A stretch of DNA of 64,000 nt from an uncultured Chloroflexia bacterium (GTDB lineage Bacteria; Chloroflexota; Limnocylindria; Limnocylindrales; CSP1-4). The notes below the pieces were generated by a model. That model did no database searches, was not told the DNA's origin, and was given only the letters and a program-made list of their open reading frames with translations. Of this stretch, positions 1 through 64,000 are shown piece by piece. Both the position numbers and the translations under genes were made by a program. The stretch is taken from assembly GCA_963713975.1 (NCBI GenBank), contig OY970218.1, forward strand, positions 3,168,001 to 3,232,000, given 5' to 3'. The stretch's first letter is position 1. Each line of letters begins with the position of its first letter.

Positions 1-21
1 CTTCTTCGTGCGGGGGGGCAT
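1..21 (-). CDS. rpsR: 30S ribosomal protein S18, N-terminal fragment (runs off window)
   Basis: ATG-MPPRTKK on the minus strand after an AGGAG SD (31-35), directly downstream of ssb in the conserved rpsF-ssb-rpsR order. Confidence 0.65.
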
Positions 22-85
22 GAGCGGTGTCTCCTGGTGGTGGCGGGCTTGCCGCCGGAGCGGCCCTCAGGCCGCGGGACAATCG

Positions 86-547
86 TCAGAACGGGAGGTC
101 GTCGAGGTCGTCGGGCGCGGGCGCCGATGGTCGCGTGGGCCGCACGGACTCGCCGCCTCCGCCACCGCCGCTGCCGCCCGACGGGGCTCCGAACGAGCCC
201 TCCTCGTCGCGGACCCGGGCATCGAGGCTGATCACGTTGTCGGCGGTGATCTCCAGGGACGTCCGCTTCTGGCCGTCCCGGGCCTCGTACTCGCGGGTGC
301 GGAAGCGGCCCTCGACGAAGACCTTGTTCCCCTTGCGGAACTGCTCCGCGGTCCGCTCTGCGCGATCACCCCAGACCGTCACGCGGAACCAGTCGGTCTG
401 GTCGTCCTGCCACTCGCCTGACTGCGGGTCACGGCTGCGGTGGCTGACCGCGACCGAGAACTCGGTCACGGGACGCCCGTTGGGGGTGTACCGCATCTCG
501 GGGTCACGTCCGAGGTTGCCGATGATCATGACCTTCGCGAATGCCAT
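86..547 (-). CDS. ssb: single-stranded DNA-binding protein
   Basis: MAFAKVMIIGNLGRDPEMRYTPNG OB fold, acidic tail DDLPF, GAGGAG SD. Confidence 0.97.
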   Translation of the reverse strand: MAFAKVMIIGNLGRDPEMRYTPNGRPVTEFSVAVSHRSRDPQSGEWQDDQTDWFRVTVWGDRAERTAEQFRKGNKVFVEGRFRTREYEARDGQKRTSLEITADNVISLDARVRDEEGSFGAPSGGSGGGGGGESVRPTRPSAPAPDDLDDLPF

Positions 548-560
548 CGCCGGCTCCTCT

Positions 561-995
561 TCAGTCGATGGCCGCGGGCGCGGCCTCGCTCTCGGATTCG
601 TCGATCTGCTCGCCGTCATCCTCGGCATCGTCCTCATCGGCGGACGGGAGCTCGGCGTCGATGTCGTCGGCGTCCTCGGCGGCGGCCGCGTCGCGGCGGG
701 CCTTGACCGGCCGGATGGCGCGGGTCACGAGGTAGCGGAGCACGTCCTCCGTGATCTGGAGGCTCCGCTCCATCTCCGCGATGACCTCGGCCGGGGCTTC
801 GAAGACCACGATGTGGTACGAGCCATCCCGGTAGCGGTCAATGGGATACGCGAGGCGGCGACGCCCCCAGGGCGCGACCTTGACGATCTGGCCACCCGAG
901 GCGACGACATAGCGCGTGGTGCGGTCGATGACCGCGGCGGCCCGCTCATCCGGCGCATCCGGCTTGAGAACGAGCATGAGTTCATAGCGGCGCAC
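561..995 (-). CDS. rpsF: 30S ribosomal protein S6
   Basis: RRYELMLVLKPD...WGRRRLAYPI...EDVLRYLV; GTG start after AAGGAG. Confidence 0.96.
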   Translation of the reverse strand: MRRYELMLVLKPDAPDERAAAVIDRTTRYVVASGGQIVKVAPWGRRRLAYPIDRYRDGSYHIVVFEAPAEVIAEMERSLQITEDVLRYLVTRAIRPVKARRDAAAAEDADDIDAELPSADEDDAEDDGEQIDESESEAAPAAID

Positions 996-1006
996 GGCCT
1001 GCTTGT

Positions 1007-1078
1007 CTCCTTCCAATGGGTATCTGCCCCGCTGACGGCATGCCGGCACGGGACCGAAAGGACCGCGGGAGGATAGCA
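1007..1078 (-). promoter_or_regulatory. rpsF promoter (extended -10 TGcTATCCT) and candidate S6:S18 autoregulatory leader
   Basis: -10 at 1075-1070; leader UCCUUUC can pair with GGAAGGA over the SD, with CCCG a few nt from the helix. Confidence 0.5.
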
Positions 1079-1176
1079 CGGGCCGCCACGGCACCGATCT
1101 GCGAGTGTCCGCAGGGTGCCGTATCCTCTCGCCGTCACCATCGCCCGCGGTGACGAAAGTATTGCTGGGGGAACGC

Positions 1177-2373
1177 GTGCAGCTCTCGATCCTGCTCTTG
1201 GCCACCGACCGCAAGTCCGTGCAGTCGCTGGCCACTGCACTGACCGTACCCGGCCACGGCGTCACCGTCGTCACCCGGCCGGACGAGGCCGTGGCCGCGG
1301 CCGCCGGCTACAGCCTGGTCCTGATCGACCGGGTGACCCCGCCTGCGACGGTCGCGGATGTCGTGACGATGCTGGGCGCCGACCCGAAGACGGCCGGGAT
1401 CCCGGTGCTTGCCGTCGCCCAGACCGGCGAACTGGACGAGCGCATCGCGCTCCTGGAAGCCGGTGCCGACGACGTCATCGCCCGGCCGTTCGACCAGCCG
1501 GAGCTGGAGGCGCGGATCGAGGCCCTGGCCCTCACGACCCAGCGCGGCGGCGCCGGCGCGGGCGGTGGCATCGGCGACATCCAGGGTCACCGGCTCGTGA
1601 CCGTGTTCAGCCCCAAGGGCGGCGTCGGCACGACGACGGTCGCCACCAACCTCGCCGTCATCGCGGCCGAGACGCAGCCCAACAAGGTCCTCCTCGTGGA
1701 CCTCGACCTGTCCTTCGGGCAGGTGGCCTCACACCTCAACCTGCAGCCGAAGCAGACCCTGCTGGAGCTGGCACGCGACGAGGGTGCCCTGCACGAGACG
1801 GACCTCTTCCGAACCTACGCGATCCACCATGCCAGCGGTGTCCACGTCCTCGCGTCGCCTCCTTCCCCCACCTTCACCGCCCTGATCAGCACCGAGCAGA
1901 TCGAGCTGATGCTCGCGCGGGCCATCGAGGCCTACGACGTGATCGTGGTCGATGCCGGCACCGCGCTGGACCCCAGGCTCACGTCCTTGTTCTCGCTCTC
2001 GTACTCGGTCGTGGTACCCGTGCTGCCCGAGATCCCCGCGCTCAACTCCGTGCACGTGCTGCTGGAGCAGCTGACCGAGAACGGATCCCTTGGTGTGCAA
2101 ACCGTGTTCGTGCTCAACAACGCGTTCGCACGAGACCTGCTCAAGCGCAGCGACGTGGAGACCGTCCTGGGCTCGAAGATCTCGGCCGAGCTCCCGTACG
2201 ACCCGATCGTCTATCTCAAGGCCGTGAACGAGGGCAACCCGGTGGTCCGCAGCGCCCCGAAGTCGCCGCCGGCCGAGAAGTTGCGTGCCCTGGCCACGCT
2301 CGTGCTCGGACGCACGATCGCCCCCAGGACGGACGAGGGCAAGAAGGAGAAGCGGGGGCTCTTCGGCCGCTGA
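1177..2373 (+). CDS. cpaE: receiver domain + CpaE/TadZ (MinD-like) pilus assembly ATPase
   Basis: N-terminal REC-like domain (LVLID...EAGADDVIARPF), deviant Walker A SPKGGVGTTT, LVDLDLSFG, C-terminal KRGLFGR; GTG start inferred. Confidence 0.8.
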   Translation: MQLSILLLATDRKSVQSLATALTVPGHGVTVVTRPDEAVAAAAGYSLVLIDRVTPPATVADVVTMLGADPKTAGIPVLAVAQTGELDERIALLEAGADDVIARPFDQPELEARIEALALTTQRGGAGAGGGIGDIQGHRLVTVFSPKGGVGTTTVATNLAVIAAETQPNKVLLVDLDLSFGQVASHLNLQPKQTLLELARDEGALHETDLFRTYAIHHASGVHVLASPPSPTFTALISTEQIELMLARAIEAYDVIVVDAGTALDPRLTSLFSLSYSVVVPVLPEIPALNSVHVLLEQLTENGSLGVQTVFVLNNAFARDLLKRSDVETVLGSKISAELPYDPIVYLKAVNEGNPVVRSAPKSPPAEKLRALATLVLGRTIAPRTDEGKKEKRGLFGR

Positions 2374-2436
2374 CCCGAGGGACCGCGGCGGCGAGCATCC
2401 GGAACGCCCGCACCGCGGGCAGCCCGCTCCGGGCGC

Positions 2437-2523
2437 TGGTGCCGAGGGCGAGGTTCGAACTCGCACGGGGTTGCCCCCAGCGGTGTTTAAGACCGCAGCG
2501 TCTGCCGGTTCCGCCACCTCGGC
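2437..2523 (-). tRNA. tRNA-Leu(TAA)
   Basis: cloverleaf with long variable arm, anticodon loop CT-TAA-AC, GTTCGAAC, encoded CCA. Confidence 0.93.
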
Positions 2524-2578
2524 ATGTCCGACCGTGCGGACGCAGCCATCCTACCCGCGTGCCCGGCCACCCGCCCGG

Positions 2579-4033
2579 CTATCCCCTTGCGCCGGGGCGT
2601 CGCGCCGTCAGGCGGGCGGCGCTCCAGCGGCATCCGCACAGGACCTTCGGGCAGGCGGGATGCGGCAGCATGGTGGCCTTCAGCTCCTCGCTGATCCGCA
2701 CGACGAGTCCACGATCCGCGCGGCACGTTTCGCAGCAGGAACCGGCCACAAGCACGGCCTCCCGGCCGGTCACGCGCAAGCCCTTGAGGTCCGCGATCGC
2801 TGCCTCACGCTCGAGGTCCCGGATCTCGTCAGGAGCAGGCGCGTCCGGGTCGGCGGCCTTGAGCAGGGACCGGGCCTGCGTCCGCCTGATCGAAGCCGCG
2901 TCTGCCCAACGGTGGTCCCGCTTCGCCGCCGCATAGGCGCGATTCGCGGTCTGCACGTAGAGGGCGCATGCCGCAGCGATCCCCTCCTCCGACGGGAGCG
3001 CGGAGGCGAGCCTGTGGACGCTGGCCGTGGACGCCCCCGTGGTCGTCGCCAGGACCAGCCAGCGGTCCCGCGGGCGGGCGAGTCGGGTGAGCTCCTTCAC
3101 ACGACGCTGCGCAGCCACCAGGGTGGCCGCCGCCGTCTCCGTGAGGTAGAGGACGCCGCCGTCGAGTCGCTTGACGACGATGCGCTCACGGCAGTTGCCG
3201 CAGCGGCGGCTCGAGGTGGGCCGGGGCTCGAGCAGGACGGCGCAGGACGGACAGGCTGCGAGCACGAGCGGCTGTCGACGTCGCCGAGGGGCCGCCTTCG
3301 GGAGAACGACCTGGCGCGCCGGTGGCACGGTGCGCGGCGGGCGAGGTGGGATGACCGACTTGCCGGACTTGGCCGCCGCCTGGGACCTGGTGTCACGCTT
3401 CTTCGCGCGGGGCACGGTTGGCTTCGGATGGGCACCGTTCAGATCGGCGTCAGCTTCGGCGACCGGCTCGAGCGTCGCAACCGGCTCGATCACGTCAGCT
3501 TTGGCGACAGGCTCTGGCGTCACGACAGGCTCTGGCGTCACGACCGGATCTGGCGTCACGACCGGATCTGGCGTCACCGCCTCGGGGGCTGGGGCGGGAA
3601 GCGCGACCGGCTCGGGCGTCACGACTGGCGTGGGCGTCACGACCGGCTCGCGGCGGTCCAGGTCCCAGTCGTCCGCGACCACCACGATCGACGGTACATG
3701 GGAGGCCCGGTGTCGAGCTCCGGCCGCCGCGACGACGTCATCGGCCATCACCGGGATCCCCGGCGACTCAAAGATCGGGACGCTCGCGGCCTCCGGCGCG
3801 GGATCCCCGGGGGCTTCTTCGAGCGGCTCCGGGTCGGCGGCCACCGCGTCATCGCGGGCGATGTCACCCGGGTCGAGACCCTCCCGCTGGAGGAGCAGGC
3901 GCTCCAGGCGCGCGGCGCTGCCCTGGCGGGCCAGCTCCAGCTCCAGCTGCTCTTCCTTGGATGATCGCTTGAGGATCCCGGGCACTCGTGCCACGCGCCG
4001 ACCCTCCTCCTTCGATGCGTCCCCGCTCGTCAT
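2579..4033 (-). CDS. hypothetical protein: Pro/acidic repeat region plus Cys-rich (zinc-binding-like) C-terminal half
   Basis: 484-aa ORF with VTP(D/E)PV repeats, CPSC...CGNC and CCETC...PHPAC...CGC. Confidence 0.7.
   Translation of the reverse strand: MTSGDASKEEGRRVARVPGILKRSSKEEQLELELARQGSAARLERLLLQREGLDPGDIARDDAVAADPEPLEEAPGDPAPEAASVPIFESPGIPVMADDVVAAAGARHRASHVPSIVVVADDWDLDRREPVVTPTPVVTPEPVALPAPAPEAVTPDPVVTPDPVVTPEPVVTPEPVAKADVIEPVATLEPVAEADADLNGAHPKPTVPRAKKRDTRSQAAAKSGKSVIPPRPPRTVPPARQVVLPKAAPRRRRQPLVLAACPSCAVLLEPRPTSSRRCGNCRERIVVKRLDGGVLYLTETAAATLVAAQRRVKELTRLARPRDRWLVLATTTGASTASVHRLASALPSEEGIAAACALYVQTANRAYAAAKRDHRWADAASIRRTQARSLLKAADPDAPAPDEIRDLEREAAIADLKGLRVTGREAVLVAGSCCETCRADRGLVVRISEELKATMLPHPACPKVLCGCRWSAARLTARRPGARG
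3518..3577. repeat. 18-bp coding tandem repeat (VTP(D/E)PV)
   Basis: cgtcacgac(a/c)gg(c/a)tctgg repeated about 3-4 times. Confidence 0.8.
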
Positions 4034-4211
4034 ACAGGTATTCGCGGCCGGACGTCAGTGCAGAGTAGTCGGGTAGGGTCGTCGAGCGCAATTGCCGCCC
4101 GTCAACAATGGCGCACTCAGGCACCATGCCGGGCATCAGCATCGCCGGCGGCGGCGCCGCGGGACGCCCGTGTTCACGCGGCCTGGCCCTGTCGCCTGCC
4201 TCGGTCTGCGG

Positions 4212-4502
4212 TCAGCTCCACGTGAACGGAAGCAGGTCCTGGCAGACCTCGTGGCTGACGCCCTCGGGGTCCGCGGCCCGGCCCGGCGGCGTCTCGAACT
4301 GCCGCAGGGCGTGCTCCTCGCGGGTCGCCGCACGACACCACCGCACCTTGATCACGTAATGGGCGTGATCCCGGTGCGGGACCTTCTCCAGCCCGGTTGG
4401 AAACTCCTGCTCGATCCTGCCAACGAGACCGTCGACGCCACGGAGGACGACGAGGCCGAACTCCTTCCACGTGCCATGGATGCAGCTTGCGACGGTTGTC
4501 AT
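4212..4502 (-). CDS. hypothetical protein (96 aa)
   Basis: GC-rich third codon positions, GAGGG SD before ATG at 4502. Confidence 0.55.
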   Translation of the reverse strand: MTTVASCIHGTWKEFGLVVLRGVDGLVGRIEQEFPTGLEKVPHRDHAHYVIKVRWCRAATREEHALRQFETPPGRAADPEGVSHEVCQDLLPFTWS

Positions 4503-5009
4503 GACCAGGTTCCCTCGTGCGCTGGACACTCGCGTGCCCTCGCGACCATCGTAGGCGCGTGCCGGACGTGGCGTGGGCCGGTTGCAGCGTGGCGGGTGCG
4601 CGGCCAGAGGCGATCGGGCGCGAGCCGCTCGCCGACGCTGAGCCGGAGGCAGAGATCGGAGCGGCGTGCGCGGAACCGGGGGCGCCAGCGGCGTCGCGAG
4701 GCGGGCGACGGCACAGGCGACCGGCTCGCGCTGGGCGAGCGTTCGGCAAGGTCCGTCGCTGGGTCACGCCGGTCCGTGTTCACTGGAGGGGTGCCAGCGG
4801 CGTGAGCGGACTCATCGCGACGCCGCGTGCGCCGCGGCCTCATCGCAGCAGCGCGTATCTGTAGGTCAGGCGCACCTTCGCGAACCGTCCGATGGCGTCC
4901 GTGGAGTCAGCGATCACGCACGAACCGGCCATCCGTTCGGGCCCGGTGACCGGCTTCGATCGCCTCTACTGCTGCCCGCGTTACTGCCCAACTCCACCGT
5001 CCGACGCCC

Positions 5010-5165
5010 CTATGGCGCTCCGATAAGGTCGGCCCAGAGCTGTCCGGCGGCGCTGGGCCCACCCGCCGACAGGAACACCCAGATCGCGCCGATGGCGACC
5101 ACAGCGACGACGAGCTCCACGACGTAGCTCCGTGTGCTTCGTCTTTGGCGCTGGCGTCGGCCCAC
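5010..5165 (-). CDS. small membrane protein (51 aa, not in ORF track)
   Basis: MGRRQRQRRSTRSYVVELVVAVVAIGAIWVFLSAGGPSAAGQLWADLIGAP; basic N-terminus plus one TM helix; GTG 6 nt after TAGCCT. Confidence 0.6.
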   Translation of the reverse strand: MGRRQRQRRSTRSYVVELVVAVVAIGAIWVFLSAGGPSAAGQLWADLIGAP

Positions 5166-5185
5166 ACGGACAGGCTAGCGCGCCG

Positions 5186-5221
5186 GTCATCCCGCCGTGA
5201 GCTGGTCCGCGTCGTTGAGAT
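5186..5221. repeat. intergenic repeat R1 (~36 bp)
   Basis: gtcatcccgccgtgagctggtccgcgtcgttgagat. Confidence 0.85.
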
Positions 5222-5223
5222 AC

Positions 5224-5778
5224 CTACTCGCAGGCGAACGGGACGTCTGCAAGGAACGCTTCCAACGCAGCAGTCGTCTCCGTGAGCAGCGCGGTTGCCG
5301 TGACAAGACGCGTGGTGGCCCGCCCGATGAGATCGAAGTCCCTCGCGCTTGCTCCTTGCTCAAGGTCGGACGCAACAGCGCCCCAGGCAGACAGCATCTT
5401 TCGGTGGGTCGCAACAAGATCCGTCGCCGGTCCCCAGCGAGGCACGCCGTCCAGTGCCACTTCGATTGCGTCGACATCCGTCTTCAGGGCAAAGGCCGTA
5501 GTTGCGATGGAATCGAAGTCGGGCTCGTCCGCGCTGAGCGCGGCGCCGACCTTGCCGAAGTCCTCGGCGAAGGGGCCGGCCATCCCATTCAGCGCTTCGC
5601 ACAGCGGGGCCTGGAACCCCTCAGGCCAAGGCTCATCACTGGAACTCACCCCACCAGTCGGCCGCGGGGTGCCTGCGGTCGCAGATACCGTGGGTGGTGG
5701 AGACGCCGCTGGAGCCGCTGTCGAGCAGCCGACAATCAGTCCCACGATCAACAGGCAGAACATCAGGATTGCCCGCAT
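5224..5778 (-). CDS. putative lipoprotein
   Basis: signal peptide with lipobox IVGC, Ser/Pro/Thr linker, helical domain; GGAGGG SD. Confidence 0.75.
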   Translation of the reverse strand: MRAILMFCLLIVGLIVGCSTAAPAASPPPTVSATAGTPRPTGGVSSSDEPWPEGFQAPLCEALNGMAGPFAEDFGKVGAALSADEPDFDSIATTAFALKTDVDAIEVALDGVPRWGPATDLVATHRKMLSAWGAVASDLEQGASARDFDLIGRATTRLVTATALLTETTAALEAFLADVPFACE

Positions 5779-5825
5779 ACGCATTCCCTCCAGCTGGGAC
5801 GCACACTCAATCACAATGGCCGAGA

Positions 5826-5862
5826 GTCATCCCGCCGTGAGCTCGTCGGTGTCGCTCTGAGT
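5826..5862. repeat. intergenic repeat R2
   Basis: gtcatcccgccgtgagctcgtcggtgtcgctctgagt. Confidence 0.85.
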
Positions 5863-5865
5863 CAG

Positions 5866-6390
5866 CTAGCAGCTGCCCTTACGGGTGATCTTGGTGACGA
5901 GGAATGCGGGCACGGTCGTGTTGCCGCCGATCTGGGTGTCGTAGCTGTACGAGCCGAGGCCAACGACGTTCATCACCACGACATCGTCCTCGACAACGTC
6001 GATGAGGGCGCGCGGCTCACCCGTGAAGTACGCGTTCTCGCCCTGATACCAGTACTTGAGCTTCTTGAAGGAGGCATTGCCCAGGAACGAGTCGTCACCG
6101 GTCGCGGCATCGAACTGGGTGATGCACGCCCAAAGCTGGTAGCCCTTGCCGGTGTAGTCGTCGGGCGCCTTGACGATCTTCTTCCAGTTGCGCTCGGTCA
6201 CCTTCGCGTGCGACTTGGGCAGCGAAATCTCGGGTTCGGGGGTCGTCACCTCCTCGGTGGTCCCTCCGCCGCTGCCCGGGTCCGCCGTCGCGGGCGCCTG
6301 GTTGATCGCAGGTTGCTGTGTCGTCGTTGCTGCTCCCCCGCACGCGCTGACCACCACCAGCGCAACCAGGAGGCCAAGAAGCCGCATCAC
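5866..6390 (-). CDS. putative lipoprotein with possible OB-fold C-terminal domain
   Basis: lipobox VSAC, low-complexity linker, beta-rich domain (GKGYQLWACITQFDAATG...EDDVV). Confidence 0.8.
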   Translation of the reverse strand: MMRLLGLLVALVVVSACGGAATTTQQPAINQAPATADPGSGGGTTEEVTTPEPEISLPKSHAKVTERNWKKIVKAPDDYTGKGYQLWACITQFDAATGDDSFLGNASFKKLKYWYQGENAYFTGEPRALIDVVEDDVVVMNVVGLGSYSYDTQIGGNTTVPAFLVTKITRKGSC

Positions 6391-6455
6391 CGTCCCTCTC
6401 CCTTTGTTCCGTCAGGTTGGCCCGGGTCCGCTCTCCTCACCACGATAGTCCTCAG

Positions 6456-6491
6456 GTCGCCCCGCCGTGAGGTGGTCGGCGTAGCCGAGAT
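6456..6491. repeat. intergenic repeat R3
   Basis: gtcgccccgccgtgaggtggtcggcgtagccgagat. Confidence 0.8.
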
Positions 6492-6602
6492 CGCTCCGGC
6501 GGCGTGGAGCCGGGAGCGTTGCGCCGTGACCGGTTTCCCTCACACGGGAGTGAGCCAAGCGCTAGGCTCGGCTAGACGGAGCAACCAACGAGGGTGCAAC
6601 TC

Positions 6603-8006
6603 ATGGCGGTCGCGAAGCCAGCTCCAAGGTCTGCCGCGAAAGTGCCACCCAAGCCAGAGGAATTGTGGCAACCCGCGAGGCTCATTCCGACCACTGGGAT
6701 CGGTGGTCAGGACGAGCAGGAGCAACGGGCTACCTCCTCGCTCCTCGCCGTGATCAAGGCTGTACCCCAGTTCGGGCGGGCGATCACGGCGCATCTGGGC
6801 GCACCGGCCGGTCGGATCGAGACCTACACGGAGGTCCGTTTCCAGGACGCCGACAACAAGACGGTGATCCCCGACGGGGCGATCGTGGTGGAGCGCGGGA
6901 AGACGCGTTGGGTCTGTCTCGTCGAGGTGAAGACCGGCGGCGCACCGCTCCAGGCCGGGCAGATCGAGCGGTACCTCGACATCGCGAAGGTCCACGGGTT
7001 CGACGCCCTGCTCACGATCAGCAACCAGATCGCCTCGTCGCCGACGGAAAGCCCGGTAGCGGTCGATGCCCGCAAACTGAAGCGCGTGTCGCTCTATCAC
7101 ATCTCGTGGTGGCGAGTGATGACCATCGCTCGGGTATGGCACCAGCATCGAGGCATCGCTGACACGGACCAGGCATGGATCCTCGGCGAGCTCATCGCCT
7201 ACCTCGACCACGAGCGCGCTGGCGCCGGCGGCTTCGAGGATATGGGAGCGTCCTGGGTCGCCGTTCGCGACGGTGCGCGCCAACTGACCCTGCGAGCACC
7301 CGACAAGGACGTCCGAGACGTGGCCTCGCGCTGGGAGCAATTCGTCCAGTACCTCGCCTTGGGCCTGTGTCAGGACCTCGGCCGGGACGTCGATCCCGTC
7401 TGGCCTCGCAACCTCGACGTTGGTGCTCGCCGGGATCTGATCGTGAGAAACCTTGTCGAGAGCGGTCGGCTGGAGGCAACCGTTCGGGTCCCGGATGCAG
7501 CTGCGCCAATCGACCTTGCGGCCGACCTCCGCACGCGCTTGTTCACGACGAGCGTCGAGTTGGCCGCACCCCGAGATGGACGACCGAGGACCCGAGTCTC
7601 GTGGCTCCTCCGGCAGCTCCGCGACACCAACGACGCGCTTCGGATCGACGCCCGGTACCCGAATGTCAAGGAATCGGTCACGGTGATGCTGAAGGATGCC
7701 CGGGAACAGCCGGACCGGCTCCTCTACGCTCAGGATCCGAAGCGGGAGCCACGAGCGTTCCGGGTTTCGCTGTCCCGCGAGCTCGGTACGAAGCGCGGCA
7801 AGAATCAGGGCAGCTTCGTAAACGAGAGCAAGAAGCAGGCGCTCGATTTCTACCGGGAGGTCGTCCAGGGGCTCCGTGCTTGGAGCCCCAGCGCTCCTCG
7901 CTTGCCAGAGCAGAGTGCGGACAGCTCACCCCTAGCGTCTCCCGACCCGCCTAGCTTTGGCGACGGCGAGCGCGACTTCGGCGAGGCTACGCAGCCCGAG
8001 GGCTGA
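6603..8006 (+). CDS. PD-(D/E)XK-fold nuclease-like protein
   Basis: IPDGAIVV...CLVEVKTG motif, upstream EQE..ATSSLLAV helix; GAGGG SD. Confidence 0.7.
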   Translation: MAVAKPAPRSAAKVPPKPEELWQPARLIPTTGIGGQDEQEQRATSSLLAVIKAVPQFGRAITAHLGAPAGRIETYTEVRFQDADNKTVIPDGAIVVERGKTRWVCLVEVKTGGAPLQAGQIERYLDIAKVHGFDALLTISNQIASSPTESPVAVDARKLKRVSLYHISWWRVMTIARVWHQHRGIADTDQAWILGELIAYLDHERAGAGGFEDMGASWVAVRDGARQLTLRAPDKDVRDVASRWEQFVQYLALGLCQDLGRDVDPVWPRNLDVGARRDLIVRNLVESGRLEATVRVPDAAAPIDLAADLRTRLFTTSVELAAPRDGRPRTRVSWLLRQLRDTNDALRIDARYPNVKESVTVMLKDAREQPDRLLYAQDPKREPRAFRVSLSRELGTKRGKNQGSFVNESKKQALDFYREVVQGLRAWSPSAPRLPEQSADSSPLASPDPPSFGDGERDFGEATQPEG

Positions 8007-8036
8007 AGCACGGTGCACCAAGCCCGATAGACCGCC

Positions 8037-8073
8037 AGGCGCCCCCCCCGGCCGCCCCCCGGTCGGGGGGCCT
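8037..8073 (+). terminator. GC-rich hairpin, probable terminator
   Basis: C-run/G-run inverted repeat 30 nt after the stop codon. Confidence 0.45.
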
Positions 8074-8249
8074 CACCGATGACGGAGGTAGATGGTGCCA
8101 CCCGCCAGGCTGGCCGACGCAGCCGAGTTCAGCTCGCCAGGATGTGGAGCCATTGATCGCAGCACCTCGACTCGGACAACACCGCGCCCGAGTACCCGGA
8201 ATTCCCTTCCGGCCTATGCGCGGCCGATGCGGCCCGTGGATGGAAGTCA

Positions 8250-8283
8250 GAAGCCCCCGGCCGTATTGGCCGAGGGCTTCTTT
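8250..8283. terminator. hairpin downstream of the tRNA cluster
   Basis: gaagccc-ccggcc-gtatt-ggccg-agggcttc followed by ttt. Confidence 0.6.
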
Positions 8284-8292
8284 GCGCTCAGT

Positions 8293-8369
8293 TGGAGGCG
8301 ACGATCGGATTCGAACCGATGAATAGAGGTTTTGCAGACCTCCGTGTTGAGCCACTTCACCACGTCGCC
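8293..8369 (-). tRNA. tRNA-Cys(GCA)
   Basis: cloverleaf, loop CT-GCA-AA, CCA end. Confidence 0.95.
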
Positions 8370-8409
8370 CCGTGGCGCCGGTCCATTCGCCGGCGGGCGG
8401 TTGTCAGAT

Positions 8410-8483
8410 TGGCTGCCCCTCGAGGATTCGAACCTCGGCTAACGGATCCAAAGTCCGCTGTCCTACCACTAGACGAAGGGGCA
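8410..8483 (-). tRNA. tRNA-Gln(TTG)
   Basis: cloverleaf, loop CT-TTG-GA, CCA end. Confidence 0.95.
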
Positions 8484-8518
8484 GCGGGACCGGGTCTGGT
8501 GCTCGATATGGGGAGGAA

Positions 8519-8594
8519 TGGAGCGGAAGACGGGGTTCGAACCCGCGACCTCAACCTTGGCAAGGTTGCGCTCTACCAACTGAGCCACTTCCGC
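8519..8594 (-). tRNA. tRNA-Gly(GCC)
   Basis: cloverleaf, loop TT-GCC-AA, CCA end. Confidence 0.96.
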
Positions 8595-8613
8595 TCGATG
8601 ACCGACCAGGTGA

Positions 8614-8689
8614 TGGTGCCGAGAGCCAGATTCGAACTGGCGACACCGCGATTTTCAGTCGCGTGCTCTACCAACTGAGCTATCTCGGC
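8614..8689 (-). tRNA. tRNA-Phe(GAA)
   Basis: cloverleaf, loop CT-GAA-AA, CCA end; upstream TGcTATTCT -10. Confidence 0.96.
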
Positions 8690-8760
8690 CCGTTCCCGGG
8701 TCCCCGTGGGGCCCCGTCGGCGCGCCGGAGAATAGCACGGGACCCGAACGGGGGGCAACC

Positions 8761-9789
8761 TCAGCGACCCGGCGGAGGCGGCGGTCCGGGGGCGCGCGAC
8801 AGCGCTGCCTGGGCCCCCGGATCCAGCACCATGGCCGGGTCCGTAACCGGGGGCTGGCCGCTGAGCGCCCGCAGGCGGTTGATCCGGTCGAGCGCCGGCG
8901 GATGGGTCGAGAACAGCGCGCGGGACGACCCGGTGGCCGCCTTGATGGGGTTCTCGAAGTAGAGGTGCTGCGTGGCGCGGTTGGCCACCTCGAGAGGCTC
9001 CGTGTCCAGCGCGATCTTGGCCAGGGCCCGCTCCAGCCCGTACGGGTTCCGGGTGAGCTCCACGCCCGACGCGTCGGCGAGGTACTCGCGCTGCCGGCTG
9101 ACCGCCATCTGCACCAGGCGCGCCATGATCGGTGCCAGGATGGCCAGGGCGAGGGCGAGCAGCATGATCACCACCTGCACTCCCCCACCCCCGGAGTCCG
9201 ACGACCCGCGGCGGCTGCGGCGGCCCATGCCGCCGAACATCGAGAAGCGCAGGAAGAAGTCCGCCAGGAGCGCGATCGAGCCGACCAGCACGCCCACCAT
9301 CAGCGAGAAGCGGATGTCGAAGTTCCGCACATGCGAGAGCTCGTGGGCGAGGACACCCTGTAGCTCCTCGCGGTCCAGCTTCTGCAGCAGCCCGATCGTC
9401 ATCGCCACCGACGCGTGCTTGGGATCCCGGCCCGTGGCGAACGCGTTGGGCGCCGTATCGTCGATGAGGTAGACCTTGGGCATCGGCACGTTGGCCGCCA
9501 GGGCCATCTCCTGGACCACGTTGACCAGCTGCGGCTGGTCCGCGGCCGTGACCTCGCGCGCCCCGGAGGTCCTGAGCACGAGCGCATCGCCGCCGAAGTA
9601 CGAGAACAGGGCTGCCCCAAAACCGACAGCGATCGCGATCGCCATCGAGGGCAGGGCGGCCCGTGGGTCGCCCGTGACTGCCCAGCCGATCAGCAGGCCG
9701 AGCAGCCCGAGGAGGACCACGACCACCAGGGCCAACAGCACGGAGTTCCGCTTGTTGGCCCCGATCTGGGAGTAGAAGGTTGCCGCCAT
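8761..9789 (-). CDS. htpX: M48 zinc metalloprotease HtpX
   Basis: PNAFATG, HELSH (HExxH), REYLAD, FSTHP, TM helices. Confidence 0.93.
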   Translation of the reverse strand: MAATFYSQIGANKRNSVLLALVVVVLLGLLGLLIGWAVTGDPRAALPSMAIAIAVGFGAALFSYFGGDALVLRTSGAREVTAADQPQLVNVVQEMALAANVPMPKVYLIDDTAPNAFATGRDPKHASVAMTIGLLQKLDREELQGVLAHELSHVRNFDIRFSLMVGVLVGSIALLADFFLRFSMFGGMGRRSRRGSSDSGGGGVQVVIMLLALALAILAPIMARLVQMAVSRQREYLADASGVELTRNPYGLERALAKIALDTEPLEVANRATQHLYFENPIKAATGSSRALFSTHPPALDRINRLRALSGQPPVTDPAMVLDPGAQAALSRAPGPPPPPGR

Positions 9790-9822
9790 GTCGCGTCAGG
9801 CAGGGCCGATGTGCGACCCGCC

Positions 9823-10386
9823 TCAGTTCAGCGTGAGATCCACGTTCGGGACCTGGCTGGCCTCCGGCTCAGCATCGAAGAACTCGCGCTTCGTGAAGCC
9901 CAGCGGGCCCGCGATGATCACGCTCGGGATGGTCTGGATCGTGTTGTTGTAGTCCAGCACGGTGGCGTTGTAGTGCTGGCGGGAGAAGCTGATCTGGTTC
10001 TCGGTCGTCGTGAGCTCCTCCTGGAGCTGCATGACGTTCTGGTTGGCCTTGAGATCCGGGTAGTTCTCCACCACCGCGAACAGCGAGCGCAGCGCGCCGG
10101 TCAACATGTTCTCGGCGGCAGCCTGGCCGGCGGGACCCTGCGCCCCGGCCGCGACCGCGTTGGCACGCGCCTCGGTGACCCGGGTCAGGACGTCCTGCTC
10201 GAACCCCATGTAGCCCTTCACGGCCTGGACGAGGTTCGGGATCAGGTCGTGCCGGCGCTTCAGCTGGACCTCGATCTGGCCCAGCGCCTCGTCGATCCGG
10301 TTGCGCCGGGTGACGAGCCCGTTATAGATCCCTACGAGGATCACGACGATGACGACAATGATCCCGACGATGATCAGCAGTTCCAT
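9823..10386 (-). CDS. lemA: LemA family protein
   Basis: N-terminal TM, YNGLV, QLKRRHDLIPNLV, ENYPDLKANQN; GAGGAGG SD. Confidence 0.95.
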   Translation of the reverse strand: MELLIIVGIIVVIVVILVGIYNGLVTRRNRIDEALGQIEVQLKRRHDLIPNLVQAVKGYMGFEQDVLTRVTEARANAVAAGAQGPAGQAAAENMLTGALRSLFAVVENYPDLKANQNVMQLQEELTTTENQISFSRQHYNATVLDYNNTIQTIPSVIIAGPLGFTKREFFDAEPEASQVPNVDLTLN

Positions 10387-10510
10387 GCGGCCTCCTCGAG
10401 TGCACGGGCGCACGCCCCGAGCGACCAGCATAGCGCGGCGGTCAGGCAGGTCGCACCTGATCGGCGGCCGCAGCGACGCGGGGCGTGCGCGGGATTGGCG
10501 CGCCCGGAGG

Positions 10511-11826
10511 TGTCTGAGTTCACGACATAGGTGACACCTGATAGGGCACACATGAGTCGGGACATGCGTGACAGTCCGCCGCATGTCGAAGCACCGCGTG
10601 TCCGTCCTCAAGGTCGTCTCTGGGCAGCTGTCCGTCACCGCCGCCGCAGCGGAGTGCCACCTCTCCCGGGGCCATCTACAGCGGCTCCTCGCCAGGTACC
10701 GGGAGGCCGGCCTCGACGGCCTGGAGCCCCGGTCCCGTCGGCCGCGGACGAGCCCCCATGCGGTGCCCGACGGCGTCCGTGCCCGGATCACCGCGCTGCG
10801 GACGGAGCTTGCCGGGCGGGGTCTCGACGCCGGTCCTGCCACCATCGCCTGGCACCTGGAGCGCGAGGGCCTGACGGTGCCCTCGACCTCCACGATCCGC
10901 CGGGTCCTCCACGCCGCGGGCCTCGTCGTGCCCGAGCCGCACAAGCGGCCCCGGAGCTCCTGGATCCGCTTCGAGGCGGCCGCGCCCAACGGGGTCTGGC
11001 AGGCGGACTTCACCCACTGGCGGCTCGCCGACGGGAGCGGGGTCGAGATCGCGAGCTGGCTCGACGACCACTCCCGCTTCCTGCTCGGGTGCACGGTGTT
11101 CCGCCGGGTCAGCGGCGACGACGTGGTCGCGACCTTCACCGCCGCCGGCGACGAGCACGGCTGGCCCGCCGCCACGCTCACCGACAACGGGACCGTGTAC
11201 ACCGCCCGGCTGGTCGGAGGTCGCAACGGCCTCGAGCACCTGCTCGCGTACCTCGGCATCCGCCAGAAGAACGGGGCTCCTGGCCACCCCCAGACCCAGG
11301 GGAAGGTCGAGCGCTTCCACCAGACCCTCAAGCGCTGGCTGGCACGGCAGCCACGCGCGCGGACCCTCGCGGCGCTCCAGGCCCAGCTCGACGCCTTCCG
11401 CGACGTCTACAACGAGCAGCGGCCCCACCGGGCGATCGGCCGGCGGACACCCGGCGAGGCGTACCGGGCGATCCCGAAGGACCGGCCATCGGCCCCCGCC
11501 GGCCGCGGCCACTTCCGCCTGCGCTACGACACCACCGATGCCAAGGGTGCCATGACCCTGCGCCGGGCAGGGCGCCTTCACCACCTCAAGGTCGGCCAGG
11601 CCCACGCCCGCACCAAGGTGCTCGCGATCGTGGACGAGCAGGCGGTCACGGTCGTCGCCCTCCACACGGGCGAGATCCTGTCGGCCCATCGCATCGAGCC
11701 CGACAAGGGCTACTGGCGCAACACGCGGAGAGACCCCGGCCGATGGCCGGGGTCTCAGGCGACCGGGTGACTCCATGTGTCGCATATGTCGCGACTCATG
11801 TGTCGCACATGTCGCGACTCATGACA
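10511..11826 (+). mobile_element. IS481-family insertion sequence
   Basis: TGT...ACA termini, repeated subterminal motifs (catgagtcg(c/g)gacat), single DDE transposase. Confidence 0.88.
10568..11770 (+). CDS. IS481-family transposase
   Basis: N-terminal HTH, WQADFT, LDDHSR, LTDNG, PQTQGKVERFHQTLK, YNEQRPH; start may be ATG 10583. Confidence 0.93.
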   Translation: MTVRRMSKHRVSVLKVVSGQLSVTAAAAECHLSRGHLQRLLARYREAGLDGLEPRSRRPRTSPHAVPDGVRARITALRTELAGRGLDAGPATIAWHLEREGLTVPSTSTIRRVLHAAGLVVPEPHKRPRSSWIRFEAAAPNGVWQADFTHWRLADGSGVEIASWLDDHSRFLLGCTVFRRVSGDDVVATFTAAGDEHGWPAATLTDNGTVYTARLVGGRNGLEHLLAYLGIRQKNGAPGHPQTQGKVERFHQTLKRWLARQPRARTLAALQAQLDAFRDVYNEQRPHRAIGRRTPGEAYRAIPKDRPSAPAGRGHFRLRYDTTDAKGAMTLRRAGRLHHLKVGQAHARTKVLAIVDEQAVTVVALHTGEILSAHRIEPDKGYWRNTRRDPGRWPGSQATG

Positions 11827-11827
11827 T

Positions 11828-11904
<77 letters not shown>

Positions 11905-11977
11905 GGAGGCCGCCGCTTGACGGTGCCGAAAACACGAGCGGGCGGCCGTCGGGCCGCCCGCTTGAGGGTCAGGAGAG

Positions 11978-12062
11978 TGGTGCCCAGGCCGGGACTTGAA
12001 CCCGGATGAGTTGCCTCATACGCCCCTCAAACGTACGCGTATACCAATTCCGCCACCTGGGC
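11978..12062 (-). tRNA. tRNA-Leu(GAG)
   Basis: long variable arm, loop TT-GAG-GG, CCA end. Confidence 0.94.
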
Positions 12063-12104
12063 AAGAGCACCGGCGCCTGCGTCGGAGATCCCGGGACGGG
12101 GACC

Positions 12105-12190
12105 TGGTACCGAGGGAGGGAGTCGAACCCACACGACCTTGCGGCCACTGGTACCTGAAACCAGCGCGTCTACCATTCCGCCACCTCGGC
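12105..12190 (-). tRNA. tRNA-Leu(CAG)
   Basis: long variable arm, loop TT-CAG-GT, CCA end. Confidence 0.93.
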
Positions 12191-12217
12191 CCGACCCAAA
12201 ACGGCTCACCCGAAGGA

Positions 12218-13948
12218 TCACCGGTCTGCGGCGAGGCGCCATGCTAGCACATCCCAATACCGGTCGCCGGGGTCCGCGATGAGGCGCGGTGTGACCCCTT
12301 CGAGGCCCCTGGCGAGCATCACATCGTCGTTCCAGGCGAGCGGCAGCATGGGCCGACGCTCGGCCAGGGCGGCGAGCAGGGCCTTCCACGCGGCGGTGCG
12401 CTCCTCGTCCGTGCCGGGCTTCCTGGCCGCCTCCAGCAGCGGGTCGAGCTCCGTGTCCTGGTACCCGGCCAGATTCGTCCCGGACGCCTGCACCTGCGAC
12501 GACGCGAGCAGCGGATACAGGTCCGGCTCCAGGCCCTCGGCGATGTCCACCACGGCCGCCGTGAACTCCCCGGCGCGCAGCCGGGCGGCAAGGTCGCTCG
12601 CCTTGACCTCGACCAGGACCGCGTCGAACCCGAGGTCTTGCCAGGCATCACGCACGGCACCGGCAACGGCCGACAGCCGCGGGTTGGCGGACGCGGGAAC
12701 GCTCAGGATCTCCATCTGGTAGGGGTTGTTGGCGCCTGGGGCGACCCACCCGCCGCTCTTCTTCGTCCAGCCGGCGTTCTGGAGGGCCTTGGTCGCTGCC
12801 TTCTGGTCGTACTTGACGGACACCGCGGAGGCCTCGTCGTAGGCCCATGACCACGGAGGCACCATTGAGTCCGCGCGTGTGGCGTTGCCACCGAGGACGT
12901 CTGCGACCAGGGCGTCCCGATCGATGGACGCGAGGAGCGCCGTTCGCACCTTCGGGTCCCGCAGCTCCTTGTGGTTCGGTCGCAGGTTCAGCATGACCGA
13001 TGACAGCGTCGTGGTCTGGTATCGGTTGGTGTCAAATCCGTCGACGGTCGCGAGATCGGCGAGGACCGGGGAGGACAGGCCCGCCGCCGCATCGATCTCA
13101 CCGCCTCGCAGGGCGTCGGCCACCGCGGTCTCGTCGGCGTAGAACCGGAGCTCCATCTCGTCCAGGTAGGGCGCCGGCAGGCCGATGCCGACGGACGGAA
13201 GCGGCGTCGCCAGGGAATCCGACGGGGGCAGCCCATCGGCTGACGCCGGCGCCTCCTCCACCTGCGGGACCACGCCCGAGGCCGGCACCAGGATCGCGCG
13301 CTCATCGTTGATGTCCGCGAGGGCGAAGGGGCCACTGCCCACCGGCAGCCGCGCGAACTCGCTGGTCGCGATGTCCGCAAACGGCATGTCCCCGAGCAGG
13401 TGAGCGGGCAGCAGCGGCTGGGCGGCGAGCGCCAGGACGCCACCAATCGGGCTGCCCAGCCTCAGCTGGACCGTGGAGTCGTCGAGGGCGAGCGCGGTGA
13501 CGTCGGCCCACGCTCCCGCGGTGGATCCCCCGGTGTCCGGGCTCTTGCGGGCATTCACCGTGAACACCACGTCCCCGGCGGTGACGGGCTCGCCGTCATG
13601 CCAGACGGCGCCCTCCCGGAGCTTGAAAGTCCAGGTGCTCCCCTCCGCGTCGCTGGACCACGAGGTGGCCAGGTCCGGCTGGTAGGAGGCCCCCGGCCCG
13701 AGGCGGACCAGGCCCGAGAACACGAGGCCCACGAGCGAGCGCTCGGCACGGCTGCGCGCCGTCACCGGCGTGATGGATTCGGCCGTGCCAACGACTCCCT
13801 CGCGGTAGACCGCCGGGGGCGGCGGCGTGATCTCGGGTGTCGCGTTGGGCTCCGGATCATCGACCGCACGCGGCAGCGCGAGGGCGCCGGCGATGACGAC
13901 GAGGACAAGGGCCAGGACGGCGACGACGGCGCGGTCGCGACGGTTCAT
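12218..13948 (-). CDS. peptide/nickel ABC transporter substrate-binding protein (family 5)
   Basis: N-terminal TM anchor, PDLATSW, WHDGEPVTAGDVVFT, VGSGPF. Confidence 0.9.
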   Translation of the reverse strand: MNRRDRAVVAVLALVLVVIAGALALPRAVDDPEPNATPEITPPPPAVYREGVVGTAESITPVTARSRAERSLVGLVFSGLVRLGPGASYQPDLATSWSSDAEGSTWTFKLREGAVWHDGEPVTAGDVVFTVNARKSPDTGGSTAGAWADVTALALDDSTVQLRLGSPIGGVLALAAQPLLPAHLLGDMPFADIATSEFARLPVGSGPFALADINDERAILVPASGVVPQVEEAPASADGLPPSDSLATPLPSVGIGLPAPYLDEMELRFYADETAVADALRGGEIDAAAGLSSPVLADLATVDGFDTNRYQTTTLSSVMLNLRPNHKELRDPKVRTALLASIDRDALVADVLGGNATRADSMVPPWSWAYDEASAVSVKYDQKAATKALQNAGWTKKSGGWVAPGANNPYQMEILSVPASANPRLSAVAGAVRDAWQDLGFDAVLVEVKASDLAARLRAGEFTAAVVDIAEGLEPDLYPLLASSQVQASGTNLAGYQDTELDPLLEAARKPGTDEERTAAWKALLAALAERRPMLPLAWNDDVMLARGLEGVTPRLIADPGDRYWDVLAWRLAADR

Positions 13949-13991
13949 GTCTGCGGGACCAGGACTGGCGGCTTGGCGGGTGGGACTGCGT

Positions 13992-14213
13992 TCAGCCGCC
14001 GAGGACGAAGGCCACCAGCGCGAACAGCACGAACAGGACCAGCAGGACCACAGTGAACTGCCAGAGCCGGCGCTCGACACCACGGCGGCTGCGGTACACG
14101 GCGGAGTCGCCGCCGAAGGTGCCGGACAGGCCGGTCCCGCGCGCCTGGAGCAGGATGGCGGCGATCAGCGCGACGCTGAGCAGAAGCTGGCCGATGGCCA
14201 GGATCGGGTTCAC
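13992..14213 (-). CDS. secG: preprotein translocase subunit SecG
   Basis: ILLQARGTGLSGTFGG...RRGVER, two TMs; GGAGGT SD. Confidence 0.93.
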   Translation of the reverse strand: MNPILAIGQLLLSVALIAAILLQARGTGLSGTFGGDSAVYRSRRGVERRLWQFTVVLLVLFVLFALVAFVLGG

Positions 14214-14290
14214 GGGTGAGATGACCTCCGTTGTCTGACGGAGCGGGATGGTAGCAGACTCAGGCGCGGTGCCCCTACGTCTGCCCCTGC

Positions 14291-15868
14291 TCAGTCGTGG
14301 TCGAGCAGCGAGCGGCCGGTCATCCCCTCCCAGCGCGGAAGACCGGCGAGCGCCAGGATCGTCGGCGCCACGTCGGCGAGCACGCCATCGCCAAGCGCCA
14401 AGCCCTCGAGAGCCCGGCCCATGCCCAGGAGGGGCACGGGGTTGAGGGAGTGCTTGGTGACGGGGTTGCCCGCGTCGTCGAGCATGTCGTCCGCGTTGCC
14501 ATGGTCCGCGGTCACGAACAGGACGGCCCCGGGGCCATCGGGGTCCGCGTCGTCGACGGCGGCGATCGCGTCGAAGATCCGGCCCAGACAGATATCGATG
14601 ACGGCAAGGGCGGCCACGGTGGCGTCCCAGATGCCGGTGTGGCCCACCATGTCCGGATTCGCGAAGTTGGCGACGATGAAGTCGTAGCGCCCGGACCCGA
14701 TAGCCGCCACGAGCTCGTCGGCGACCCCCGCGGCGCTCATCTCGGGCTGGAGGTCATAGGTGGCCACCTTGGGCGACGGCACGAGCCGCCGCTCCTCGCC
14801 GGGCCACGCCGTCTCGACGCCGCCGTTGAAGAAGTACGTGACGTGCGCGTACTTCTCGGTCTCGGCGACGTGGAACTGTGACCAGCCCGCTTCGCTGAAG
14901 GCCTGTGCGAGCGATCGAGCCTCCTCGGGTCCGAAGGCAACCTCGACCGGGAGACCGGACTCGTACTCGGTCATGGTGATGACGCGGAGGCCGGCCGGGG
15001 CCGCGCGACCGCCGGGGCTCGTGCGATCGAAGTCGGCGAAGCCCGGCTCCGCCAGGGCGTGGGTCAGCTGGCGGGCCCGATCCGCCCGGAAGTTGACGTG
15101 GACGATTGGGTCGCCGTCCCGCAGGGCGCCGTCCGTGCCATCGATGACGGTGGGGGCGACGAACTCGTCCGTCTCGCCGCGGGCGTAGGCCTCCTCGATG
15201 GCGGCGGTGGCAGACGCGGCGTGGAGACCCTCGGCGTGGACGATGGCGTCATAGCCGCGCTCGGTCCGCTCCCAGCGCTTGTCCCGATCCATGGCGTAGT
15301 AGCGGCCACCGACGGATGCGATCCGGGCGTCGGGATGGACGGTCGCGAGGCGGGCCTCCAGGTCCTGCATGAACCCGAGGGCGGAGCTGGGCGGCGTGTC
15401 GCGGCCGTCGAGCAGCGCATGGATCCGGACCGACGGCACGTCGAGGCGCGCGGCCAGGTCCATCAGGGCGAGGAGGTGCCGGTCGTTGGCGTGCACGCCA
15501 CCTGGGCCGATCAGGCCGACGGCATGGAGGCGTCCCGTCTGACGGGCTAGCTCGCAGGCTGCGACGAGCGCCGGCCGTGAGAAGAACGATCCGTCGGCGA
15601 TGGCCGCGTCGATCCGCGGCAGGTCCTGGAGCACGGGGCGGCCGGCACCCAGGTTCAGGTGACCGACCTCCGAGTTGCCCATCTGCCCGGCCGGCAGGCC
15701 GACGGCATCCTCGGATGCCCGCAGGACCGAGTTGGGCCATGCGGCAACCGCGGCACGCCAGCGCGGCATGGTGGCGGCGGCGATGGCGTCACGGGACGGG
15801 TCCGGGCCGATCCCGAACCCGTCAAGGACGACGAGGACGATGGGGCGCGGTCGGGTGCCCTCGATCAC
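14291..15868 (-). CDS. gpmI: 2,3-bisphosphoglycerate-independent phosphoglycerate mutase
   Basis: GQMGNSEVGH, LDGRD, NFRADR, ETEKYAHVT, NPDMVGHTG, TADHGN. Confidence 0.97.
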   Translation of the reverse strand: MIEGTRPRPIVLVVLDGFGIGPDPSRDAIAAATMPRWRAAVAAWPNSVLRASEDAVGLPAGQMGNSEVGHLNLGAGRPVLQDLPRIDAAIADGSFFSRPALVAACELARQTGRLHAVGLIGPGGVHANDRHLLALMDLAARLDVPSVRIHALLDGRDTPPSSALGFMQDLEARLATVHPDARIASVGGRYYAMDRDKRWERTERGYDAIVHAEGLHAASATAAIEEAYARGETDEFVAPTVIDGTDGALRDGDPIVHVNFRADRARQLTHALAEPGFADFDRTSPGGRAAPAGLRVITMTEYESGLPVEVAFGPEEARSLAQAFSEAGWSQFHVAETEKYAHVTYFFNGGVETAWPGEERRLVPSPKVATYDLQPEMSAAGVADELVAAIGSGRYDFIVANFANPDMVGHTGIWDATVAALAVIDICLGRIFDAIAAVDDADPDGPGAVLFVTADHGNADDMLDDAGNPVTKHSLNPVPLLGMGRALEGLALGDGVLADVAPTILALAGLPRWEGMTGRSLLDHD

Positions 15869-16653
15869 GAAGCCAGCCCGCGGGCCACGGCCGTGAGGCT
15901 GGCCCGGGCCACCATCCCGGCCATCTCGTCGGGCTTGAGCGAGGCTCCACCCACGAGCGCGCCATCGACGCCGGGCTCCGCCAGAAACTCGCCGATGTTG
16001 GCGGAGGTCACGCTGCCGCCGTAGAGCACGGGCGTCTCGTCCGCCCCATCGCCCCAGCCGAGGCTGCGGAGGCTGGACCGGATCGCGTCGGCCATGGCGG
16101 CCGCATCCGCACCGCGCGCGTTCTTGCCGGTGCCGATGGCCCAGACGGGCTCGTAGGCGATGACGATGCCGGCGGCGACGAGCCCGGCCGGGTCGCGGCC
16201 GTCGAGGGCGCCCTTGAGCTGCGCATCAACGACGGCGGCCTCGCGGCCTGCCTCGCGGTCCGCGAGCACCTCGCCGACGCACACGATGGGGCGGAGTCCG
16301 CCCGCGACGGCGCGGTCGAGCTTGCTTCCGACGAGCTCGTCCGTCTCGCCGAAGTAGGCACGGCGCTCGGAGTGACCCAGGATCACCCATGTCGCGAGGC
16401 CGGCCAGCATCGGCACGGACACCTCGCCGGTGTAGGCCCCACCCAGCTCGTGGTGGACATTCTGTGCACCGACGTCCACGTCCTCGCCGGCCAGCGCGTC
16501 ACGGACGGCGGCGAGGCTCACGTACGGCGGACAGATGACCCGGGTCACCCCGGGTTCCCGCGTGCGGGATGCGATGGTCCGCGCGAGCTCACCGGCATCG
16601 GCGGGGGTGGTGTTCATCTTCCAGTTGGCAGCAATCACGATCGGTCGAGTCAT
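15865..16653 (-). CDS. tpiA: triosephosphate isomerase
   Basis: ANWKMN, GHSERR, AYEPVWAIGTG, LYGGSV, LVGGASL. Confidence 0.97.
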   Translation of the reverse strand: MTRPIVIAANWKMNTTPADAGELARTIASRTREPGVTRVICPPYVSLAAVRDALAGEDVDVGAQNVHHELGGAYTGEVSVPMLAGLATWVILGHSERRAYFGETDELVGSKLDRAVAGGLRPIVCVGEVLADREAGREAAVVDAQLKGALDGRDPAGLVAAGIVIAYEPVWAIGTGKNARGADAAAMADAIRSSLRSLGWGDGADETPVLYGGSVTSANIGEFLAEPGVDGALVGGASLKPDEMAGMVARASLTAVARGLAS

Positions 16654-16660
16654 GCCCAGA

Positions 16661-17587
16661 TCATGCCAGAGGCGGGCGTGCGGTTCCCCGTCCGACCGGC
16701 CCCCTCCGAGCCGCTGTCCGGCCCGGGACGCGACGGCCGTGCGACACCCCGCCCGCGGCGCCGGATGGCCGGGTGCGCGACCGCAGGCCCGCGCCGTCGT
16801 CGTCGTGGAGCGCGAGCAGCTCCAGCCTGTCCAGGGCCCGCTGGACGGTCGAGCGATGCAGCTCGAGGCGCTCGGCGATCTCGGACAGCGATGCCTCCGG
16901 CGTCTCTCGACGGGCCTCCGCAACCGCCCGGACGGTGCGCGGCTGCTCACCGAGGCGGCCGTCGGCCTCGAGGGCCTCGATGGCCTCGAGGTGGCGACCG
17001 GCGGCAGCAACCGAGCGGTGCAGGTTGGCGCTCTCGGCGTTGAGCACCCGGTTGAGGTCACCTCGCAGCGTGCGGGCCACGCCCCGTGCCTCGAGCTCCA
17101 GCAGGGCAGCGCTGCCCCCGATCATGCCCAGGAACGCCTCGATGGACTCCGTGCTCTTCCAAGTGACGACACCCATGCCCCGCCGCAACCGCCACGCGGC
17201 GGGCAGGCCGATGTCGTCGAGCCGAAGGGCTAGACGCGGAGCCTCCGCGGCCGGCACGACGAACTCCAGGTGGGCACGACCGGACGAGATGCTGAGCGAG
17301 CCACGGGCCAGGAAGCGGCCCCGCAACCACGCCACGCGGCAGTGATCGGGGGCGGCCTGCCAGTCAAGGTCCGTGGGTGGCAGGAGGAACCGCCGGCGCG
17401 CTGCTCCCCCACCCTCGCGGGCGTGGCCGCCGAGGCGGATGACCAGGCGCGCCACGGCGGGCTCGCGCGCATGCACCTGGGGACCGAGCCCGGCGATCTC
17501 CGCGCGCCGATCACACGGTCGCGACGGATCGATCGCCGCGAGCTCCGCCCGCAGGGCCGCAACGAGGTCCCGGTCGCTGGCCGACAT
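16661..17587 (-). CDS. whiA: DNA-binding protein WhiA
   Basis: LRGRFLARGS, HLEF, NRVLNAESANL, C-terminal HTH; follows rapZ-yvcK. Confidence 0.88.
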   Translation of the reverse strand: MSASDRDLVAALRAELAAIDPSRPCDRRAEIAGLGPQVHAREPAVARLVIRLGGHAREGGGAARRRFLLPPTDLDWQAAPDHCRVAWLRGRFLARGSLSISSGRAHLEFVVPAAEAPRLALRLDDIGLPAAWRLRRGMGVVTWKSTESIEAFLGMIGGSAALLELEARGVARTLRGDLNRVLNAESANLHRSVAAAGRHLEAIEALEADGRLGEQPRTVRAVAEARRETPEASLSEIAERLELHRSTVQRALDRLELLALHDDDGAGLRSRTRPSGAAGGVSHGRRVPGRTAARRGPVGRGTARPPLA

Positions 17588-17596
17588 CCGTCCCCG

Positions 17597-18985
17597 TCAG
17601 GAAGCGCGCGCCGCGTCAGGCGTGGTCGCCCGGCGGCGGTGGCCGCCATCGTGCGTCCACACCCCGATCACCGCTGCGGCAAGGCGTTCCGGATCGTGGT
17701 GATGGGCATTGGCCGGGTCCACCAGGTCGTCCAGCACGAGACGCAGTCCGTGGGGTGCGTCACCGGTCGGTGGCCAGCGCAGGCGCACGGGCTCCCCGCG
17801 CCAGCCGTCGGGAGCGTGCGCGTCGAACCGGTTGTTGGCCAGGACGACGTCGGGCAGGCCCGCCGCGTGGTGGCGCTCCAGGGTATCGACGTGGTCGGCA
17901 AGGTCGTAGCCTCCCGTCTCGCCCGGTTGCGTGGCGACGTTGGCGACGAACACGACCAGGGCCCCGGACGCCGCGATCGCCTCGCGGATCCCCGGCACCA
18001 CCAGCGAGGGAAGGATGCTCGTGTACAGGCTGCCCGGGCCGATCACGATGATCTCGGCGTCCCCGATCGCCTGGAGGGCGTCGTCCGCTGCCCGGACGTC
18101 TTCCGGGCTCACCCAGACCCGCTCCACGGTGTTGGTGCGCGCGATCAGGCTCTGGCCGGCCACCTCGCTGCCATCCCGCAGCCGGGCGTGCAGCGTGAGC
18201 ACGGTCCCGGTGGCCGGGACGACGCGGCCCCGGACGGCGAGCACGCGGTTCATCTCCCGCACGCCCTCCTCGAAGTCGCCGTCCTCCAGGGCCACCAGGG
18301 CTGCGAGGAGCAGGTTCCCGACCGCGTGCCCGCCCAGGCCCACGCTGAGCGCCTCCGCGCTCCGGGCGGGTGGCAGCACGCCGTCCCGCTCCGGGTCGGG
18401 CGCAGTGACTCCAGGAAAGCGGTACTGGAGCAGGCGGCCCATCATCGGCTCCGCGTCCGCGAGGGCGACGACGCAGTTGCGGATGTCGCCCACGGCCGGG
18501 ATCCCGAGCTCCGTCCGAAGGACGCCGGACGACCCGCCGTCATCGGCGACTGTCACCACCGCCGTCAGGTTGGACGTGTGCTCCTTCAGGCCACGCAGCA
18601 GCGCGGACAGGCCCGTGCCGCCGCCGATGGCGACGATCCGGGGCCCACGGGCGAGGAAGCGCTTCTGGTAGATCACGTCCACCATCGGCTGGTCGCGTCC
18701 CCAGAGCGCGAACGGGTCCACGAGCGTGCGTACCAACCGGTACGCCCCGACGAGGAACAGCGTCAACCCGAGGGCCCCCGCGACCAGGCCGCGCAGCTGG
18801 TAGGGCAGGAACTGCAGCGTGCCCAGGTCGATGACGCTCATGACCGGTCCGCCCGGGTCGGCGTCGGCCATGACCTGACGCAGAACGTGGGCGAGGCCGA
18901 TGGCGAGCACCAGAAGCCCCAGGAAGGCGAGAAGAAGCCACCGCTTGACGCCGATCCCGACGGTCAACCAGCGGCGGAGGTTCAC
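17597..18985 (-). CDS. yvcK: gluconeogenesis factor YvcK/GlmR family with N-terminal TM region
   Basis: IGGGTGLS, VADDGGSSG, GHAVGNL, GPGSLYTS, TQPGET. Confidence 0.92.
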   Translation of the reverse strand: MNLRRWLTVGIGVKRWLLLAFLGLLVLAIGLAHVLRQVMADADPGGPVMSVIDLGTLQFLPYQLRGLVAGALGLTLFLVGAYRLVRTLVDPFALWGRDQPMVDVIYQKRFLARGPRIVAIGGGTGLSALLRGLKEHTSNLTAVVTVADDGGSSGVLRTELGIPAVGDIRNCVVALADAEPMMGRLLQYRFPGVTAPDPERDGVLPPARSAEALSVGLGGHAVGNLLLAALVALEDGDFEEGVREMNRVLAVRGRVVPATGTVLTLHARLRDGSEVAGQSLIARTNTVERVWVSPEDVRAADDALQAIGDAEIIVIGPGSLYTSILPSLVVPGIREAIAASGALVVFVANVATQPGETGGYDLADHVDTLERHHAAGLPDVVLANNRFDAHAPDGWRGEPVRLRWPPTGDAPHGLRLVLDDLVDPANAHHHDPERLAAAVIGVWTHDGGHRRRATTPDAARAS

Positions 18986-19869
18986 CGCTCCAGCTCCCTG
19001 TGGAACACCGAGACGGGCCCGAAGTCCCGGTCCCGCAGCCACGCGGCCAGCTCCTCGGACATGACGACCGACCGGTGCCAGCCACCCGTGCAGCCGATGG
19101 CGATGGCCAGCCGGTTCTTTCCCTCTTCCGCGTAGGCCGGCACCAGGAGATCCAGCAGATCGTGCAGGCGCTCCTGGAACTCGGCCGCGACGGGCAGGCC
19201 GAGCACGTATTCGCGGACCTCCGCGGTCAGGCCCGAGTGCGGCCGCAGCGCCTCGATGTAGTGGGGGTTCCGCATGAACCGCACGTCAAGCACGAGGTCA
19301 GCCTCGAGTGGCACACCGTACTTGAAGCCGAAGCTGATGATCTGGATCGACATGCGATCGGACCCCTGGACGTCGCCCAGGCGCGCGAACAGCCGCTCGC
19401 GCAGCTCCCGCAACGCCAGGTCGCTGGTATCCAGCACGACGTCGGCCTGGCTCCGCACCGGCTCGAGCATCTCGCGCTCGAGCTGGATCGCCGTCGCGAT
19501 CCCCCGCTCATCCGCAAGCGGATGGCGGTGCCGAGTCTCCGAAAACCGCCGGATCAGGACCTCGTCGCGGGCCTCGAGGAAGATGATCACCGGCCGCATG
19601 CCGCGCCCCTCGAGCGCTCCGCGCATCGCCCCGAACGCCAGCGGCACGTCACCGGCGCGCACGTCCAGGACGATGGCCGTGCGTCCGTAGCGGACGGGCT
19701 CCGTTGCGATCAGGTCCGCGAGGTCGCGCAGCAGCTCGCCGGGCAGGTTGTCCACCACGACGTAACCCAGGTCCTCGAACAGCTTGGCGGCCGCGGTCTT
19801 GCCGCCTCCCGACAGGCCCGTCAGGACCACGACCTCCTGGTCCGGTGCAGGTGCGCCGTCCTGGGTCAT
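18982..19869 (-). CDS. rapZ: RNase adapter RapZ
   Basis: TGLSGGGKT, VDNLP, SETRHRHPL, SFGFKYG, GCTGGWHRSV. Confidence 0.95.
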   Translation of the reverse strand: MTQDGAPAPDQEVVVLTGLSGGGKTAAAKLFEDLGYVVVDNLPGELLRDLADLIATEPVRYGRTAIVLDVRAGDVPLAFGAMRGALEGRGMRPVIIFLEARDEVLIRRFSETRHRHPLADERGIATAIQLEREMLEPVRSQADVVLDTSDLALRELRERLFARLGDVQGSDRMSIQIISFGFKYGVPLEADLVLDVRFMRNPHYIEALRPHSGLTAEVREYVLGLPVAAEFQERLHDLLDLLVPAYAEEGKNRLAIAIGCTGGWHRSVVMSEELAAWLRDRDFGPVSVFHRELER

Positions 19870-19885
19870 GCCGCTCCTCTGTCGC

Positions 19886-20671
19886 TCACTTGCCGCTGCG
19901 CCGGATGAAGAAGACCGTCCCCTCGAACAGGATGTACATCGTCAGGCCGAGGGCGAGGGGGCTCACGAGGTCCCCGCCGGGAGTGATTGCCGCGGCGAAC
20001 ACCGCGATCCCCAGGACGATCATTCGTCGGGCACCGATGAGCCTGGCCGAGGTCACGATGCCCACCAGGGACAGCCCGTACAGCAGGATCGGGAACTCCA
20101 TGATCAGCCCGAAGGCCAGGAACATCGTCGTGACAAAGTCGAAGTAGGGCCCGGCCGCCAGGTTGGCCACCAGGACGTCATCGGTGAAGGCGAGCAGGAA
20201 GCCAACCGCGAACGGCAGGATGAGGTAGGCGATCGCGACCCCGAGCGCGAAGAACAGCAGCGCCAGCGGGATCCAGGGGCGGGCCATCCTGCGCTCGGGA
20301 GCGGTGAGCCCCGGGGCGACGAATGCCCAGACCTGGTAAAGCAGGACAGGCATCGCCAGGATGATCCCGGTGATGATCGAGATCCGGAGCGCGATCACGA
20401 ACGCATCGCCCGGGCCCAGGACCTGGACGGTACCGGAGGGCAGCGGTGCGATCAGGATGTTGCGGATGTCCCGCCAGAACCAGAAGCCGATGACGCTGCC
20501 GATCGCGACCGCGATCAGGGCCTTGACCAGGCGGCTGCGGAGCTCGGTGAGATGGTCGACCAGCGTCATCTCGCCGGCCGCGGGCGCCGCCGGCGGTGTC
20601 GCCGGATCCGGCTCGACCGGCGTCGGGTGCGCGCCGACGGAACCGTCCGCGACGGCCTCGGCATCGGTCAT
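19886..20671 (-). CDS. tatC: twin-arginine translocase TatC
   Basis: MTLVDHLTELRSRL, WAFVAPGL, FGLIMEFP, AAAITP. Confidence 0.95.
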   Translation of the reverse strand: MTDAEAVADGSVGAHPTPVEPDPATPPAAPAAGEMTLVDHLTELRSRLVKALIAVAIGSVIGFWFWRDIRNILIAPLPSGTVQVLGPGDAFVIALRISIITGIILAMPVLLYQVWAFVAPGLTAPERRMARPWIPLALLFFALGVAIAYLILPFAVGFLLAFTDDVLVANLAAGPYFDFVTTMFLAFGLIMEFPILLYGLSLVGIVTSARLIGARRMIVLGIAVFAAAITPGGDLVSPLALGLTMYILFEGTVFFIRRSGK

Positions 20672-20697
20672 GGTGCGGGCCCGACGGGTCCGGCCGG

Positions 20698-21147
20698 CTA
20701 GGCGGAGGGGGTCGGTGGCTCGTCGACCGGCGTGGCCTCCGCCGGCGGCTCGACGGCCTCACCTTCGGCTTCCTCCGGGTCGGACACGGGCCAGGGAACG
20801 GCGGCGGGCTCGGCTCCCGCATCCGGGGTCGCGACTGCGGTCATGGCAGCTGCGACCGGAGCGGTAGCAACGGGCGCCGCGGCGACCGGGGCGGGCGGTG
20901 TGATCGCTTGCGGCCCGGCCTCGGGCGCGGTGCCGGAGGGCGCGGTGCCGGAGGGCGCGGTGCCGGAGGGCGCGGATGCCACGGGCTCCAGGCTGGTGCT
21001 CTCCTTGACATCCGTGGCCGCCTTGCGGAACTCGCGGATGCTCTTGCCCAGCGCGCTGCCGACGTCGGGGAGCTTGCCCGGACCGACGACGATGAGCGCG
21101 ATGATCAGGACGATGATGAGCTCACCGGGTCCGATGTTGAACGGCAT
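20698..21147 (-). CDS. tatA: twin-arginine translocase TatA/E with Pro/Ala-rich tail
   Basis: IGPGELIIVLIIALIVVGPGKLPDVGSALGKSIREFRK; 15-bp PSGTA tandem repeat in the tail. Confidence 0.93.
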   Translation of the reverse strand: MPFNIGPGELIIVLIIALIVVGPGKLPDVGSALGKSIREFRKAATDVKESTSLEPVASAPSGTAPSGTAPSGTAPEAGPQAITPPAPVAAAPVATAPVAAAMTAVATPDAGAEPAAVPWPVSDPEEAEGEAVEPPAEATPVDEPPTPSA

Positions 21148-21201
21148 GACCTGTCTCGACCTCGTGGCGGGAGCGGTGCCACTCCGGGGGTTTGGAGGGC
21201 G

Positions 21202-22080
21202 TCAGGGTAGCACAGCGAGCTTGGCCGCCCACGTGGCGGCGGCCTCTTCCAGGCGCTCCGCGACGTCCCGCCGGGCGCCCTCGACGGGCGGTCCCAGGGC
21301 AGCCTGCGCGATGCCTCGCGAGACGTTGACGAGGAGTCCCCCGCCCGGCCGCGCGCCGGCCGGCGGAGCCGTCGCGGGGCCGTGGGCGAGCACGGGTGCC
21401 AGCTCCCCACCCTGGGCGCCGATGCCGGGGACGAGGAACGCGAGTCGTGGCGCCAGCGCGCGGATCCCGGCCATCTCGTCGGGAGCCGTGGCGCCAACAA
21501 CGAGGCCCACCGTCCCACCCGGGCCCCAGGTCGCAGCGCGGCGGGCCACGCGGGCCCACAGCGGTTCGGCGGGGTGGCCGGCGGCCGGATCCGGCTCGAC
21601 CCGGAGGCCCTGCAGCTCCGCGGCGCCCGGGTTGGAGGTGCGGCACAGCACGTAGGCAAACCGGTCCGCACGCTCGAGCAGGGGTGCCACGGCCTCCTCG
21701 CCGAGATACGGGTTGACGGTCACGGCATCCGCGCCGAGCCGGTCGAACAGCGCGAGCGCCTGCTTCGTGGCCGTGGTCCCGATGTCGCCGCGCTTGGCAT
21801 CGGCGATGAACGGCACGTCCGGCGGGACCATGGCTCGGATCCGTTCCAGCGCGCCAACGCCCGCGGCCCCGTGGGCCTCGAAAAAGGCGAGGTTCGGCTT
21901 GACCGCGGCCGCGTGCGGGAGGGCGGCCTCCAGGAGCAGCTGCGAGAACCGCTCGACACCCTCCAGTGTGGGCGGGAAGCCCTCCGGGAGCGCATCCGCG
22001 TCCGGGTCGATGCCCAGGCACAGCACCGTCCTGGTGGCGGCCGTCCGCGCCGCCAGCCGCTCCAGGTACGACGTGATCAC
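21202..22080 (-). CDS. pyrF: orotidine 5'-phosphate decarboxylase
   Basis: LCLGIDP, KPNLAFFE, DAKRGDIG, VNPYLG, RTSNPG, PGIGAQGG; GTGA overlap with upstream gene. Confidence 0.95.
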   Translation of the reverse strand: MITSYLERLAARTAATRTVLCLGIDPDADALPEGFPPTLEGVERFSQLLLEAALPHAAAVKPNLAFFEAHGAAGVGALERIRAMVPPDVPFIADAKRGDIGTTATKQALALFDRLGADAVTVNPYLGEEAVAPLLERADRFAYVLCRTSNPGAAELQGLRVEPDPAAGHPAEPLWARVARRAATWGPGGTVGLVVGATAPDEMAGIRALAPRLAFLVPGIGAQGGELAPVLAHGPATAPPAGARPGGGLLVNVSRGIAQAALGPPVEGARRDVAERLEEAAATWAAKLAVLP

Positions 22081-23324
22081 GAGCCCGAGGGCGACGCGGA
22101 TGGGGCCGTCGAGGGGGCGGCGGTCGGGATGGGCATCTGGTCCGCCGGGACGAACCAGTCGGGTCGCGAGATACCGTCGAGCCCGGCGTTGGTGGTGAGG
22201 TCCATCGGGTCCCCGACCGTCCAAGTGGGCGCGGATCCGTCAAGCTGCACCAGCCGCAGGTCGACCACCTGCCCCGACACGTGGAGGTAGGCGAGCTGGT
22301 CGCCGGCGGGCGACCAGCTGGGCGCCCAGCTGTCGCCGTCGCTGGTCACGCGGACGAGCTCGGCCCCGGTAGAGGCGTCCAGGATCACGACGTCCGTGCC
22401 GAAGGAGTTCGTCCGTGTCGCGGCCATGTACCGCCCGTCGGGCGACCAGGCGGGGTGGAGATAGCCCGGGCCGGTCACCGCACGGGTCTTCTTCGTGGCG
22501 GGCGTGTAGACGTAGATCCGCGGGGTCCCCTTGGCGCCGTCCCGGTCGGGCATGACGTAGGCGACCCTGAGGCCGTCAGGCCTCCACGCTGGATCCTGGT
22601 GCCCCAGGGGTGGTACCTGCGGCAGCCCGAGGTCCGTGATCTTGCTGTTCTTGAGGTTGAGGAGCTTCAGCGAGACGTCGCTGCGGGTGGGATCCGGCAG
22701 GTCCGAGACCATCGCGATCGTGGTCCCATCAGGCGACACCACCGGCTCCCGGATGAAGCCCATCCACTTCAGGCGACCGGCCGGATCGACGAGCCCGTCG
22801 AGGATCCTGGTGGCGTTCCCGCCCGTGACATCGATCCGCATGATCGAGGGGACGTCCATGTCGTAGTCGCGGATCGTCCCTTCCACGCTCCACGTGCCGT
22901 TGACCGGGCGCGTGCGGACAAACAGCACGCCGGAGCCGTCCTGGTCGAACGACGGCATCGAGTCACGGCCGGTGGTCGTGAGCTGGGTCGCCTTGCCGTC
23001 CGCCTGGAGCCAGATGTTGCCGTCCTTGGCATACACGAGCGTGCCCGGGACGTTGATCCCCGGCTCCTCGGTCGGCACGACGACGACCTCGGGCGGGGTC
23101 GGGGTCTTGATGACCGTCGGGTCGTCGGACGCTCCGGGGCCCGTGCCCCCATTCCCGCTGCCGGCAAGGAACGGCAGCTGGCCATTGCTGAGTGAGAGTG
23201 TCACCACGGCCACGAGCAGGAGGCCGACGATCGACAGGATCGCCGCGATCGGGGCGCCCGCCCCCGCCTTGGCGCCTGGCTCTCGTGCGGCAGGCTGGCG
23301 CGGCGGGCGCGTCGAGCGGGTCAT
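22077..23324 (-). CDS. membrane-anchored TolB-like beta-propeller (PD40 repeats)
   Basis: TM helix then repeated PxWSPDG motifs. Confidence 0.85.
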   Translation of the reverse strand: MTRSTRPPRQPAAREPGAKAGAGAPIAAILSIVGLLLVAVVTLSLSNGQLPFLAGSGNGGTGPGASDDPTVIKTPTPPEVVVVPTEEPGINVPGTLVYAKDGNIWLQADGKATQLTTTGRDSMPSFDQDGSGVLFVRTRPVNGTWSVEGTIRDYDMDVPSIMRIDVTGGNATRILDGLVDPAGRLKWMGFIREPVVSPDGTTIAMVSDLPDPTRSDVSLKLLNLKNSKITDLGLPQVPPLGHQDPAWRPDGLRVAYVMPDRDGAKGTPRIYVYTPATKKTRAVTGPGYLHPAWSPDGRYMAATRTNSFGTDVVILDASTGAELVRVTSDGDSWAPSWSPAGDQLAYLHVSGQVVDLRLVQLDGSAPTWTVGDPMDLTTNAGLDGISRPDWFVPADQMPIPTAAPSTAPSASPSGS

Positions 23325-25198
23325 GCGATCCCTCCGGGGACTGTGGCGGCCGGGCCGGGGCCGACTGGTGCACCGGCCATGCCGGCCGCCCGGTCCAGGA
23401 CCTCCCTGGCCCGCGGGTGCGACCCGGATACGGCGACGTCGCGGACCTCGAGCTGGAGCGTCTCGAGACCGCCGAAGACACGACTGGCGAGCCTGGCGAC
23501 CACGTCCACGCGATCCCCCTCGGCCAGGACATGGGCGAGATCCGCACGGCCGAACGCGATGCCGTCGATCACATCATGCTCCCGGCGCAGCACCAGCTGG
23601 GTGTGGCCGCCGCTCGCGGCGCGGACCCGCTGCACGGTCAGGCCGAGCACGGCCACGAGTGGCTCCGGGTTCCCGGCACCGCATGGTGCGAGGCGGGCGA
23701 GATCCCGGTAGAGGGCGTAGTCCACGTATCCGGCGGGCAGGGCGAGATCGACCGCGAGCGGCGTCCTCGGATCCGGGTCACCGTCGACGGCGGCCAGCTC
23801 CAGGAAGCGCGCGGCGAACTCGTCCCAGCGCTCGGCCGGGAGCTCGAACCCGGCCGCCGCCGCGTGCCCCCCAAAGCGCACGAAGAGGTCGCCACATGCG
23901 GTCAGGGCATCTGCGAGGTCCAGCCGTCCGTTGCCACGACAGGACGCTCGGATCACGTCGCCGATGCGGGTGCCCACCACCGCGGGGCGGCCCGTCTCGT
24001 CGGCCAGGCGCCCCGCCACGAGCCCGATGATGCCAACCGGCCAGGGGCCGTGGATCAGGAGGGCCGGTTCGTCTGCGCCCCCGCCGACAACGACAGACGC
24101 TGCATCGGCGCGCCGGTCCGGCACGAGCGGCTGCTGCCCCGGAACCGCAGCAGGGTCCGGGAGTCCCAGCGCCTCGCGTGCCTCCGTGATCGCGGTGCGC
24201 ATCAGGTCACGACGGGTCGTATTGGCCGCCTCCAGCGTTGCCGCGAGCCCCGCGGCCTCCTCCCGGGTCTCGGCGAGCAGCAGGCGCGCGGCGTCGAGCG
24301 CCTCCCCCACCCGGCCGGCCGCGTTGAGGCGCGGGGCGATGACGAAGCCCACGGTCTCGAGGTCCACGGACGCGGGGGCCACGCGGGCGCGCTCCAGCAG
24401 CGCCGCGATCCCGGGTCGTGGCGTCGTCCGCATCCGGTCCAGGCCGAGGCGTGCGATCGCCCGGTTCTCGCCCACGATCGGCACGACGTCCGACACCGTC
24501 CCGATGGTCGCCAGCTCCGCGAGGTCAAGTGCGTCGGCTTCGGAAGCCGCCAGCTCGCCCAGCAGCAGGCGTGCGACGGCGAACGCGACGCCACTGCCCG
24601 AGAGCCCTGGGAACGGGTAGGTGGAATCGGCCCGGTGCGGGTTGACGATCGCGACCGCCGCCGGCAGCACGTCCGGCAGGTGGTGATGGTCCGTGATCAC
24701 CACGTCGATCCCGCGCGCCCCGGCCGCCGCGATCTCCGCGACGCTGGTCGAACCCGTGTCCACGGTGATGATCAGGCTCATCCCCGCATCGGCAGCGACG
24801 TCCACCGCGGCGAGCGAGAGACCGTGCCCCTCCTCCAGCCGGGACGGGACATAGGGCGTCACGTCGATCCCCAGGCGTCGCAGCGCCAGGACCAGCTGGG
24901 CGAGACCGGTCAGTCCGTCCGCGTCGAAGTCCCCGAAGACCATGACCCGCTCGGATCGATCGCGCGCACGCCCCACGCGCGCTACCAGCAGCGCCGCGTC
25001 CGGGAGCGACCGAGGGTCATGGAGGCCCGCGATGGCCGGGCCGAGGAAGGCAGCCAGGGCCGTCCGGTCCGTGATGCCGCGACGGGCCATGACGGTCGCC
25101 GCAACCGTGCCGATGCCCTCGTCTCGCGCCGCGGCACGCAGGTCAGGATCGAGCCGGTACGGCTCCGGGAAGACCCAGCGGTGACGTGCGTCGATCAT
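23321..25198 (-). CDS. recJ: single-stranded DNA exonuclease RecJ
   Basis: GDFDADG, TVDTG, TDHH, PRLNAAGR, GGHAAAAG. Confidence 0.95.
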   Translation of the reverse strand: MIDARHRWVFPEPYRLDPDLRAAARDEGIGTVAATVMARRGITDRTALAAFLGPAIAGLHDPRSLPDAALLVARVGRARDRSERVMVFGDFDADGLTGLAQLVLALRRLGIDVTPYVPSRLEEGHGLSLAAVDVAADAGMSLIITVDTGSTSVAEIAAAGARGIDVVITDHHHLPDVLPAAVAIVNPHRADSTYPFPGLSGSGVAFAVARLLLGELAASEADALDLAELATIGTVSDVVPIVGENRAIARLGLDRMRTTPRPGIAALLERARVAPASVDLETVGFVIAPRLNAAGRVGEALDAARLLLAETREEAAGLAATLEAANTTRRDLMRTAITEAREALGLPDPAAVPGQQPLVPDRRADAASVVVGGGADEPALLIHGPWPVGIIGLVAGRLADETGRPAVVGTRIGDVIRASCRGNGRLDLADALTACGDLFVRFGGHAAAAGFELPAERWDEFAARFLELAAVDGDPDPRTPLAVDLALPAGYVDYALYRDLARLAPCGAGNPEPLVAVLGLTVQRVRAASGGHTQLVLRREHDVIDGIAFGRADLAHVLAEGDRVDVVARLASRVFGGLETLQLEVRDVAVSGSHPRAREVLDRAAGMAGAPVGPGPAATVPGGIA

Positions 25199-25310
25199 CG
25201 CGAGGAGGATGCCACGAACCGCTTATCCGGGCCTTGACTCGAGGTCGGGTCACCGGCGGCCGGACGTCGGAGTGAGGAGCGCGGGCCCCGGTCTCGGCCG
25301 GGCCCCGGGA

Positions 25311-26493
25311 TCACGTGGTCGCGCGGCGGCCCGGTTGAGCCGCGGCCGCGCGCAGGCGCCGCTTGTCTTCCCACTGGTGCCAGACGACGAGCAGCGGGCT
25401 CGCGTTGAAGATCGAGGAGTACGTCCCGGACACGATCCCGAGCAGGAGGGCGAGGACGAAGGTGCCGATCGCGTCGCCCGCGAACAGCAGCAGCGAGAGC
25501 AGCGCGATCACGACCGTCAGGCTGGTGGTGATCGACCGCCCGAAGGTCTGCAGGATCGAGTGGTTCACGATCCGGTCGAACGGCTCGCCCGCATGCCGCG
25601 CCTTGTTCTCGCGGATCCGGTCGTACACGACGATCGTGTCGTGGACGGAGAAGCCGATCACGGTAAGCATCGCCGTGACGAACAGGCCGTCGATCAGCAT
25701 CCCGGTGAAGGTGCCCAGGATCGCGAAGGCGCCCACGACGACGAGGACGTCATGCACCAGGGCCACCAGCGCGGTCACGCCCATCTTGAAGTCGCGGAAG
25801 CGGTAGGTGATCCAGAGCAGGATCCCGATCGAGCCGAACAGGATCAGGGTCAGGGCCTGGGTGATGAGGTCGCTGGACACGACCGCGCCCACGGTGGACA
25901 GCGACTGCTGCTCCGCGATCGGGCCCAGGTCCGCCTCGAGGGCGACGCGGACCTCGCCGAGCTGGCCCTGCGACGGAAGGTCGCCACCGGTGCCGGCGAC
26001 GGGTGCTCCGCTTGCACCGGGCGATGCCGACGGCTCGGCGGACGCCGACGGGTCCGGGCTGGCGGCCGAGGACGGCGATGGTGCGGCAGATGCCGACGGG
26101 GCCGCGGACGCTGACGGTGCGGCAGACGAGCCCGCCGCGGCCGAGGCGCCGGGCGAGCTCGACGCGGCCGCGGATGGCGCCACGCTGGGGGCGGGCGTTG
26201 CCGGGGCGGCAGGCGCCGCGAGCGCGGCCTCCTTGGTGCGGATCTCGATGAATCCCTCGCCGGTCTTGGTGACGCTGGTCTCGTAGCCCAGGTCCTCGAC
26301 GACCGCCTTGACCTGCTGGGCCGTGACCTCCGGGTCCTCGAACCGGACCGTCCAGACCGTGCCCCCGGTGAAGTCGATCGCGAACTGGAGGCCGACCTTG
26401 CCCCCGGTGACGGGGCCCAGGAGCAGGAAGACGAGGCCCGGGATCGTCATGAGCAGGGAGAACGCGAAGAACCAGTTGCGCTTCCCGATGACG

Positions 26494-26501
<8 letters not shown>
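25311..26501 (-). CDS. secF: protein translocase subunit SecF
   Basis: IDFTGG, ALVHDV, GFSVHDTIVVYDRIREN, GTYSSIF; long Ala/Ser/Pro insertion. Confidence 0.95.
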
Positions 26502-27849
<1,348 letters not shown>

Positions 27850-27949
27850 CGGGGCGGGATGATACAGGGGACCGCCGATCCGCGCGCCGTCGATCGGCGG
27901 CCGGCGCCGGCAGCGACCTCAGCGAGGCGGTCGCACGACCTGCGCGCCG

Positions 27950-29806
27950 TCAGCCCTCGAGATGGGCCTTGATCCGCTCGGCCAGGGCCGGCCCGATCCC
28001 CGGCACCGCCGCGATCTGCTCGACCGGTGCCTCGCGAACCCGCTTTGCCGAGCCGAACACCTTGAGCAGCTCGCGCCGGCGCTTGGGCCCGACGCCGGGC
28101 AGGTCGTCGAAGGCCGACTTGACGGCCTTGCGGTTGCGCAGGCTCCGGTGATAGGTGATCGCGAACCGATGGGCCTCGTCGCGGAGCCGCTGAACCAGAT
28201 ACAGGGCCTGCGAGGTGACCGGCAGCAGCACGGGAGCCTCCCGGTTCGGCAGGATCAGCTCCTCGCGCTCCTTCGCCAGGCCAGCGAGCGGCAGGTCGCC
28301 GAGTCCAAGCTCCTCGAGGACCTCGCTGGCCGCGCTCACCTGGCCCCTTCCCCCGTCGATGATGACGAGGTCGGGCATCGCCCAGCGGCGCTCCTCCTCG
28401 ATCCCCTCCTCGCCGGACTTGGCCCGACGGAAGCGGCGCCGGAGGACCTCCTGGTGGCTCGCGAAGTCGTTCGAGCCCTGGACGGTCCTGATCTGGAACC
28501 GCCGGTACTCCCCCGTCCGCGGCCGGCCCTCCTCGAACACGACCATGCTGCCGGTGGTCTGCGCCCCCTGGAAGGTCGAGATGTCGTAGCACTCGATGCG
28601 CATCGGCGGCCCGGGGAGCCCGAGGGCGATCGCCAGCTCCTGCAGCGCGCCAAGCGTGCGGCCCTCGTCCGCGAGCCAGCGGGCGGCCTCCCGGGCCAGC
28701 GCCTCGGCGGCGTTGCGGGCCGCCAGGTCCATGAGCTCCCGCTTCTCGCCCCGCAGCGGCGTACGGAGCCGCACGATCGTCCCCCGCTTGGCCGTCAGGA
28801 AGGCCTCCAGGTCGGCCGTGTCGGCGAGCGCTCGGGGCACGAGCACCTCCCTGGGCACGCTCGTGGCCCGAGCGTAGTACTGCTCCAGGAAGCTGGCGAG
28901 CACCTCGTCGTCCGGGACGTCGCGAGGAGCGTCCATGAAGAACACGTCCCGGCCCAGCATCTTCCCGTTGCGCACGACGAACAGCTGGACCCCGGCCTGG
29001 TCGTCCTTGCGGGCCATCGCCACGAGGTCCAGCTCCGTGCGGGCGAAGGCCTCCATCTTCTGGCTCTCCATCGTCCGCTCGATGGACCGGATCTTGTCGC
29101 GGACCACGCCCGCCTTCTCGTACTGCTGCGCCTCGGAGGCGACGTGCATCTCGTGGCGCAGGCCCTCGAGGACGGTGTCGGCGTTGCCCTCCAGGAACAG
29201 CTCCACCTGGGAGATGTCGCGGCGATAGGCCGTCCTGCCGATCGCCTCGATGCACGGGCCCTGGCAGCGCTTGATGTGGTACAGGAGGCAGGGGCGTGAC
29301 AGCGCCCGCTGTCCCTCCCGGATGTCGATGGTGCAGGTCCGGAACGGGAACAGGCGCCGGACCAGGTTCATCGCCTCGTCCACGGAGCTGGCGGACGCGT
29401 ACGGGCCGAAGTAGCGCGAGCCATCGGCGGGCAGCTTGCGGGTGCGCTCGACCCGCGGGAAGTCGTCCCCGAGCGTGATCTTGATGTAGGGGTAGCTCTT
29501 GTCGTCCTTGAGCCGGATGTTGAACCGCGGCCTGAACCGCTTGATCAGGTTCGCCTCGAGCAGCAGCGCCTCGGACACCGAGTCGACCTCGGTCACCTCC
29601 AGGTCCACCACGCGGTCGATGACCTGCCGGATCCGGTGGATCTCGCCGCGGGCCGGCGCGGCCTGCTTCTGCCAGTAGCTCCGCACGCGGCTGCGCAGGC
29701 TCTGCGCCTTGCCCACATACAGCACCTCGCCACGCGCGTCCTTCATCAGGTACACGCCGGGACGGTCGGGCAGGGTGGCCAGGGTGGCCTTGAGCTCGGG
29801 GGTCAC
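27950..29806 (-). CDS. uvrC: excinuclease ABC subunit C
   Basis: PGVYLM, YVGKA, KDDKSYPY, RIECYDIS, IIDGGRGQ, RDEAHRFA, HhH. Confidence 0.97.
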   Translation of the reverse strand: MTPELKATLATLPDRPGVYLMKDARGEVLYVGKAQSLRSRVRSYWQKQAAPARGEIHRIRQVIDRVVDLEVTEVDSVSEALLLEANLIKRFRPRFNIRLKDDKSYPYIKITLGDDFPRVERTRKLPADGSRYFGPYASASSVDEAMNLVRRLFPFRTCTIDIREGQRALSRPCLLYHIKRCQGPCIEAIGRTAYRRDISQVELFLEGNADTVLEGLRHEMHVASEAQQYEKAGVVRDKIRSIERTMESQKMEAFARTELDLVAMARKDDQAGVQLFVVRNGKMLGRDVFFMDAPRDVPDDEVLASFLEQYYARATSVPREVLVPRALADTADLEAFLTAKRGTIVRLRTPLRGEKRELMDLAARNAAEALAREAARWLADEGRTLGALQELAIALGLPGPPMRIECYDISTFQGAQTTGSMVVFEEGRPRTGEYRRFQIRTVQGSNDFASHQEVLRRRFRRAKSGEEGIEEERRWAMPDLVIIDGGRGQVSAASEVLEELGLGDLPLAGLAKEREELILPNREAPVLLPVTSQALYLVQRLRDEAHRFAITYHRSLRNRKAVKSAFDDLPGVGPKRRRELLKVFGSAKRVREAPVEQIAAVPGIGPALAERIKAHLEG

Positions 29807-29994
29807 GCACCGATTGTGCGGCACGCACGGTGGAGGCGCCCACGCCACCCGGGCGCCGGGGCCGGTCAAGCAGCCGGGGCGCCGACGGTGTGGGCGTCGT
29901 CGCTGGACGACGAGGGCCCGCCGGGCAAGCCGGCGGGCCCTCGTCCCTGTGGGGCGGGCCGATCCCTTGCGGGAGGCGGCATCGCCAGCTGCGC

Positions 29995-32900
29995 CTAGTT
30001 GAAGATCAGGCGCCCCTCGATCGCGGGCGACACGGTCCCCTGGTTGGTGATGTAGTCGATCACCGCATCCCGAACGTAGAACTGGGTGTCGTGAACGATC
30101 TTGTCCAGCGGCCAGAGGCTCACGCCGCCGTCGTTGAAGTTGCACGACCCGGCGGCGAGGTAGTTGACGGTGGAGACGTTGTAGAACGTCGACGCGTCCG
30201 AGAAGTCGACCGGCGTCCCGCTGATCGTCAGCGAGACGACGTTGTTCCCATTCGGGAGGCCGGCGTTCGTGCCGTCGTAGGCGTCGTCGTAGGTGATCTG
30301 CCCGACCGAGTTGGTGTCGATCATGCAGGTCGTGTAGTACGAGTACCCGCCGTAGCCGGGAACGTACTTGTAGTAGTAGTAGTTGCGGTAGGCGCGTTCG
30401 AGGACGGCCTTGATCTGCGGCCCGTTCATGCTCATCACGACGAGCGAGTTCTCATAGGGCATCGCCGCGAACATGTCCGACACCTTGAGGGTGACGGGGC
30501 TTGCCGGCGTCGCGCCGGTGGCGACGAACTTGTTGGTCATCGCGCCGGACAGATGGACGTCCACGTCGGTGATGCCGTTCTTGGCCAGCTCGTAGACGGA
30601 CGCATCCGCCTGGAGGTTGGCCCCGTTCGTCTCCTCGGTGAACGCCTTGAGCGTGTCGATCGGGGCGGTCGTCTGGCCGACGACCTTGTCGTAGTAGGTC
30701 GAGAGCTGCGCGACGTACGGATCCACGATCGCCTTGATCGCGGGATCCTCGGGCGTGGAGCTCGTCACGGCGAGGTACTGGCCGGCGCTGGACACGGTGC
30801 GGCTCATCGCCTTGTTGGCGATCATCCAGTTCGCGTCCGCGATCAGCGCGCTGGCGGCGGAATTGCTGATGTGCCTCCCGGTCTGTGCCCTCACCTCCCA
30901 GATGAACGCCTTGAGCTGGAGGAGTGCCGTCGACGTCTTGCCCGCCCAGAAACTCTTCTCGACGGCGGACAGCTTGGCCAGCAGCGAGTTCCTGACTCCC
31001 TTGCTGTCGATCGCCCTGGTGGCATAGAACGCCTCCACGTCGGCGACCGTCATCTGCATCTTGGGGAGCACTCCAAGGATGACCTCGCCGAGGTAGTTGT
31101 TGTAGCGGTACGCCTGGGTCACGAGAACCGGGGCGTTGTCCGGCCCGCCAACGACGGTGGGCAGGAACTTGTAGTCCCCGGAATAGGCGGTCTGCTTCGA
31201 CGGGTCGGTGTGGCTGTGGCCGCCGATGATGGCGTCCACGCCCGGCACCTGGGCCGCGAAGTTGGTGTCGACGTTCGTGTCCACCTCGACGCTGGACGGG
31301 TTCTCGGTGAACCCGATGTGCGTGAGGGCAACGACGACGTCACCCTGGGCCGCCAGCGTCGGCGCGTACTTCTTGCCGGCCGCGATGGGATCGCTGAACG
31401 TCAACCCCTGGATGTTGCTCGGGAGCTCGTAGTTCGGGACCCGGTGGTTGGTGATCCCGAGGACCGCCACCTTGATCCCGCCGAGGTTGATCTCCACGTA
31501 GGGATTGACGCCCTCGCCCCCGTTGGCCGCAGACAGGCCGTACGACACCACCTTCGGCGGACAGGGCTTGGGCTTGCGATGATGGCCGTACCACTGCCAG
31601 TGGTCGTGACACGGTGCCGCTGTCGTGTCGGACACGTTCGCTCCGAGCACGGCGAAGTCGGCCTGCCCGAGCACCCCCTGGAAGACGTCGCCGCCGTAGT
31701 TGAACTCATGGTTCCCGAGCGTCATCGCGTCGTAGCCGAGCGCGTTCATGACGGCCATCATCGGGTTCGTCTCGAGGCTCGCGGGCAGCGGCGTGCCATC
31801 GCTGGCCGCGCCGGTGGATGACGTCTTGAAGTAGTACATCATCGCGTCGCCCTGGATCTGGTCGCCGGCATTGAGCAGCAGCGTCCGACCCGGGTTATGC
31901 AACTCTTCCTGCTTGATCAGGGTCGCGAGCTGCGTGTAGCCCACGTACGTGCCCTTGGCCAGGTTGCCGTGGGAGTCGTTGTTGTGGAGCACGGTGATCG
32001 GGACGATGCTGCCACCCGCGTCCGTCCCGTCCCGCGTGATCCGGCCGTCGAGCTCGCCGTTGCCCAGCGGGCCCTTGTACGGCTTCGCGGACGTGTACTT
32101 CTCGGACACGTACGCGTTGACCGCATCGAGCATGTCGCCCCAGTACGTGATGTTGGTCATGTACTTGAACGCGGCGTAGTTGTCACCGCCCGCCGGGGCG
32201 AGGAACTCGTTCGTCCCCACCCGGTATGTCTTGTCCAGCTGGATGGGTTTGCACTTGCTGGAGGCCTGGTCGCCCACGCAGTAGTCGAAGGCGCCCCACG
32301 CGTACGTGTACGGGCTCGCGGAGGTGCCGGGAAGGTTCACGGAATCCGTGTAGCGGTAGAAGGAGTAGCGCAGCCCCGCCGGCTGGATGGCTCCCTTGTT
32401 CAGGGTCGCCGCCTGGTTCAGCACCTGCACGATCTGGGCGCCCGTCATGTCGCCCACGACGGTCGCGTTGCCAAACGGCAGGATCGTGAACATCTGGCCG
32501 TAGTTGAGGAGCATCGGATCGTGCGACCAGACACCCGGCCCGCAGTCGGCGGCGTTGCTGCTCCAGATGAACTGGCCGGGGTTCGCGGGATCGGGGGCGT
32601 CGCACCAGTCGGTGCGGATCCCGCCAGCGTTGTTGAGGAACAGGTCGACGTCGTTGTCCTTGGTCCCGTCGCTGTTGAGCGCCCCGTAGATGGCGTCATC
32701 CACGAAGTCACCCATCATGCCGTCGCCGTTGTAGTTGCGCAGGAGGTCTGTCTGGGCGTAGCCCACCGGCGTGTTGACCAGCTCGACGTAGGCCGGGTCG
32801 CTGGCGTAGGCGTCGATGACCGCCGCAATGGCGGGGTCGGGCGTGAGGGCGGCGAAGCCCGTCATGCGGGACCAGTTGATGCTCACGGCCTTGGTGTCGG

Positions 32901-33783
32901 GGTCGAAGGTGAGGTCCGCCCGGCCGACGCTGCGGCCGTTGTAGTACGCCTGCACCACCGGCGTGGAGCCGACCATCGTTGCGGCCGCCAGGTTCGTGTG
33001 GCTGTGGCCGCCGATGATCAGGTTGGCGGGCTTGCCGGCGGCATTCAGCTTCGTCGCGAGGGTCTGGTCACCGTAGACCGGGATCCCGTAGCCATAGCCG
33101 CCGTCGGCATAGCCGAGGTGGCTGAGCACGACGATGACGTCGGCTGCCGCCTTCATGTCGGCGTAGTAGTGGAGGATCGAGTCGGCCGGATCCTTGAAGC
33201 ACAGCCCGGCCGTCGAAGTCGAGATGGTGATCGTTGGCGTCTCCGCCGTCGTCACGCCGATAAGCGCGACGCGCACGCCGTTGACCGTCTTGACCTCGAA
33301 GGCGGCATCGGCGAAGTCCGGCTTGGTCCAGCCGGAGCTCGCGCAGTCGCCCGCGTCCTTCTTGACGATGTTGGCCGTCACATACGGGTGGGTCGCCTGT
33401 GCCGTGCGGTCCGCAAGCACGGCCTGGCCCCAGTCGAACTCGTGGTTGCCGACGGTGGCGGCGGCATAGCCCATCGCGTTGAAGGCCGCGATCGTAGGGG
33501 CGCCCTTCTGGAGGTTCGAGAGCAGGCTGCCCTGCATCTCGTCACCGGCGTCGACGAGGAGCACGTTGTCGGCACCGACCGCGGTGCGAACGTCGTTGAC
33601 CGCGGTGGCGACACGTGCCATCCCCGGGTTGCTGCCCGACGCCTCCAGCTGTCCGTGGAAGTCGTTCGTGTGGAGGATCGTGAACGTGACCGGGCTGGCT
33701 GGTGCGGCCACCGCCGGGGCCGCGAAGACCGATGAGACGAGGGCCACGATGGACAGAAGCAGGATGGGCCGGGAACGTCTCAC
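29995..33783 (-). CDS. secreted tandem 5'-nucleotidase / 2',3'-cyclic phosphodiesterase (two catalytic modules)
   Basis: signal peptide; two sets of H(T/N)ND.HG, (D/N)AGD, GNHEF, GGHSH, each with a 5'-nucleotidase C-terminal domain. Confidence 0.9.
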   Translation of the reverse strand: MRRSRPILLLSIVALVSSVFAAPAVAAPASPVTFTILHTNDFHGQLEASGSNPGMARVATAVNDVRTAVGADNVLLVDAGDEMQGSLLSNLQKGAPTIAAFNAMGYAAATVGNHEFDWGQAVLADRTAQATHPYVTANIVKKDAGDCASSGWTKPDFADAAFEVKTVNGVRVALIGVTTAETPTITISTSTAGLCFKDPADSILHYYADMKAAADVIVVLSHLGYADGGYGYGIPVYGDQTLATKLNAAGKPANLIIGGHSHTNLAAATMVGSTPVVQAYYNGRSVGRADLTFDPDTKAVSINWSRMTGFAALTPDPAIAAVIDAYASDPAYVELVNTPVGYAQTDLLRNYNGDGMMGDFVDDAIYGALNSDGTKDNDVDLFLNNAGGIRTDWCDAPDPANPGQFIWSSNAADCGPGVWSHDPMLLNYGQMFTILPFGNATVVGDMTGAQIVQVLNQAATLNKGAIQPAGLRYSFYRYTDSVNLPGTSASPYTYAWGAFDYCVGDQASSKCKPIQLDKTYRVGTNEFLAPAGGDNYAAFKYMTNITYWGDMLDAVNAYVSEKYTSAKPYKGPLGNGELDGRITRDGTDAGGSIVPITVLHNNDSHGNLAKGTYVGYTQLATLIKQEELHNPGRTLLLNAGDQIQGDAMMYYFKTSSTGAASDGTPLPASLETNPMMAVMNALGYDAMTLGNHEFNYGGDVFQGVLGQADFAVLGANVSDTTAAPCHDHWQWYGHHRKPKPCPPKVVSYGLSAANGGEGVNPYVEINLGGIKVAVLGITNHRVPNYELPSNIQGLTFSDPIAAGKKYAPTLAAQGDVVVALTHIGFTENPSSVEVDTNVDTNFAAQVPGVDAIIGGHSHTDPSKQTAYSGDYKFLPTVVGGPDNAPVLVTQAYRYNNYLGEVILGVLPKMQMTVADVEAFYATRAIDSKGVRNSLLAKLSAVEKSFWAGKTSTALLQLKAFIWEVRAQTGRHISNSAASALIADANWMIANKAMSRTVSSAGQYLAVTSSTPEDPAIKAIVDPYVAQLSTYYDKVVGQTTAPIDTLKAFTEETNGANLQADASVYELAKNGITDVDVHLSGAMTNKFVATGATPASPVTLKVSDMFAAMPYENSLVVMSMNGPQIKAVLERAYRNYYYYKYVPGYGGYSYYTTCMIDTNSVGQITYDDAYDGTNAGLPNGNNVVSLTISGTPVDFSDASTFYNVSTVNYLAAGSCNFNDGGVSLWPLDKIVHDTQFYVRDAVIDYITNQGTVSPAIEGRLIFN

Positions 33784-34007
33784 GGGGGCACCTCCGAGGA
33801 CGAGGGCACGCGGGGACGCACCTGACCCACCCTCTCCGTCGGTCAGCGCTGGGGTATGCACGGGACGCTAGTCCGTTGGCCGTCCGAAGTGCACGGCCGA
33901 ACGTCGGGCGAATCGTCCCCCATCGGCCCCACCCGGGACCCCACGGTGCGGCGGTGCACCGGTTTCCGCAATGTCCCGGTTGAGTGGCCGGGATCACCAT
34001 CACCGGC

Positions 34008-35684
34008 ATGACCTCCGACCTCCACCCCTCCGTCGCCGAGCGGCTACGCCGGCTGGCACCCGACCAGCGTGCCGCCGCCACCGCGCCTCCGGGGCCCGTC
34101 CTGTGTGTCGCCCCGGCCGGCAGCGGCAAGACCACCACGCTCGTGGCGCGGGTGGCCTGGTTGGTGGACCGCGGGGCGGATCCCGGGTCTGTGACCATCG
34201 TGGCCTTCAACAAGCGGGCCGCAGAGGAGCTCTCCGGGCGCCTCACGGCCGCCCTGACGCCGCTGGGCGTGGCTGCGGGCTCGGTGCGGGTGCGGACGTT
34301 CCACGCGCTGGGCCGGGAGATCCTGCGGGACGCCGGCGTCACGGTCGAGCCGCTGATGGACCGGGACGAGGTGCTGCGGGAGCTCATTCCGGGTGCCACG
34401 GCGGCGGATCGCGGCCGCCTGGACCTGGCGTTCTCCCGGCTCAAGCTCGACCTGCGGGTCACGGCGGACGACGTGGCGCGGGACCCGGCGCCGGGACCGG
34501 TCGCACGCGCGTTCATCGCCTACGAGGGCGCCGTCCGCGAGTCGGGCGGGGTGGACTTCGACGACCTCGTCGCCCGCTCGCTGGGCCGGCTCCGCGAGGA
34601 TCCCCGGCTCCTGGAGCGGTGGCGGTCGCGGACCGCGAACCTGCTGGTGGACGAGGCACAGGATCTGGACCGCTCGCAGCTGGACCTCGCCCTCCTGCTT
34701 GCGGCTCCCTCCAACGACGTGTTCCTGGTTGGTGACGACGACCAGACCGTCTACTCCTGGCGGCTTGCCGACGTGCGCAGGGTGCTGGGCCTGGCCGCGG
34801 CGCTGCCGGGCCTGCGGCGGGTGGACCTGGCCACCAACTACCGGTGTCCGCCGCCGGTCGTGGGGCGGGCGGTCCGGCTGGTCGAGCACAACCGCGAGCG
34901 GTTCGCGAAGCGGATCCTCGCAGGGTCCCGCGGCGGCGGGCGTCTCGTGCTGGCACCGGACGCCGCCGACGACGTTGTGCGGGTCCGACGCGCCATGGCG
35001 TCCTGGCCCGCCGACGAGTCGTCGCGCGCGGTCCTGGCGAGAACGAACCGGGAGCTCCTTGTTGCGGTGGTCGCCGCGGTCGAGCTGGGGCTCCCGTTCC
35101 GGGCCCCGGACCTCCCGCTCCCCATCCTGGACCCGCGGCTGGACGACCTGCTGGACCGGGCCGAGACGCGCGCGGCCGGCAGCCGCGACCCGTTGCGGGC
35201 GCTCGGTCGCCTGGGCCCGGTGCTTCGGGCGGCCGGCCTCGGGGCGCCGGCCGCGGTCGGAGCGCCGTCCGCGGACCCCGACCAGCCGTCCGAGCTCGAC
35301 CTCCTGACCACGCTCCTGGGCTGGGCGGCCGGCCACCGCGACCTCGCCACCCTCCGCACTGCGATCGCGGCCTGGCGGACGCGCCTCGCCGAGCTCCGCC
35401 GGGACGACGCCGCCCTGGCCCTGGCCACAGCGCACGGCACCAAGGGGCTCGAGTGGGACCACGTCCTAGTCCTTGCCGATGGGTTCCCGGGCCGCCGTGC
35501 GGTGAACGACGCGGTCGAGCCGGAACGCGCGCTGGAGGAGGAGCGCCGGCTCGCGTACGTCGCCTGGACCCGGGCGCGACGATCGCTCACCCTGCTGTTC
35601 GACCCGGAGGCGCCATCCCCGTTCATGACCGAGGCGTTCGATCCGGCGGAGCTGACGCCGCCGGATCCGGGACGGGCAACCTGA
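34008..35684 (+). CDS. UvrD/PcrA-like SF1 helicase, compact form
   Basis: APAGSGKT, RTFHA, VDEAQD, VGDDDQTVYSWR, NYRC, TAHGTKGLEW, EERRLAYVAWTRAR. Confidence 0.9.
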   Translation: MTSDLHPSVAERLRRLAPDQRAAATAPPGPVLCVAPAGSGKTTTLVARVAWLVDRGADPGSVTIVAFNKRAAEELSGRLTAALTPLGVAAGSVRVRTFHALGREILRDAGVTVEPLMDRDEVLRELIPGATAADRGRLDLAFSRLKLDLRVTADDVARDPAPGPVARAFIAYEGAVRESGGVDFDDLVARSLGRLREDPRLLERWRSRTANLLVDEAQDLDRSQLDLALLLAAPSNDVFLVGDDDQTVYSWRLADVRRVLGLAAALPGLRRVDLATNYRCPPPVVGRAVRLVEHNRERFAKRILAGSRGGGRLVLAPDAADDVVRVRRAMASWPADESSRAVLARTNRELLVAVVAAVELGLPFRAPDLPLPILDPRLDDLLDRAETRAAGSRDPLRALGRLGPVLRAAGLGAPAAVGAPSADPDQPSELDLLTTLLGWAAGHRDLATLRTAIAAWRTRLAELRRDDAALALATAHGTKGLEWDHVLVLADGFPGRRAVNDAVEPERALEEERRLAYVAWTRARRSLTLLFDPEAPSPFMTEAFDPAELTPPDPGRAT

Positions 35685-35699
35685 CGATAGACTCCCGCG

Positions 35700-36176
35700 A
35701 TGAGCCGACTTCCTGCCCTGGGTCCCCGCGGCGAGGGCTGGGTCGTGATCCAGTTCGTGCTCTTCGGGCTGATCGCGCTCGCCGGCCTGGCGGGGCCGGT
35801 GGTCACGGGCGCACCGCGTCTGGTCATGGCTGTAGGCGGCGCCGCGCTGCTGGCAGCGGGCCTGTACCTCGCCGCCCGAGGGCTCGTTGACCTGCGTGAC
35901 GCCCTGACCGCGCTCCCCCACCCCCGTGATGGTGCCCGGCTCGTGGACACCGGAGCCTACGCGAAGGTCCGCCACCCGATCTACGGGGGCCTCGCCCTGG
36001 GGGCCACCGGGTGGGCCCTGGTCACCGCGTCGCCGCTGGCGCTCGCTGGCGCAGCCGTGCTCCTGGTCTTCTTCCGCCTCAAGTCCGGGCGCGAGGAGCA
36101 ATGGCTGCGGGAGCGATACCCGACCTACGACGCCTACGCCGCTCACACCCGGCGGATGCTGCCGGGCATCTACTAG
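35700..36176 (+). CDS. isoprenylcysteine carboxyl / phospholipid methyltransferase family membrane protein
   Basis: LVDTGAYAKVRHPIYGG, REEQWL...Y..Y. Confidence 0.88.
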   Translation: MSRLPALGPRGEGWVVIQFVLFGLIALAGLAGPVVTGAPRLVMAVGGAALLAAGLYLAARGLVDLRDALTALPHPRDGARLVDTGAYAKVRHPIYGGLALGATGWALVTASPLALAGAAVLLVFFRLKSGREEQWLRERYPTYDAYAAHTRRMLPGIY

Positions 36177-36192
36177 CCCTGCGACCCAACTG

Positions 36193-36543
36193 CTAGCCCT
36201 GCCCCGCGGCCTCGCGCCGGGCCAGGACCTTGAGCAGCTTGTCGATCGCCTCGAGGAACGGCTCCGTCAGCGCCGCCGGCATGGCGTCGCGAATCGAGTC
36301 CTTGGGGCCATACGCCGCCCGCGCCCGGAGGGCCACCCGTCGCAGGTCGACCACCTCGCCGTCCCGGAGGCGATCCGGCAACGGCTCCAGGTATGCGAGC
36401 CATCGGGTGACGCCGCGCTTGATCGCCTCGTCGAGCAGCCGGTCCGCGGCTCGGGCAGCCAGGAGGGCCGCCTCATCGATCTCCGGACGCTCGTGCCGCG
36501 CGGGTCCCTTCCGCCCCGCGGTCACCGGCCGGTCGGACGTCAC
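36193..36543 (-). CDS. hypothetical helical protein
   Basis: GTGA overlap with upstream gene; protein-like composition only in this part of the long ORF. Confidence 0.6.
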   Translation of the reverse strand: MTSDRPVTAGRKGPARHERPEIDEAALLAARAADRLLDEAIKRGVTRWLAYLEPLPDRLRDGEVVDLRRVALRARAAYGPKDSIRDAMPAALTEPFLEAIDKLLKVLARREAAGQG

Positions 36544-36974
36544 GAACCCGGCTGACCGTCGGGCGCCGCCTCTTCTGGGGCCCTGACCAGGACGAGGCCG
36601 AGACGCTTTCGCTCCGAGCCGTTGACCAGGATCCTGAACGAGTAGTCGCCGGGCGTCGGGAACGCCAGGTTCCAGAGGTCGATGCTGAAGGTGAGGATCG
36701 CATCGCGCCCATCCGGCTGGCTGTGGGCCACGAGGCTGCCGGTGGCGCCCGTGACCTCTGTGCCATCGGGATCCAGCAGCACGATCCGCAGCTCGTGCTC
36801 CCGCTCCGTCTCCGGCGATGTCACGACGAGCCCCACGACCAACGCGAGGTGCGGGTGACGAAGCGGGAAGGCGCGCCCGCCGATCCGGGTGATGCCGCCA
36901 CCGAGCACGTTGAACTTGTGACCGGGCTGGGTCTCGGCCGCATCGGCGAGGAAGGCGAAGTCGATCTCGGGCAT
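36540..36974 (-). CDS. conserved hypothetical beta-sandwich protein (DUF6941-like)
   Basis: DFAFLADAA...KFNVLGGG...FPTPGDYSF; family name from recall only. Confidence 0.7.
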   Translation of the reverse strand: MPEIDFAFLADAAETQPGHKFNVLGGGITRIGGRAFPLRHPHLALVVGLVVTSPETEREHELRIVLLDPDGTEVTGATGSLVAHSQPDGRDAILTFSIDLWNLAFPTPGDYSFRILVNGSERKRLGLVLVRAPEEAAPDGQPGS

Positions 36975-36995
36975 GGCTCGATGGTAGCCGGGCCG

Positions 36996-40082
<3,087 letters not shown>

Positions 40083-40113
40083 GAGGCGCAGTGTAGCCGG
40101 TCTCGGTCAAATC

Positions 40114-40125
40114 GAACAACCGTTC
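40114..40125. promoter_or_regulatory. LexA-type SOS box upstream of uvrA
   Basis: GAAC-aacc-GTTC at the expected -35 position of a TACACT -10 (40095-40090). Confidence 0.8.
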
Positions 40126-40149
40126 ACACGGACTGGTTCCGGGCCGGGC

Positions 40150-40307
40150 GTGCGTCGGACGCACCGTTTCGGGCGGCTGGCGCCACCCTCGCGCGTCACA
40201 CGCACGGGCAGGGCGGAATCGGGGCCCGGAGTCTCCGGGCGGGTCGGACCCGTGCCCCCGGCGCACGTCGGCGACGATCCGGCTCAGGAATCGTGCGTCG
40301 TGCGCAC
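40150..40307. repeat. four-palindrome REP/MITE-like element, copy 1
   Basis: GTGCG-N5-CGCAC-like units at 40150, 40191, 40252, 40293. Confidence 0.7.
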
Positions 40308-40351
40308 GAGCAGGGCCGGTGCACGAGCAGGGCCGGTGCACGAGCAGGGCC
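40304..40351. repeat. 17-bp tandem repeat x~3
   Basis: gcacgagcagggccggt. Confidence 0.85.
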
Positions 40352-40367
40352 AGCGGCCAGCGGCGGC

Positions 40368-40925
40368 TCAGCCCGCTGGCGACGCCGATGGCACCGCGAC
40401 GCTGTCCTGGCAGATCTTCCAGTCGCCACCCTCGCGGGTGAGGCGCAGGGACTGGTCGATCGGCACGTCCTGCCCGTAGGCCTCCAGCGTCTTGAGCAGG
40501 GCGTCCAGCTGGTCGTCGGTCATGGTGGGGCCCTGCTCGCCCAGCATCTCGCGCAGGATCGGGCGCATCGCCGCCGCGTCGAACGTGACCTTGAGCGTGC
40601 CCGTTACCGGCACCTCGGCCACGTCGCCGTCGATGGCGGCGTCGCCGATCTTCACGCCGCCGACGTCCAGGTTGACCGCGTCGACCAGCGCCTGCGTGTC
40701 GAGCCCCGGCAGCAGCTCCCCGCCGATGGCCCCCGGCAGCCCCAACTGGTCCCGGATCAGGTCCTCCTGGCCGGCGCACGCGAGCCCGCGCAGGCCGTCG
40801 ACGTCCTTGGCCGCCACGAGGGCCAGGGCCTTGTCGACGACGGCACCCGGACCGCCGTCAGCGGGCACCGACGCACAGCCGGTGGCCATCAGGAGGAGGG
40901 CGAAGACGAAGCCGATGGTGCGCAT
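40368..40925 (-). CDS. putative lipoprotein
   Basis: lipobox ATGC; C-terminal EGGDWKIC typical of NTF2-like lipoproteins. Confidence 0.8.
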   Translation of the reverse strand: MRTIGFVFALLLMATGCASVPADGGPGAVVDKALALVAAKDVDGLRGLACAGQEDLIRDQLGLPGAIGGELLPGLDTQALVDAVNLDVGGVKIGDAAIDGDVAEVPVTGTLKVTFDAAAMRPILREMLGEQGPTMTDDQLDALLKTLEAYGQDVPIDQSLRLTREGGDWKICQDSVAVPSASPAG

Positions 40926-40945
40926 GCCCGCACGGTACCCCCGGT

Positions 40946-41008
40946 GTCGGCATCACTGCCGCCGGCGTCGGCATCACTGCCGCCGGCGTCGGCATCACTG
41001 CCGCCGGC
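40946..41008. repeat. 21-bp tandem repeat x3 containing a stop codon
   Basis: gtcggcatcactgccgccggc x3. Confidence 0.9.
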
Positions 41009-42182
41009 GCGGCCGGAACATCGCGTGGCGGTCCGGCAGGAAGCCGAGCTTCCGGTACCAAGGCTCGAGTCCTGGCGTCGCCGCGAGCGAGAAGCGCACG
41101 AGGTCCCGCCCGTCGGTCAGCAGGTGCATCATCCGCTCCCCCACCCCCACGCCATGGTAGGAGGGGTGCACGACGACCGTGGCAATCAGCGCGTTCTGCC
41201 CACCGTCCGTGATCGAGCGCGCCGTGCCGATGAGGCGCTCTCCGTCCCACGCGGTCGCGAACTCGGTGGTCCCGGCGAGCGCCCGCTCGAGCGACGCGGG
41301 CTCGGACGCCCGGAGGTCCCAGCCCACGGCGCGGAGCAGACCGACGACCTCGGCGGCCGGCGGGCGGCGGTCCATCACGATGGTCACGCGCTGGGCCGTA
41401 CCGTCGGCGCGGACGATCCGGCGCTCGAGCTCCCACAGGTGGTCGAAGCCATGCGCCTGCAGGCGGCGCAGGACCTTGGCCAGCGTCCACGTCTCGCCGT
41501 GGCGGTCTGCCGTCTCCGCTCCGCCGTCGGCCAGGCCGAGGGCATGCAGGCGCTCGATCACCCACGCCCTCGATCCCGCCAGCGCGTCCCGTGCCGGGAC
41601 TCCGTCCAGCGGCCCGTCGTACCTTCCCCCGGCGGGCAGCCTCCCGACCAGCCATGCCTCCGAACCAGCGACGTGCCCAAGCACCTCATCGCCCGTCCGC
41701 TCCCCGCGCGCCGTATCGACGGGTAGCGGCCCATGGACGGCCTCGAAGGCGTCGAGGCGGTCCGCCATCGCGAGCAGGTCCTCGCGAGCCCAGCCGAGCC
41801 TGCGGATCGCGTCGGCCGTGGCCTCCTGTGTCACGCGGCGCCGGTCCGCCGGCAGGGTGGCGTTCACCTCGTAGCCGTCCGCTTCCCGTCTCGCGGTCAC
41901 CTCTCCGGCGGCGTCGGGGCGCCAGATCCGCGGGATCCCCGCCTCGTCACCGTGCAGCTCCAGCCACTCGCGGACACGCGCGGTCGCCACGAGGGCACCG
42001 CTGAGGGCCCGATCCCTCGCGCCCGCGACGGCGAGCACGCCGGGCACGTCCGGAACCCACGCCGCGATCCGATCGCCGTCGTGGCCGTTCTCGAGCCACA
42101 CGGCCAGCGGGGCAAAGCCGTCCAGGGGCGGGGGCGGGCCGGCCCGGAGCTCCTCCGTGACGTCGGCCTCCTCGGTGGGCAT
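40995..42182 (-). CDS. HicB-like / DinB-like / GNAT acetyltransferase fusion
   Basis: AWVPDVPG..AL N-terminus; EVLGHVAGSEAW and WTLAKVLRRLQAHGFDH (DinB-like His); VVVHPSYHGVGVG, WYRKLGF (GNAT). Confidence 0.75.
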   Translation of the reverse strand: MPTEEADVTEELRAGPPPPLDGFAPLAVWLENGHDGDRIAAWVPDVPGVLAVAGARDRALSGALVATARVREWLELHGDEAGIPRIWRPDAAGEVTARREADGYEVNATLPADRRRVTQEATADAIRRLGWAREDLLAMADRLDAFEAVHGPLPVDTARGERTGDEVLGHVAGSEAWLVGRLPAGGRYDGPLDGVPARDALAGSRAWVIERLHALGLADGGAETADRHGETWTLAKVLRRLQAHGFDHLWELERRIVRADGTAQRVTIVMDRRPPAAEVVGLLRAVGWDLRASEPASLERALAGTTEFATAWDGERLIGTARSITDGGQNALIATVVVHPSYHGVGVGERMMHLLTDGRDLVRFSLAATPGLEPWYRKLGFLPDRHAMFRPRRRQ

Positions 42183-42189
42183 GGCGGTC

Positions 42190-44535
42190 TCAGTAGCCGC
42201 GCGTGCGGCGCGACGGCCGCTGGCCCGTGCGCCTGCGGATGTTCGGAGTGACCGTCCGGTCCCAGGTCGGCCGATCCAGCCACCGGGCCTGCCAGCCACC
42301 GTCCTCGTCCTCGTGCTCATCCCGAATCCCGGGGAACAGCTCCGTGGCCGTTCCCGCGGGCCCATCGTCGCCGCCCGCAGGCTCCTCGCCCGCCTCGAGC
42401 ACCCTGACCTCGGTGACCTCGAATGCCGCCGCGTCGTCCGGCCGCCCGCCGCCGGGCCGATGGGCAGCCGCCCGCTCCTTGGCGGGCAAGAGGGCATCCT
42501 TGGCCGCCCGCTCCGCCGCGCGTGCCACGACCACCGATGCGTCCTGCTCCAGGACCCGCAGCCGGACCTGCTGGATCTCGTCCCGGATCGCCGCGGCCCG
42601 CTCGAACTCCAGCTGCTTCGCCGCGGCCTTCATCTCGGCCTCCATTCGCGCAACCAGGCGTTCCACCTCGGCCTTGTCGGCTGCGGCGAGCTGCTGGTCG
42701 CGCCGCTCGGACGTGTACATGACCGTGTTCTCGGCCACCGCGCGCAGCCGGTCGTTGATGTCGTGGATGCCCTTGATGATCGTGGTGGGCTCGATGCCGT
42801 GCTCCGCGTTGTAGCGCTCCTGGGCGCTGCGCCGGCGGTCCGTCTCCTCGATCGCCACCCGCATCGACTCGGTGACGGAGTCGGCGTACATGATCACCGT
42901 GCCGCCGGTGTTACGGGCCGCCCGTCCGATCATCTGGATCAGCGACCAGGCGCTGCGCAGGAACCCTTCCTTGTCCGCGTCGAGGATCGCCATCAGGGTG
43001 ACCTCGGGCAGGTCGAGGCCCTCGCGCAGGAGGTTGATGCCCACGAGGACGTCGTACACGCCCAGCCGCAGGTCCCGCAGGATCGCAACCCGCTCCAGGG
43101 TGTCCACCTCGCTGTGGAGGTACTGGACCTTGACGCCCAGCTCCTTGAGGTAGTCGGCGAGGTCCTCGGCCATCTTCTTGGTCAGGGTGGTGACCAGGGC
43201 GCGCTCGCCGCGCTCGACCCGGCTCCGGATCTCCTCGAGCAGGTCGTCGATCTGTCCCTCGGTGGGCCGCACGGTGATCGGCGGATCCACGATGCCGGTC
43301 GGGCGGATCAGCTGCTCGACGATCCGCTCACTCTTCTCGTGCTCGTATGGACCGGGCGTCGCGGAGACATAGACGGCCTGGTTGACGTGGACCTCGAACT
43401 CCTCGAAGGTCAGCGGCCGATTGTCCAGCGCGGACGGGAGGCGGAAGCCGAATTCGACCAGGATCTCCTTGCGGGTCCGGTCGTTCTTGTACATGCCCAC
43501 CACCTGGGGGATGGTCATGTGCGACTCGTCCACGATCAGCAGCCAGTCCGGCGGGAAGTAGTCCAGCAGCGTCCACGGCCGGGATCCGGGCTCCCGCTGC
43601 GAGAGATGGCGCGAGTAGTTCTCGACGCCCGAGCAGTAGCCGAGCTCACGGAGCATCTCGAGGTCGAAGGTGGTCCGCTGGCGAAGTCGAGCAGCCTCCA
43701 GGGCGCGGCCCTCGGCCTCCATCTGGCCGACCCTGAGCTCCATCTCGGCCTCGATGTCCGCCACCGCCTGACCCAGCTTGTCCCGGGGCGTCACGAAGTG
43801 GGTCGCAGGGAAGACGTTGAGCTCCTTGCGCTCCGCCAGAAGCTCCCCGGTGAGCGGGTCCAGCTCCGTGATCCGCTCCACCTCGTCGCCGAAGAACTCG
43901 ACGCGGACGACGATCTCGGAGCTGGCCGGGCCGATCTCCAGGGTGTCGCCGCGGACCCGGAACCGGGCGCGGGTGAGCGCGGCGTCGTTGCGCTGGTACT
44001 GAAGGTCGACCAGGTGGCGCAGGACGGCGTCGCGCCGGTACTGCCCGCCCACGCGCAGGCGGAGCACCGTCGCCCCGTAGTCCACGGGCGCCCCAAGGCC
44101 GTAGATGCACGAGACGGACGCGACGATGATGACGTCCCGCCGCTCGAACAGCGCGTGGGTGGCGGCGTGGCGCAGCCGGTCGATCTCCTCGTTCCGGCTG
44201 GAGTCCTTCTCGATGTACGTGTCCGACCGGGGCAGGTACGCCTCCGGCTGGTAGTAGTCGAAGTAGCTGACGAAGTACTCGACCGCGTTGTCCGGGAAGA
44301 ACTCCCGGAACTCGCTGTAGAGCTGGGCAGCCAGCGTCTTGTTGTGGGCCAGGACCAGCGTGGGCTTGTTGTGCCGCACGATCGTCTCGGCCATCGTGAA
44401 CGTCTTGCCCGACCCGGTCACGCCCAGCAGGGTCTGGTGCCGGAGGCCGCGCGCGAGCCCGTCCGTGAGGCGGTCGATCGCCTGCGGCTGGTCTCCGGTG
44501 GGCTCGAACGGCGCTACCAGGCGGAAGTCGGGCAC
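42190..44535 (-). CDS. uvrB: excinuclease ABC subunit B
   Basis: [44 protein letters not shown]. Confidence 0.98.
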
Positions 44536-44567
44536 GCGCGGATGCTACCACGCAACACCGCTCCATA

Positions 44568-44583
44568 CCGAACATGTGTTCGG
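44568..44583. promoter_or_regulatory. LexA-type SOS box upstream of uvrB
   Basis: CCGAAC-atgt-GTTCGG upstream of a TAGCAT -10 (44547-44542). Confidence 0.85.
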
Positions 44584-44704
44584 CGGACTCTGCGCCCCGT
44601 ACCGAAGGGAGTGGCTGCACCGGGACGATCGACTCATGGCGTCGGGGGGCCACTGCTCCAAGACTGCAGAGACCCAGCATGTCCCGGAGCCCGACTGGCG
44701 CTTT

Positions 44705-45301
44705 ATGCCGATGACCCGATTCCCTGTCTCGCAGGCATTCGACCTGGGGCGGTGGCGAGCCCAGGTTGCCCGCCGTCGCGAGGATGGCCAGTCGCTCGTC
44801 GAGTTCGCTCTCGTGATGCCGATCTTCTTCCTGCTGGTCATGGGCCTGATCGAGTATGGCTTCCTGTACAACAACGTCCTCACCGTGCAGTTCGCCTCTC
44901 GCCAGGGAGTGAGCGCGGCGGCCCAGGTGGGCGCCGAGGATGGCGCGGACTGCACGATCCTCAAGGCCGTCGAGAGTGCGCTCACGGCGCCGATCGACAA
45001 GTCGCGGATCGACGAGGTCGAGGTGTTCGAGTCCGACGCCAACGGTGATGCCATCACCGGACGCGTCAATCGCTACCAGCGGGTCGGCACGCTCGACTGC
45101 CCCGGTTCCGTCAATCAGCCGTACACCCTCATCGGCGACGAGGGCTACCCGCAGATCGATCGGCGAGACTCGCTTGCCGATGGCCTGGACGTCGTCGGGG
45201 TCCGGATCGCGTACACCTACCAGGGGATCACACCGATCGGTTCCGGACGCAGCTGGACGGTGAGTGATGGGGCCACGCTGCGCATGGAGCCCAAGCAATG
45301 A
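44705..45301 (+). CDS. tadE: TadE-like pseudopilin
   Basis: EDGQSLVEFALVMPIFFLLVMGLIEYG...ASRQG prepilin motif; start uncertain. Confidence 0.85.
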   Translation: MPMTRFPVSQAFDLGRWRAQVARRREDGQSLVEFALVMPIFFLLVMGLIEYGFLYNNVLTVQFASRQGVSAAAQVGAEDGADCTILKAVESALTAPIDKSRIDEVEVFESDANGDAITGRVNRYQRVGTLDCPGSVNQPYTLIGDEGYPQIDRRDSLADGLDVVGVRIAYTYQGITPIGSGRSWTVSDGATLRMEPKQ

Positions 45302-45864
45302 GGGCCCTCCGGCGTGCGGATCAGACCCGCGAGGATGGCGCGCGCGGTCAGGCGCTGGTCGAGCTCGCGCTGGTGCTGCCCGTGTTCATGCTCATCCTGC
45401 TCGGCATGCTCGAGTACGGAGCGGCCATCGACCATCGCACGGCGATGGCGTACGCGGTGCGCGAGGGTGCGCGGGTGGGCGCCAGCCTGGGCAACGGCGG
45501 CTCGAGCCCCAACGGGGTCGACCCGATGATCGTGGCCGCTGTCCAGCGCGGACTGACCGACCCGATCCTGATCGAGAACATCGCCTCGATCGAGATCTTC
45601 AAGGCGAATGCATCCGGCCAGCCGATCGGGTCGTCGATCAACCGCTACGACCGCTACGGCAACCTGGTCGGATCAGCGGGATGGCCGGCGACGGCACGCG
45701 TGCCCGGGCTGGGAGGCGACTCGATCGGCGTTCGCGTCAGCTACGACTTCCACCCCGTCACGCCGCTCGCACCCTTCATGGGCATGATGTTCGGGACGGT
45801 CCCGCCGTACACGACCATCCCCATGACCGACCGCGCGGTGATGCGCCTGGAGCCGACCCCGTGA
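45298..45864 (+). CDS. tadE: TadE-like pseudopilin
   Basis: RGQALVELALVLPVF...AVREGAR. Confidence 0.87.
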   Translation: MRALRRADQTREDGARGQALVELALVLPVFMLILLGMLEYGAAIDHRTAMAYAVREGARVGASLGNGGSSPNGVDPMIVAAVQRGLTDPILIENIASIEIFKANASGQPIGSSINRYDRYGNLVGSAGWPATARVPGLGGDSIGVRVSYDFHPVTPLAPFMGMMFGTVPPYTTIPMTDRAVMRLEPTP

Positions 45865-47411
45865 TCCGGCGATCGTCATCGCGGGCCGCGGATCACCCGC
45901 AGAGCCGCGGCCAGGTCGTCGTGATGTTCGCGGCAGGCCTGCCCTTGTTCCTGATGGTGATGGCGATCGTCATCGACGTCGGCAGCCTGTGGAACGCCTC
46001 GATCCACGTCCAGCTCGCCGCGGAGGCCGCCGCGCTGGCCGGGGTGCCGTACATGCCCGGCGACTTCAGCACGGCGTCGTCGACCGCGCGGGCGGAGGCA
46101 GCGAAGAATGGATACGTGGTCGCGACCGGCACGACGGTCAACCCGAGGGTCAACGCCGAGTCGGACCGGCGCCTGGACGTCACCATCTCCAGGAACGTCG
46201 GGACCTACTTCCTCCGGCTGATCGGGATGAACACCGTCCAGGTGACCCGGACGGCGACGGCCGAGTACACGCTGCCCGTTCCGATGGGCAGCCCACTGAG
46301 CGTGTATGGCGACAACAGCGGCAAGTTCTGGGCCGCGGCCGAGTCGCAGGGGGCGAACCGCTCCTACGGAGACGCGTTCGGGACGTACTACAACCCCAGC
46401 CCGACCCTGAACAACCAGTACACCCCAGACGGCTACATGTATGCGATCGACGTCCCCGTCGGCGCGGGGGCGACCTCGATCGACCTGTACGACCCGACGT
46501 TCTGCGCCGTGGATGACCAGAAGGGGACCGGCGACCACTGGATCCCGTGGAACCAGTCCGGCTGGCCGGCCGTGTCGATCTACTACACCCTGTGGTCCGA
46601 CCCTGCCCAGACGCCGCTCGACTACAGCGACGACGTCCAGGTGGCCTCGAGTGGCAACCTGTTCGAGTCAAAGCGCCAGGTCGACAAGTCCACGACCTAC
46701 CGCGACACGGGCGCGAGTTGGTCGACGCCGTACAGCGGGTACGCGGCGCTCCCCGACTGCACCAGCGATGCCTACCACAACAAGTGGTGGACGCTGACCA
46801 CCGTGACGACGCCCGGCGCGTACCGGCTCCAGGTCAACATGACGAACCTCGCGAACCCGAATGACCAGAAGAACACGAGCGCGGAGAACATGTGGTCACT
46901 GCGCGCCGTTCCCACGAACGCCACCTACCGGCCGTTTGTCTACGGCCTCGGCAGGATGATCATCTACGCGAACGTCACCAACGGCACGACCCTCTTCTAC
47001 CTCGGCCGGATCGAGGCTGTCCATGCCGGCAAGACCATGGTCATCCAGCTGTTCGACCCGGGCGACGCCTCGGGCAACTCGTCGATCGAGATCCTCCAGC
47101 CGACGACGAGCGGGTACTCGCCCATCAAGTTCAGCTACACCGCCGATTCGAACGCCAGTGGGTCCAAGAAGGGCACCAACGTGAGCAGCATCAAGACGAC
47201 GATCAGCGGCTCGGCGCAGTACAACAACTCATGGGTGACCATCACCGTCCCGCTCCCAAAGACGTACGCGGCGCCACTGCCCCCCGGCGAGCCGGCAGGC
47301 ACGCTCGGTGGCTGGTGGAAGATCCGCTACACGTTCGACAGCACCACGACCGACACGACGACCTGGCAGGTGTCGATCCGGGGCAACCCGGTGCACCTCG
47401 TCCAGCCCTGA
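45861..47411 (+). CDS. tadG: TadG-like pilus assembly/tip protein
   Basis: RGQVVVMFA...VIDVG...QLAAEAAALAG, then a large beta-rich extracellular region. Confidence 0.82.
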   Translation: MIRRSSSRAADHPQSRGQVVVMFAAGLPLFLMVMAIVIDVGSLWNASIHVQLAAEAAALAGVPYMPGDFSTASSTARAEAAKNGYVVATGTTVNPRVNAESDRRLDVTISRNVGTYFLRLIGMNTVQVTRTATAEYTLPVPMGSPLSVYGDNSGKFWAAAESQGANRSYGDAFGTYYNPSPTLNNQYTPDGYMYAIDVPVGAGATSIDLYDPTFCAVDDQKGTGDHWIPWNQSGWPAVSIYYTLWSDPAQTPLDYSDDVQVASSGNLFESKRQVDKSTTYRDTGASWSTPYSGYAALPDCTSDAYHNKWWTLTTVTTPGAYRLQVNMTNLANPNDQKNTSAENMWSLRAVPTNATYRPFVYGLGRMIIYANVTNGTTLFYLGRIEAVHAGKTMVIQLFDPGDASGNSSIEILQPTTSGYSPIKFSYTADSNASGSKKGTNVSSIKTTISGSAQYNNSWVTITVPLPKTYAAPLPPGEPAGTLGGWWKIRYTFDSTTTDTTTWQVSIRGNPVHLVQP

Positions 47412-47575
47412 CACTCGCCGCGGCCGACTGTCTCGCTCCGCCGGTACTTTCGGTCGCTTGGCCGCAGGGCCGGTCGGTGCCGACAATCACCACGATCTCC
47501 CGGCGCAATCGACGTTCTACCCGGGCCTGCGCCTGGCCCGCCTGACCCCAGCGCGAACCCGAGGACAACACACGC

Positions 47576-48466
47576 ATGGAATTCGAATACGTGGACACGT
47601 CGCGCCGCCGAAGCAAGTTCGTCGTACTGGCCGGCGTGATCCTCGCGCTCGTCGCCGGCGGCGCCGCGTTCTTCCTGCTCACACAGGCCCGGCAACAGGC
47701 CGGCCAGGGGGACCTGCAGAAGGTCCCGATCGTGGTCGCGAAGGTGCAGATCGCGGCCCGCAAGCCGATCACCGAGGAGGACGTCATGGTGCGGGAGGTG
47801 CCGCTCGACGACACCAACAGCCAGGGGACGTTCGCCGACGCGAGCAAGGTCATCGGCCTGATCCCGACGGTCGCGATCCTCGGCGGCCAGCCCGTCTACG
47901 CGAACTTCCTCGCGTCGACCGCCTCCGGAGGCCAGTTCTCGATCCTGGAGCCTGGCGCGACCGTCGGGCCCGACAGCGAGGCATGGCGGGCGATCTCGCT
48001 CACCGTCCCCGACGACCGCGCGGTCGGTGGCCTGATCAGAGCGGGTGACGTCGTGGACGTGTTCCTGACCGCTCCGGTCACCGTCCCCGAGGACCTCGCA
48101 CTGGCCGGCCGGTACCTGTCGGACAAGTCGACCAAGATCACCTACCAGAACATCCCGATCCTGGAGCGCGCGACGTCCTATTACGTGCTCAAGGTCCCGC
48201 TCGCTGTCGCCGAGGAGATCAGTCACCTCCAGGCTGTCGGGACGGCGTCGTTCAGCCTGGCGCTCCGCCCGATCGAGGACACGCGCATGGCTGACGCGTC
48301 GAAGCTGGGCGAGACGAGCAACCTCATCATCCAGCGGTACGGGCTGCCCGTGCCCGAGACCTGGCCGGCTGGAAAGGGACCGTTGCCGTCGACTGCACCG
48401 ACCTCGCCGTCACCATCTCCCTTGGCGTCGGGAGAGCCGGCAGCCTCCGCCTCCCCGACACCCTGA
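47576..48466 (+). CDS. cpaB: Flp pilus assembly protein CpaB/RcpC
   Basis: TM, SAF domain (VVAKVQIAARKPI), RAISLTV...VGGLIRAGDVVDV. Confidence 0.85.
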   Translation: MEFEYVDTSRRRSKFVVLAGVILALVAGGAAFFLLTQARQQAGQGDLQKVPIVVAKVQIAARKPITEEDVMVREVPLDDTNSQGTFADASKVIGLIPTVAILGGQPVYANFLASTASGGQFSILEPGATVGPDSEAWRAISLTVPDDRAVGGLIRAGDVVDVFLTAPVTVPEDLALAGRYLSDKSTKITYQNIPILERATSYYVLKVPLAVAEEISHLQAVGTASFSLALRPIEDTRMADASKLGETSNLIIQRYGLPVPETWPAGKGPLPSTAPTSPSPSPLASGEPAASASPTP

Positions 48467-48507
48467 CCTCCGGGAACCCGCCCGGCCGGGCGGCTAACGC
48501 TCCCCGC

Positions 48508-49122
48508 TCAGCGGGCGGCGGCAAGCGCCTCGTGGAGGGCCGCCGCGACCATCGCCCGTGTCTCCTCCACCCCGCCTGACGTGTCCAGCATGCGTGTGGC
48601 GGCCGGGCGCAGACGGTCCACCAGCCCCGCCTGGGCCGCCATCCGCTGGTCCGCCTCGTCCGGCGACGCGCCGCGGGCGATGAGCCGCTCCCGCTGGACG
48701 GCCGGATCGCAGGTCACGAGCCAGGTCTCGTCGCACATGGCCGCGAGGCCGCCCTCGACGAGCTTGATGGCCTCGATGGCGACCGCGGGCGCTCGGGTAG
48801 CCTCGGCGGTCTCGATCGCCGCCACGATCCGCGGACGGACCGCCGGATGGACGATCGCCTCGAGATCGCGCAATGCCCCCTGGTCCGAGAAGACGAGGCG
48901 GCCGAGCGCGGCGCGATCCACGGTCCCATCGGCGCCGGCGACCGCCGCCCCGAACCGGCGCAGGATGGCCTCGTGGACCGGCGTGCCGGGAGCGGACACC
49001 TCGCGCGCCACGAGGTCCGCGTCCACGAGCTGAGCACCGTGCTCTTCAAGCCACGCAGCGACCTGGGACTTGCCGCACCCGATGGGCCCGGTGATCCCGA
49101 TACGCACGGTCCCGACGATCAT
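48508..49122 (-). CDS. coaE: dephospho-CoA kinase
   Basis: IGITGPIGCGKS, DADLVAR, LEAIVHPAVR. Confidence 0.95.
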   Translation of the reverse strand: MIVGTVRIGITGPIGCGKSQVAAWLEEHGAQLVDADLVAREVSAPGTPVHEAILRRFGAAVAGADGTVDRAALGRLVFSDQGALRDLEAIVHPAVRPRIVAAIETAEATRAPAVAIEAIKLVEGGLAAMCDETWLVTCDPAVQRERLIARGASPDEADQRMAAQAGLVDRLRPAATRMLDTSGGVEETRAMVAAALHEALAAAR

Positions 49123-51200
49123 GGCGCCATCTCCTCCATCTCAAGCCAGGCGTCCTCGGCCTCCGCGAGCGCGCGGTCCACGTCGGCGAGCTCGCTGGTG
49201 ACGCGGCGCATCTCGACGAAGTTGGCGGCGACCGACGGCGTGCCCATCGCCAGCTCCAGCTGGGTCTTCCGAAGCCCAAGGCGGGCGAGCTCCGCGTCCA
49301 ACTGCTCGCTGCGCCGACGGTACGCATCCTTGGACAGCTTCGGGCGTTTCGGGCGGGGCGTCCTCGGGGCGGTCGGGCCGGCCGCAGCGGTCGTGCCGGC
49401 CGCCGCCGTGCCGGCCTGCAAAGCGTTCGGGGACGCTGCGCCCGCCGCCTTCCCGCGACGGGCCGCCGCAGGCTCCACGGTGGATCGCGAACCCCCGGCT
49501 GCGGGACGGCCGCGGTGCAGTCGGCGTTGGGCCTCGGCCTGCACCGTCCAGCCCTCGGTCACGGCCTGCCGCCACGCACGGTAGCCGCCGTCGAAGGGCA
49601 CGGCCAGGCCGTCGTCGACCACCCACAGGCGATCGCAGATCGTCTCCAGCAGCCGACGGTCGTGCGACACGACCAGGAGGGTCGCCGGGGCCTCCGCCAG
49701 GAAGGCTTCGATGGCCTCGCGGGCCGCGATGTCCAGGTGGTTGGTGGGCTCATCGAGGAGCAGCACGTTCGACGGCATGATGCCCAGCAGGGCCAGCTCC
49801 AGGCGGGACCGCTCGCCGCCGGAGAGCGACCTGACCTCCTTGAACACGTCGTCCCCGCGAAACAGGAAGCGGGCGAGGTAGCCACGCGCCTCGCCGGCCG
49901 TGACCGGGATGACCTCCAGCAGCGCGTCGAGCACCGTGGCTCCCGGGATGGCCGCGTCGCGCAGCTGGGCGAGGTAGCCGGGCTGGACCTGGTGCCCGAA
50001 GGCCACGATCCCGTCCAGCGGTGGCAGGTCGGCGGCGATCGTCCGCAGCAGCGTGGTCTTGCCGGCACCGTTTGGGCCGACGATGCCGATGCGCTCGCCG
50101 CGCTGCGCGGCGAGGAACGGTGCGCGGGCGACGATCACGGGCTCGGGGGCATCGGTGCCGTCAGGGAGGAGCGCCCCGCGCCCCGGCAGGTACCCGACGG
50201 CGAGGTCCTCGAGGCGGATCACCATCTCGCCGGACCGGACGGGACCGCCCGCCAGCGCGCTGCCGTGGAGGCGGAGGGAGCGGGACGACTTCCGCGGTGC
50301 CTCCAGCCGATCCTCGCGCAGCCGCTCCAGGCGCGCCTCGTGCTCGTGCATCTTTGTGTGCTTGCGCTGGCTGCGGTAGCGCTGGACGAGCTCGACCTCG
50401 CGCTCGATCTGGGCGGCCTGGCTCTCGGCGTCCTTCTCGGCCCGGGCATCCCGCTCCAGACGCTGCCGGTGGTAGGCGCTGTAGTCGCCGCGGAACACCG
50501 TGAGGCGACGATCGCGGAGCTCCCACACCCTTGTCACCGTCGCGTCGAGGAAGGCGCGGTCGTGGGAGGCGACCAGCAGCGCGCCCGAGCGTCGCCGGAG
50601 GTGCTCCTCCAGCCACTCGATGGCGCCGATGTCAAGGTGATTGGTCGGCTCGTCGAGCATCAGCAGGTCCGGGTCCGCGATGACCAGGCGTGCGAGGGCC
50701 GCCCGGGTCTGCTGGCCACCGGACAGGGCCGTCGGGGGGCGGAGCCACTCGTCGCGGCCGAACCCCAGTCCCGAGAGAGCCTCGTCCACGCGCTGGTCCA
50801 GCGTGTAGCCGCCCAGGATGTCGAACCGGTGCTGGAGGTCCGCGTAGCGGGTGCCGGCCGCGTGCCCGTCGTGCTCGAGCCGCTCCAGCTCCAGCGCCAT
50901 CCGCTCGAGATGCGCGGCCCCGTGGCGGATCGCGGCCCGCAGGTCCGGAGAGGCCATGAAGGCCTCGTCGAAGTGCGACTCCTGGCCCAGGAGCCCGAAC
51001 GTCAGGTGGCGGCGGCGCGTGACCGTGCCGCGGTCCGCCTCGTCGTGCCCGGCGACGATCCGGAGCAGCGTGGTCTTGCCGGCACCGTTGGGACCCACGA
51101 GGCCCACCCGCTCGCCGGGGGCGATGGCGGCGTCGACGCGGTCGAGGATGACGAAGGTGCCGATCTCGCGCACGACGCCCTGGAGGCGCACGAGGCTCAT
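49119..51200 (-). CDS. ABC-F family ATPase
   Basis: two GPNGAGKTT/LSGG/DEPTNHLD cassettes, no TM, C-terminal coiled coil. Confidence 0.93.
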   Translation of the reverse strand: MSLVRLQGVVREIGTFVILDRVDAAIAPGERVGLVGPNGAGKTTLLRIVAGHDEADRGTVTRRRHLTFGLLGQESHFDEAFMASPDLRAAIRHGAAHLERMALELERLEHDGHAAGTRYADLQHRFDILGGYTLDQRVDEALSGLGFGRDEWLRPPTALSGGQQTRAALARLVIADPDLLMLDEPTNHLDIGAIEWLEEHLRRRSGALLVASHDRAFLDATVTRVWELRDRRLTVFRGDYSAYHRQRLERDARAEKDAESQAAQIEREVELVQRYRSQRKHTKMHEHEARLERLREDRLEAPRKSSRSLRLHGSALAGGPVRSGEMVIRLEDLAVGYLPGRGALLPDGTDAPEPVIVARAPFLAAQRGERIGIVGPNGAGKTTLLRTIAADLPPLDGIVAFGHQVQPGYLAQLRDAAIPGATVLDALLEVIPVTAGEARGYLARFLFRGDDVFKEVRSLSGGERSRLELALLGIMPSNVLLLDEPTNHLDIAAREAIEAFLAEAPATLLVVSHDRRLLETICDRLWVVDDGLAVPFDGGYRAWRQAVTEGWTVQAEAQRRLHRGRPAAGGSRSTVEPAAARRGKAAGAASPNALQAGTAAAGTTAAAGPTAPRTPRPKRPKLSKDAYRRRSEQLDAELARLGLRKTQLELAMGTPSVAANFVEMRRVTSELADVDRALAEAEDAWLEMEEMAP

Positions 51201-52330
51201 GCGCCTGGCTCCCCGCTGACGGCCGTTTCCGGGACCGTGGCTCCCGGGGCCGTGCCGTCGGCCGGCCCCATGGCCGTGCCGGCAACATCGCCCGCCCTCG
51301 CCGCGGCCCGGCGCGCAGTCGCAGCGGCCCTGGTGCGCGCCGAACGCTCGCGTGCCCTGGCTGCCTCGGCCCCAGTCCGGCCCAGCACGCCATCTCCGGC
51401 GAGCTCCACCCATCGCCGTCCCGCCCGTCCGGACGCGGCCCTCCCCGGACATGGCGTCATCGTCGCCAGGAGCTTCGCCGCGGCCGGACGCTCCGCCGCC
51501 GGCAGGCGCTGGCAGAACGAGCAGAAGTGCGTTGCCCGGATCCCGATCACGATCCGTCGGACCGGTCGTCCGCAGCGCGGGCACGGCTGCCCCGTGCGCT
51601 GGTAGACGTCGAGGCGCTCCTGCATCTCGCCGTCCCCGTCGGGTGCCGTGTAATCGTCGATGGAGCTGCCGCGTCGCTCCACGGCCTCGGCGAGGATGGC
51701 CACCGTGTTCGCGTAGAGGGCGCGCTCGTCGTGCGGATGCAGCGAGGCGGCGGACCGGAGCGGGTGCAGGCGGGACCGCCAGAGCGCCTCGTCCGCGTAG
51801 ATGTTGCCCACGCCGGCGATGAACGACTGGTCGACAAGCAGCGGCTTGAGGCGTGCGCGGCGACCACGGATCCGCGCCCGGAAGGCCCGCAGCTTGAATC
51901 GAGGATCGAGGGGCTCCGGGCCAAGGCCGTCGAACGGGTCGTCGTCGGCGGTGTACAGGCCCACCCGGCCGAACTTGCGGATGTCACGGAAGCGGATCTC
52001 GCGACCGTCCTCGAGCGCGATGGCCAGGCGCTCGTACGGGTCCACCGGGCTGGCGGCAGGCACCACGAACAGCTGCCCGGTCATCTTGAGGTGCACCGTG
52101 ACGAAGGCGCCGCCGTCGAGCGCCAGGATCAACTGCTTGCCGCGCCGGCCCACGTCCTCGATGCGGCGCCCGAGGATGCCGGCCGAGAACGAGCCCGGAT
52201 CCTCGTCGCGCAGCGTCCGCGGCCAGGCCACGCGGGTGCCGACGATCACCGGGCCGGGCCCGCCGCCCTCGGGCAGCAGGTGGCGCCGGAGGTCACGGGC
52301 GACGGTCTCGACCTCGGGTAGCTCAGGCAT
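51197..52330 (-). CDS. mutM: formamidopyrimidine-DNA glycosylase with C-terminal extension
   Basis: MPELPEVE, HLKMTG, GVGNIYADE, CPRC...FCSFCQ. Confidence 0.95.
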   Translation of the reverse strand: MPELPEVETVARDLRRHLLPEGGGPGPVIVGTRVAWPRTLRDEDPGSFSAGILGRRIEDVGRRGKQLILALDGGAFVTVHLKMTGQLFVVPAASPVDPYERLAIALEDGREIRFRDIRKFGRVGLYTADDDPFDGLGPEPLDPRFKLRAFRARIRGRRARLKPLLVDQSFIAGVGNIYADEALWRSRLHPLRSAASLHPHDERALYANTVAILAEAVERRGSSIDDYTAPDGDGEMQERLDVYQRTGQPCPRCGRPVRRIVIGIRATHFCSFCQRLPAAERPAAAKLLATMTPCPGRAASGRAGRRWVELAGDGVLGRTGAEAARARERSARTRAAATARRAAARAGDVAGTAMGPADGTAPGATVPETAVSGEPGA

Positions 52331-52343
52331 CGCCGCAGACGAT

Positions 52344-52382
52344 AGGGCACGTTCGCAGGGCACGTTCGCCGGGCACGGTCCG
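52344..52382. repeat. 13-bp direct repeats in the mutM/MFS divergent promoter region
   Basis: agggcacgttcgc agggcacgttcgc cgggcacggtccg. Confidence 0.7.
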
Positions 52383-52438
52383 CCGGCCCTCGAGGCGCGC
52401 CTCGCGGCGCCCCGACCTCAGGCACCATTGGGGGGCCC

Positions 52439-53674
52439 ATGACAGCCGCCACCCGCCCTCTCGTCACCCCGGTTCGCACGCGCGCCGCCCGCGTCGCCGT
52501 CAGCTCCCTGTTCATCGCCAACGGCGCGATCTCCGCGTCGATCCTGCCCCGCCTGCCGGCCATCAAGGACAATCTCGGCCTCTCCAACGGGGAACTGGGG
52601 ACGGCCGTGGCCGCCATGCCGCTCGGCGGCCTCATCGCAGGCGGCCTGGTGGGGTTCCTGATCGTGCGTTTCGGGAGCGGCCGCGTCGCGACCGTCGCGG
52701 GGCTGCTGGCGGCCTTGACGCTCGTGGCGGTGGGCCTGGCGAGCTCGTGGCTCACGCTCGCCCTGGCGATGCTGGTCCTGGGCATGTTCGACGCGACGAT
52801 GGACGCGTCGATGAACGCCCACGGGCTCGGCCTCCAGCGGGTGTATGGACGATCGATCCTGCAGGGTTTCCACGGTATGTGGAGCATCGGCAGCCTGGCG
52901 GCCGCGGCCGTTGGGGCCGTCGCCGCCGCCGCCGGCGTGCCGGTCTCGACCAGCCTGGCAGCGGCCGCGGCCGTGGCAGCCATCGGGGTGCTCCTGGCGG
53001 GCCACTGGCTGCTTCCTGCCGCGGTCGCGGACGCGCCGCACGACGCCGCCGGTGAGGAGGTGATCCATCTCCGGAGCACGCCGCGCCTCCTCCGGGTGCT
53101 GCTCCCGATCGCGCTGCTGGGCATCCTGTGCGTCACGATCCAGGGTTCCGCCGCGACCTGGAGCGCCGTGTACCTGGCCGACGTGCTCGGGCAGCCCGCC
53201 GGCATCGCCGCGACCGCGTTCGTGGTCTACATGGGTGCGATGGTCCTGGGCCGCCTCACCAACGACCGGTGGATCGACCGCTGGGGCAGCACGACCGTCG
53301 TGCGGGCCGGGGCCGTCATTGCCTCGGCGGGGCTGGTGCTCGCGATCGTCGCCGCGCCGCTCACCGCGCCCGTGCTGGCCTTCATCGGGTTTGCCGGCGT
53401 TGGCCTGGGCTCGTCACCGATGTTCCCGGTCATGATCGGAGCGGCGGGCTCGCAACCGGGTATCCCCGCCGGCCATGGTGTCGCGATCGTCGCGTGGCTG
53501 GTCCGGATCGGGCTGATCCTCGCCCCCGCCGTTGTGGGTGCGGCCGCCGACGCATGGGGGCTGGCCGCGGCGCTGCTGATCCCGCTGGCCGCCGGGGTCG
53601 CGATCGTCGTGGTCGCGCCGGTGCTCACGGGCGCGCCCCGGGAACGCACTCGGGTCCCGGTCGCCGCGGACTGA
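52439..53674 (+). CDS. MFS transporter
   Basis: about 12 TMs, DASMNAHG, FHGMWSIG, GRLTNDRWIDRWG. Confidence 0.9.
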   Translation: MTAATRPLVTPVRTRAARVAVSSLFIANGAISASILPRLPAIKDNLGLSNGELGTAVAAMPLGGLIAGGLVGFLIVRFGSGRVATVAGLLAALTLVAVGLASSWLTLALAMLVLGMFDATMDASMNAHGLGLQRVYGRSILQGFHGMWSIGSLAAAAVGAVAAAAGVPVSTSLAAAAAVAAIGVLLAGHWLLPAAVADAPHDAAGEEVIHLRSTPRLLRVLLPIALLGILCVTIQGSAATWSAVYLADVLGQPAGIAATAFVVYMGAMVLGRLTNDRWIDRWGSTTVVRAGAVIASAGLVLAIVAAPLTAPVLAFIGFAGVGLGSSPMFPVMIGAAGSQPGIPAGHGVAIVAWLVRIGLILAPAVVGAAADAWGLAAALLIPLAAGVAIVVVAPVLTGAPRERTRVPVAAD

Positions 53675-53675
53675 C

Positions 53676-56636
53676 CTACCCCTCGACCGTGGCCGGAGCC
53701 TCGTCAACCTCGGCAAGCGCGGCATCCCGGCGCGACACCGGCGTCATCCCCTCCCAAGAGTCACCCGTCTTCACCTCGACCGTGAGCGGCACCGACAGCG
53801 GCAGCGCACCCTCCATGGCCGTCCGCAGGACCGGCACCAAGCGTTCGACCTCGTCGCGCGGAGCCTCGAGCAGCAGTTCGTCGTGCACCGAGAGCAGGAC
53901 CCGCGACCGGAATCCGCCCTCGCGCAACGCCCGATCGGTACGGATCATCGCGATCTTGACGATGTCGGCCGCCGTGCCCTGGATCGGCATGTTGATCGCC
54001 ATCCGCTCGCCGGCCGACTTGAGCGCCCGATTCGACGACCGCAGCTCCGGGATCTGCCGCTTGCGACCCAGGAGGGTGGCAACGTAGCCCTGCTCGGCGG
54101 CGGTCTCCCGGATGTGGAGCATGTAGCGGCTGATGCCGCTGTACGCCGCGAAGTAGGAGGTGATGAACTCCTGCGCGTCCTGGCGGCTGATGCCGGCCCG
54201 GCTGGACAGCCCGAAGTCGCTCATGCCGTAGGCGAGCCCGAAGTTGACCATTTTGGCCATGGAGCGCTCGTCGCCGGTCACGTCCTCGGGCGCCTTGCGC
54301 AGCACGCGGGCTGCCGTCTCCCGGTGGATGTCCGCCTCCCGGGCGAAGGCGTCGGCAAGGTGCTCGTCACCCGACACGTGGGCGAGGATCCGGAGCTCGA
54401 TCTGGCTGTAGTCGGCGGCGACCAGGGTGGTCTCCGGTGAGCCGGCCACGAACGCGTGGCGGATCCGGCGGCCCAGCGGCGTGCGGATCGGGATGTTCTG
54501 GAGGTTGGGGTCCGACGACGACAGGCGCCCGGTGGCCGCGACGGCCTGGTGGAATAGCGTGTGCAGCCGCCCGTCGGGGCCGAGCAGGTTGGGCAGGGCC
54601 TCCACGTAGGTCGAGCGCAGCTTGGAGTAGATGCGCCACTCCAACACCGGCTGGACCACGGGGTGGACGCCCCGCAGCTCCTCGAGGACCGTCGCGTCCG
54701 TGGAGTAGCCGGTCTTGGTCTTGCGGCCCCTTGGCAGGCCCAGCTCGACGAACAGGATCTCGCCCAGCTGCTTCGGGCTGCCGATGGTGAACTGGTGGCC
54801 GACGACCGCGTAGATCTCCTCTTCCAGGCGCGTGATCTCGGTCGCGAACTCGCGCTCGAGGGCCCCGAGCGCGTCACGGTCCAGGGCGACGCCGGCCGCC
54901 TCCATCCGGGCCAGGATCGGGATCAGCGGGAGCTCGATCTCCGCGAACAGGCGGTCCACGCCCTCGTCACGCAGGGCCTGCTCCAGCGAGGGGCGAACGG
55001 CAAGGACGGAGAGGGCCTCCAGGCCGGCGACGGCCGGCGGTGGGAGGTCGGCGGCCGACGGCGGCAGGACGAGGTCGAGCCGCTCTGCGACGACGTCCGC
55101 GATCTTCTGCGCGCGCAGCGCGGCGTTGACGAGGTAGGCGGCGACCTGGGTGTCGAACGCCACCGGGGTGGGCTGGGCGTCCGGCTCCTCGGCGAGCCGG
55201 GCGGTGAGCATGGCCTTGACCTCGTGGCCCACGAGCGGGGTGCCCAGGCGCTCCAGGAGGTGGCGGAGGGCCGTCGACGCCGCCGCTCCGTCGGCTGCGA
55301 CCGTGCGTCCGTCGGCACCGGCCACGGCGATCGACAGCGGTGTGCCGGCCAGGGGTCGCGGGTCATCCACGACGAGCGCGACGCCAACCGCGTCCTGCTC
55401 GCGCAGCCACGGCTCCAGGGTGGCCACCCGCTCCTCGTCCGCGAGCTCGACCCGGCCAGGGTCCACGATGGCCGCAGCCAGCGCGCCCGCCAGGTCGCCG
55501 GTCGCCGCCGCGATCGCGTCGGCCCGTGCCTCGATCGCCGGTGAGGTCGCCGCGATCGAGGGGCTTGCCGCGGGGCGGCCATCCGACACCATGTCGAAGT
55601 CCATGGACAGCTGCAGTGAGGCGTCGCCCCGGCGGGATGAGTCCTGGCCGGTCACGCTTCCGGACCGCGTGCTGCCACCGTCCCGCCCACGGCCCTGGGC
55701 CGCCGGGAAGCCGGCGTCGCGGAGATCGCGCATCGCCATCACAGCGTCCTCCGGTCGCTCGCCCACCAGGGGCGGCAGCCGGTCGATGAGCGTGCGGAAC
55801 TCGAACTCGCGGAACAGCCGGACGACCTCCTCGCGGTCGTACTCCCCCACCCGTCCGCGGACCGGGTCGAGGTCCACGTCCACGTCGCGAACGAGGCGCA
55901 TCAGCTCGCGGCTCTCGAGCACGGTCTCCCGGTGCTCCTCGAGGAGCGGCCGGAGCTTCTCGGGGGTCACCTGGTCGATGTGCTCGTACACCGTGTCGAG
56001 CGTCTCCCACGTGGCGATCAGCTTCGAGGCGGTCTTCTCCCCTACTCCCGGGATGCCCGGGATGTTGTCCGTGGGGTCTCCCTTGAGCGCCTTGTAGTCC
56101 AGCATCTGGTCCGGTCGGAGGCCCCAGCGCTCGGCGATCTTCGCGAGGTCGTAGGCGACCGTGTTGGCGACGCCTCCGCGGAGCGACACCATCAGTCGGG
56201 TGCGCTCGGAGACCAGCTGCAGCATGTCCAGGTCGCCGGTGAGGATCGTGACCTCGAGGCCGATCGCCTCGGCCTGGCCCGTGAGGGTAGCGATCACGTC
56301 GTCGGCCTCGAACCCCTCTCGCTCATACACCGGGATGCCCAGCGCGTGGACCACGTCCCGGACCTTCGGGATCTGCTCCCGCATGTCATCCGGCATCCTG
56401 GTCCGCGTGCCCTTGTACTCCGCGTACCGCTCATGGCGGAAGGTCGGCTTGCCGAGGTCGAAGGCCACCGCGATGCGATCCGGTTTCACGTCGGTGATGG
56501 CGCGCAGGACGATGTTCGTGAACCCGAACACGGCCGTCACCAGCTCGCCCTTCGACGTGGTGAGCGGCTGGTCGATGAGCGCGAAGTAGCCGCGGTAGAT
56601 GAGCCCGTTGCCGTCGAGCAGCAGGAGGCGTTCCAT
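53676..56636 (-). CDS. polA: DNA polymerase I
   Basis: LLDGN, EADDVIAT, GVGEKTA, TGRLSS, DYSQIELR, VNFGLAYG, VHDEL. Confidence 0.97.
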   Translation of the reverse strand: MERLLLLDGNGLIYRGYFALIDQPLTTSKGELVTAVFGFTNIVLRAITDVKPDRIAVAFDLGKPTFRHERYAEYKGTRTRMPDDMREQIPKVRDVVHALGIPVYEREGFEADDVIATLTGQAEAIGLEVTILTGDLDMLQLVSERTRLMVSLRGGVANTVAYDLAKIAERWGLRPDQMLDYKALKGDPTDNIPGIPGVGEKTASKLIATWETLDTVYEHIDQVTPEKLRPLLEEHRETVLESRELMRLVRDVDVDLDPVRGRVGEYDREEVVRLFREFEFRTLIDRLPPLVGERPEDAVMAMRDLRDAGFPAAQGRGRDGGSTRSGSVTGQDSSRRGDASLQLSMDFDMVSDGRPAASPSIAATSPAIEARADAIAAATGDLAGALAAAIVDPGRVELADEERVATLEPWLREQDAVGVALVVDDPRPLAGTPLSIAVAGADGRTVAADGAAASTALRHLLERLGTPLVGHEVKAMLTARLAEEPDAQPTPVAFDTQVAAYLVNAALRAQKIADVVAERLDLVLPPSAADLPPPAVAGLEALSVLAVRPSLEQALRDEGVDRLFAEIELPLIPILARMEAAGVALDRDALGALEREFATEITRLEEEIYAVVGHQFTIGSPKQLGEILFVELGLPRGRKTKTGYSTDATVLEELRGVHPVVQPVLEWRIYSKLRSTYVEALPNLLGPDGRLHTLFHQAVAATGRLSSSDPNLQNIPIRTPLGRRIRHAFVAGSPETTLVAADYSQIELRILAHVSGDEHLADAFAREADIHRETAARVLRKAPEDVTGDERSMAKMVNFGLAYGMSDFGLSSRAGISRQDAQEFITSYFAAYSGISRYMLHIRETAAEQGYVATLLGRKRQIPELRSSNRALKSAGERMAINMPIQGTAADIVKIAMIRTDRALREGGFRSRVLLSVHDELLLEAPRDEVERLVPVLRTAMEGALPLSVPLTVEVKTGDSWEGMTPVSRRDAALAEVDEAPATVEG

Positions 56637-57028
56637 CGGCGGACCCGTGCGGGTTGGGACGCCACCAGTGTAGCCGCGCAGGAGCCGTGGGCGGCCGACG
56701 CCTGCCGGTCGCCAGGCTGCCCGTTCGGCGCCTGCCGCCCCTTCGGCGCCCGGCCGCCACGCGGCCCGTTCGGCGCTCGTGGGCGACGTCCTGCTCGCGT
56801 GGGCGAACAGTCGAGGGTGATTTGCGGCTTCCGTCATCCAACTGCTCGCCATCGGCGAGCGCATCAGGGATCGCGGTCGTCGGCCGGGCCGCCCGGCGAG
56901 CGGGTCTGGCCGCGGCCCAGGTTCGGATCATGCGACGGTCAGCGGGCAGCTCGCCGACGATGCCCACGATGGGGCGCCACGGTTCGGGTTCGGCTGCCCC
57001 AGTGGGATTGAGCCTCGGCGGGCCCGGC

Positions 57029-57847
57029 TCAGGTGGTCCGACGAGTGATGAGCCGGGCACCGAGTCGCAGCCCGGCGAGCCCCAGGCCGACGACGAGCAT
57101 GACACCGGCAAGCAGCCCGAGAGGCTCGGTCGACGATGTCCAGGAATTCGTCGGGTTCGATGCCAGGTCCCGCTCCGCCATGTAGGCACCGGCGCCCGGT
57201 GGGGCCAAGTTCCCCGTGGCGGAGCCATCGGTCTTGCCCGATGGTTCGACGCCCTCCAGTGGCACCGCAAACAGCGTGACGTCCGGCGATGCGGCGGCGT
57301 TCGAATCCCCGCCACCGGCCTGTGTGCCGGCGCGGATGCCCCCGTCACCAGCCCCCGCTGCAGCCGACTCCGCGGCCGGCATCTCGGCAGGGGCGGCGCT
57401 CGCGGCGGCGGCGGCAGCCGCTCCATCGGACTCGGCCTGGGCGTCCGTCGCGGCAGCCGGTGCCGATGCCGCGCCACCCATCGGGATGCCCAATCCGCCG
57501 GCGACGAGGACGCCCGCGATGCCCAGGGCGGCAAGCCCGCCGCCGAGGGGTCCCGCGAAGGCGAACCGCGGCCCCGCGAACGGGGCGAGCAGGCGGCGCC
57601 ACCCGGCGGGCCGGAGCGAGGCTGCCTGGTCCCCGGTCAGGCGGAAGTCGCGGGTCCGGACGGGCGCGGGCAGCGATGCCGTTGCCGTGGCGATCGCGCG
57701 CAGGTCGTGGTGGAGGACGGCGCACTCGTCACAGGTGGCCACCAGGGCGGCCGCGGCATCCAGGTCAGGACCCGTCGCATCCCCCGCGGCGTAGGCGGCG
57801 ATGACGAGCTGGTCGTGGCCGGCGTGGCCGGCGGAGGGGTGCGGCAT
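57029..57847 (-). CDS. putative membrane anti-sigma factor, copy B
   Basis: zf-HC2-like N-terminus (AAYAAGD...CDEC), TM, Ala-rich linker, C-terminal TM. Confidence 0.7.
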   Translation of the reverse strand: MPHPSAGHAGHDQLVIAAYAAGDATGPDLDAAAALVATCDECAVLHHDLRAIATATASLPAPVRTRDFRLTGDQAASLRPAGWRRLLAPFAGPRFAFAGPLGGGLAALGIAGVLVAGGLGIPMGGAASAPAAATDAQAESDGAAAAAAASAAPAEMPAAESAAAGAGDGGIRAGTQAGGGDSNAAASPDVTLFAVPLEGVEPSGKTDGSATGNLAPPGAGAYMAERDLASNPTNSWTSSTEPLGLLAGVMLVVGLGLAGLRLGARLITRRTT

Positions 57848-57858
57848 GACCCTTCCCT

Positions 57859-57884
57859 GACGACGCGATGATCGTCCGGGTTCC
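57859..57884 (-). promoter_or_regulatory. ECF-type promoter GGAAC-N17-CGTC
   Basis: lies in the 38-bp gap before anti-sigma copy B. Confidence 0.6.
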
Positions 57885-57885
57885 G

Positions 57886-58668
57886 TCAAGCGTCCGAGAC
57901 GATGCGCCGGCTCGCCAGGCGCACCCCGAACAGGACCGCTCCGGCCAGGAGCGCCAGGCCCGAGACAAGGGGCAGCATGGGCGCCGTGCCGCCGTCCAAT
58001 TCAGGTGTCGCCTCGTATCCCGCCACCGCGTCCGCATCCGGTGATCCCGGCGCCTGCCCGGCCACGGAGTCCTTGTCAGCCGATACCTCGGGCGCGACGG
58101 GCTGGGCCTCGGGCGCGACCAGGCGGTCGACCCCCGGTGACTGCTGGCCGGCACGGACGCCCCCGTCACCGGCGCCTGCGGCAGCCGACTCCGCGGCCGG
58201 CATCTCGGCAGGGGCGGCGCTCGCGGCGGCGGCGGCAGCCGCTCCATCGGACTCGGCCTGGGCGTCCGTCGCGGCAGCCGGTGCCGATGCCGCGCCACCC
58301 ATCGGGATGCCCAATCCGCCGGCGACGAGGACGCCCGCGATGCCCAGGGCGGCAAGCCCGCCGCCGAGGGGTCCCGCGAAGGCGAACCGCGGCCCCGCGA
58401 ACGGGGCGAGCAGGCGGCGCCACCCGGCGGGCCGGAGCGAGGCTGCCTGGTCCCCGGTCAGGCGGAAGTCGCGGGTCCGGACGGGCGCGGGCAGCGATGC
58501 CGTTGCCGTGGCGATCGCGCGCAGGTCGTGGTGGAGGACGGCGCACTCGTCACAGGTGGCCACCAGGGCGGCCGCGGCATCCAGGTCAGGACCCGTCGCA
58601 TCCCCCGCGGCGTAGGCGGCGATGACGAGCTGGTCGTGGCCGGCGTGGCCGGCGGAGGGGTGCGGCAT
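57886..58668 (-). CDS. putative membrane anti-sigma factor, copy A
   Basis: start overlaps the sigma stop codon (TGATG); same N-terminus as copy B. Confidence 0.75.
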   Translation of the reverse strand: MPHPSAGHAGHDQLVIAAYAAGDATGPDLDAAAALVATCDECAVLHHDLRAIATATASLPAPVRTRDFRLTGDQAASLRPAGWRRLLAPFAGPRFAFAGPLGGGLAALGIAGVLVAGGLGIPMGGAASAPAAATDAQAESDGAAAAAAASAAPAEMPAAESAAAGAGDGGVRAGQQSPGVDRLVAPEAQPVAPEVSADKDSVAGQAPGSPDADAVAGYEATPELDGGTAPMLPLVSGLALLAGAVLFGVRLASRRIVSDA

Positions 58669-59285
58669 CAGTCGCCATCCCCCCGGAACAGCCCGATGGA
58701 GCCATCCAGCAGATCGCGCAGCGCAAGCCGCCCACGATGGATCCGCGATTTGACGGTCCCCAGGGACACGCCGGCGATCTCGGCGATCTCCGCGTAGTCG
58801 TAGCCCTCCACGTCGAACAGCACGATCGCCTGCCGCTGGTCCGGCGTGATCGATGCGAGGGCCGCGTTGAGCACACGCGCTCGCTCGCCCTGCATCGCCG
58901 TCCGGACCGGGTCGGCTTCCTCGCCGGCGGGCGGCTGCCAGCTCTCGTCCTCGAACTCCGGGTAGGGCTGGGACGGGCGCCGCTTCTTCAGGCGCTGCTG
59001 GTCCATCGCCGCGTTGATCGCGATCCGGCTCAGCCACGACCGGACGCTGCCACCCCTGAACGAGCGCATGTTGCGGTACGCCGAGAAGAACGCCTCCTGG
59101 ACGGCGTCGCCGGCCTGGTCGCGGTCGGGCACCATGCGCGCCACGAGACCGAACAGGTGATCCTGGTAGCACTCGACGAGATCGTTGAAGGCGTCGAGGC
59201 TGCCGTCTCGTGCCCGCTCCAGCAGGATGAGATCGCGGCGCTGGATCGGATCCTCGACGGCCTCCGACGGCCGGACGTCCTGCAC
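58668..59285 (-). CDS. ECF RNA polymerase sigma factor
   Basis: AFNDLV, DAVQEAF, WLSRIAIN, YAEIAEIAGVSLGTVKSRIHRGR; start inferred from AGGAGG. Confidence 0.93.
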   Translation of the reverse strand: MQDVRPSEAVEDPIQRRDLILLERARDGSLDAFNDLVECYQDHLFGLVARMVPDRDQAGDAVQEAFFSAYRNMRSFRGGSVRSWLSRIAINAAMDQQRLKKRRPSQPYPEFEDESWQPPAGEEADPVRTAMQGERARVLNAALASITPDQRQAIVLFDVEGYDYAEIAEIAGVSLGTVKSRIHRGRLALRDLLDGSIGLFRGDGD

Positions 59286-59392
59286 GACGGGCGCGGCCCT
59301 CCTGGCGACGATGGTGAGGCGCGGCGAGTCTAGCATCGGGTCCGGGCATGGGGGCCGGGCAGGCCGGCACGGGTACAGTGCATCCGCCCAAG

Positions 59393-59418
59393 GACGCGGC
59401 ACCCCCGGCGACGGTTCC
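59393..59418 (-). promoter_or_regulatory. ECF-type promoter GGAAC-N17-CGTC (candidate autoregulatory)
   Basis: about 110 nt upstream of the sigma gene. Confidence 0.65.
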
Positions 59419-59442
59419 GCTCCGCTACGATCACCTCCGCGC

Positions 59443-59528
59443 GGCGAAGTGGCGGAATGGCAGACGCGGCGGTCTCAAACACCGCTGAGGGCAACCTCGT
59501 GTGGGTTCGAATCCCACCTTCGCTACCA
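59443..59528 (+). tRNA. tRNA-Leu(CAA)
   Basis: long variable arm, loop CT-CAA-AC, GTTCGAATC, CCA end. Confidence 0.94.
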
Positions 59529-59591
59529 CGCTTCCTGTGCCCGATCGGGCCAGGCCACCGCGATCTGGCACCACGACAGGAGGCCGAGGGG

Positions 59592-59792
59592 TTGAGCACC
59601 AAGCACCAGAGCGAGAGCAGCAAGTCTCACAACGCCCGCAAGAAGCACGACCAGCAGGTCCGCCAGCGCGAGGAGACGACGGGCAACCCCTGGCACGAGT
59701 CGAAAGGCGCGCGCATCGGCATGGCCGCCATCGCCATCATCGCGGTCGTGTCGCTGACGCTCCTGTTCGTGGGTGGCGTGATCAAGTGGTAG
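59592..59792 (+). CDS. small membrane protein (66 aa)
   Basis: TTG start after GAGG; charged N-terminus and C-terminal TM; strong GC3 bias. Confidence 0.65.
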   Translation: MSTKHQSESSKSHNARKKHDQQVRQREETTGNPWHESKGARIGMAAIAIIAVVSLTLLFVGGVIKW

Positions 59793-59888
59793 CCGGCCCG
59801 GCCAGGGTCGATGCGCGCCAGGACCCGCCCGAGGCGGCGAGCGGGTAGACTCCCCGCCACGCAACCGTTCATCCCCCGCGGAGTCCCC

Positions 59889-60464
59889 ATGAGCCTCTTT
59901 CGCCGCGTCCTGAACCTCGACACTCCTGACTCGCCCGACCTCCCCGTCCATCCGGACGCCCCGATTCCGCCCACGGCCGTCGGTGAGACCGACAGCGTGC
60001 GCCTGCTCTCGCTCCGCCTCGACGGGTTCCCTCCGGCTCGCGCCCGGTACCTGGCAGCCTTTGCCTACCTGCTCGGGCGGGCCGCCAACGCGACGGAAGG
60101 CATGAGCGACGCCGAGCGATCCGCGATGCTGTCCATCGCCGACACCGGGGGGCTCGACACCGAGACGGCACGCCTGATCGTGGACATGGCGGCGACGCTG
60201 GCGGGTGAGTTCGGAGCGACCGAGGACTACCTCGTGACGCGCGAGTTCAAGGCGATCTCGACCATGGAGGAGCGCGAGCGGCTGCTGCGCTGCTGCTTCC
60301 TGGTGATGGCTGCCGACGACGAGGTCGATGCGACCGAGTCCTGGCTGGCGAACCGGATGGCCGAGGAGCTGGACGTGGAACGCCCGGACCTCAATCGCAT
60401 CCGCGAGGAGTTCTACGACAAGCTCTCCGGCGTGCGCGCCGTCCGCGAGGTCAGCGAGGGCTGA
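59889..60464 (+). CDS. TerB/DjlA-N-like protein
   Basis: GMSDAE and AADDEVDATE repeated motifs typical of the TerB fold. Confidence 0.75.
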   Translation: MSLFRRVLNLDTPDSPDLPVHPDAPIPPTAVGETDSVRLLSLRLDGFPPARARYLAAFAYLLGRAANATEGMSDAERSAMLSIADTGGLDTETARLIVDMAATLAGEFGATEDYLVTREFKAISTMEERERLLRCCFLVMAADDEVDATESWLANRMAEELDVERPDLNRIREEFYDKLSGVRAVREVSEG

Positions 60465-60537
60465 TCCGGGCTGCGGTCGCGCGGCCCTGCGGCGTGGTTC
60501 GCTGCTGAGAGGTGGTCGTGGTTCGGCAGTGACCCGC

Positions 60538-60697
60538 GTGCGTCCCACGCACGAACTCCGAGGACCTCTGTCCCGGACATGCGTCCACGGCACGTCTGAG
60601 ACAACACAACACGGGTGCACCGCCTCGACATGGTCCTGAACGTGCGCCCCACGCACATCGCCAGCTTGGACGACCGGAAATTGTGCGTCCGGCGCAC
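60538..60697. repeat. four-palindrome REP/MITE-like element, copy 2
   Basis: GTGCG-N5-CGCAC-like units at 60538, 60579, 60642, 60683. Confidence 0.7.
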
Positions 60698-60743
60698 GGC
60701 GCACGGCGGGACGAGCGGGCGGAGCGATGGACACGATGACCGC

Positions 60744-60769
60744 GGAACACAACGGTCTCGTGAAGCGTC
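60744..60769 (+). promoter_or_regulatory. ECF-type promoter GGAAC-N17-CGTC
   Basis: 29 nt upstream of the lipoprotein ATG. Confidence 0.6.
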
Positions 60770-60798
60770 CGGGCATCCGATGCCACAGGGAGTCCGTC

Positions 60799-61146
60799 AT
60801 GTCCAAGTTCGCTCTCGCGGTGGCTGCCTTGATCGTGGCGGCCTGCGGCCAGCCCGGTCCCACCGTCGTGCCGTCGCCCACACCACAGGTCGGCCCGTCG
60901 GCAACGCCGAGTTCGACAGTGGACGCGACCCGATCACCCTCGCCTGCAGGGACGCCGGGCTTCCCCTTCAGCGTGTCGTGCGGGCCGGTGGATCCGGCGG
61001 GCTGCGAGCAGTTAGCGGTCCGACTGGCCGAACTCGCGGCGGGGCACTATCCGGGCAAGACCATCTCGGGGATCACGATCGAGACCGACGGCAGCTACAC
61101 GATGACGTTCACTGACGGCACCGCTGTCGGCGCAACCGTGGACTGA
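60799..61146 (+). CDS. small putative lipoprotein
   Basis: lipobox VAAC, Pro/Thr linker, Cys pair; GGGAG SD. Confidence 0.78.
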   Translation: MSKFALAVAALIVAACGQPGPTVVPSPTPQVGPSATPSSTVDATRSPSPAGTPGFPFSVSCGPVDPAGCEQLAVRLAELAAGHYPGKTISGITIETDGSYTMTFTDGTAVGATVD

Positions 61147-61158
61147 GGGCGACGGTCC

Positions 61159-64000
61159 TCATCCCAGCTGCAGGTCCACGACCCCGTCGCCCACACGTCG
61201 CTGGACCTCGGCCACGAGCTCCGCGTCGTAGGCGACGCCCCGCAGCTCCATCGGCAGCGCCGCGCCACCCGGGGCAGGCACGTGGACGACGACCCGCGTG
61301 GCCCCCGGATGCTCGCGCAGCACGGACTTGAACGCGTGCATCGCAGACACGACCCGGTCGGTTCCGGCCTCGCGGGCGAACCGCACGTTGAGCACCGCGC
61401 CGGGCGCTGCCTCGAGCGGGCGCGAGGGGGCCTGGGCGGCCACCGTCGCCGCGCTCCGGGCCTCGTCGGGAAGCGGAGGCGCGTCCGGGCTGATGCCGTC
61501 CGCGTCCGAATCTGCGGCCGTGCCGAACCCCGGCGGTTCCGAGTAGGTGGGCACCGGCTCGGCCGGGGCGACGCGTGGGCTGCCGTTGCCGTTCCGCGGG
61601 CCGCCGTTCCCGCCGGGGCCCCCTCCCCCGGGACCCCGTCGAGCACGCTTGTCCAGCGACCCCACCTCGCGCCCGAACGCCTCGGGGCCCTGCCCGGCGA
61701 CCGCGTCCCAGTCCCACACCGAGTCCGCCAGCAATGACGCCTCGTCGCCGCGGTGGTCCACGCGACCGGCCACCAGCAGGATCGCCCCGTCGCGCCACAT
61801 CCCCGCGGTCGTCTCGTAGGTCCTCGGGAAGACCACGACCTCGAGCGTCCCCTGCAGGTCCTCGAGCGTCACGATGGCCATCGACGCCCTGGCCTTGGTC
61901 ATGACCATCCGGATGCCGGTGACGATGCCGCCGAGGACCACCCGCTGGCCGTCGAGCGACTCGTCCTTGAGGTCGCCGCTGTAAGCCGTGACGAACAGTC
62001 CTACACGCTCCGCCACCTCGCCCATCGGGTGGTCCGAGAGGTAGAGCCCCATCAGCTCCTTCTCCCAGCGCAGGCGCTCCCGGACAGGTGTCTCGGGCGT
62101 CTCGGGCAGGGGGCGCTCCAGCGTGGCCGCCTCGTCGCCGCCCATCTCGAACAGGGAGGTCTGGCCGCTGATCCGGTCGCGTTGTGCGGCCTGGCCGGCC
62201 GCGAGGGCATCGTCCAGGCCCAGCAGCACCTGGGCAGGGTGGCCGAAGCAGTTGAGCGCACCCACCCGTACGAGGGACTCCAGGACCTTGCGGTTGGCGA
62301 GGCGGAGGTCCACCCGGGTGCAGAAGTCTGTGAGCGAGCGGAACTCGCCGCCCTCCTCGCGCGCCTTGATGATCGACTCGATCGCGCCCTCGCCGACGTT
62401 CTTGACCGCCAGCAGGCCGAAGCGGATCGCATCGCCCTCCACTGTGAAGCCAAGCCCCGACCGGTGGACGTCCGGGGTCCGCACCTCGATCTGCAGCCGG
62501 CGGCACTCCGCGATTGCGGCGGCGACCTTCTCCGCGTTGTCCCGGAAGGCCGTGAGCACGGACGTCATGTACTCGACCGTGTAGTTGGCCTTGAGGTATG
62601 CGGTCTGGTAGGCGATCAGGCCGTAGCAGGTCGCGTGGGCCTTGTTGAACCCGTAACGCTCGAACGGCTCGAAGGCCTTGAACACCTGGTCGATGGTCTG
62701 CGGCGGAACGCCCCGCTCGGCGGCGCGCTCGACGAAGGTCTCCTTCATCGACCTCAGGACGGACGACTTCTTCTTGCGGATCGCGTAGCCCAGCATGTCC
62801 GCCTCGGGACCCGAGAAGCCGCCCAGGGCCATGGCCGCGGCCATGATGTCCTCCTGGTAGACGAAGATCCCGTACGTCCGGTTGAGGAACGGCTCCAGCA
62901 GCGGGTGCAGGTACTGGACCGGCTCCTGGCCGTGCTTGCGCCGGATGTAGGCCGGGATGTTGTCCATCGGCCCCGGACGGTAGAGCGCCACCATGGCCGC
63001 CAGGTCGAACACCGACGTCGGCTGCAGCTCCCGGATGTAGCGCCGCATGCCCGCCGACTCGAGCTGGAAGACGCCGGTCGTCTCGCCCGAGGCCAGGAGC
63101 TCGAAGGTCCTCGTGTCGTCGAGCGGGATGTTGTCGAGGTCCACCGCGACGTCGCGGTTGTCCTTGATCAGGTCCACGGCCTTGCGCAGGATCGTCAGGT
63201 TGGACAGGCCCAGGAAGTCGAACTTGAGCAGTCCCAGCGACTCGATGCCGTGCATCTCGTACTGGGTCATGAGGGCGTCGGAGTTGGTCGCCTTCTGGAG
63301 CGGCATCAGCTCCGTGAGCGGCTCGCGGGAGATCACGACGCCGGCGGCATGCGTGGACGCGTTGCGGGCAACCCCCTCGAGCTGCTGGGCAAGCCCGATC
63401 AGCTTCGCGATCTGCGGATCACCGTCGTGCATCTCCTTGAGCTGTGGCGATTCGAGGGCCTCCGACAGCTTGATGCCCAGCTGGTTCGGCACCGCCTTTG
63501 CGATCCGGTCGACGTCGCTGTAGCCCATGCCCATGACCCGGCCCACGTCCCGGATGGCAGCCCGGGCCAGCATCGTGCCAAAGGTGATGATCTGGGCGAC
63601 GTGGTCCTGACCGTACTTGCGGCTGACGTAGTTGATGACCTCGTCCCGGCGCTCGTCCTCGAAGTCCACGTCGATGTCGGGCATCGTGACGCGGTCCGGG
63701 TTGAGGAAGCGCTCGAACGGGAGCCCGTAGTGGAGCGGGTCCACCGGCGTTATGCCCAGCGTGTAGGTGACGATCGATCCGGGTGCGGACCCCCGGCAGG
63801 TGGTCGCGATCCCCTGCTCCCGGGCGTACCGGACGAAGTCGGCCACGATCAGGAAGTAGCCGGCGTAGCCCATCGAGATGATCACGCCCAGCTCGTAGTC
63901 CAGGCGCTCCTGGAGGGCTGGGGTGATCGCGCCGTAGCGGCGCACGAGGCCCGCCTCGCACTCCTTGCGCAGCCACGTCTCCACCGTCTCGCCATCCGGC
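61159..64000 (-). CDS. dnaE: DNA polymerase III alpha subunit (5' end outside window)
   Basis: FERFLNPDRVTMPDIDVDF, HAAGVVI, KFDFLGL, YGFNKAHA, OB fold. Confidence 0.97.
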   Translation of the reverse strand, partial: PDGETVETWLRKECEAGLVRRYGAITPALQERLDYELGVIISMGYAGYFLIVADFVRYAREQGIATTCRGSAPGSIVTYTLGITPVDPLHYGLPFERFLNPDRVTMPDIDVDFEDERRDEVINYVSRKYGQDHVAQIITFGTMLARAAIRDVGRVMGMGYSDVDRIAKAVPNQLGIKLSEALESPQLKEMHDGDPQIAKLIGLAQQLEGVARNASTHAAGVVISREPLTELMPLQKATNSDALMTQYEMHGIESLGLLKFDFLGLSNLTILRKAVDLIKDNRDVAVDLDNIPLDDTRTFELLASGETTGVFQLESAGMRRYIRELQPTSVFDLAAMVALYRPGPMDNIPAYIRRKHGQEPVQYLHPLLEPFLNRTYGIFVYQEDIMAAAMALGGFSGPEADMLGYAIRKKKSSVLRSMKETFVERAAERGVPPQTIDQVFKAFEPFERYGFNKAHATCYGLIAYQTAYLKANYTVEYMTSVLTAFRDNAEKVAAAIAECRRLQIEVRTPDVHRSGLGFTVEGDAIRFGLLAVKNVGEGAIESIIKAREEGGEFRSLTDFCTRVDLRLANRKVLESLVRVGALNCFGHPAQVLLGLDDALAAGQAAQRDRISGQTSLFEMGGDEAATLERPLPETPETPVRERLRWEKELMGLYLSDHPMGEVAERVGLFVTAYSGDLKDESLDGQRVVLGGIVTGIRMVMTKARASMAIVTLEDLQGTLEVVVFPRTYETTAGMWRDGAILLVAGRVDHRGDEASLLADSVWDWDAVAGQGPEAFGREVGSLDKRARRGPGGGGPGGNGGPRNGNGSPRVAPAEPVPTYSEPPGFGTAADSDADGISPDAPPLPDEARSAATVAAQAPSRPLEAAPGAVLNVRFAREAGTDRVVSAMHAFKSVLREHPGATRVVVHVPAPGGAALPMELRGVAYDAELVAEVQRRVGDGVVDLQLG

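Follow-up and report, generated by a model that had tools for sequence, protein, structure and literature searches.

A previously undescribed hairpin element at the joints of accessory envelope-gene arrays in a genus of uncultured Chloroflexota

Genes and repeats at the locus

The window, a 64,000-nucleotide stretch of the genome of an uncultured Chloroflexia bacterium, carries a small minus-strand array of two predicted lipoprotein genes and a short hydrophobic open reading frame (ORF), with three copies of a repeat (R1, R2 and R3) at its joints (Table 1). Neither lipoprotein gene had a match in Pfam, and their products are unrelated to each other, with BLASTP aligning the signal peptide alone (E-value 0.009). 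An earlier sequence-only reading of this DNA, which had described three mutually unrelated envelope genes, is thus upheld for the two lipoproteins, but its third gene is an ORF of doubtful reality that, judging from its resemblance to the signal peptide of the first gene, may be what is left of a lipoprotein signal peptide. An origin of the array by tandem duplication of entire units was considered and rejected, because the lipoproteins are alike in the signal peptide only and the third unit is unlike either.

The genes of the array are accessory. Among 69 relatives we found no DNA homologous to positions 4530–5230 and only two homologues, both distant, of the 184-aa gene. Orthologues of the 173-aa gene are present in 5 of the 40 relatives searched (51–57% identity), in other contexts and without the repeat, and one further homologue lies at a locus of relative G081. 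A 105-aa gene in the downstream flank of the array is present in six genomes at ~79% nucleotide identity, and its neighbours are not shared. On the upstream side, the tRNA cluster named in the sequence-only reading (Cys, Gln, Gly and Phe) is confirmed, but the adjacent gene that it called nuclease-like encodes a protein matching no family in Pfam, NCBIfam, PHROG or PADLOC, with a weak PD-(D/E)xK (PDDEXK_4) lead and nothing stronger.

Table 1 Features of the array and its surroundings, in window positions
Feature	Position	Strand	Remarks
36–51-aa hydrophobic ORF (doubtful)	5010..5165	-	From the ORF list; likely start GTG 5120
-10-like hexamer TAGCCT	5172..5177	-	13 nt after R1 core, 51 nt before GTG at 5120
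R1, diverged E copy	5171..5255	-	Core 5191-5201; also in the repeat-search family
184-aa predicted lipoprotein, second cassette gene	5224..5778	-	Lipobox LIVGC; weaker GC3 signal
-10-like hexamer CATTGT	5813..5818	-	12 nt after R2 core, 34 nt before ATG at 5778
R2, 3'-half E copy only	5811..5862	-	Core 5831-5841 plus 3' arm; repeat-search family
173/174-aa predicted lipoprotein, first cassette gene	5866..6390	-	Lipobox VVVSAC; GC3 0.87
-10-like hexamer TATCGT	6442..6447	-	13 nt after R3 core, 54 nt before ATG at 6387
R3, full-length E copy	6446..6519	-	Holds the reported repeat 6456-6491 and core 6461-6471
467-aa accessory protein	6603..8006	+	Divergently oriented; neighbouring context, outside the element system
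tRNA-Phe, Gly, Gln, Cys cluster	8293..8689	-	Upstream of the array, same strand; ARAGORN and Rfam
DDE transposase (IS481-type, rve)	10568-11770		Within the window

All three repeats contain the same 11-nt core, CTCACGGCGGG on the minus strand. The exact core occurs three times in the window against 0.21 occurrences expected, a count reached in 0 of 100 shuffles, and with one mismatch allowed its frequency is at chance level (7 observed, 7.7 expected). A repeat search of the window returned a single family of three 51-nt copies (5171–5221, 5811–5861 and 6441–6491), spaced 640 and 630 nt apart and with 63% and 75% identity to the reference copy. Across the 3.6-Mb genome there are 13 exact cores, with flanks common only to the three window sites, and a 39-nt matrix scored these sites at 53.5, 50.4 and 48.7 bits, the next best site reaching 19.0. 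The copies combine identical cores with diverged arms, as is seen in the common core of attachment sites. These searches bear out the three repeats with an invariant core that had been reported from the letters alone, and two further details of that description can be read directly from the sequence: R1 begins 2 nt past the stop codon of the 184-aa gene (TAG 5226–5224) and R2 begins 3 nt past that of the 173-aa gene (TAG 5868–5866), and each core is followed at the reported distance by a -10-like hexamer (Table 1).

Element E and its distribution

The window repeats are copies of a previously undescribed, genus-restricted element, here called E, which is ~75–90 nt long, GC-rich and forms an imperfect hairpin. 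Using a covariance model built from nine E copies (model R1; E-value ≤0.01), we searched 70 genomes of the genus and found E in 29 of them, at 1–9 copies each; the 145 genomes searched from 34 further genera of the class contained none. Rfam gave no match on the repeats within window positions 1–14000 (E-value ≤1), and none on E at 8 loci (E-value ≤0.1) or at 17 loci (gathering score). No such element appears in the titles and opening lines of abstracts of the literature on Limnocylindria and on c-di-GMP-II-GAG. A motif with 18 specified bases, run on one genome per species, gave 30 single matches where roughly 30 were expected; these had no similarity in their flanks and look like chance matches in coding sequence. 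The E motif had no match in viral contigs, and metagenome contigs held none of the window type and one of the family type (locus L093), so E is rarely sampled.

Two blocks of E are strongly conserved: a central TCGATC between short inverted GCCGG/CCGGC arms, and a 3' core, CGGCGGGGCGACC, which reads CTCACGGCGGG… in the window. The centre, with GCCGG, a 7-nt loop containing TCGATC, CCGGC and, a few bases on, CCA, resembles a tRNA T-arm. In a model-fitted alignment of 38 related copies, 91.8% of cells are paired and double changes occur at 9 of 16 pairs, a result matched by 0 of 500 shuffles; one base pair, for example, is CG in 12 copies, UA in 11 and UG in 7. The outer stem of 7–10 bp could pass as terminal inverted repeats, but no target-site duplication was noticed by eye and no parent element was identified. 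Between species, E is far better conserved than the sequences that flank it.

The three window copies differ in completeness. R3 matches model positions 1–75 (72.9 bits, E-value 1.7e-13) and aligns end to end with E copies from eight loci of relatives. R2 was not found by the full-length model, and its 5' side is instead the conserved stretch of the upstream gene that encodes the C terminus. Repeat R1 was recovered weakly by the model over positions 5176–5255 (27.9 bits; E-value 0.0024 over the loci searched and 0.04 genome-wide), and its 5' half, which is weak, shares sequence with the final codons and the stop of the 184-aa gene. Because the model finds one full and one weak copy at this single locus and nowhere else in the genome, the activity of E here may be long past.

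Arrays resembling that of the window recur in the genus. Same-strand E copies lie 0.6–2 kb apart in seven genomes (G014, G057, G017, G081, G001, G041 and G078), often with one to three genes between them and in accessory islands, and in G057, G078, G081 and G014 the succession of ORF and then site is like that of the window. At 6 of 26 E loci there is a stable-RNA gene on the upstream side, in the same orientation: tRNA-Asn, tRNA-Leu, tRNA-Pro, RNase P RNA (twice) and the tRNA cluster of the window. E is found between divergent genes, as with R3, and between convergent genes, as at L053:2395 next to msrA, a placement more in keeping with a boundary than with an element that is purely a promoter or purely a terminator. 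Since it sits at the joints between swappable accessory genes, E probably marks where gene modules recombine, and it explains the cassette-array look of the three genes in the window.

Homology breakpoints, candidate enzymes and competing explanations

When gene order was compared with that of relatives, the window array was conserved in none of them. In three comparisons, two of them from the same pair of closely related species, the homology between or within relatives starts or stops inside E near the core, or just past the stop codon of the preceding gene. Two loci of G072 are 92% identical over 1168 nt up to a point 46 nt into E, from which the 3' part of E and the downstream flank match a third locus instead. 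A module with a 132-aa gene, 91% identical between G072 and G014, has its left end at the core in E and its right end just past the stop codon; in G072 a degenerate half copy comes next. Lastly, a riboswitch-plus-gene module shared by G016 and G057 (72% identity) also begins at the core and ends ~15–20 nt past the stop, where there is a degenerate core. No pair of E copies has both flanks in common: upstream, one pair has a long match and another a 50-nt stretch, and the pairs with a common downstream flank all fall among seven riboswitch-bearing copies. Homologous recombination between E copies would give the same mosaics.

As to an enzyme, the sequence-only reading had seen no recombinase in the window, which holds for tyrosine and serine recombinases among the window ORFs scanned (10 + 33), but a DDE transposase is present (Table 1). 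Tyrosine and serine recombinases were likewise not found among 66 + 62 ORFs around 25 E loci. Searches of the 70 genus genomes found no integron integrase (TIGR02249) above the 265-bit cut-off (best score 96.8 bits) and no Y1/RAYT transposase (PF01797), which was matched in 6 of 14 control genomes. Nearly every genome has two generic tyrosine recombinases. In seven genomes a large serine recombinase is encoded on the same contig as an E copy, at a distance of 2–20 kb; however, these enzymes occur in 15 of 29 genomes with E and 22 of 41 without it, and G081, with nine copies, has none, and we rejected them as the general enzyme for E given this lack of correlation. The 467-aa neighbour of the window array was also rejected as a recombinase, because it is present in only 6 of 70 genomes, its only full-length copies in relatives are in G015 and G019, both of which lack E, and it is missing from the other arrays.

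E is also associated with mobile elements. In four genomes inspected among the seven with a nearby serine recombinase, a unit has the order integrase, primase/helicase and cargo, with E at the cargo-distal edge, 5–11 kb from the integrase, and in two of the four a tRNA gene is overlapped by the integrase end. In none of these units does E resemble the integrase end or the end of the target tRNA gene, including the tRNA-Arg and tRNA-Pro ends beside the integrases at L098 and L099, and we rejected an origin of E as a copy of either. No direct repeat of 16 nt or longer was found in the integrase-bearing loci, where the true far junction of the units was not located, and the window repeat matches none of the 51 tRNA 3' ends of its own genome.

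The sequence-only reading had proposed either a recombination site that builds arrays of interchangeable cassettes or a shared operator or promoter. On the present evidence we tentatively prefer an explanation of the first kind, in which E is a recombination junction that would bound envelope-gene cassettes and whose 3' arm may carry a promoter. The position of E at joints of unrelated genes and at homology breakpoints speaks indirectly for this part of the earlier proposal, but the linked recombinase that it had suggested looking for was not found around the arrays, and the orthologues of the 173-aa gene in six relatives, which lack any core-like site on either side, count against cassettes. 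The modules bounded by E would be mostly genes for lipoproteins or secreted proteins, in islands beside stable-RNA genes and at the edges of mobile elements. One module would run from the core through the 3' arm and a leader to the gene with its stop codon, and would be inserted at the core of a resident full element. Such insertion would produce the layout of the window, with the full copy R3 proximal to the tRNA genes, followed by a gene, a half copy, a gene and a partial copy, and it would also leave copies 2–3 nt past stop codons with identical cores and diverged arms. The 3' arm travelling with the gene, together with the -10-like hexamer 12–13 nt past the core, would probably supply its promoter.

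A different and rather unlikely possibility is that E or its 3' half is a cis-regulatory module (a promoter, an operator or a transcribed 5' leader) for accessory envelope genes, with the regulator or sigma factor encoded elsewhere and recombination incidental. All three window copies have a weak -35-like CTCACG, a spacer of 17–18 nt and a hexamer whose second base is A and sixth base T, and a ribosome-binding site and start codon lie 34–54 nt past each hexamer; the core, too, is invariant amid diverged flanks. A consensus promoter and terminator scan nevertheless returned no site in 4400–7000 and so did not report the three hexamers, and the distance from core to hexamer varies across the family. 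Of 38 E copies, 28 have their next gene in the same orientation by crude GC3-based gene calls, on which all our orientation counts rest, and many of these genes encode lipoproteins, but the other 10 face a convergent gene or nothing, as at L053:2395, which abuts the end of msrA. Seven copies are followed after ~27–48 nt by a c-di-GMP-II-like riboswitch, where transcription must start in or before E, and on the E strand there are more G·U pairs than A·C mismatches (24 versus 12). By eye, ~13–15 of 32 copies are also preceded by TAAG, 7 nt, TAAG, 10 nt and a -10-like hexamer 5–7 nt before E, a geometry in which E would be the 5' end of the transcript, and ECF sigma/anti-sigma pairs recur in E islands. 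Against this, the orthologues of the first gene lack the site, and the patchy, island-bound spread of E (29 of 70 genomes) is unlike that of a host regulatory site. As a shared operator of one regulon, the form in which it was first put forward, the idea is weakened further, since this genome has no other site and hence no regulon.

Covariation in the stems, and an inner region that varies in length between copies (74 versus 90 nt) while the fold is kept, would suit a folded RNA or DNA hairpin acting without recombination, be it a terminator or insulator lacking a U-tract, a REP-like 3' hairpin that stabilizes mRNA, or a tRNA-like small RNA gene on mobile elements. We regard this as unlikely. 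A co-oriented upstream gene is present in 23 of 38 cases, with E in most of these lying -8 to 170 nt past its stop, but R3 stands between divergent genes, where nothing needs terminating, and a U-tract is absent. The centre mimics a T-arm, and in part of the copies a promoter-like motif ends 5–7 nt before E, yet ARAGORN calls no copy a tRNA. R2 and largely R1 cannot form the family hairpin because the 5' arm is missing, the regions from repeat to start codon fold no better than shuffles (for which reason a leader structure for the 36-nt repeats as first defined was dropped), and even full E copies have hairpin energies not clearly better than shuffles (z of -2.0 to +1.5). REPs, moreover, differ in copy number and in their transposase, as set out below.

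Least probable, in our view, is that the window copies are inert leftovers with no present function, either degraded pieces of sequence akin to the 3' end of a small multi-copy gene, G (~90 aa), that litters such islands in relatives, or traces of a local duplication long ago. In G081 there are variant copies in which the final ~17 codons of G, in reverse complement, are joined to the canonical 3' core, and by inspection canonical E can be laid along the same stretch. Gene G occurs in 14 of 70 genomes (11 of which also carry E), at up to 21 copies plus many fragments and nearly always on the strand opposite E, and the genome of the window has no G and one E locus only. The homology between E and G is weak, however, because the E model misses intact G 3' ends even at an E-value ≤1. 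An 11-nt core that is invariant amid ~30–40% arm divergence argues for constraint or recent exchange, the conservation of E relative to its flanks also stands against decay, and a simple tandem duplication would leave the three unrelated genes between the copies unexplained.

A more specific form of the recombination-junction reading, which is speculative and which we consider improbable as a whole, would make E the site of an integron-independent cassette system in an uncultured soil bacterial genus. Single envelope genes with promoter-bearing half sites would be inserted successively by site-specific recombination at the invariant core within a T-arm-like hairpin, and the enzyme would act in trans, as a Xer-type housekeeping recombinase or the integrase of the mobile elements edged by E. 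Should E prove to be a genuine recombination site, it would represent a second, independent solution to the problem solved by integrons, that of stockpiling and shuffling single genes, in a phylum whose gene mobility is little known and for genes of envelope proteins, which face phages and the environment more than any others. The covariance model would then provide a sequence handle for finding variable surface-gene arrays in metagenomes. Even as mere promoter or terminator punctuation, E is a new structured, genus-specific element missing from Rfam.

Comparison with known systems

REP/BIME–RAYT systems and promoter-carrying MITEs such as the Correia elements of Neisseria are, like E, imperfectly palindromic intergenic repeats at gene boundaries, and such repeats can provide promoter or terminator function and serve as substrates for recombination. 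However, REP/BIME–RAYT systems have tens to hundreds of dispersed copies, whereas E has 1–9 copies per genome, clustered in islands, and the 70 genomes contain no Y1/RAYT transposase.

Attachment junctions of integrative elements at tRNA genes, as in tandem accretion, are called to mind by the location of E beside tRNA and RNase P RNA genes, by its T-arm-like centre, by repeats that share one orientation and an identical core while their arms differ, and by its place at the edge of integrase-bearing units in four inspected genomes. Unlike att sites, which duplicate the 3' end of the target tRNA gene, the window repeats match no tRNA 3' end of their own genome and E matches no integrase end in those units, and the intervals between repeats are one gene rather than a whole element. 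The geometry also differs within the family, the E arrays lying downstream of and co-oriented with a stable-RNA gene and the integrase units being opposite.

The pdif modules of Acinetobacter plasmids are bounded by Xer sites and moved by the host XerC/D. They resemble E arrays in being small modules with short conserved sites and no dedicated recombinase adjacent, but E copies are co-oriented rather than alternating, have no sequence or experimental link to Xer and do not appear to resemble the AT-rich dif consensus.

Integron arrays (attI, attC, IntI) also have features in common with E arrays. Both consist of co-oriented, single, unrelated genes, often of secreted or unknown function, with an imperfect-hairpin site directly past each stop codon whose structure is kept better than parts of its sequence; in both, the first site differs from later ones and gene content varies between relatives. 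attC sites are imperfect inverted repeats with R''/L'' and L'/R' boxes, and the gene for IntI is normally adjacent and divergent. E arrays, by contrast, have no adjacent integrase, in line with the absence of integron integrases from the 70 genomes, and no attC-type end boxes were seen in E by eye. The earlier judgement that the repeats are not attC-like thus seems to hold for the sequence boxes and holds for the missing integrase; full-length E, however, is an imperfect hairpin, a feature invisible in the 36-nt part originally described. Integron cassettes carry attC at the 3' end and are mostly promoterless, whereas the conserved core and 3' arm of E seem to travel with the downstream gene and may bring a promoter with them.

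Three clustered repeats in the window

We found the core CTCACGGCGGG at exactly three places in the window against 0.21 expected, with no shuffle reaching three, and the repeat described in the sequence-only reading is thus real. Allowing one mismatch brought the count to chance level (seven observed versus 7.7 expected), so it is the exact matches, clustered as three, that carry the signal. The three copies, R1, R2 and R3, are spaced 640 and 630 nt apart. The genome holding the window, a single contig of 3.62 Mb with 70.8% G+C, contains 13 exact cores, of which only the three window copies have the common flanks; the matrix scan that had been proposed, run on this genome with a 39-nt matrix, gave 49–53 bits for the window sites and 19 bits for the next best. 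Offsets read earlier from the sequence also stand, with repeats 2–3 nt past the preceding stop codons and three hexamers 12–13 nt past the core. The 173-aa and 184-aa products of the first and second array genes carry lipoprotein-type signal peptides and are otherwise unrelated proteins, and the tRNA cluster beside the array was confirmed.

Features in the window and in fetched loci of relatives (L numbers)
Feature	Location	Strand	Remarks
Core	5191-5201, 5831-5841, 6461-6471	minus	exact match search
51-nt repeat copies	5171-5221, 5811-5861, 6441-6491	minus	repeat search; 63% and 75% identity
105-aa gene	4212-4529	minus	strong coding signal; no family match
IS481-type DDE transposase gene	10568-11770	+	HTH, rve and rve_3 domains; between LemA gene and tRNA-Val
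c-di-GMP-II-GAG/GCG aptamers	L053:3512-3595, 6843-6927, 10588-10672; L057:873-957; L062:6384-6467; L066:2730-2811; L078:2438-2522; L064:2624-2709; L068:3432-3516; L077:3069-3153
TAAG motif copies	L054, L055, L056, L061:3083, L062:2752 and 6509, L063:4559, L069, L070, L073, L074, L053:3636		upstream of E
G genes	L053:16545-16817	+
G genes	L063:5334-5597	-	many further copies in L061-L083
Large serine recombinase gene	L098:6748-8271		3' end overlaps that of tRNA-Arg (6760-6836), opposite strands
Large serine recombinase gene	L099:15861-17411		3' end overlaps that of tRNA-Pro (17393-17469), opposite strands

A genus-restricted element and its surroundings

Scans of one genome per species, of viral contigs and of metagenomes gave no match to the extended motif above chance; within the genus, a scan tolerating mismatches showed that a relative of it recurs. 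Alignment of these sites with the window identified R3 as a complete copy of an element ~74–90 nt long, here called E. A covariance model of E (75 positions, 16 pairs) found 1–9 copies per genome in 29 of 70 genus genomes; elsewhere in the class, 145 genomes spanning 34 further genera had none. In the window the model gave R3 72.9 bits and R1 27.9 bits and did not detect R2, which is therefore a 3' half copy; the 5' side of R2 is the upstream gene's conserved C-terminal coding sequence. Rfam gave no match to E, and the literature seen under the Limnocylindria class name and the riboswitch name, in the part available to us, held nothing on such an element.

Copies of E often form same-strand arrays, one to three genes apart, and 6 of 26 loci have a gene for a tRNA or for RNase P RNA upstream in the same orientation. 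Adjoining genes are accessory and mostly encode secreted proteins or lipoproteins (TPR, META, CHRD, PD40, SnoaL-like and many unknowns), and ECF sigma/anti-sigma pairs recur in the islands. A multi-copy family of ~90-aa genes, G, is present in 14 of the 70 genomes, in numbers reaching 21 copies or fragments and with many fragments among them; the window's own genome has none, and the family had no match in Pfam, NCBIfam, PHROGs or PADLOC. G genes are nearly always opposite in strand to E, and their 3' end resembles its reverse complement; some variant copies of E consist of the last codons of G in reverse complement, joined to the canonical core. G genes also often close ECF sigma/anti-sigma operons.

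The window array genes are accessory too. The same four databases returned nothing for their products, barring a marginal PHROG hit of the 173-aa protein, or for the divergent 467-aa neighbour. Orthologues of the first gene (51–57% identity) were present in 5 of 40 relatives searched, in differing contexts and with no core-like site on either side; a further homologue, in genome G081 (L067), has RNase P RNA on one side and a copy of E on the other. For the second gene, 69 relatives yielded two distant homologues. The 467-aa gene is present in 6 of 70 genomes, and those relatives that have it in full length are without E. The third ORF (5010-5120, minus strand) may be a lipoprotein-gene remnant that lost its lipobox cysteine and body: its hydrophobic stretch ends …LSAGG, and the first gene's signal peptide has …VSACGG. 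Nearby, the 105-aa gene is an isolated conserved gene (~79% DNA identity in six genus genomes, neighbours not shared) in the variable stretch from tRNA-Leu(taa) to the tRNA-Cys cluster.

Homology breakpoints and recombinases

Three comparisons place ends of homology within E. Two loci of genome G072 are 92% identical over 1168 nt, stopping 46 nt into E, past which one of them matches a third locus instead. A 132-aa gene module shared by G072 and G014 (91% identity) is bounded on the left by the core within E and on the right just past the stop codon, where in G072 a degenerate half copy of E comes next. Genomes G016 and G057 have in common a riboswitch-plus-gene module (72% identity) that begins at the core and ends ~15–20 nt past the stop, with a degenerate core at its right end. 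No pair of copies with detectable flank homology shared both sides.

Separately, a 2.1-kb block (L077:6145-8287 versus L081:6627-8771 of G014) is 97.4% identical between two species, its neighbouring blocks being 72–92% identical or unrelated, which points to whole modules having been exchanged recently. In L081 it spans a 434-aa ORF resembling the anti-sigma-like ORFs behind ECF sigma genes of that locus, and a G-gene fragment lies at one edge.

The earlier statement that the window lacks a recombinase holds for tyrosine and serine recombinases (none in 43 ORFs scanned) and fails for the IS481-type transposase; a minus-strand ORF at 9823-11331 is an artefact overrunning this gene, the real LemA gene covering ~9823-10410. 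Neither recombinase type occurred among 128 ORFs at 25 relatives' loci with E. Across the 70 genomes, integron integrase (TIGR02249, above cut-off) and Y1/RAYT transposase (PF01797) were absent, and most have only two tyrosine recombinases, both generic. Serine recombinases (PF00239) occur in 37, comprising 15 of 29 with E and 22 of 41 without, and G081, with nine copies of E, has none. In seven genomes a copy of E, usually one of the longer subtype, shares its contig with a large serine recombinase 2–20 kb away. Each of four such loci inspected has a unit in the order integrase, primase/helicase (AAA_25, Prim-Pol, DUF3631) and cargo, with E at its cargo-distal edge, and in two of them the integrase 3' end overlaps a tRNA gene; E resembles neither the integrase ends nor the overlapping tRNA ends.

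Readings of the element

That E is a purely regulatory promoter or leader module seems rather unlikely. Crude gene calls put a co-oriented gene downstream of 28 of 38 copies and upstream of 23. By reading of the alignment, the sequence ahead of about 13–15 of 32 copies runs TAAG, 7 nt, TAAG, 10 nt, then a -10-like hexamer (A2, T6) that ends 5–7 nt ahead of E's first base; R3 has only a degenerate version. The motif looks like an activator-dependent promoter or paired protein-binding sites, and, if a promoter, would make E the 5' end of the transcript. A c-di-GMP-II-GAG/GCG-type riboswitch follows E by ~27–48 nt in seven copies from relatives, and none was found in window 1-14000; across the genus, such variant aptamers precede many lipoprotein or secreted-protein genes, commonly at that distance. 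E also lies between divergent genes (R3) and between convergent ones (for example, abutting msrA in G081), so the full set of placements fits neither a promoter alone nor a terminator alone.

We also consider a hairpin RNA, terminator or small RNA unlikely. Covariation across 38 copies supports pairing of E into outer and inner stems plus a small apical helix: in a model-fitted alignment of copies related to one another, 91.8% were paired, with double changes in 9 of 16 pairs and none of 500 shuffles as high. Folding energies were not clearly better than those of shuffles (z −2.0 to +1.5). That the copies are inert scars is quite improbable.

We tentatively favor reading E as a possible recombination junction that delimits cassettes and whose 3' arm probably carries a promoter. 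This cassette idea from the sequence-only reading fits the comparative data best, including the three breakpoint cases, although support is circumstantial and no enzyme was found. Those cases suggest a module of core, 3' arm, leader, gene and stop. Such modules would be inserted one after another into the core of a full copy already in place, and the predicted product is the window layout, with a full R3 proximal to the tRNAs and half or partial copies right behind stops; serial insertion would also yield identical cores with diverged arms. The best conserved blocks of E are its 3' core, CGGCGGGGCGACC, and, at the centre, a TCGATC with short inverted arms on either side; the TCGATC and its arms together resemble a tRNA T-arm.
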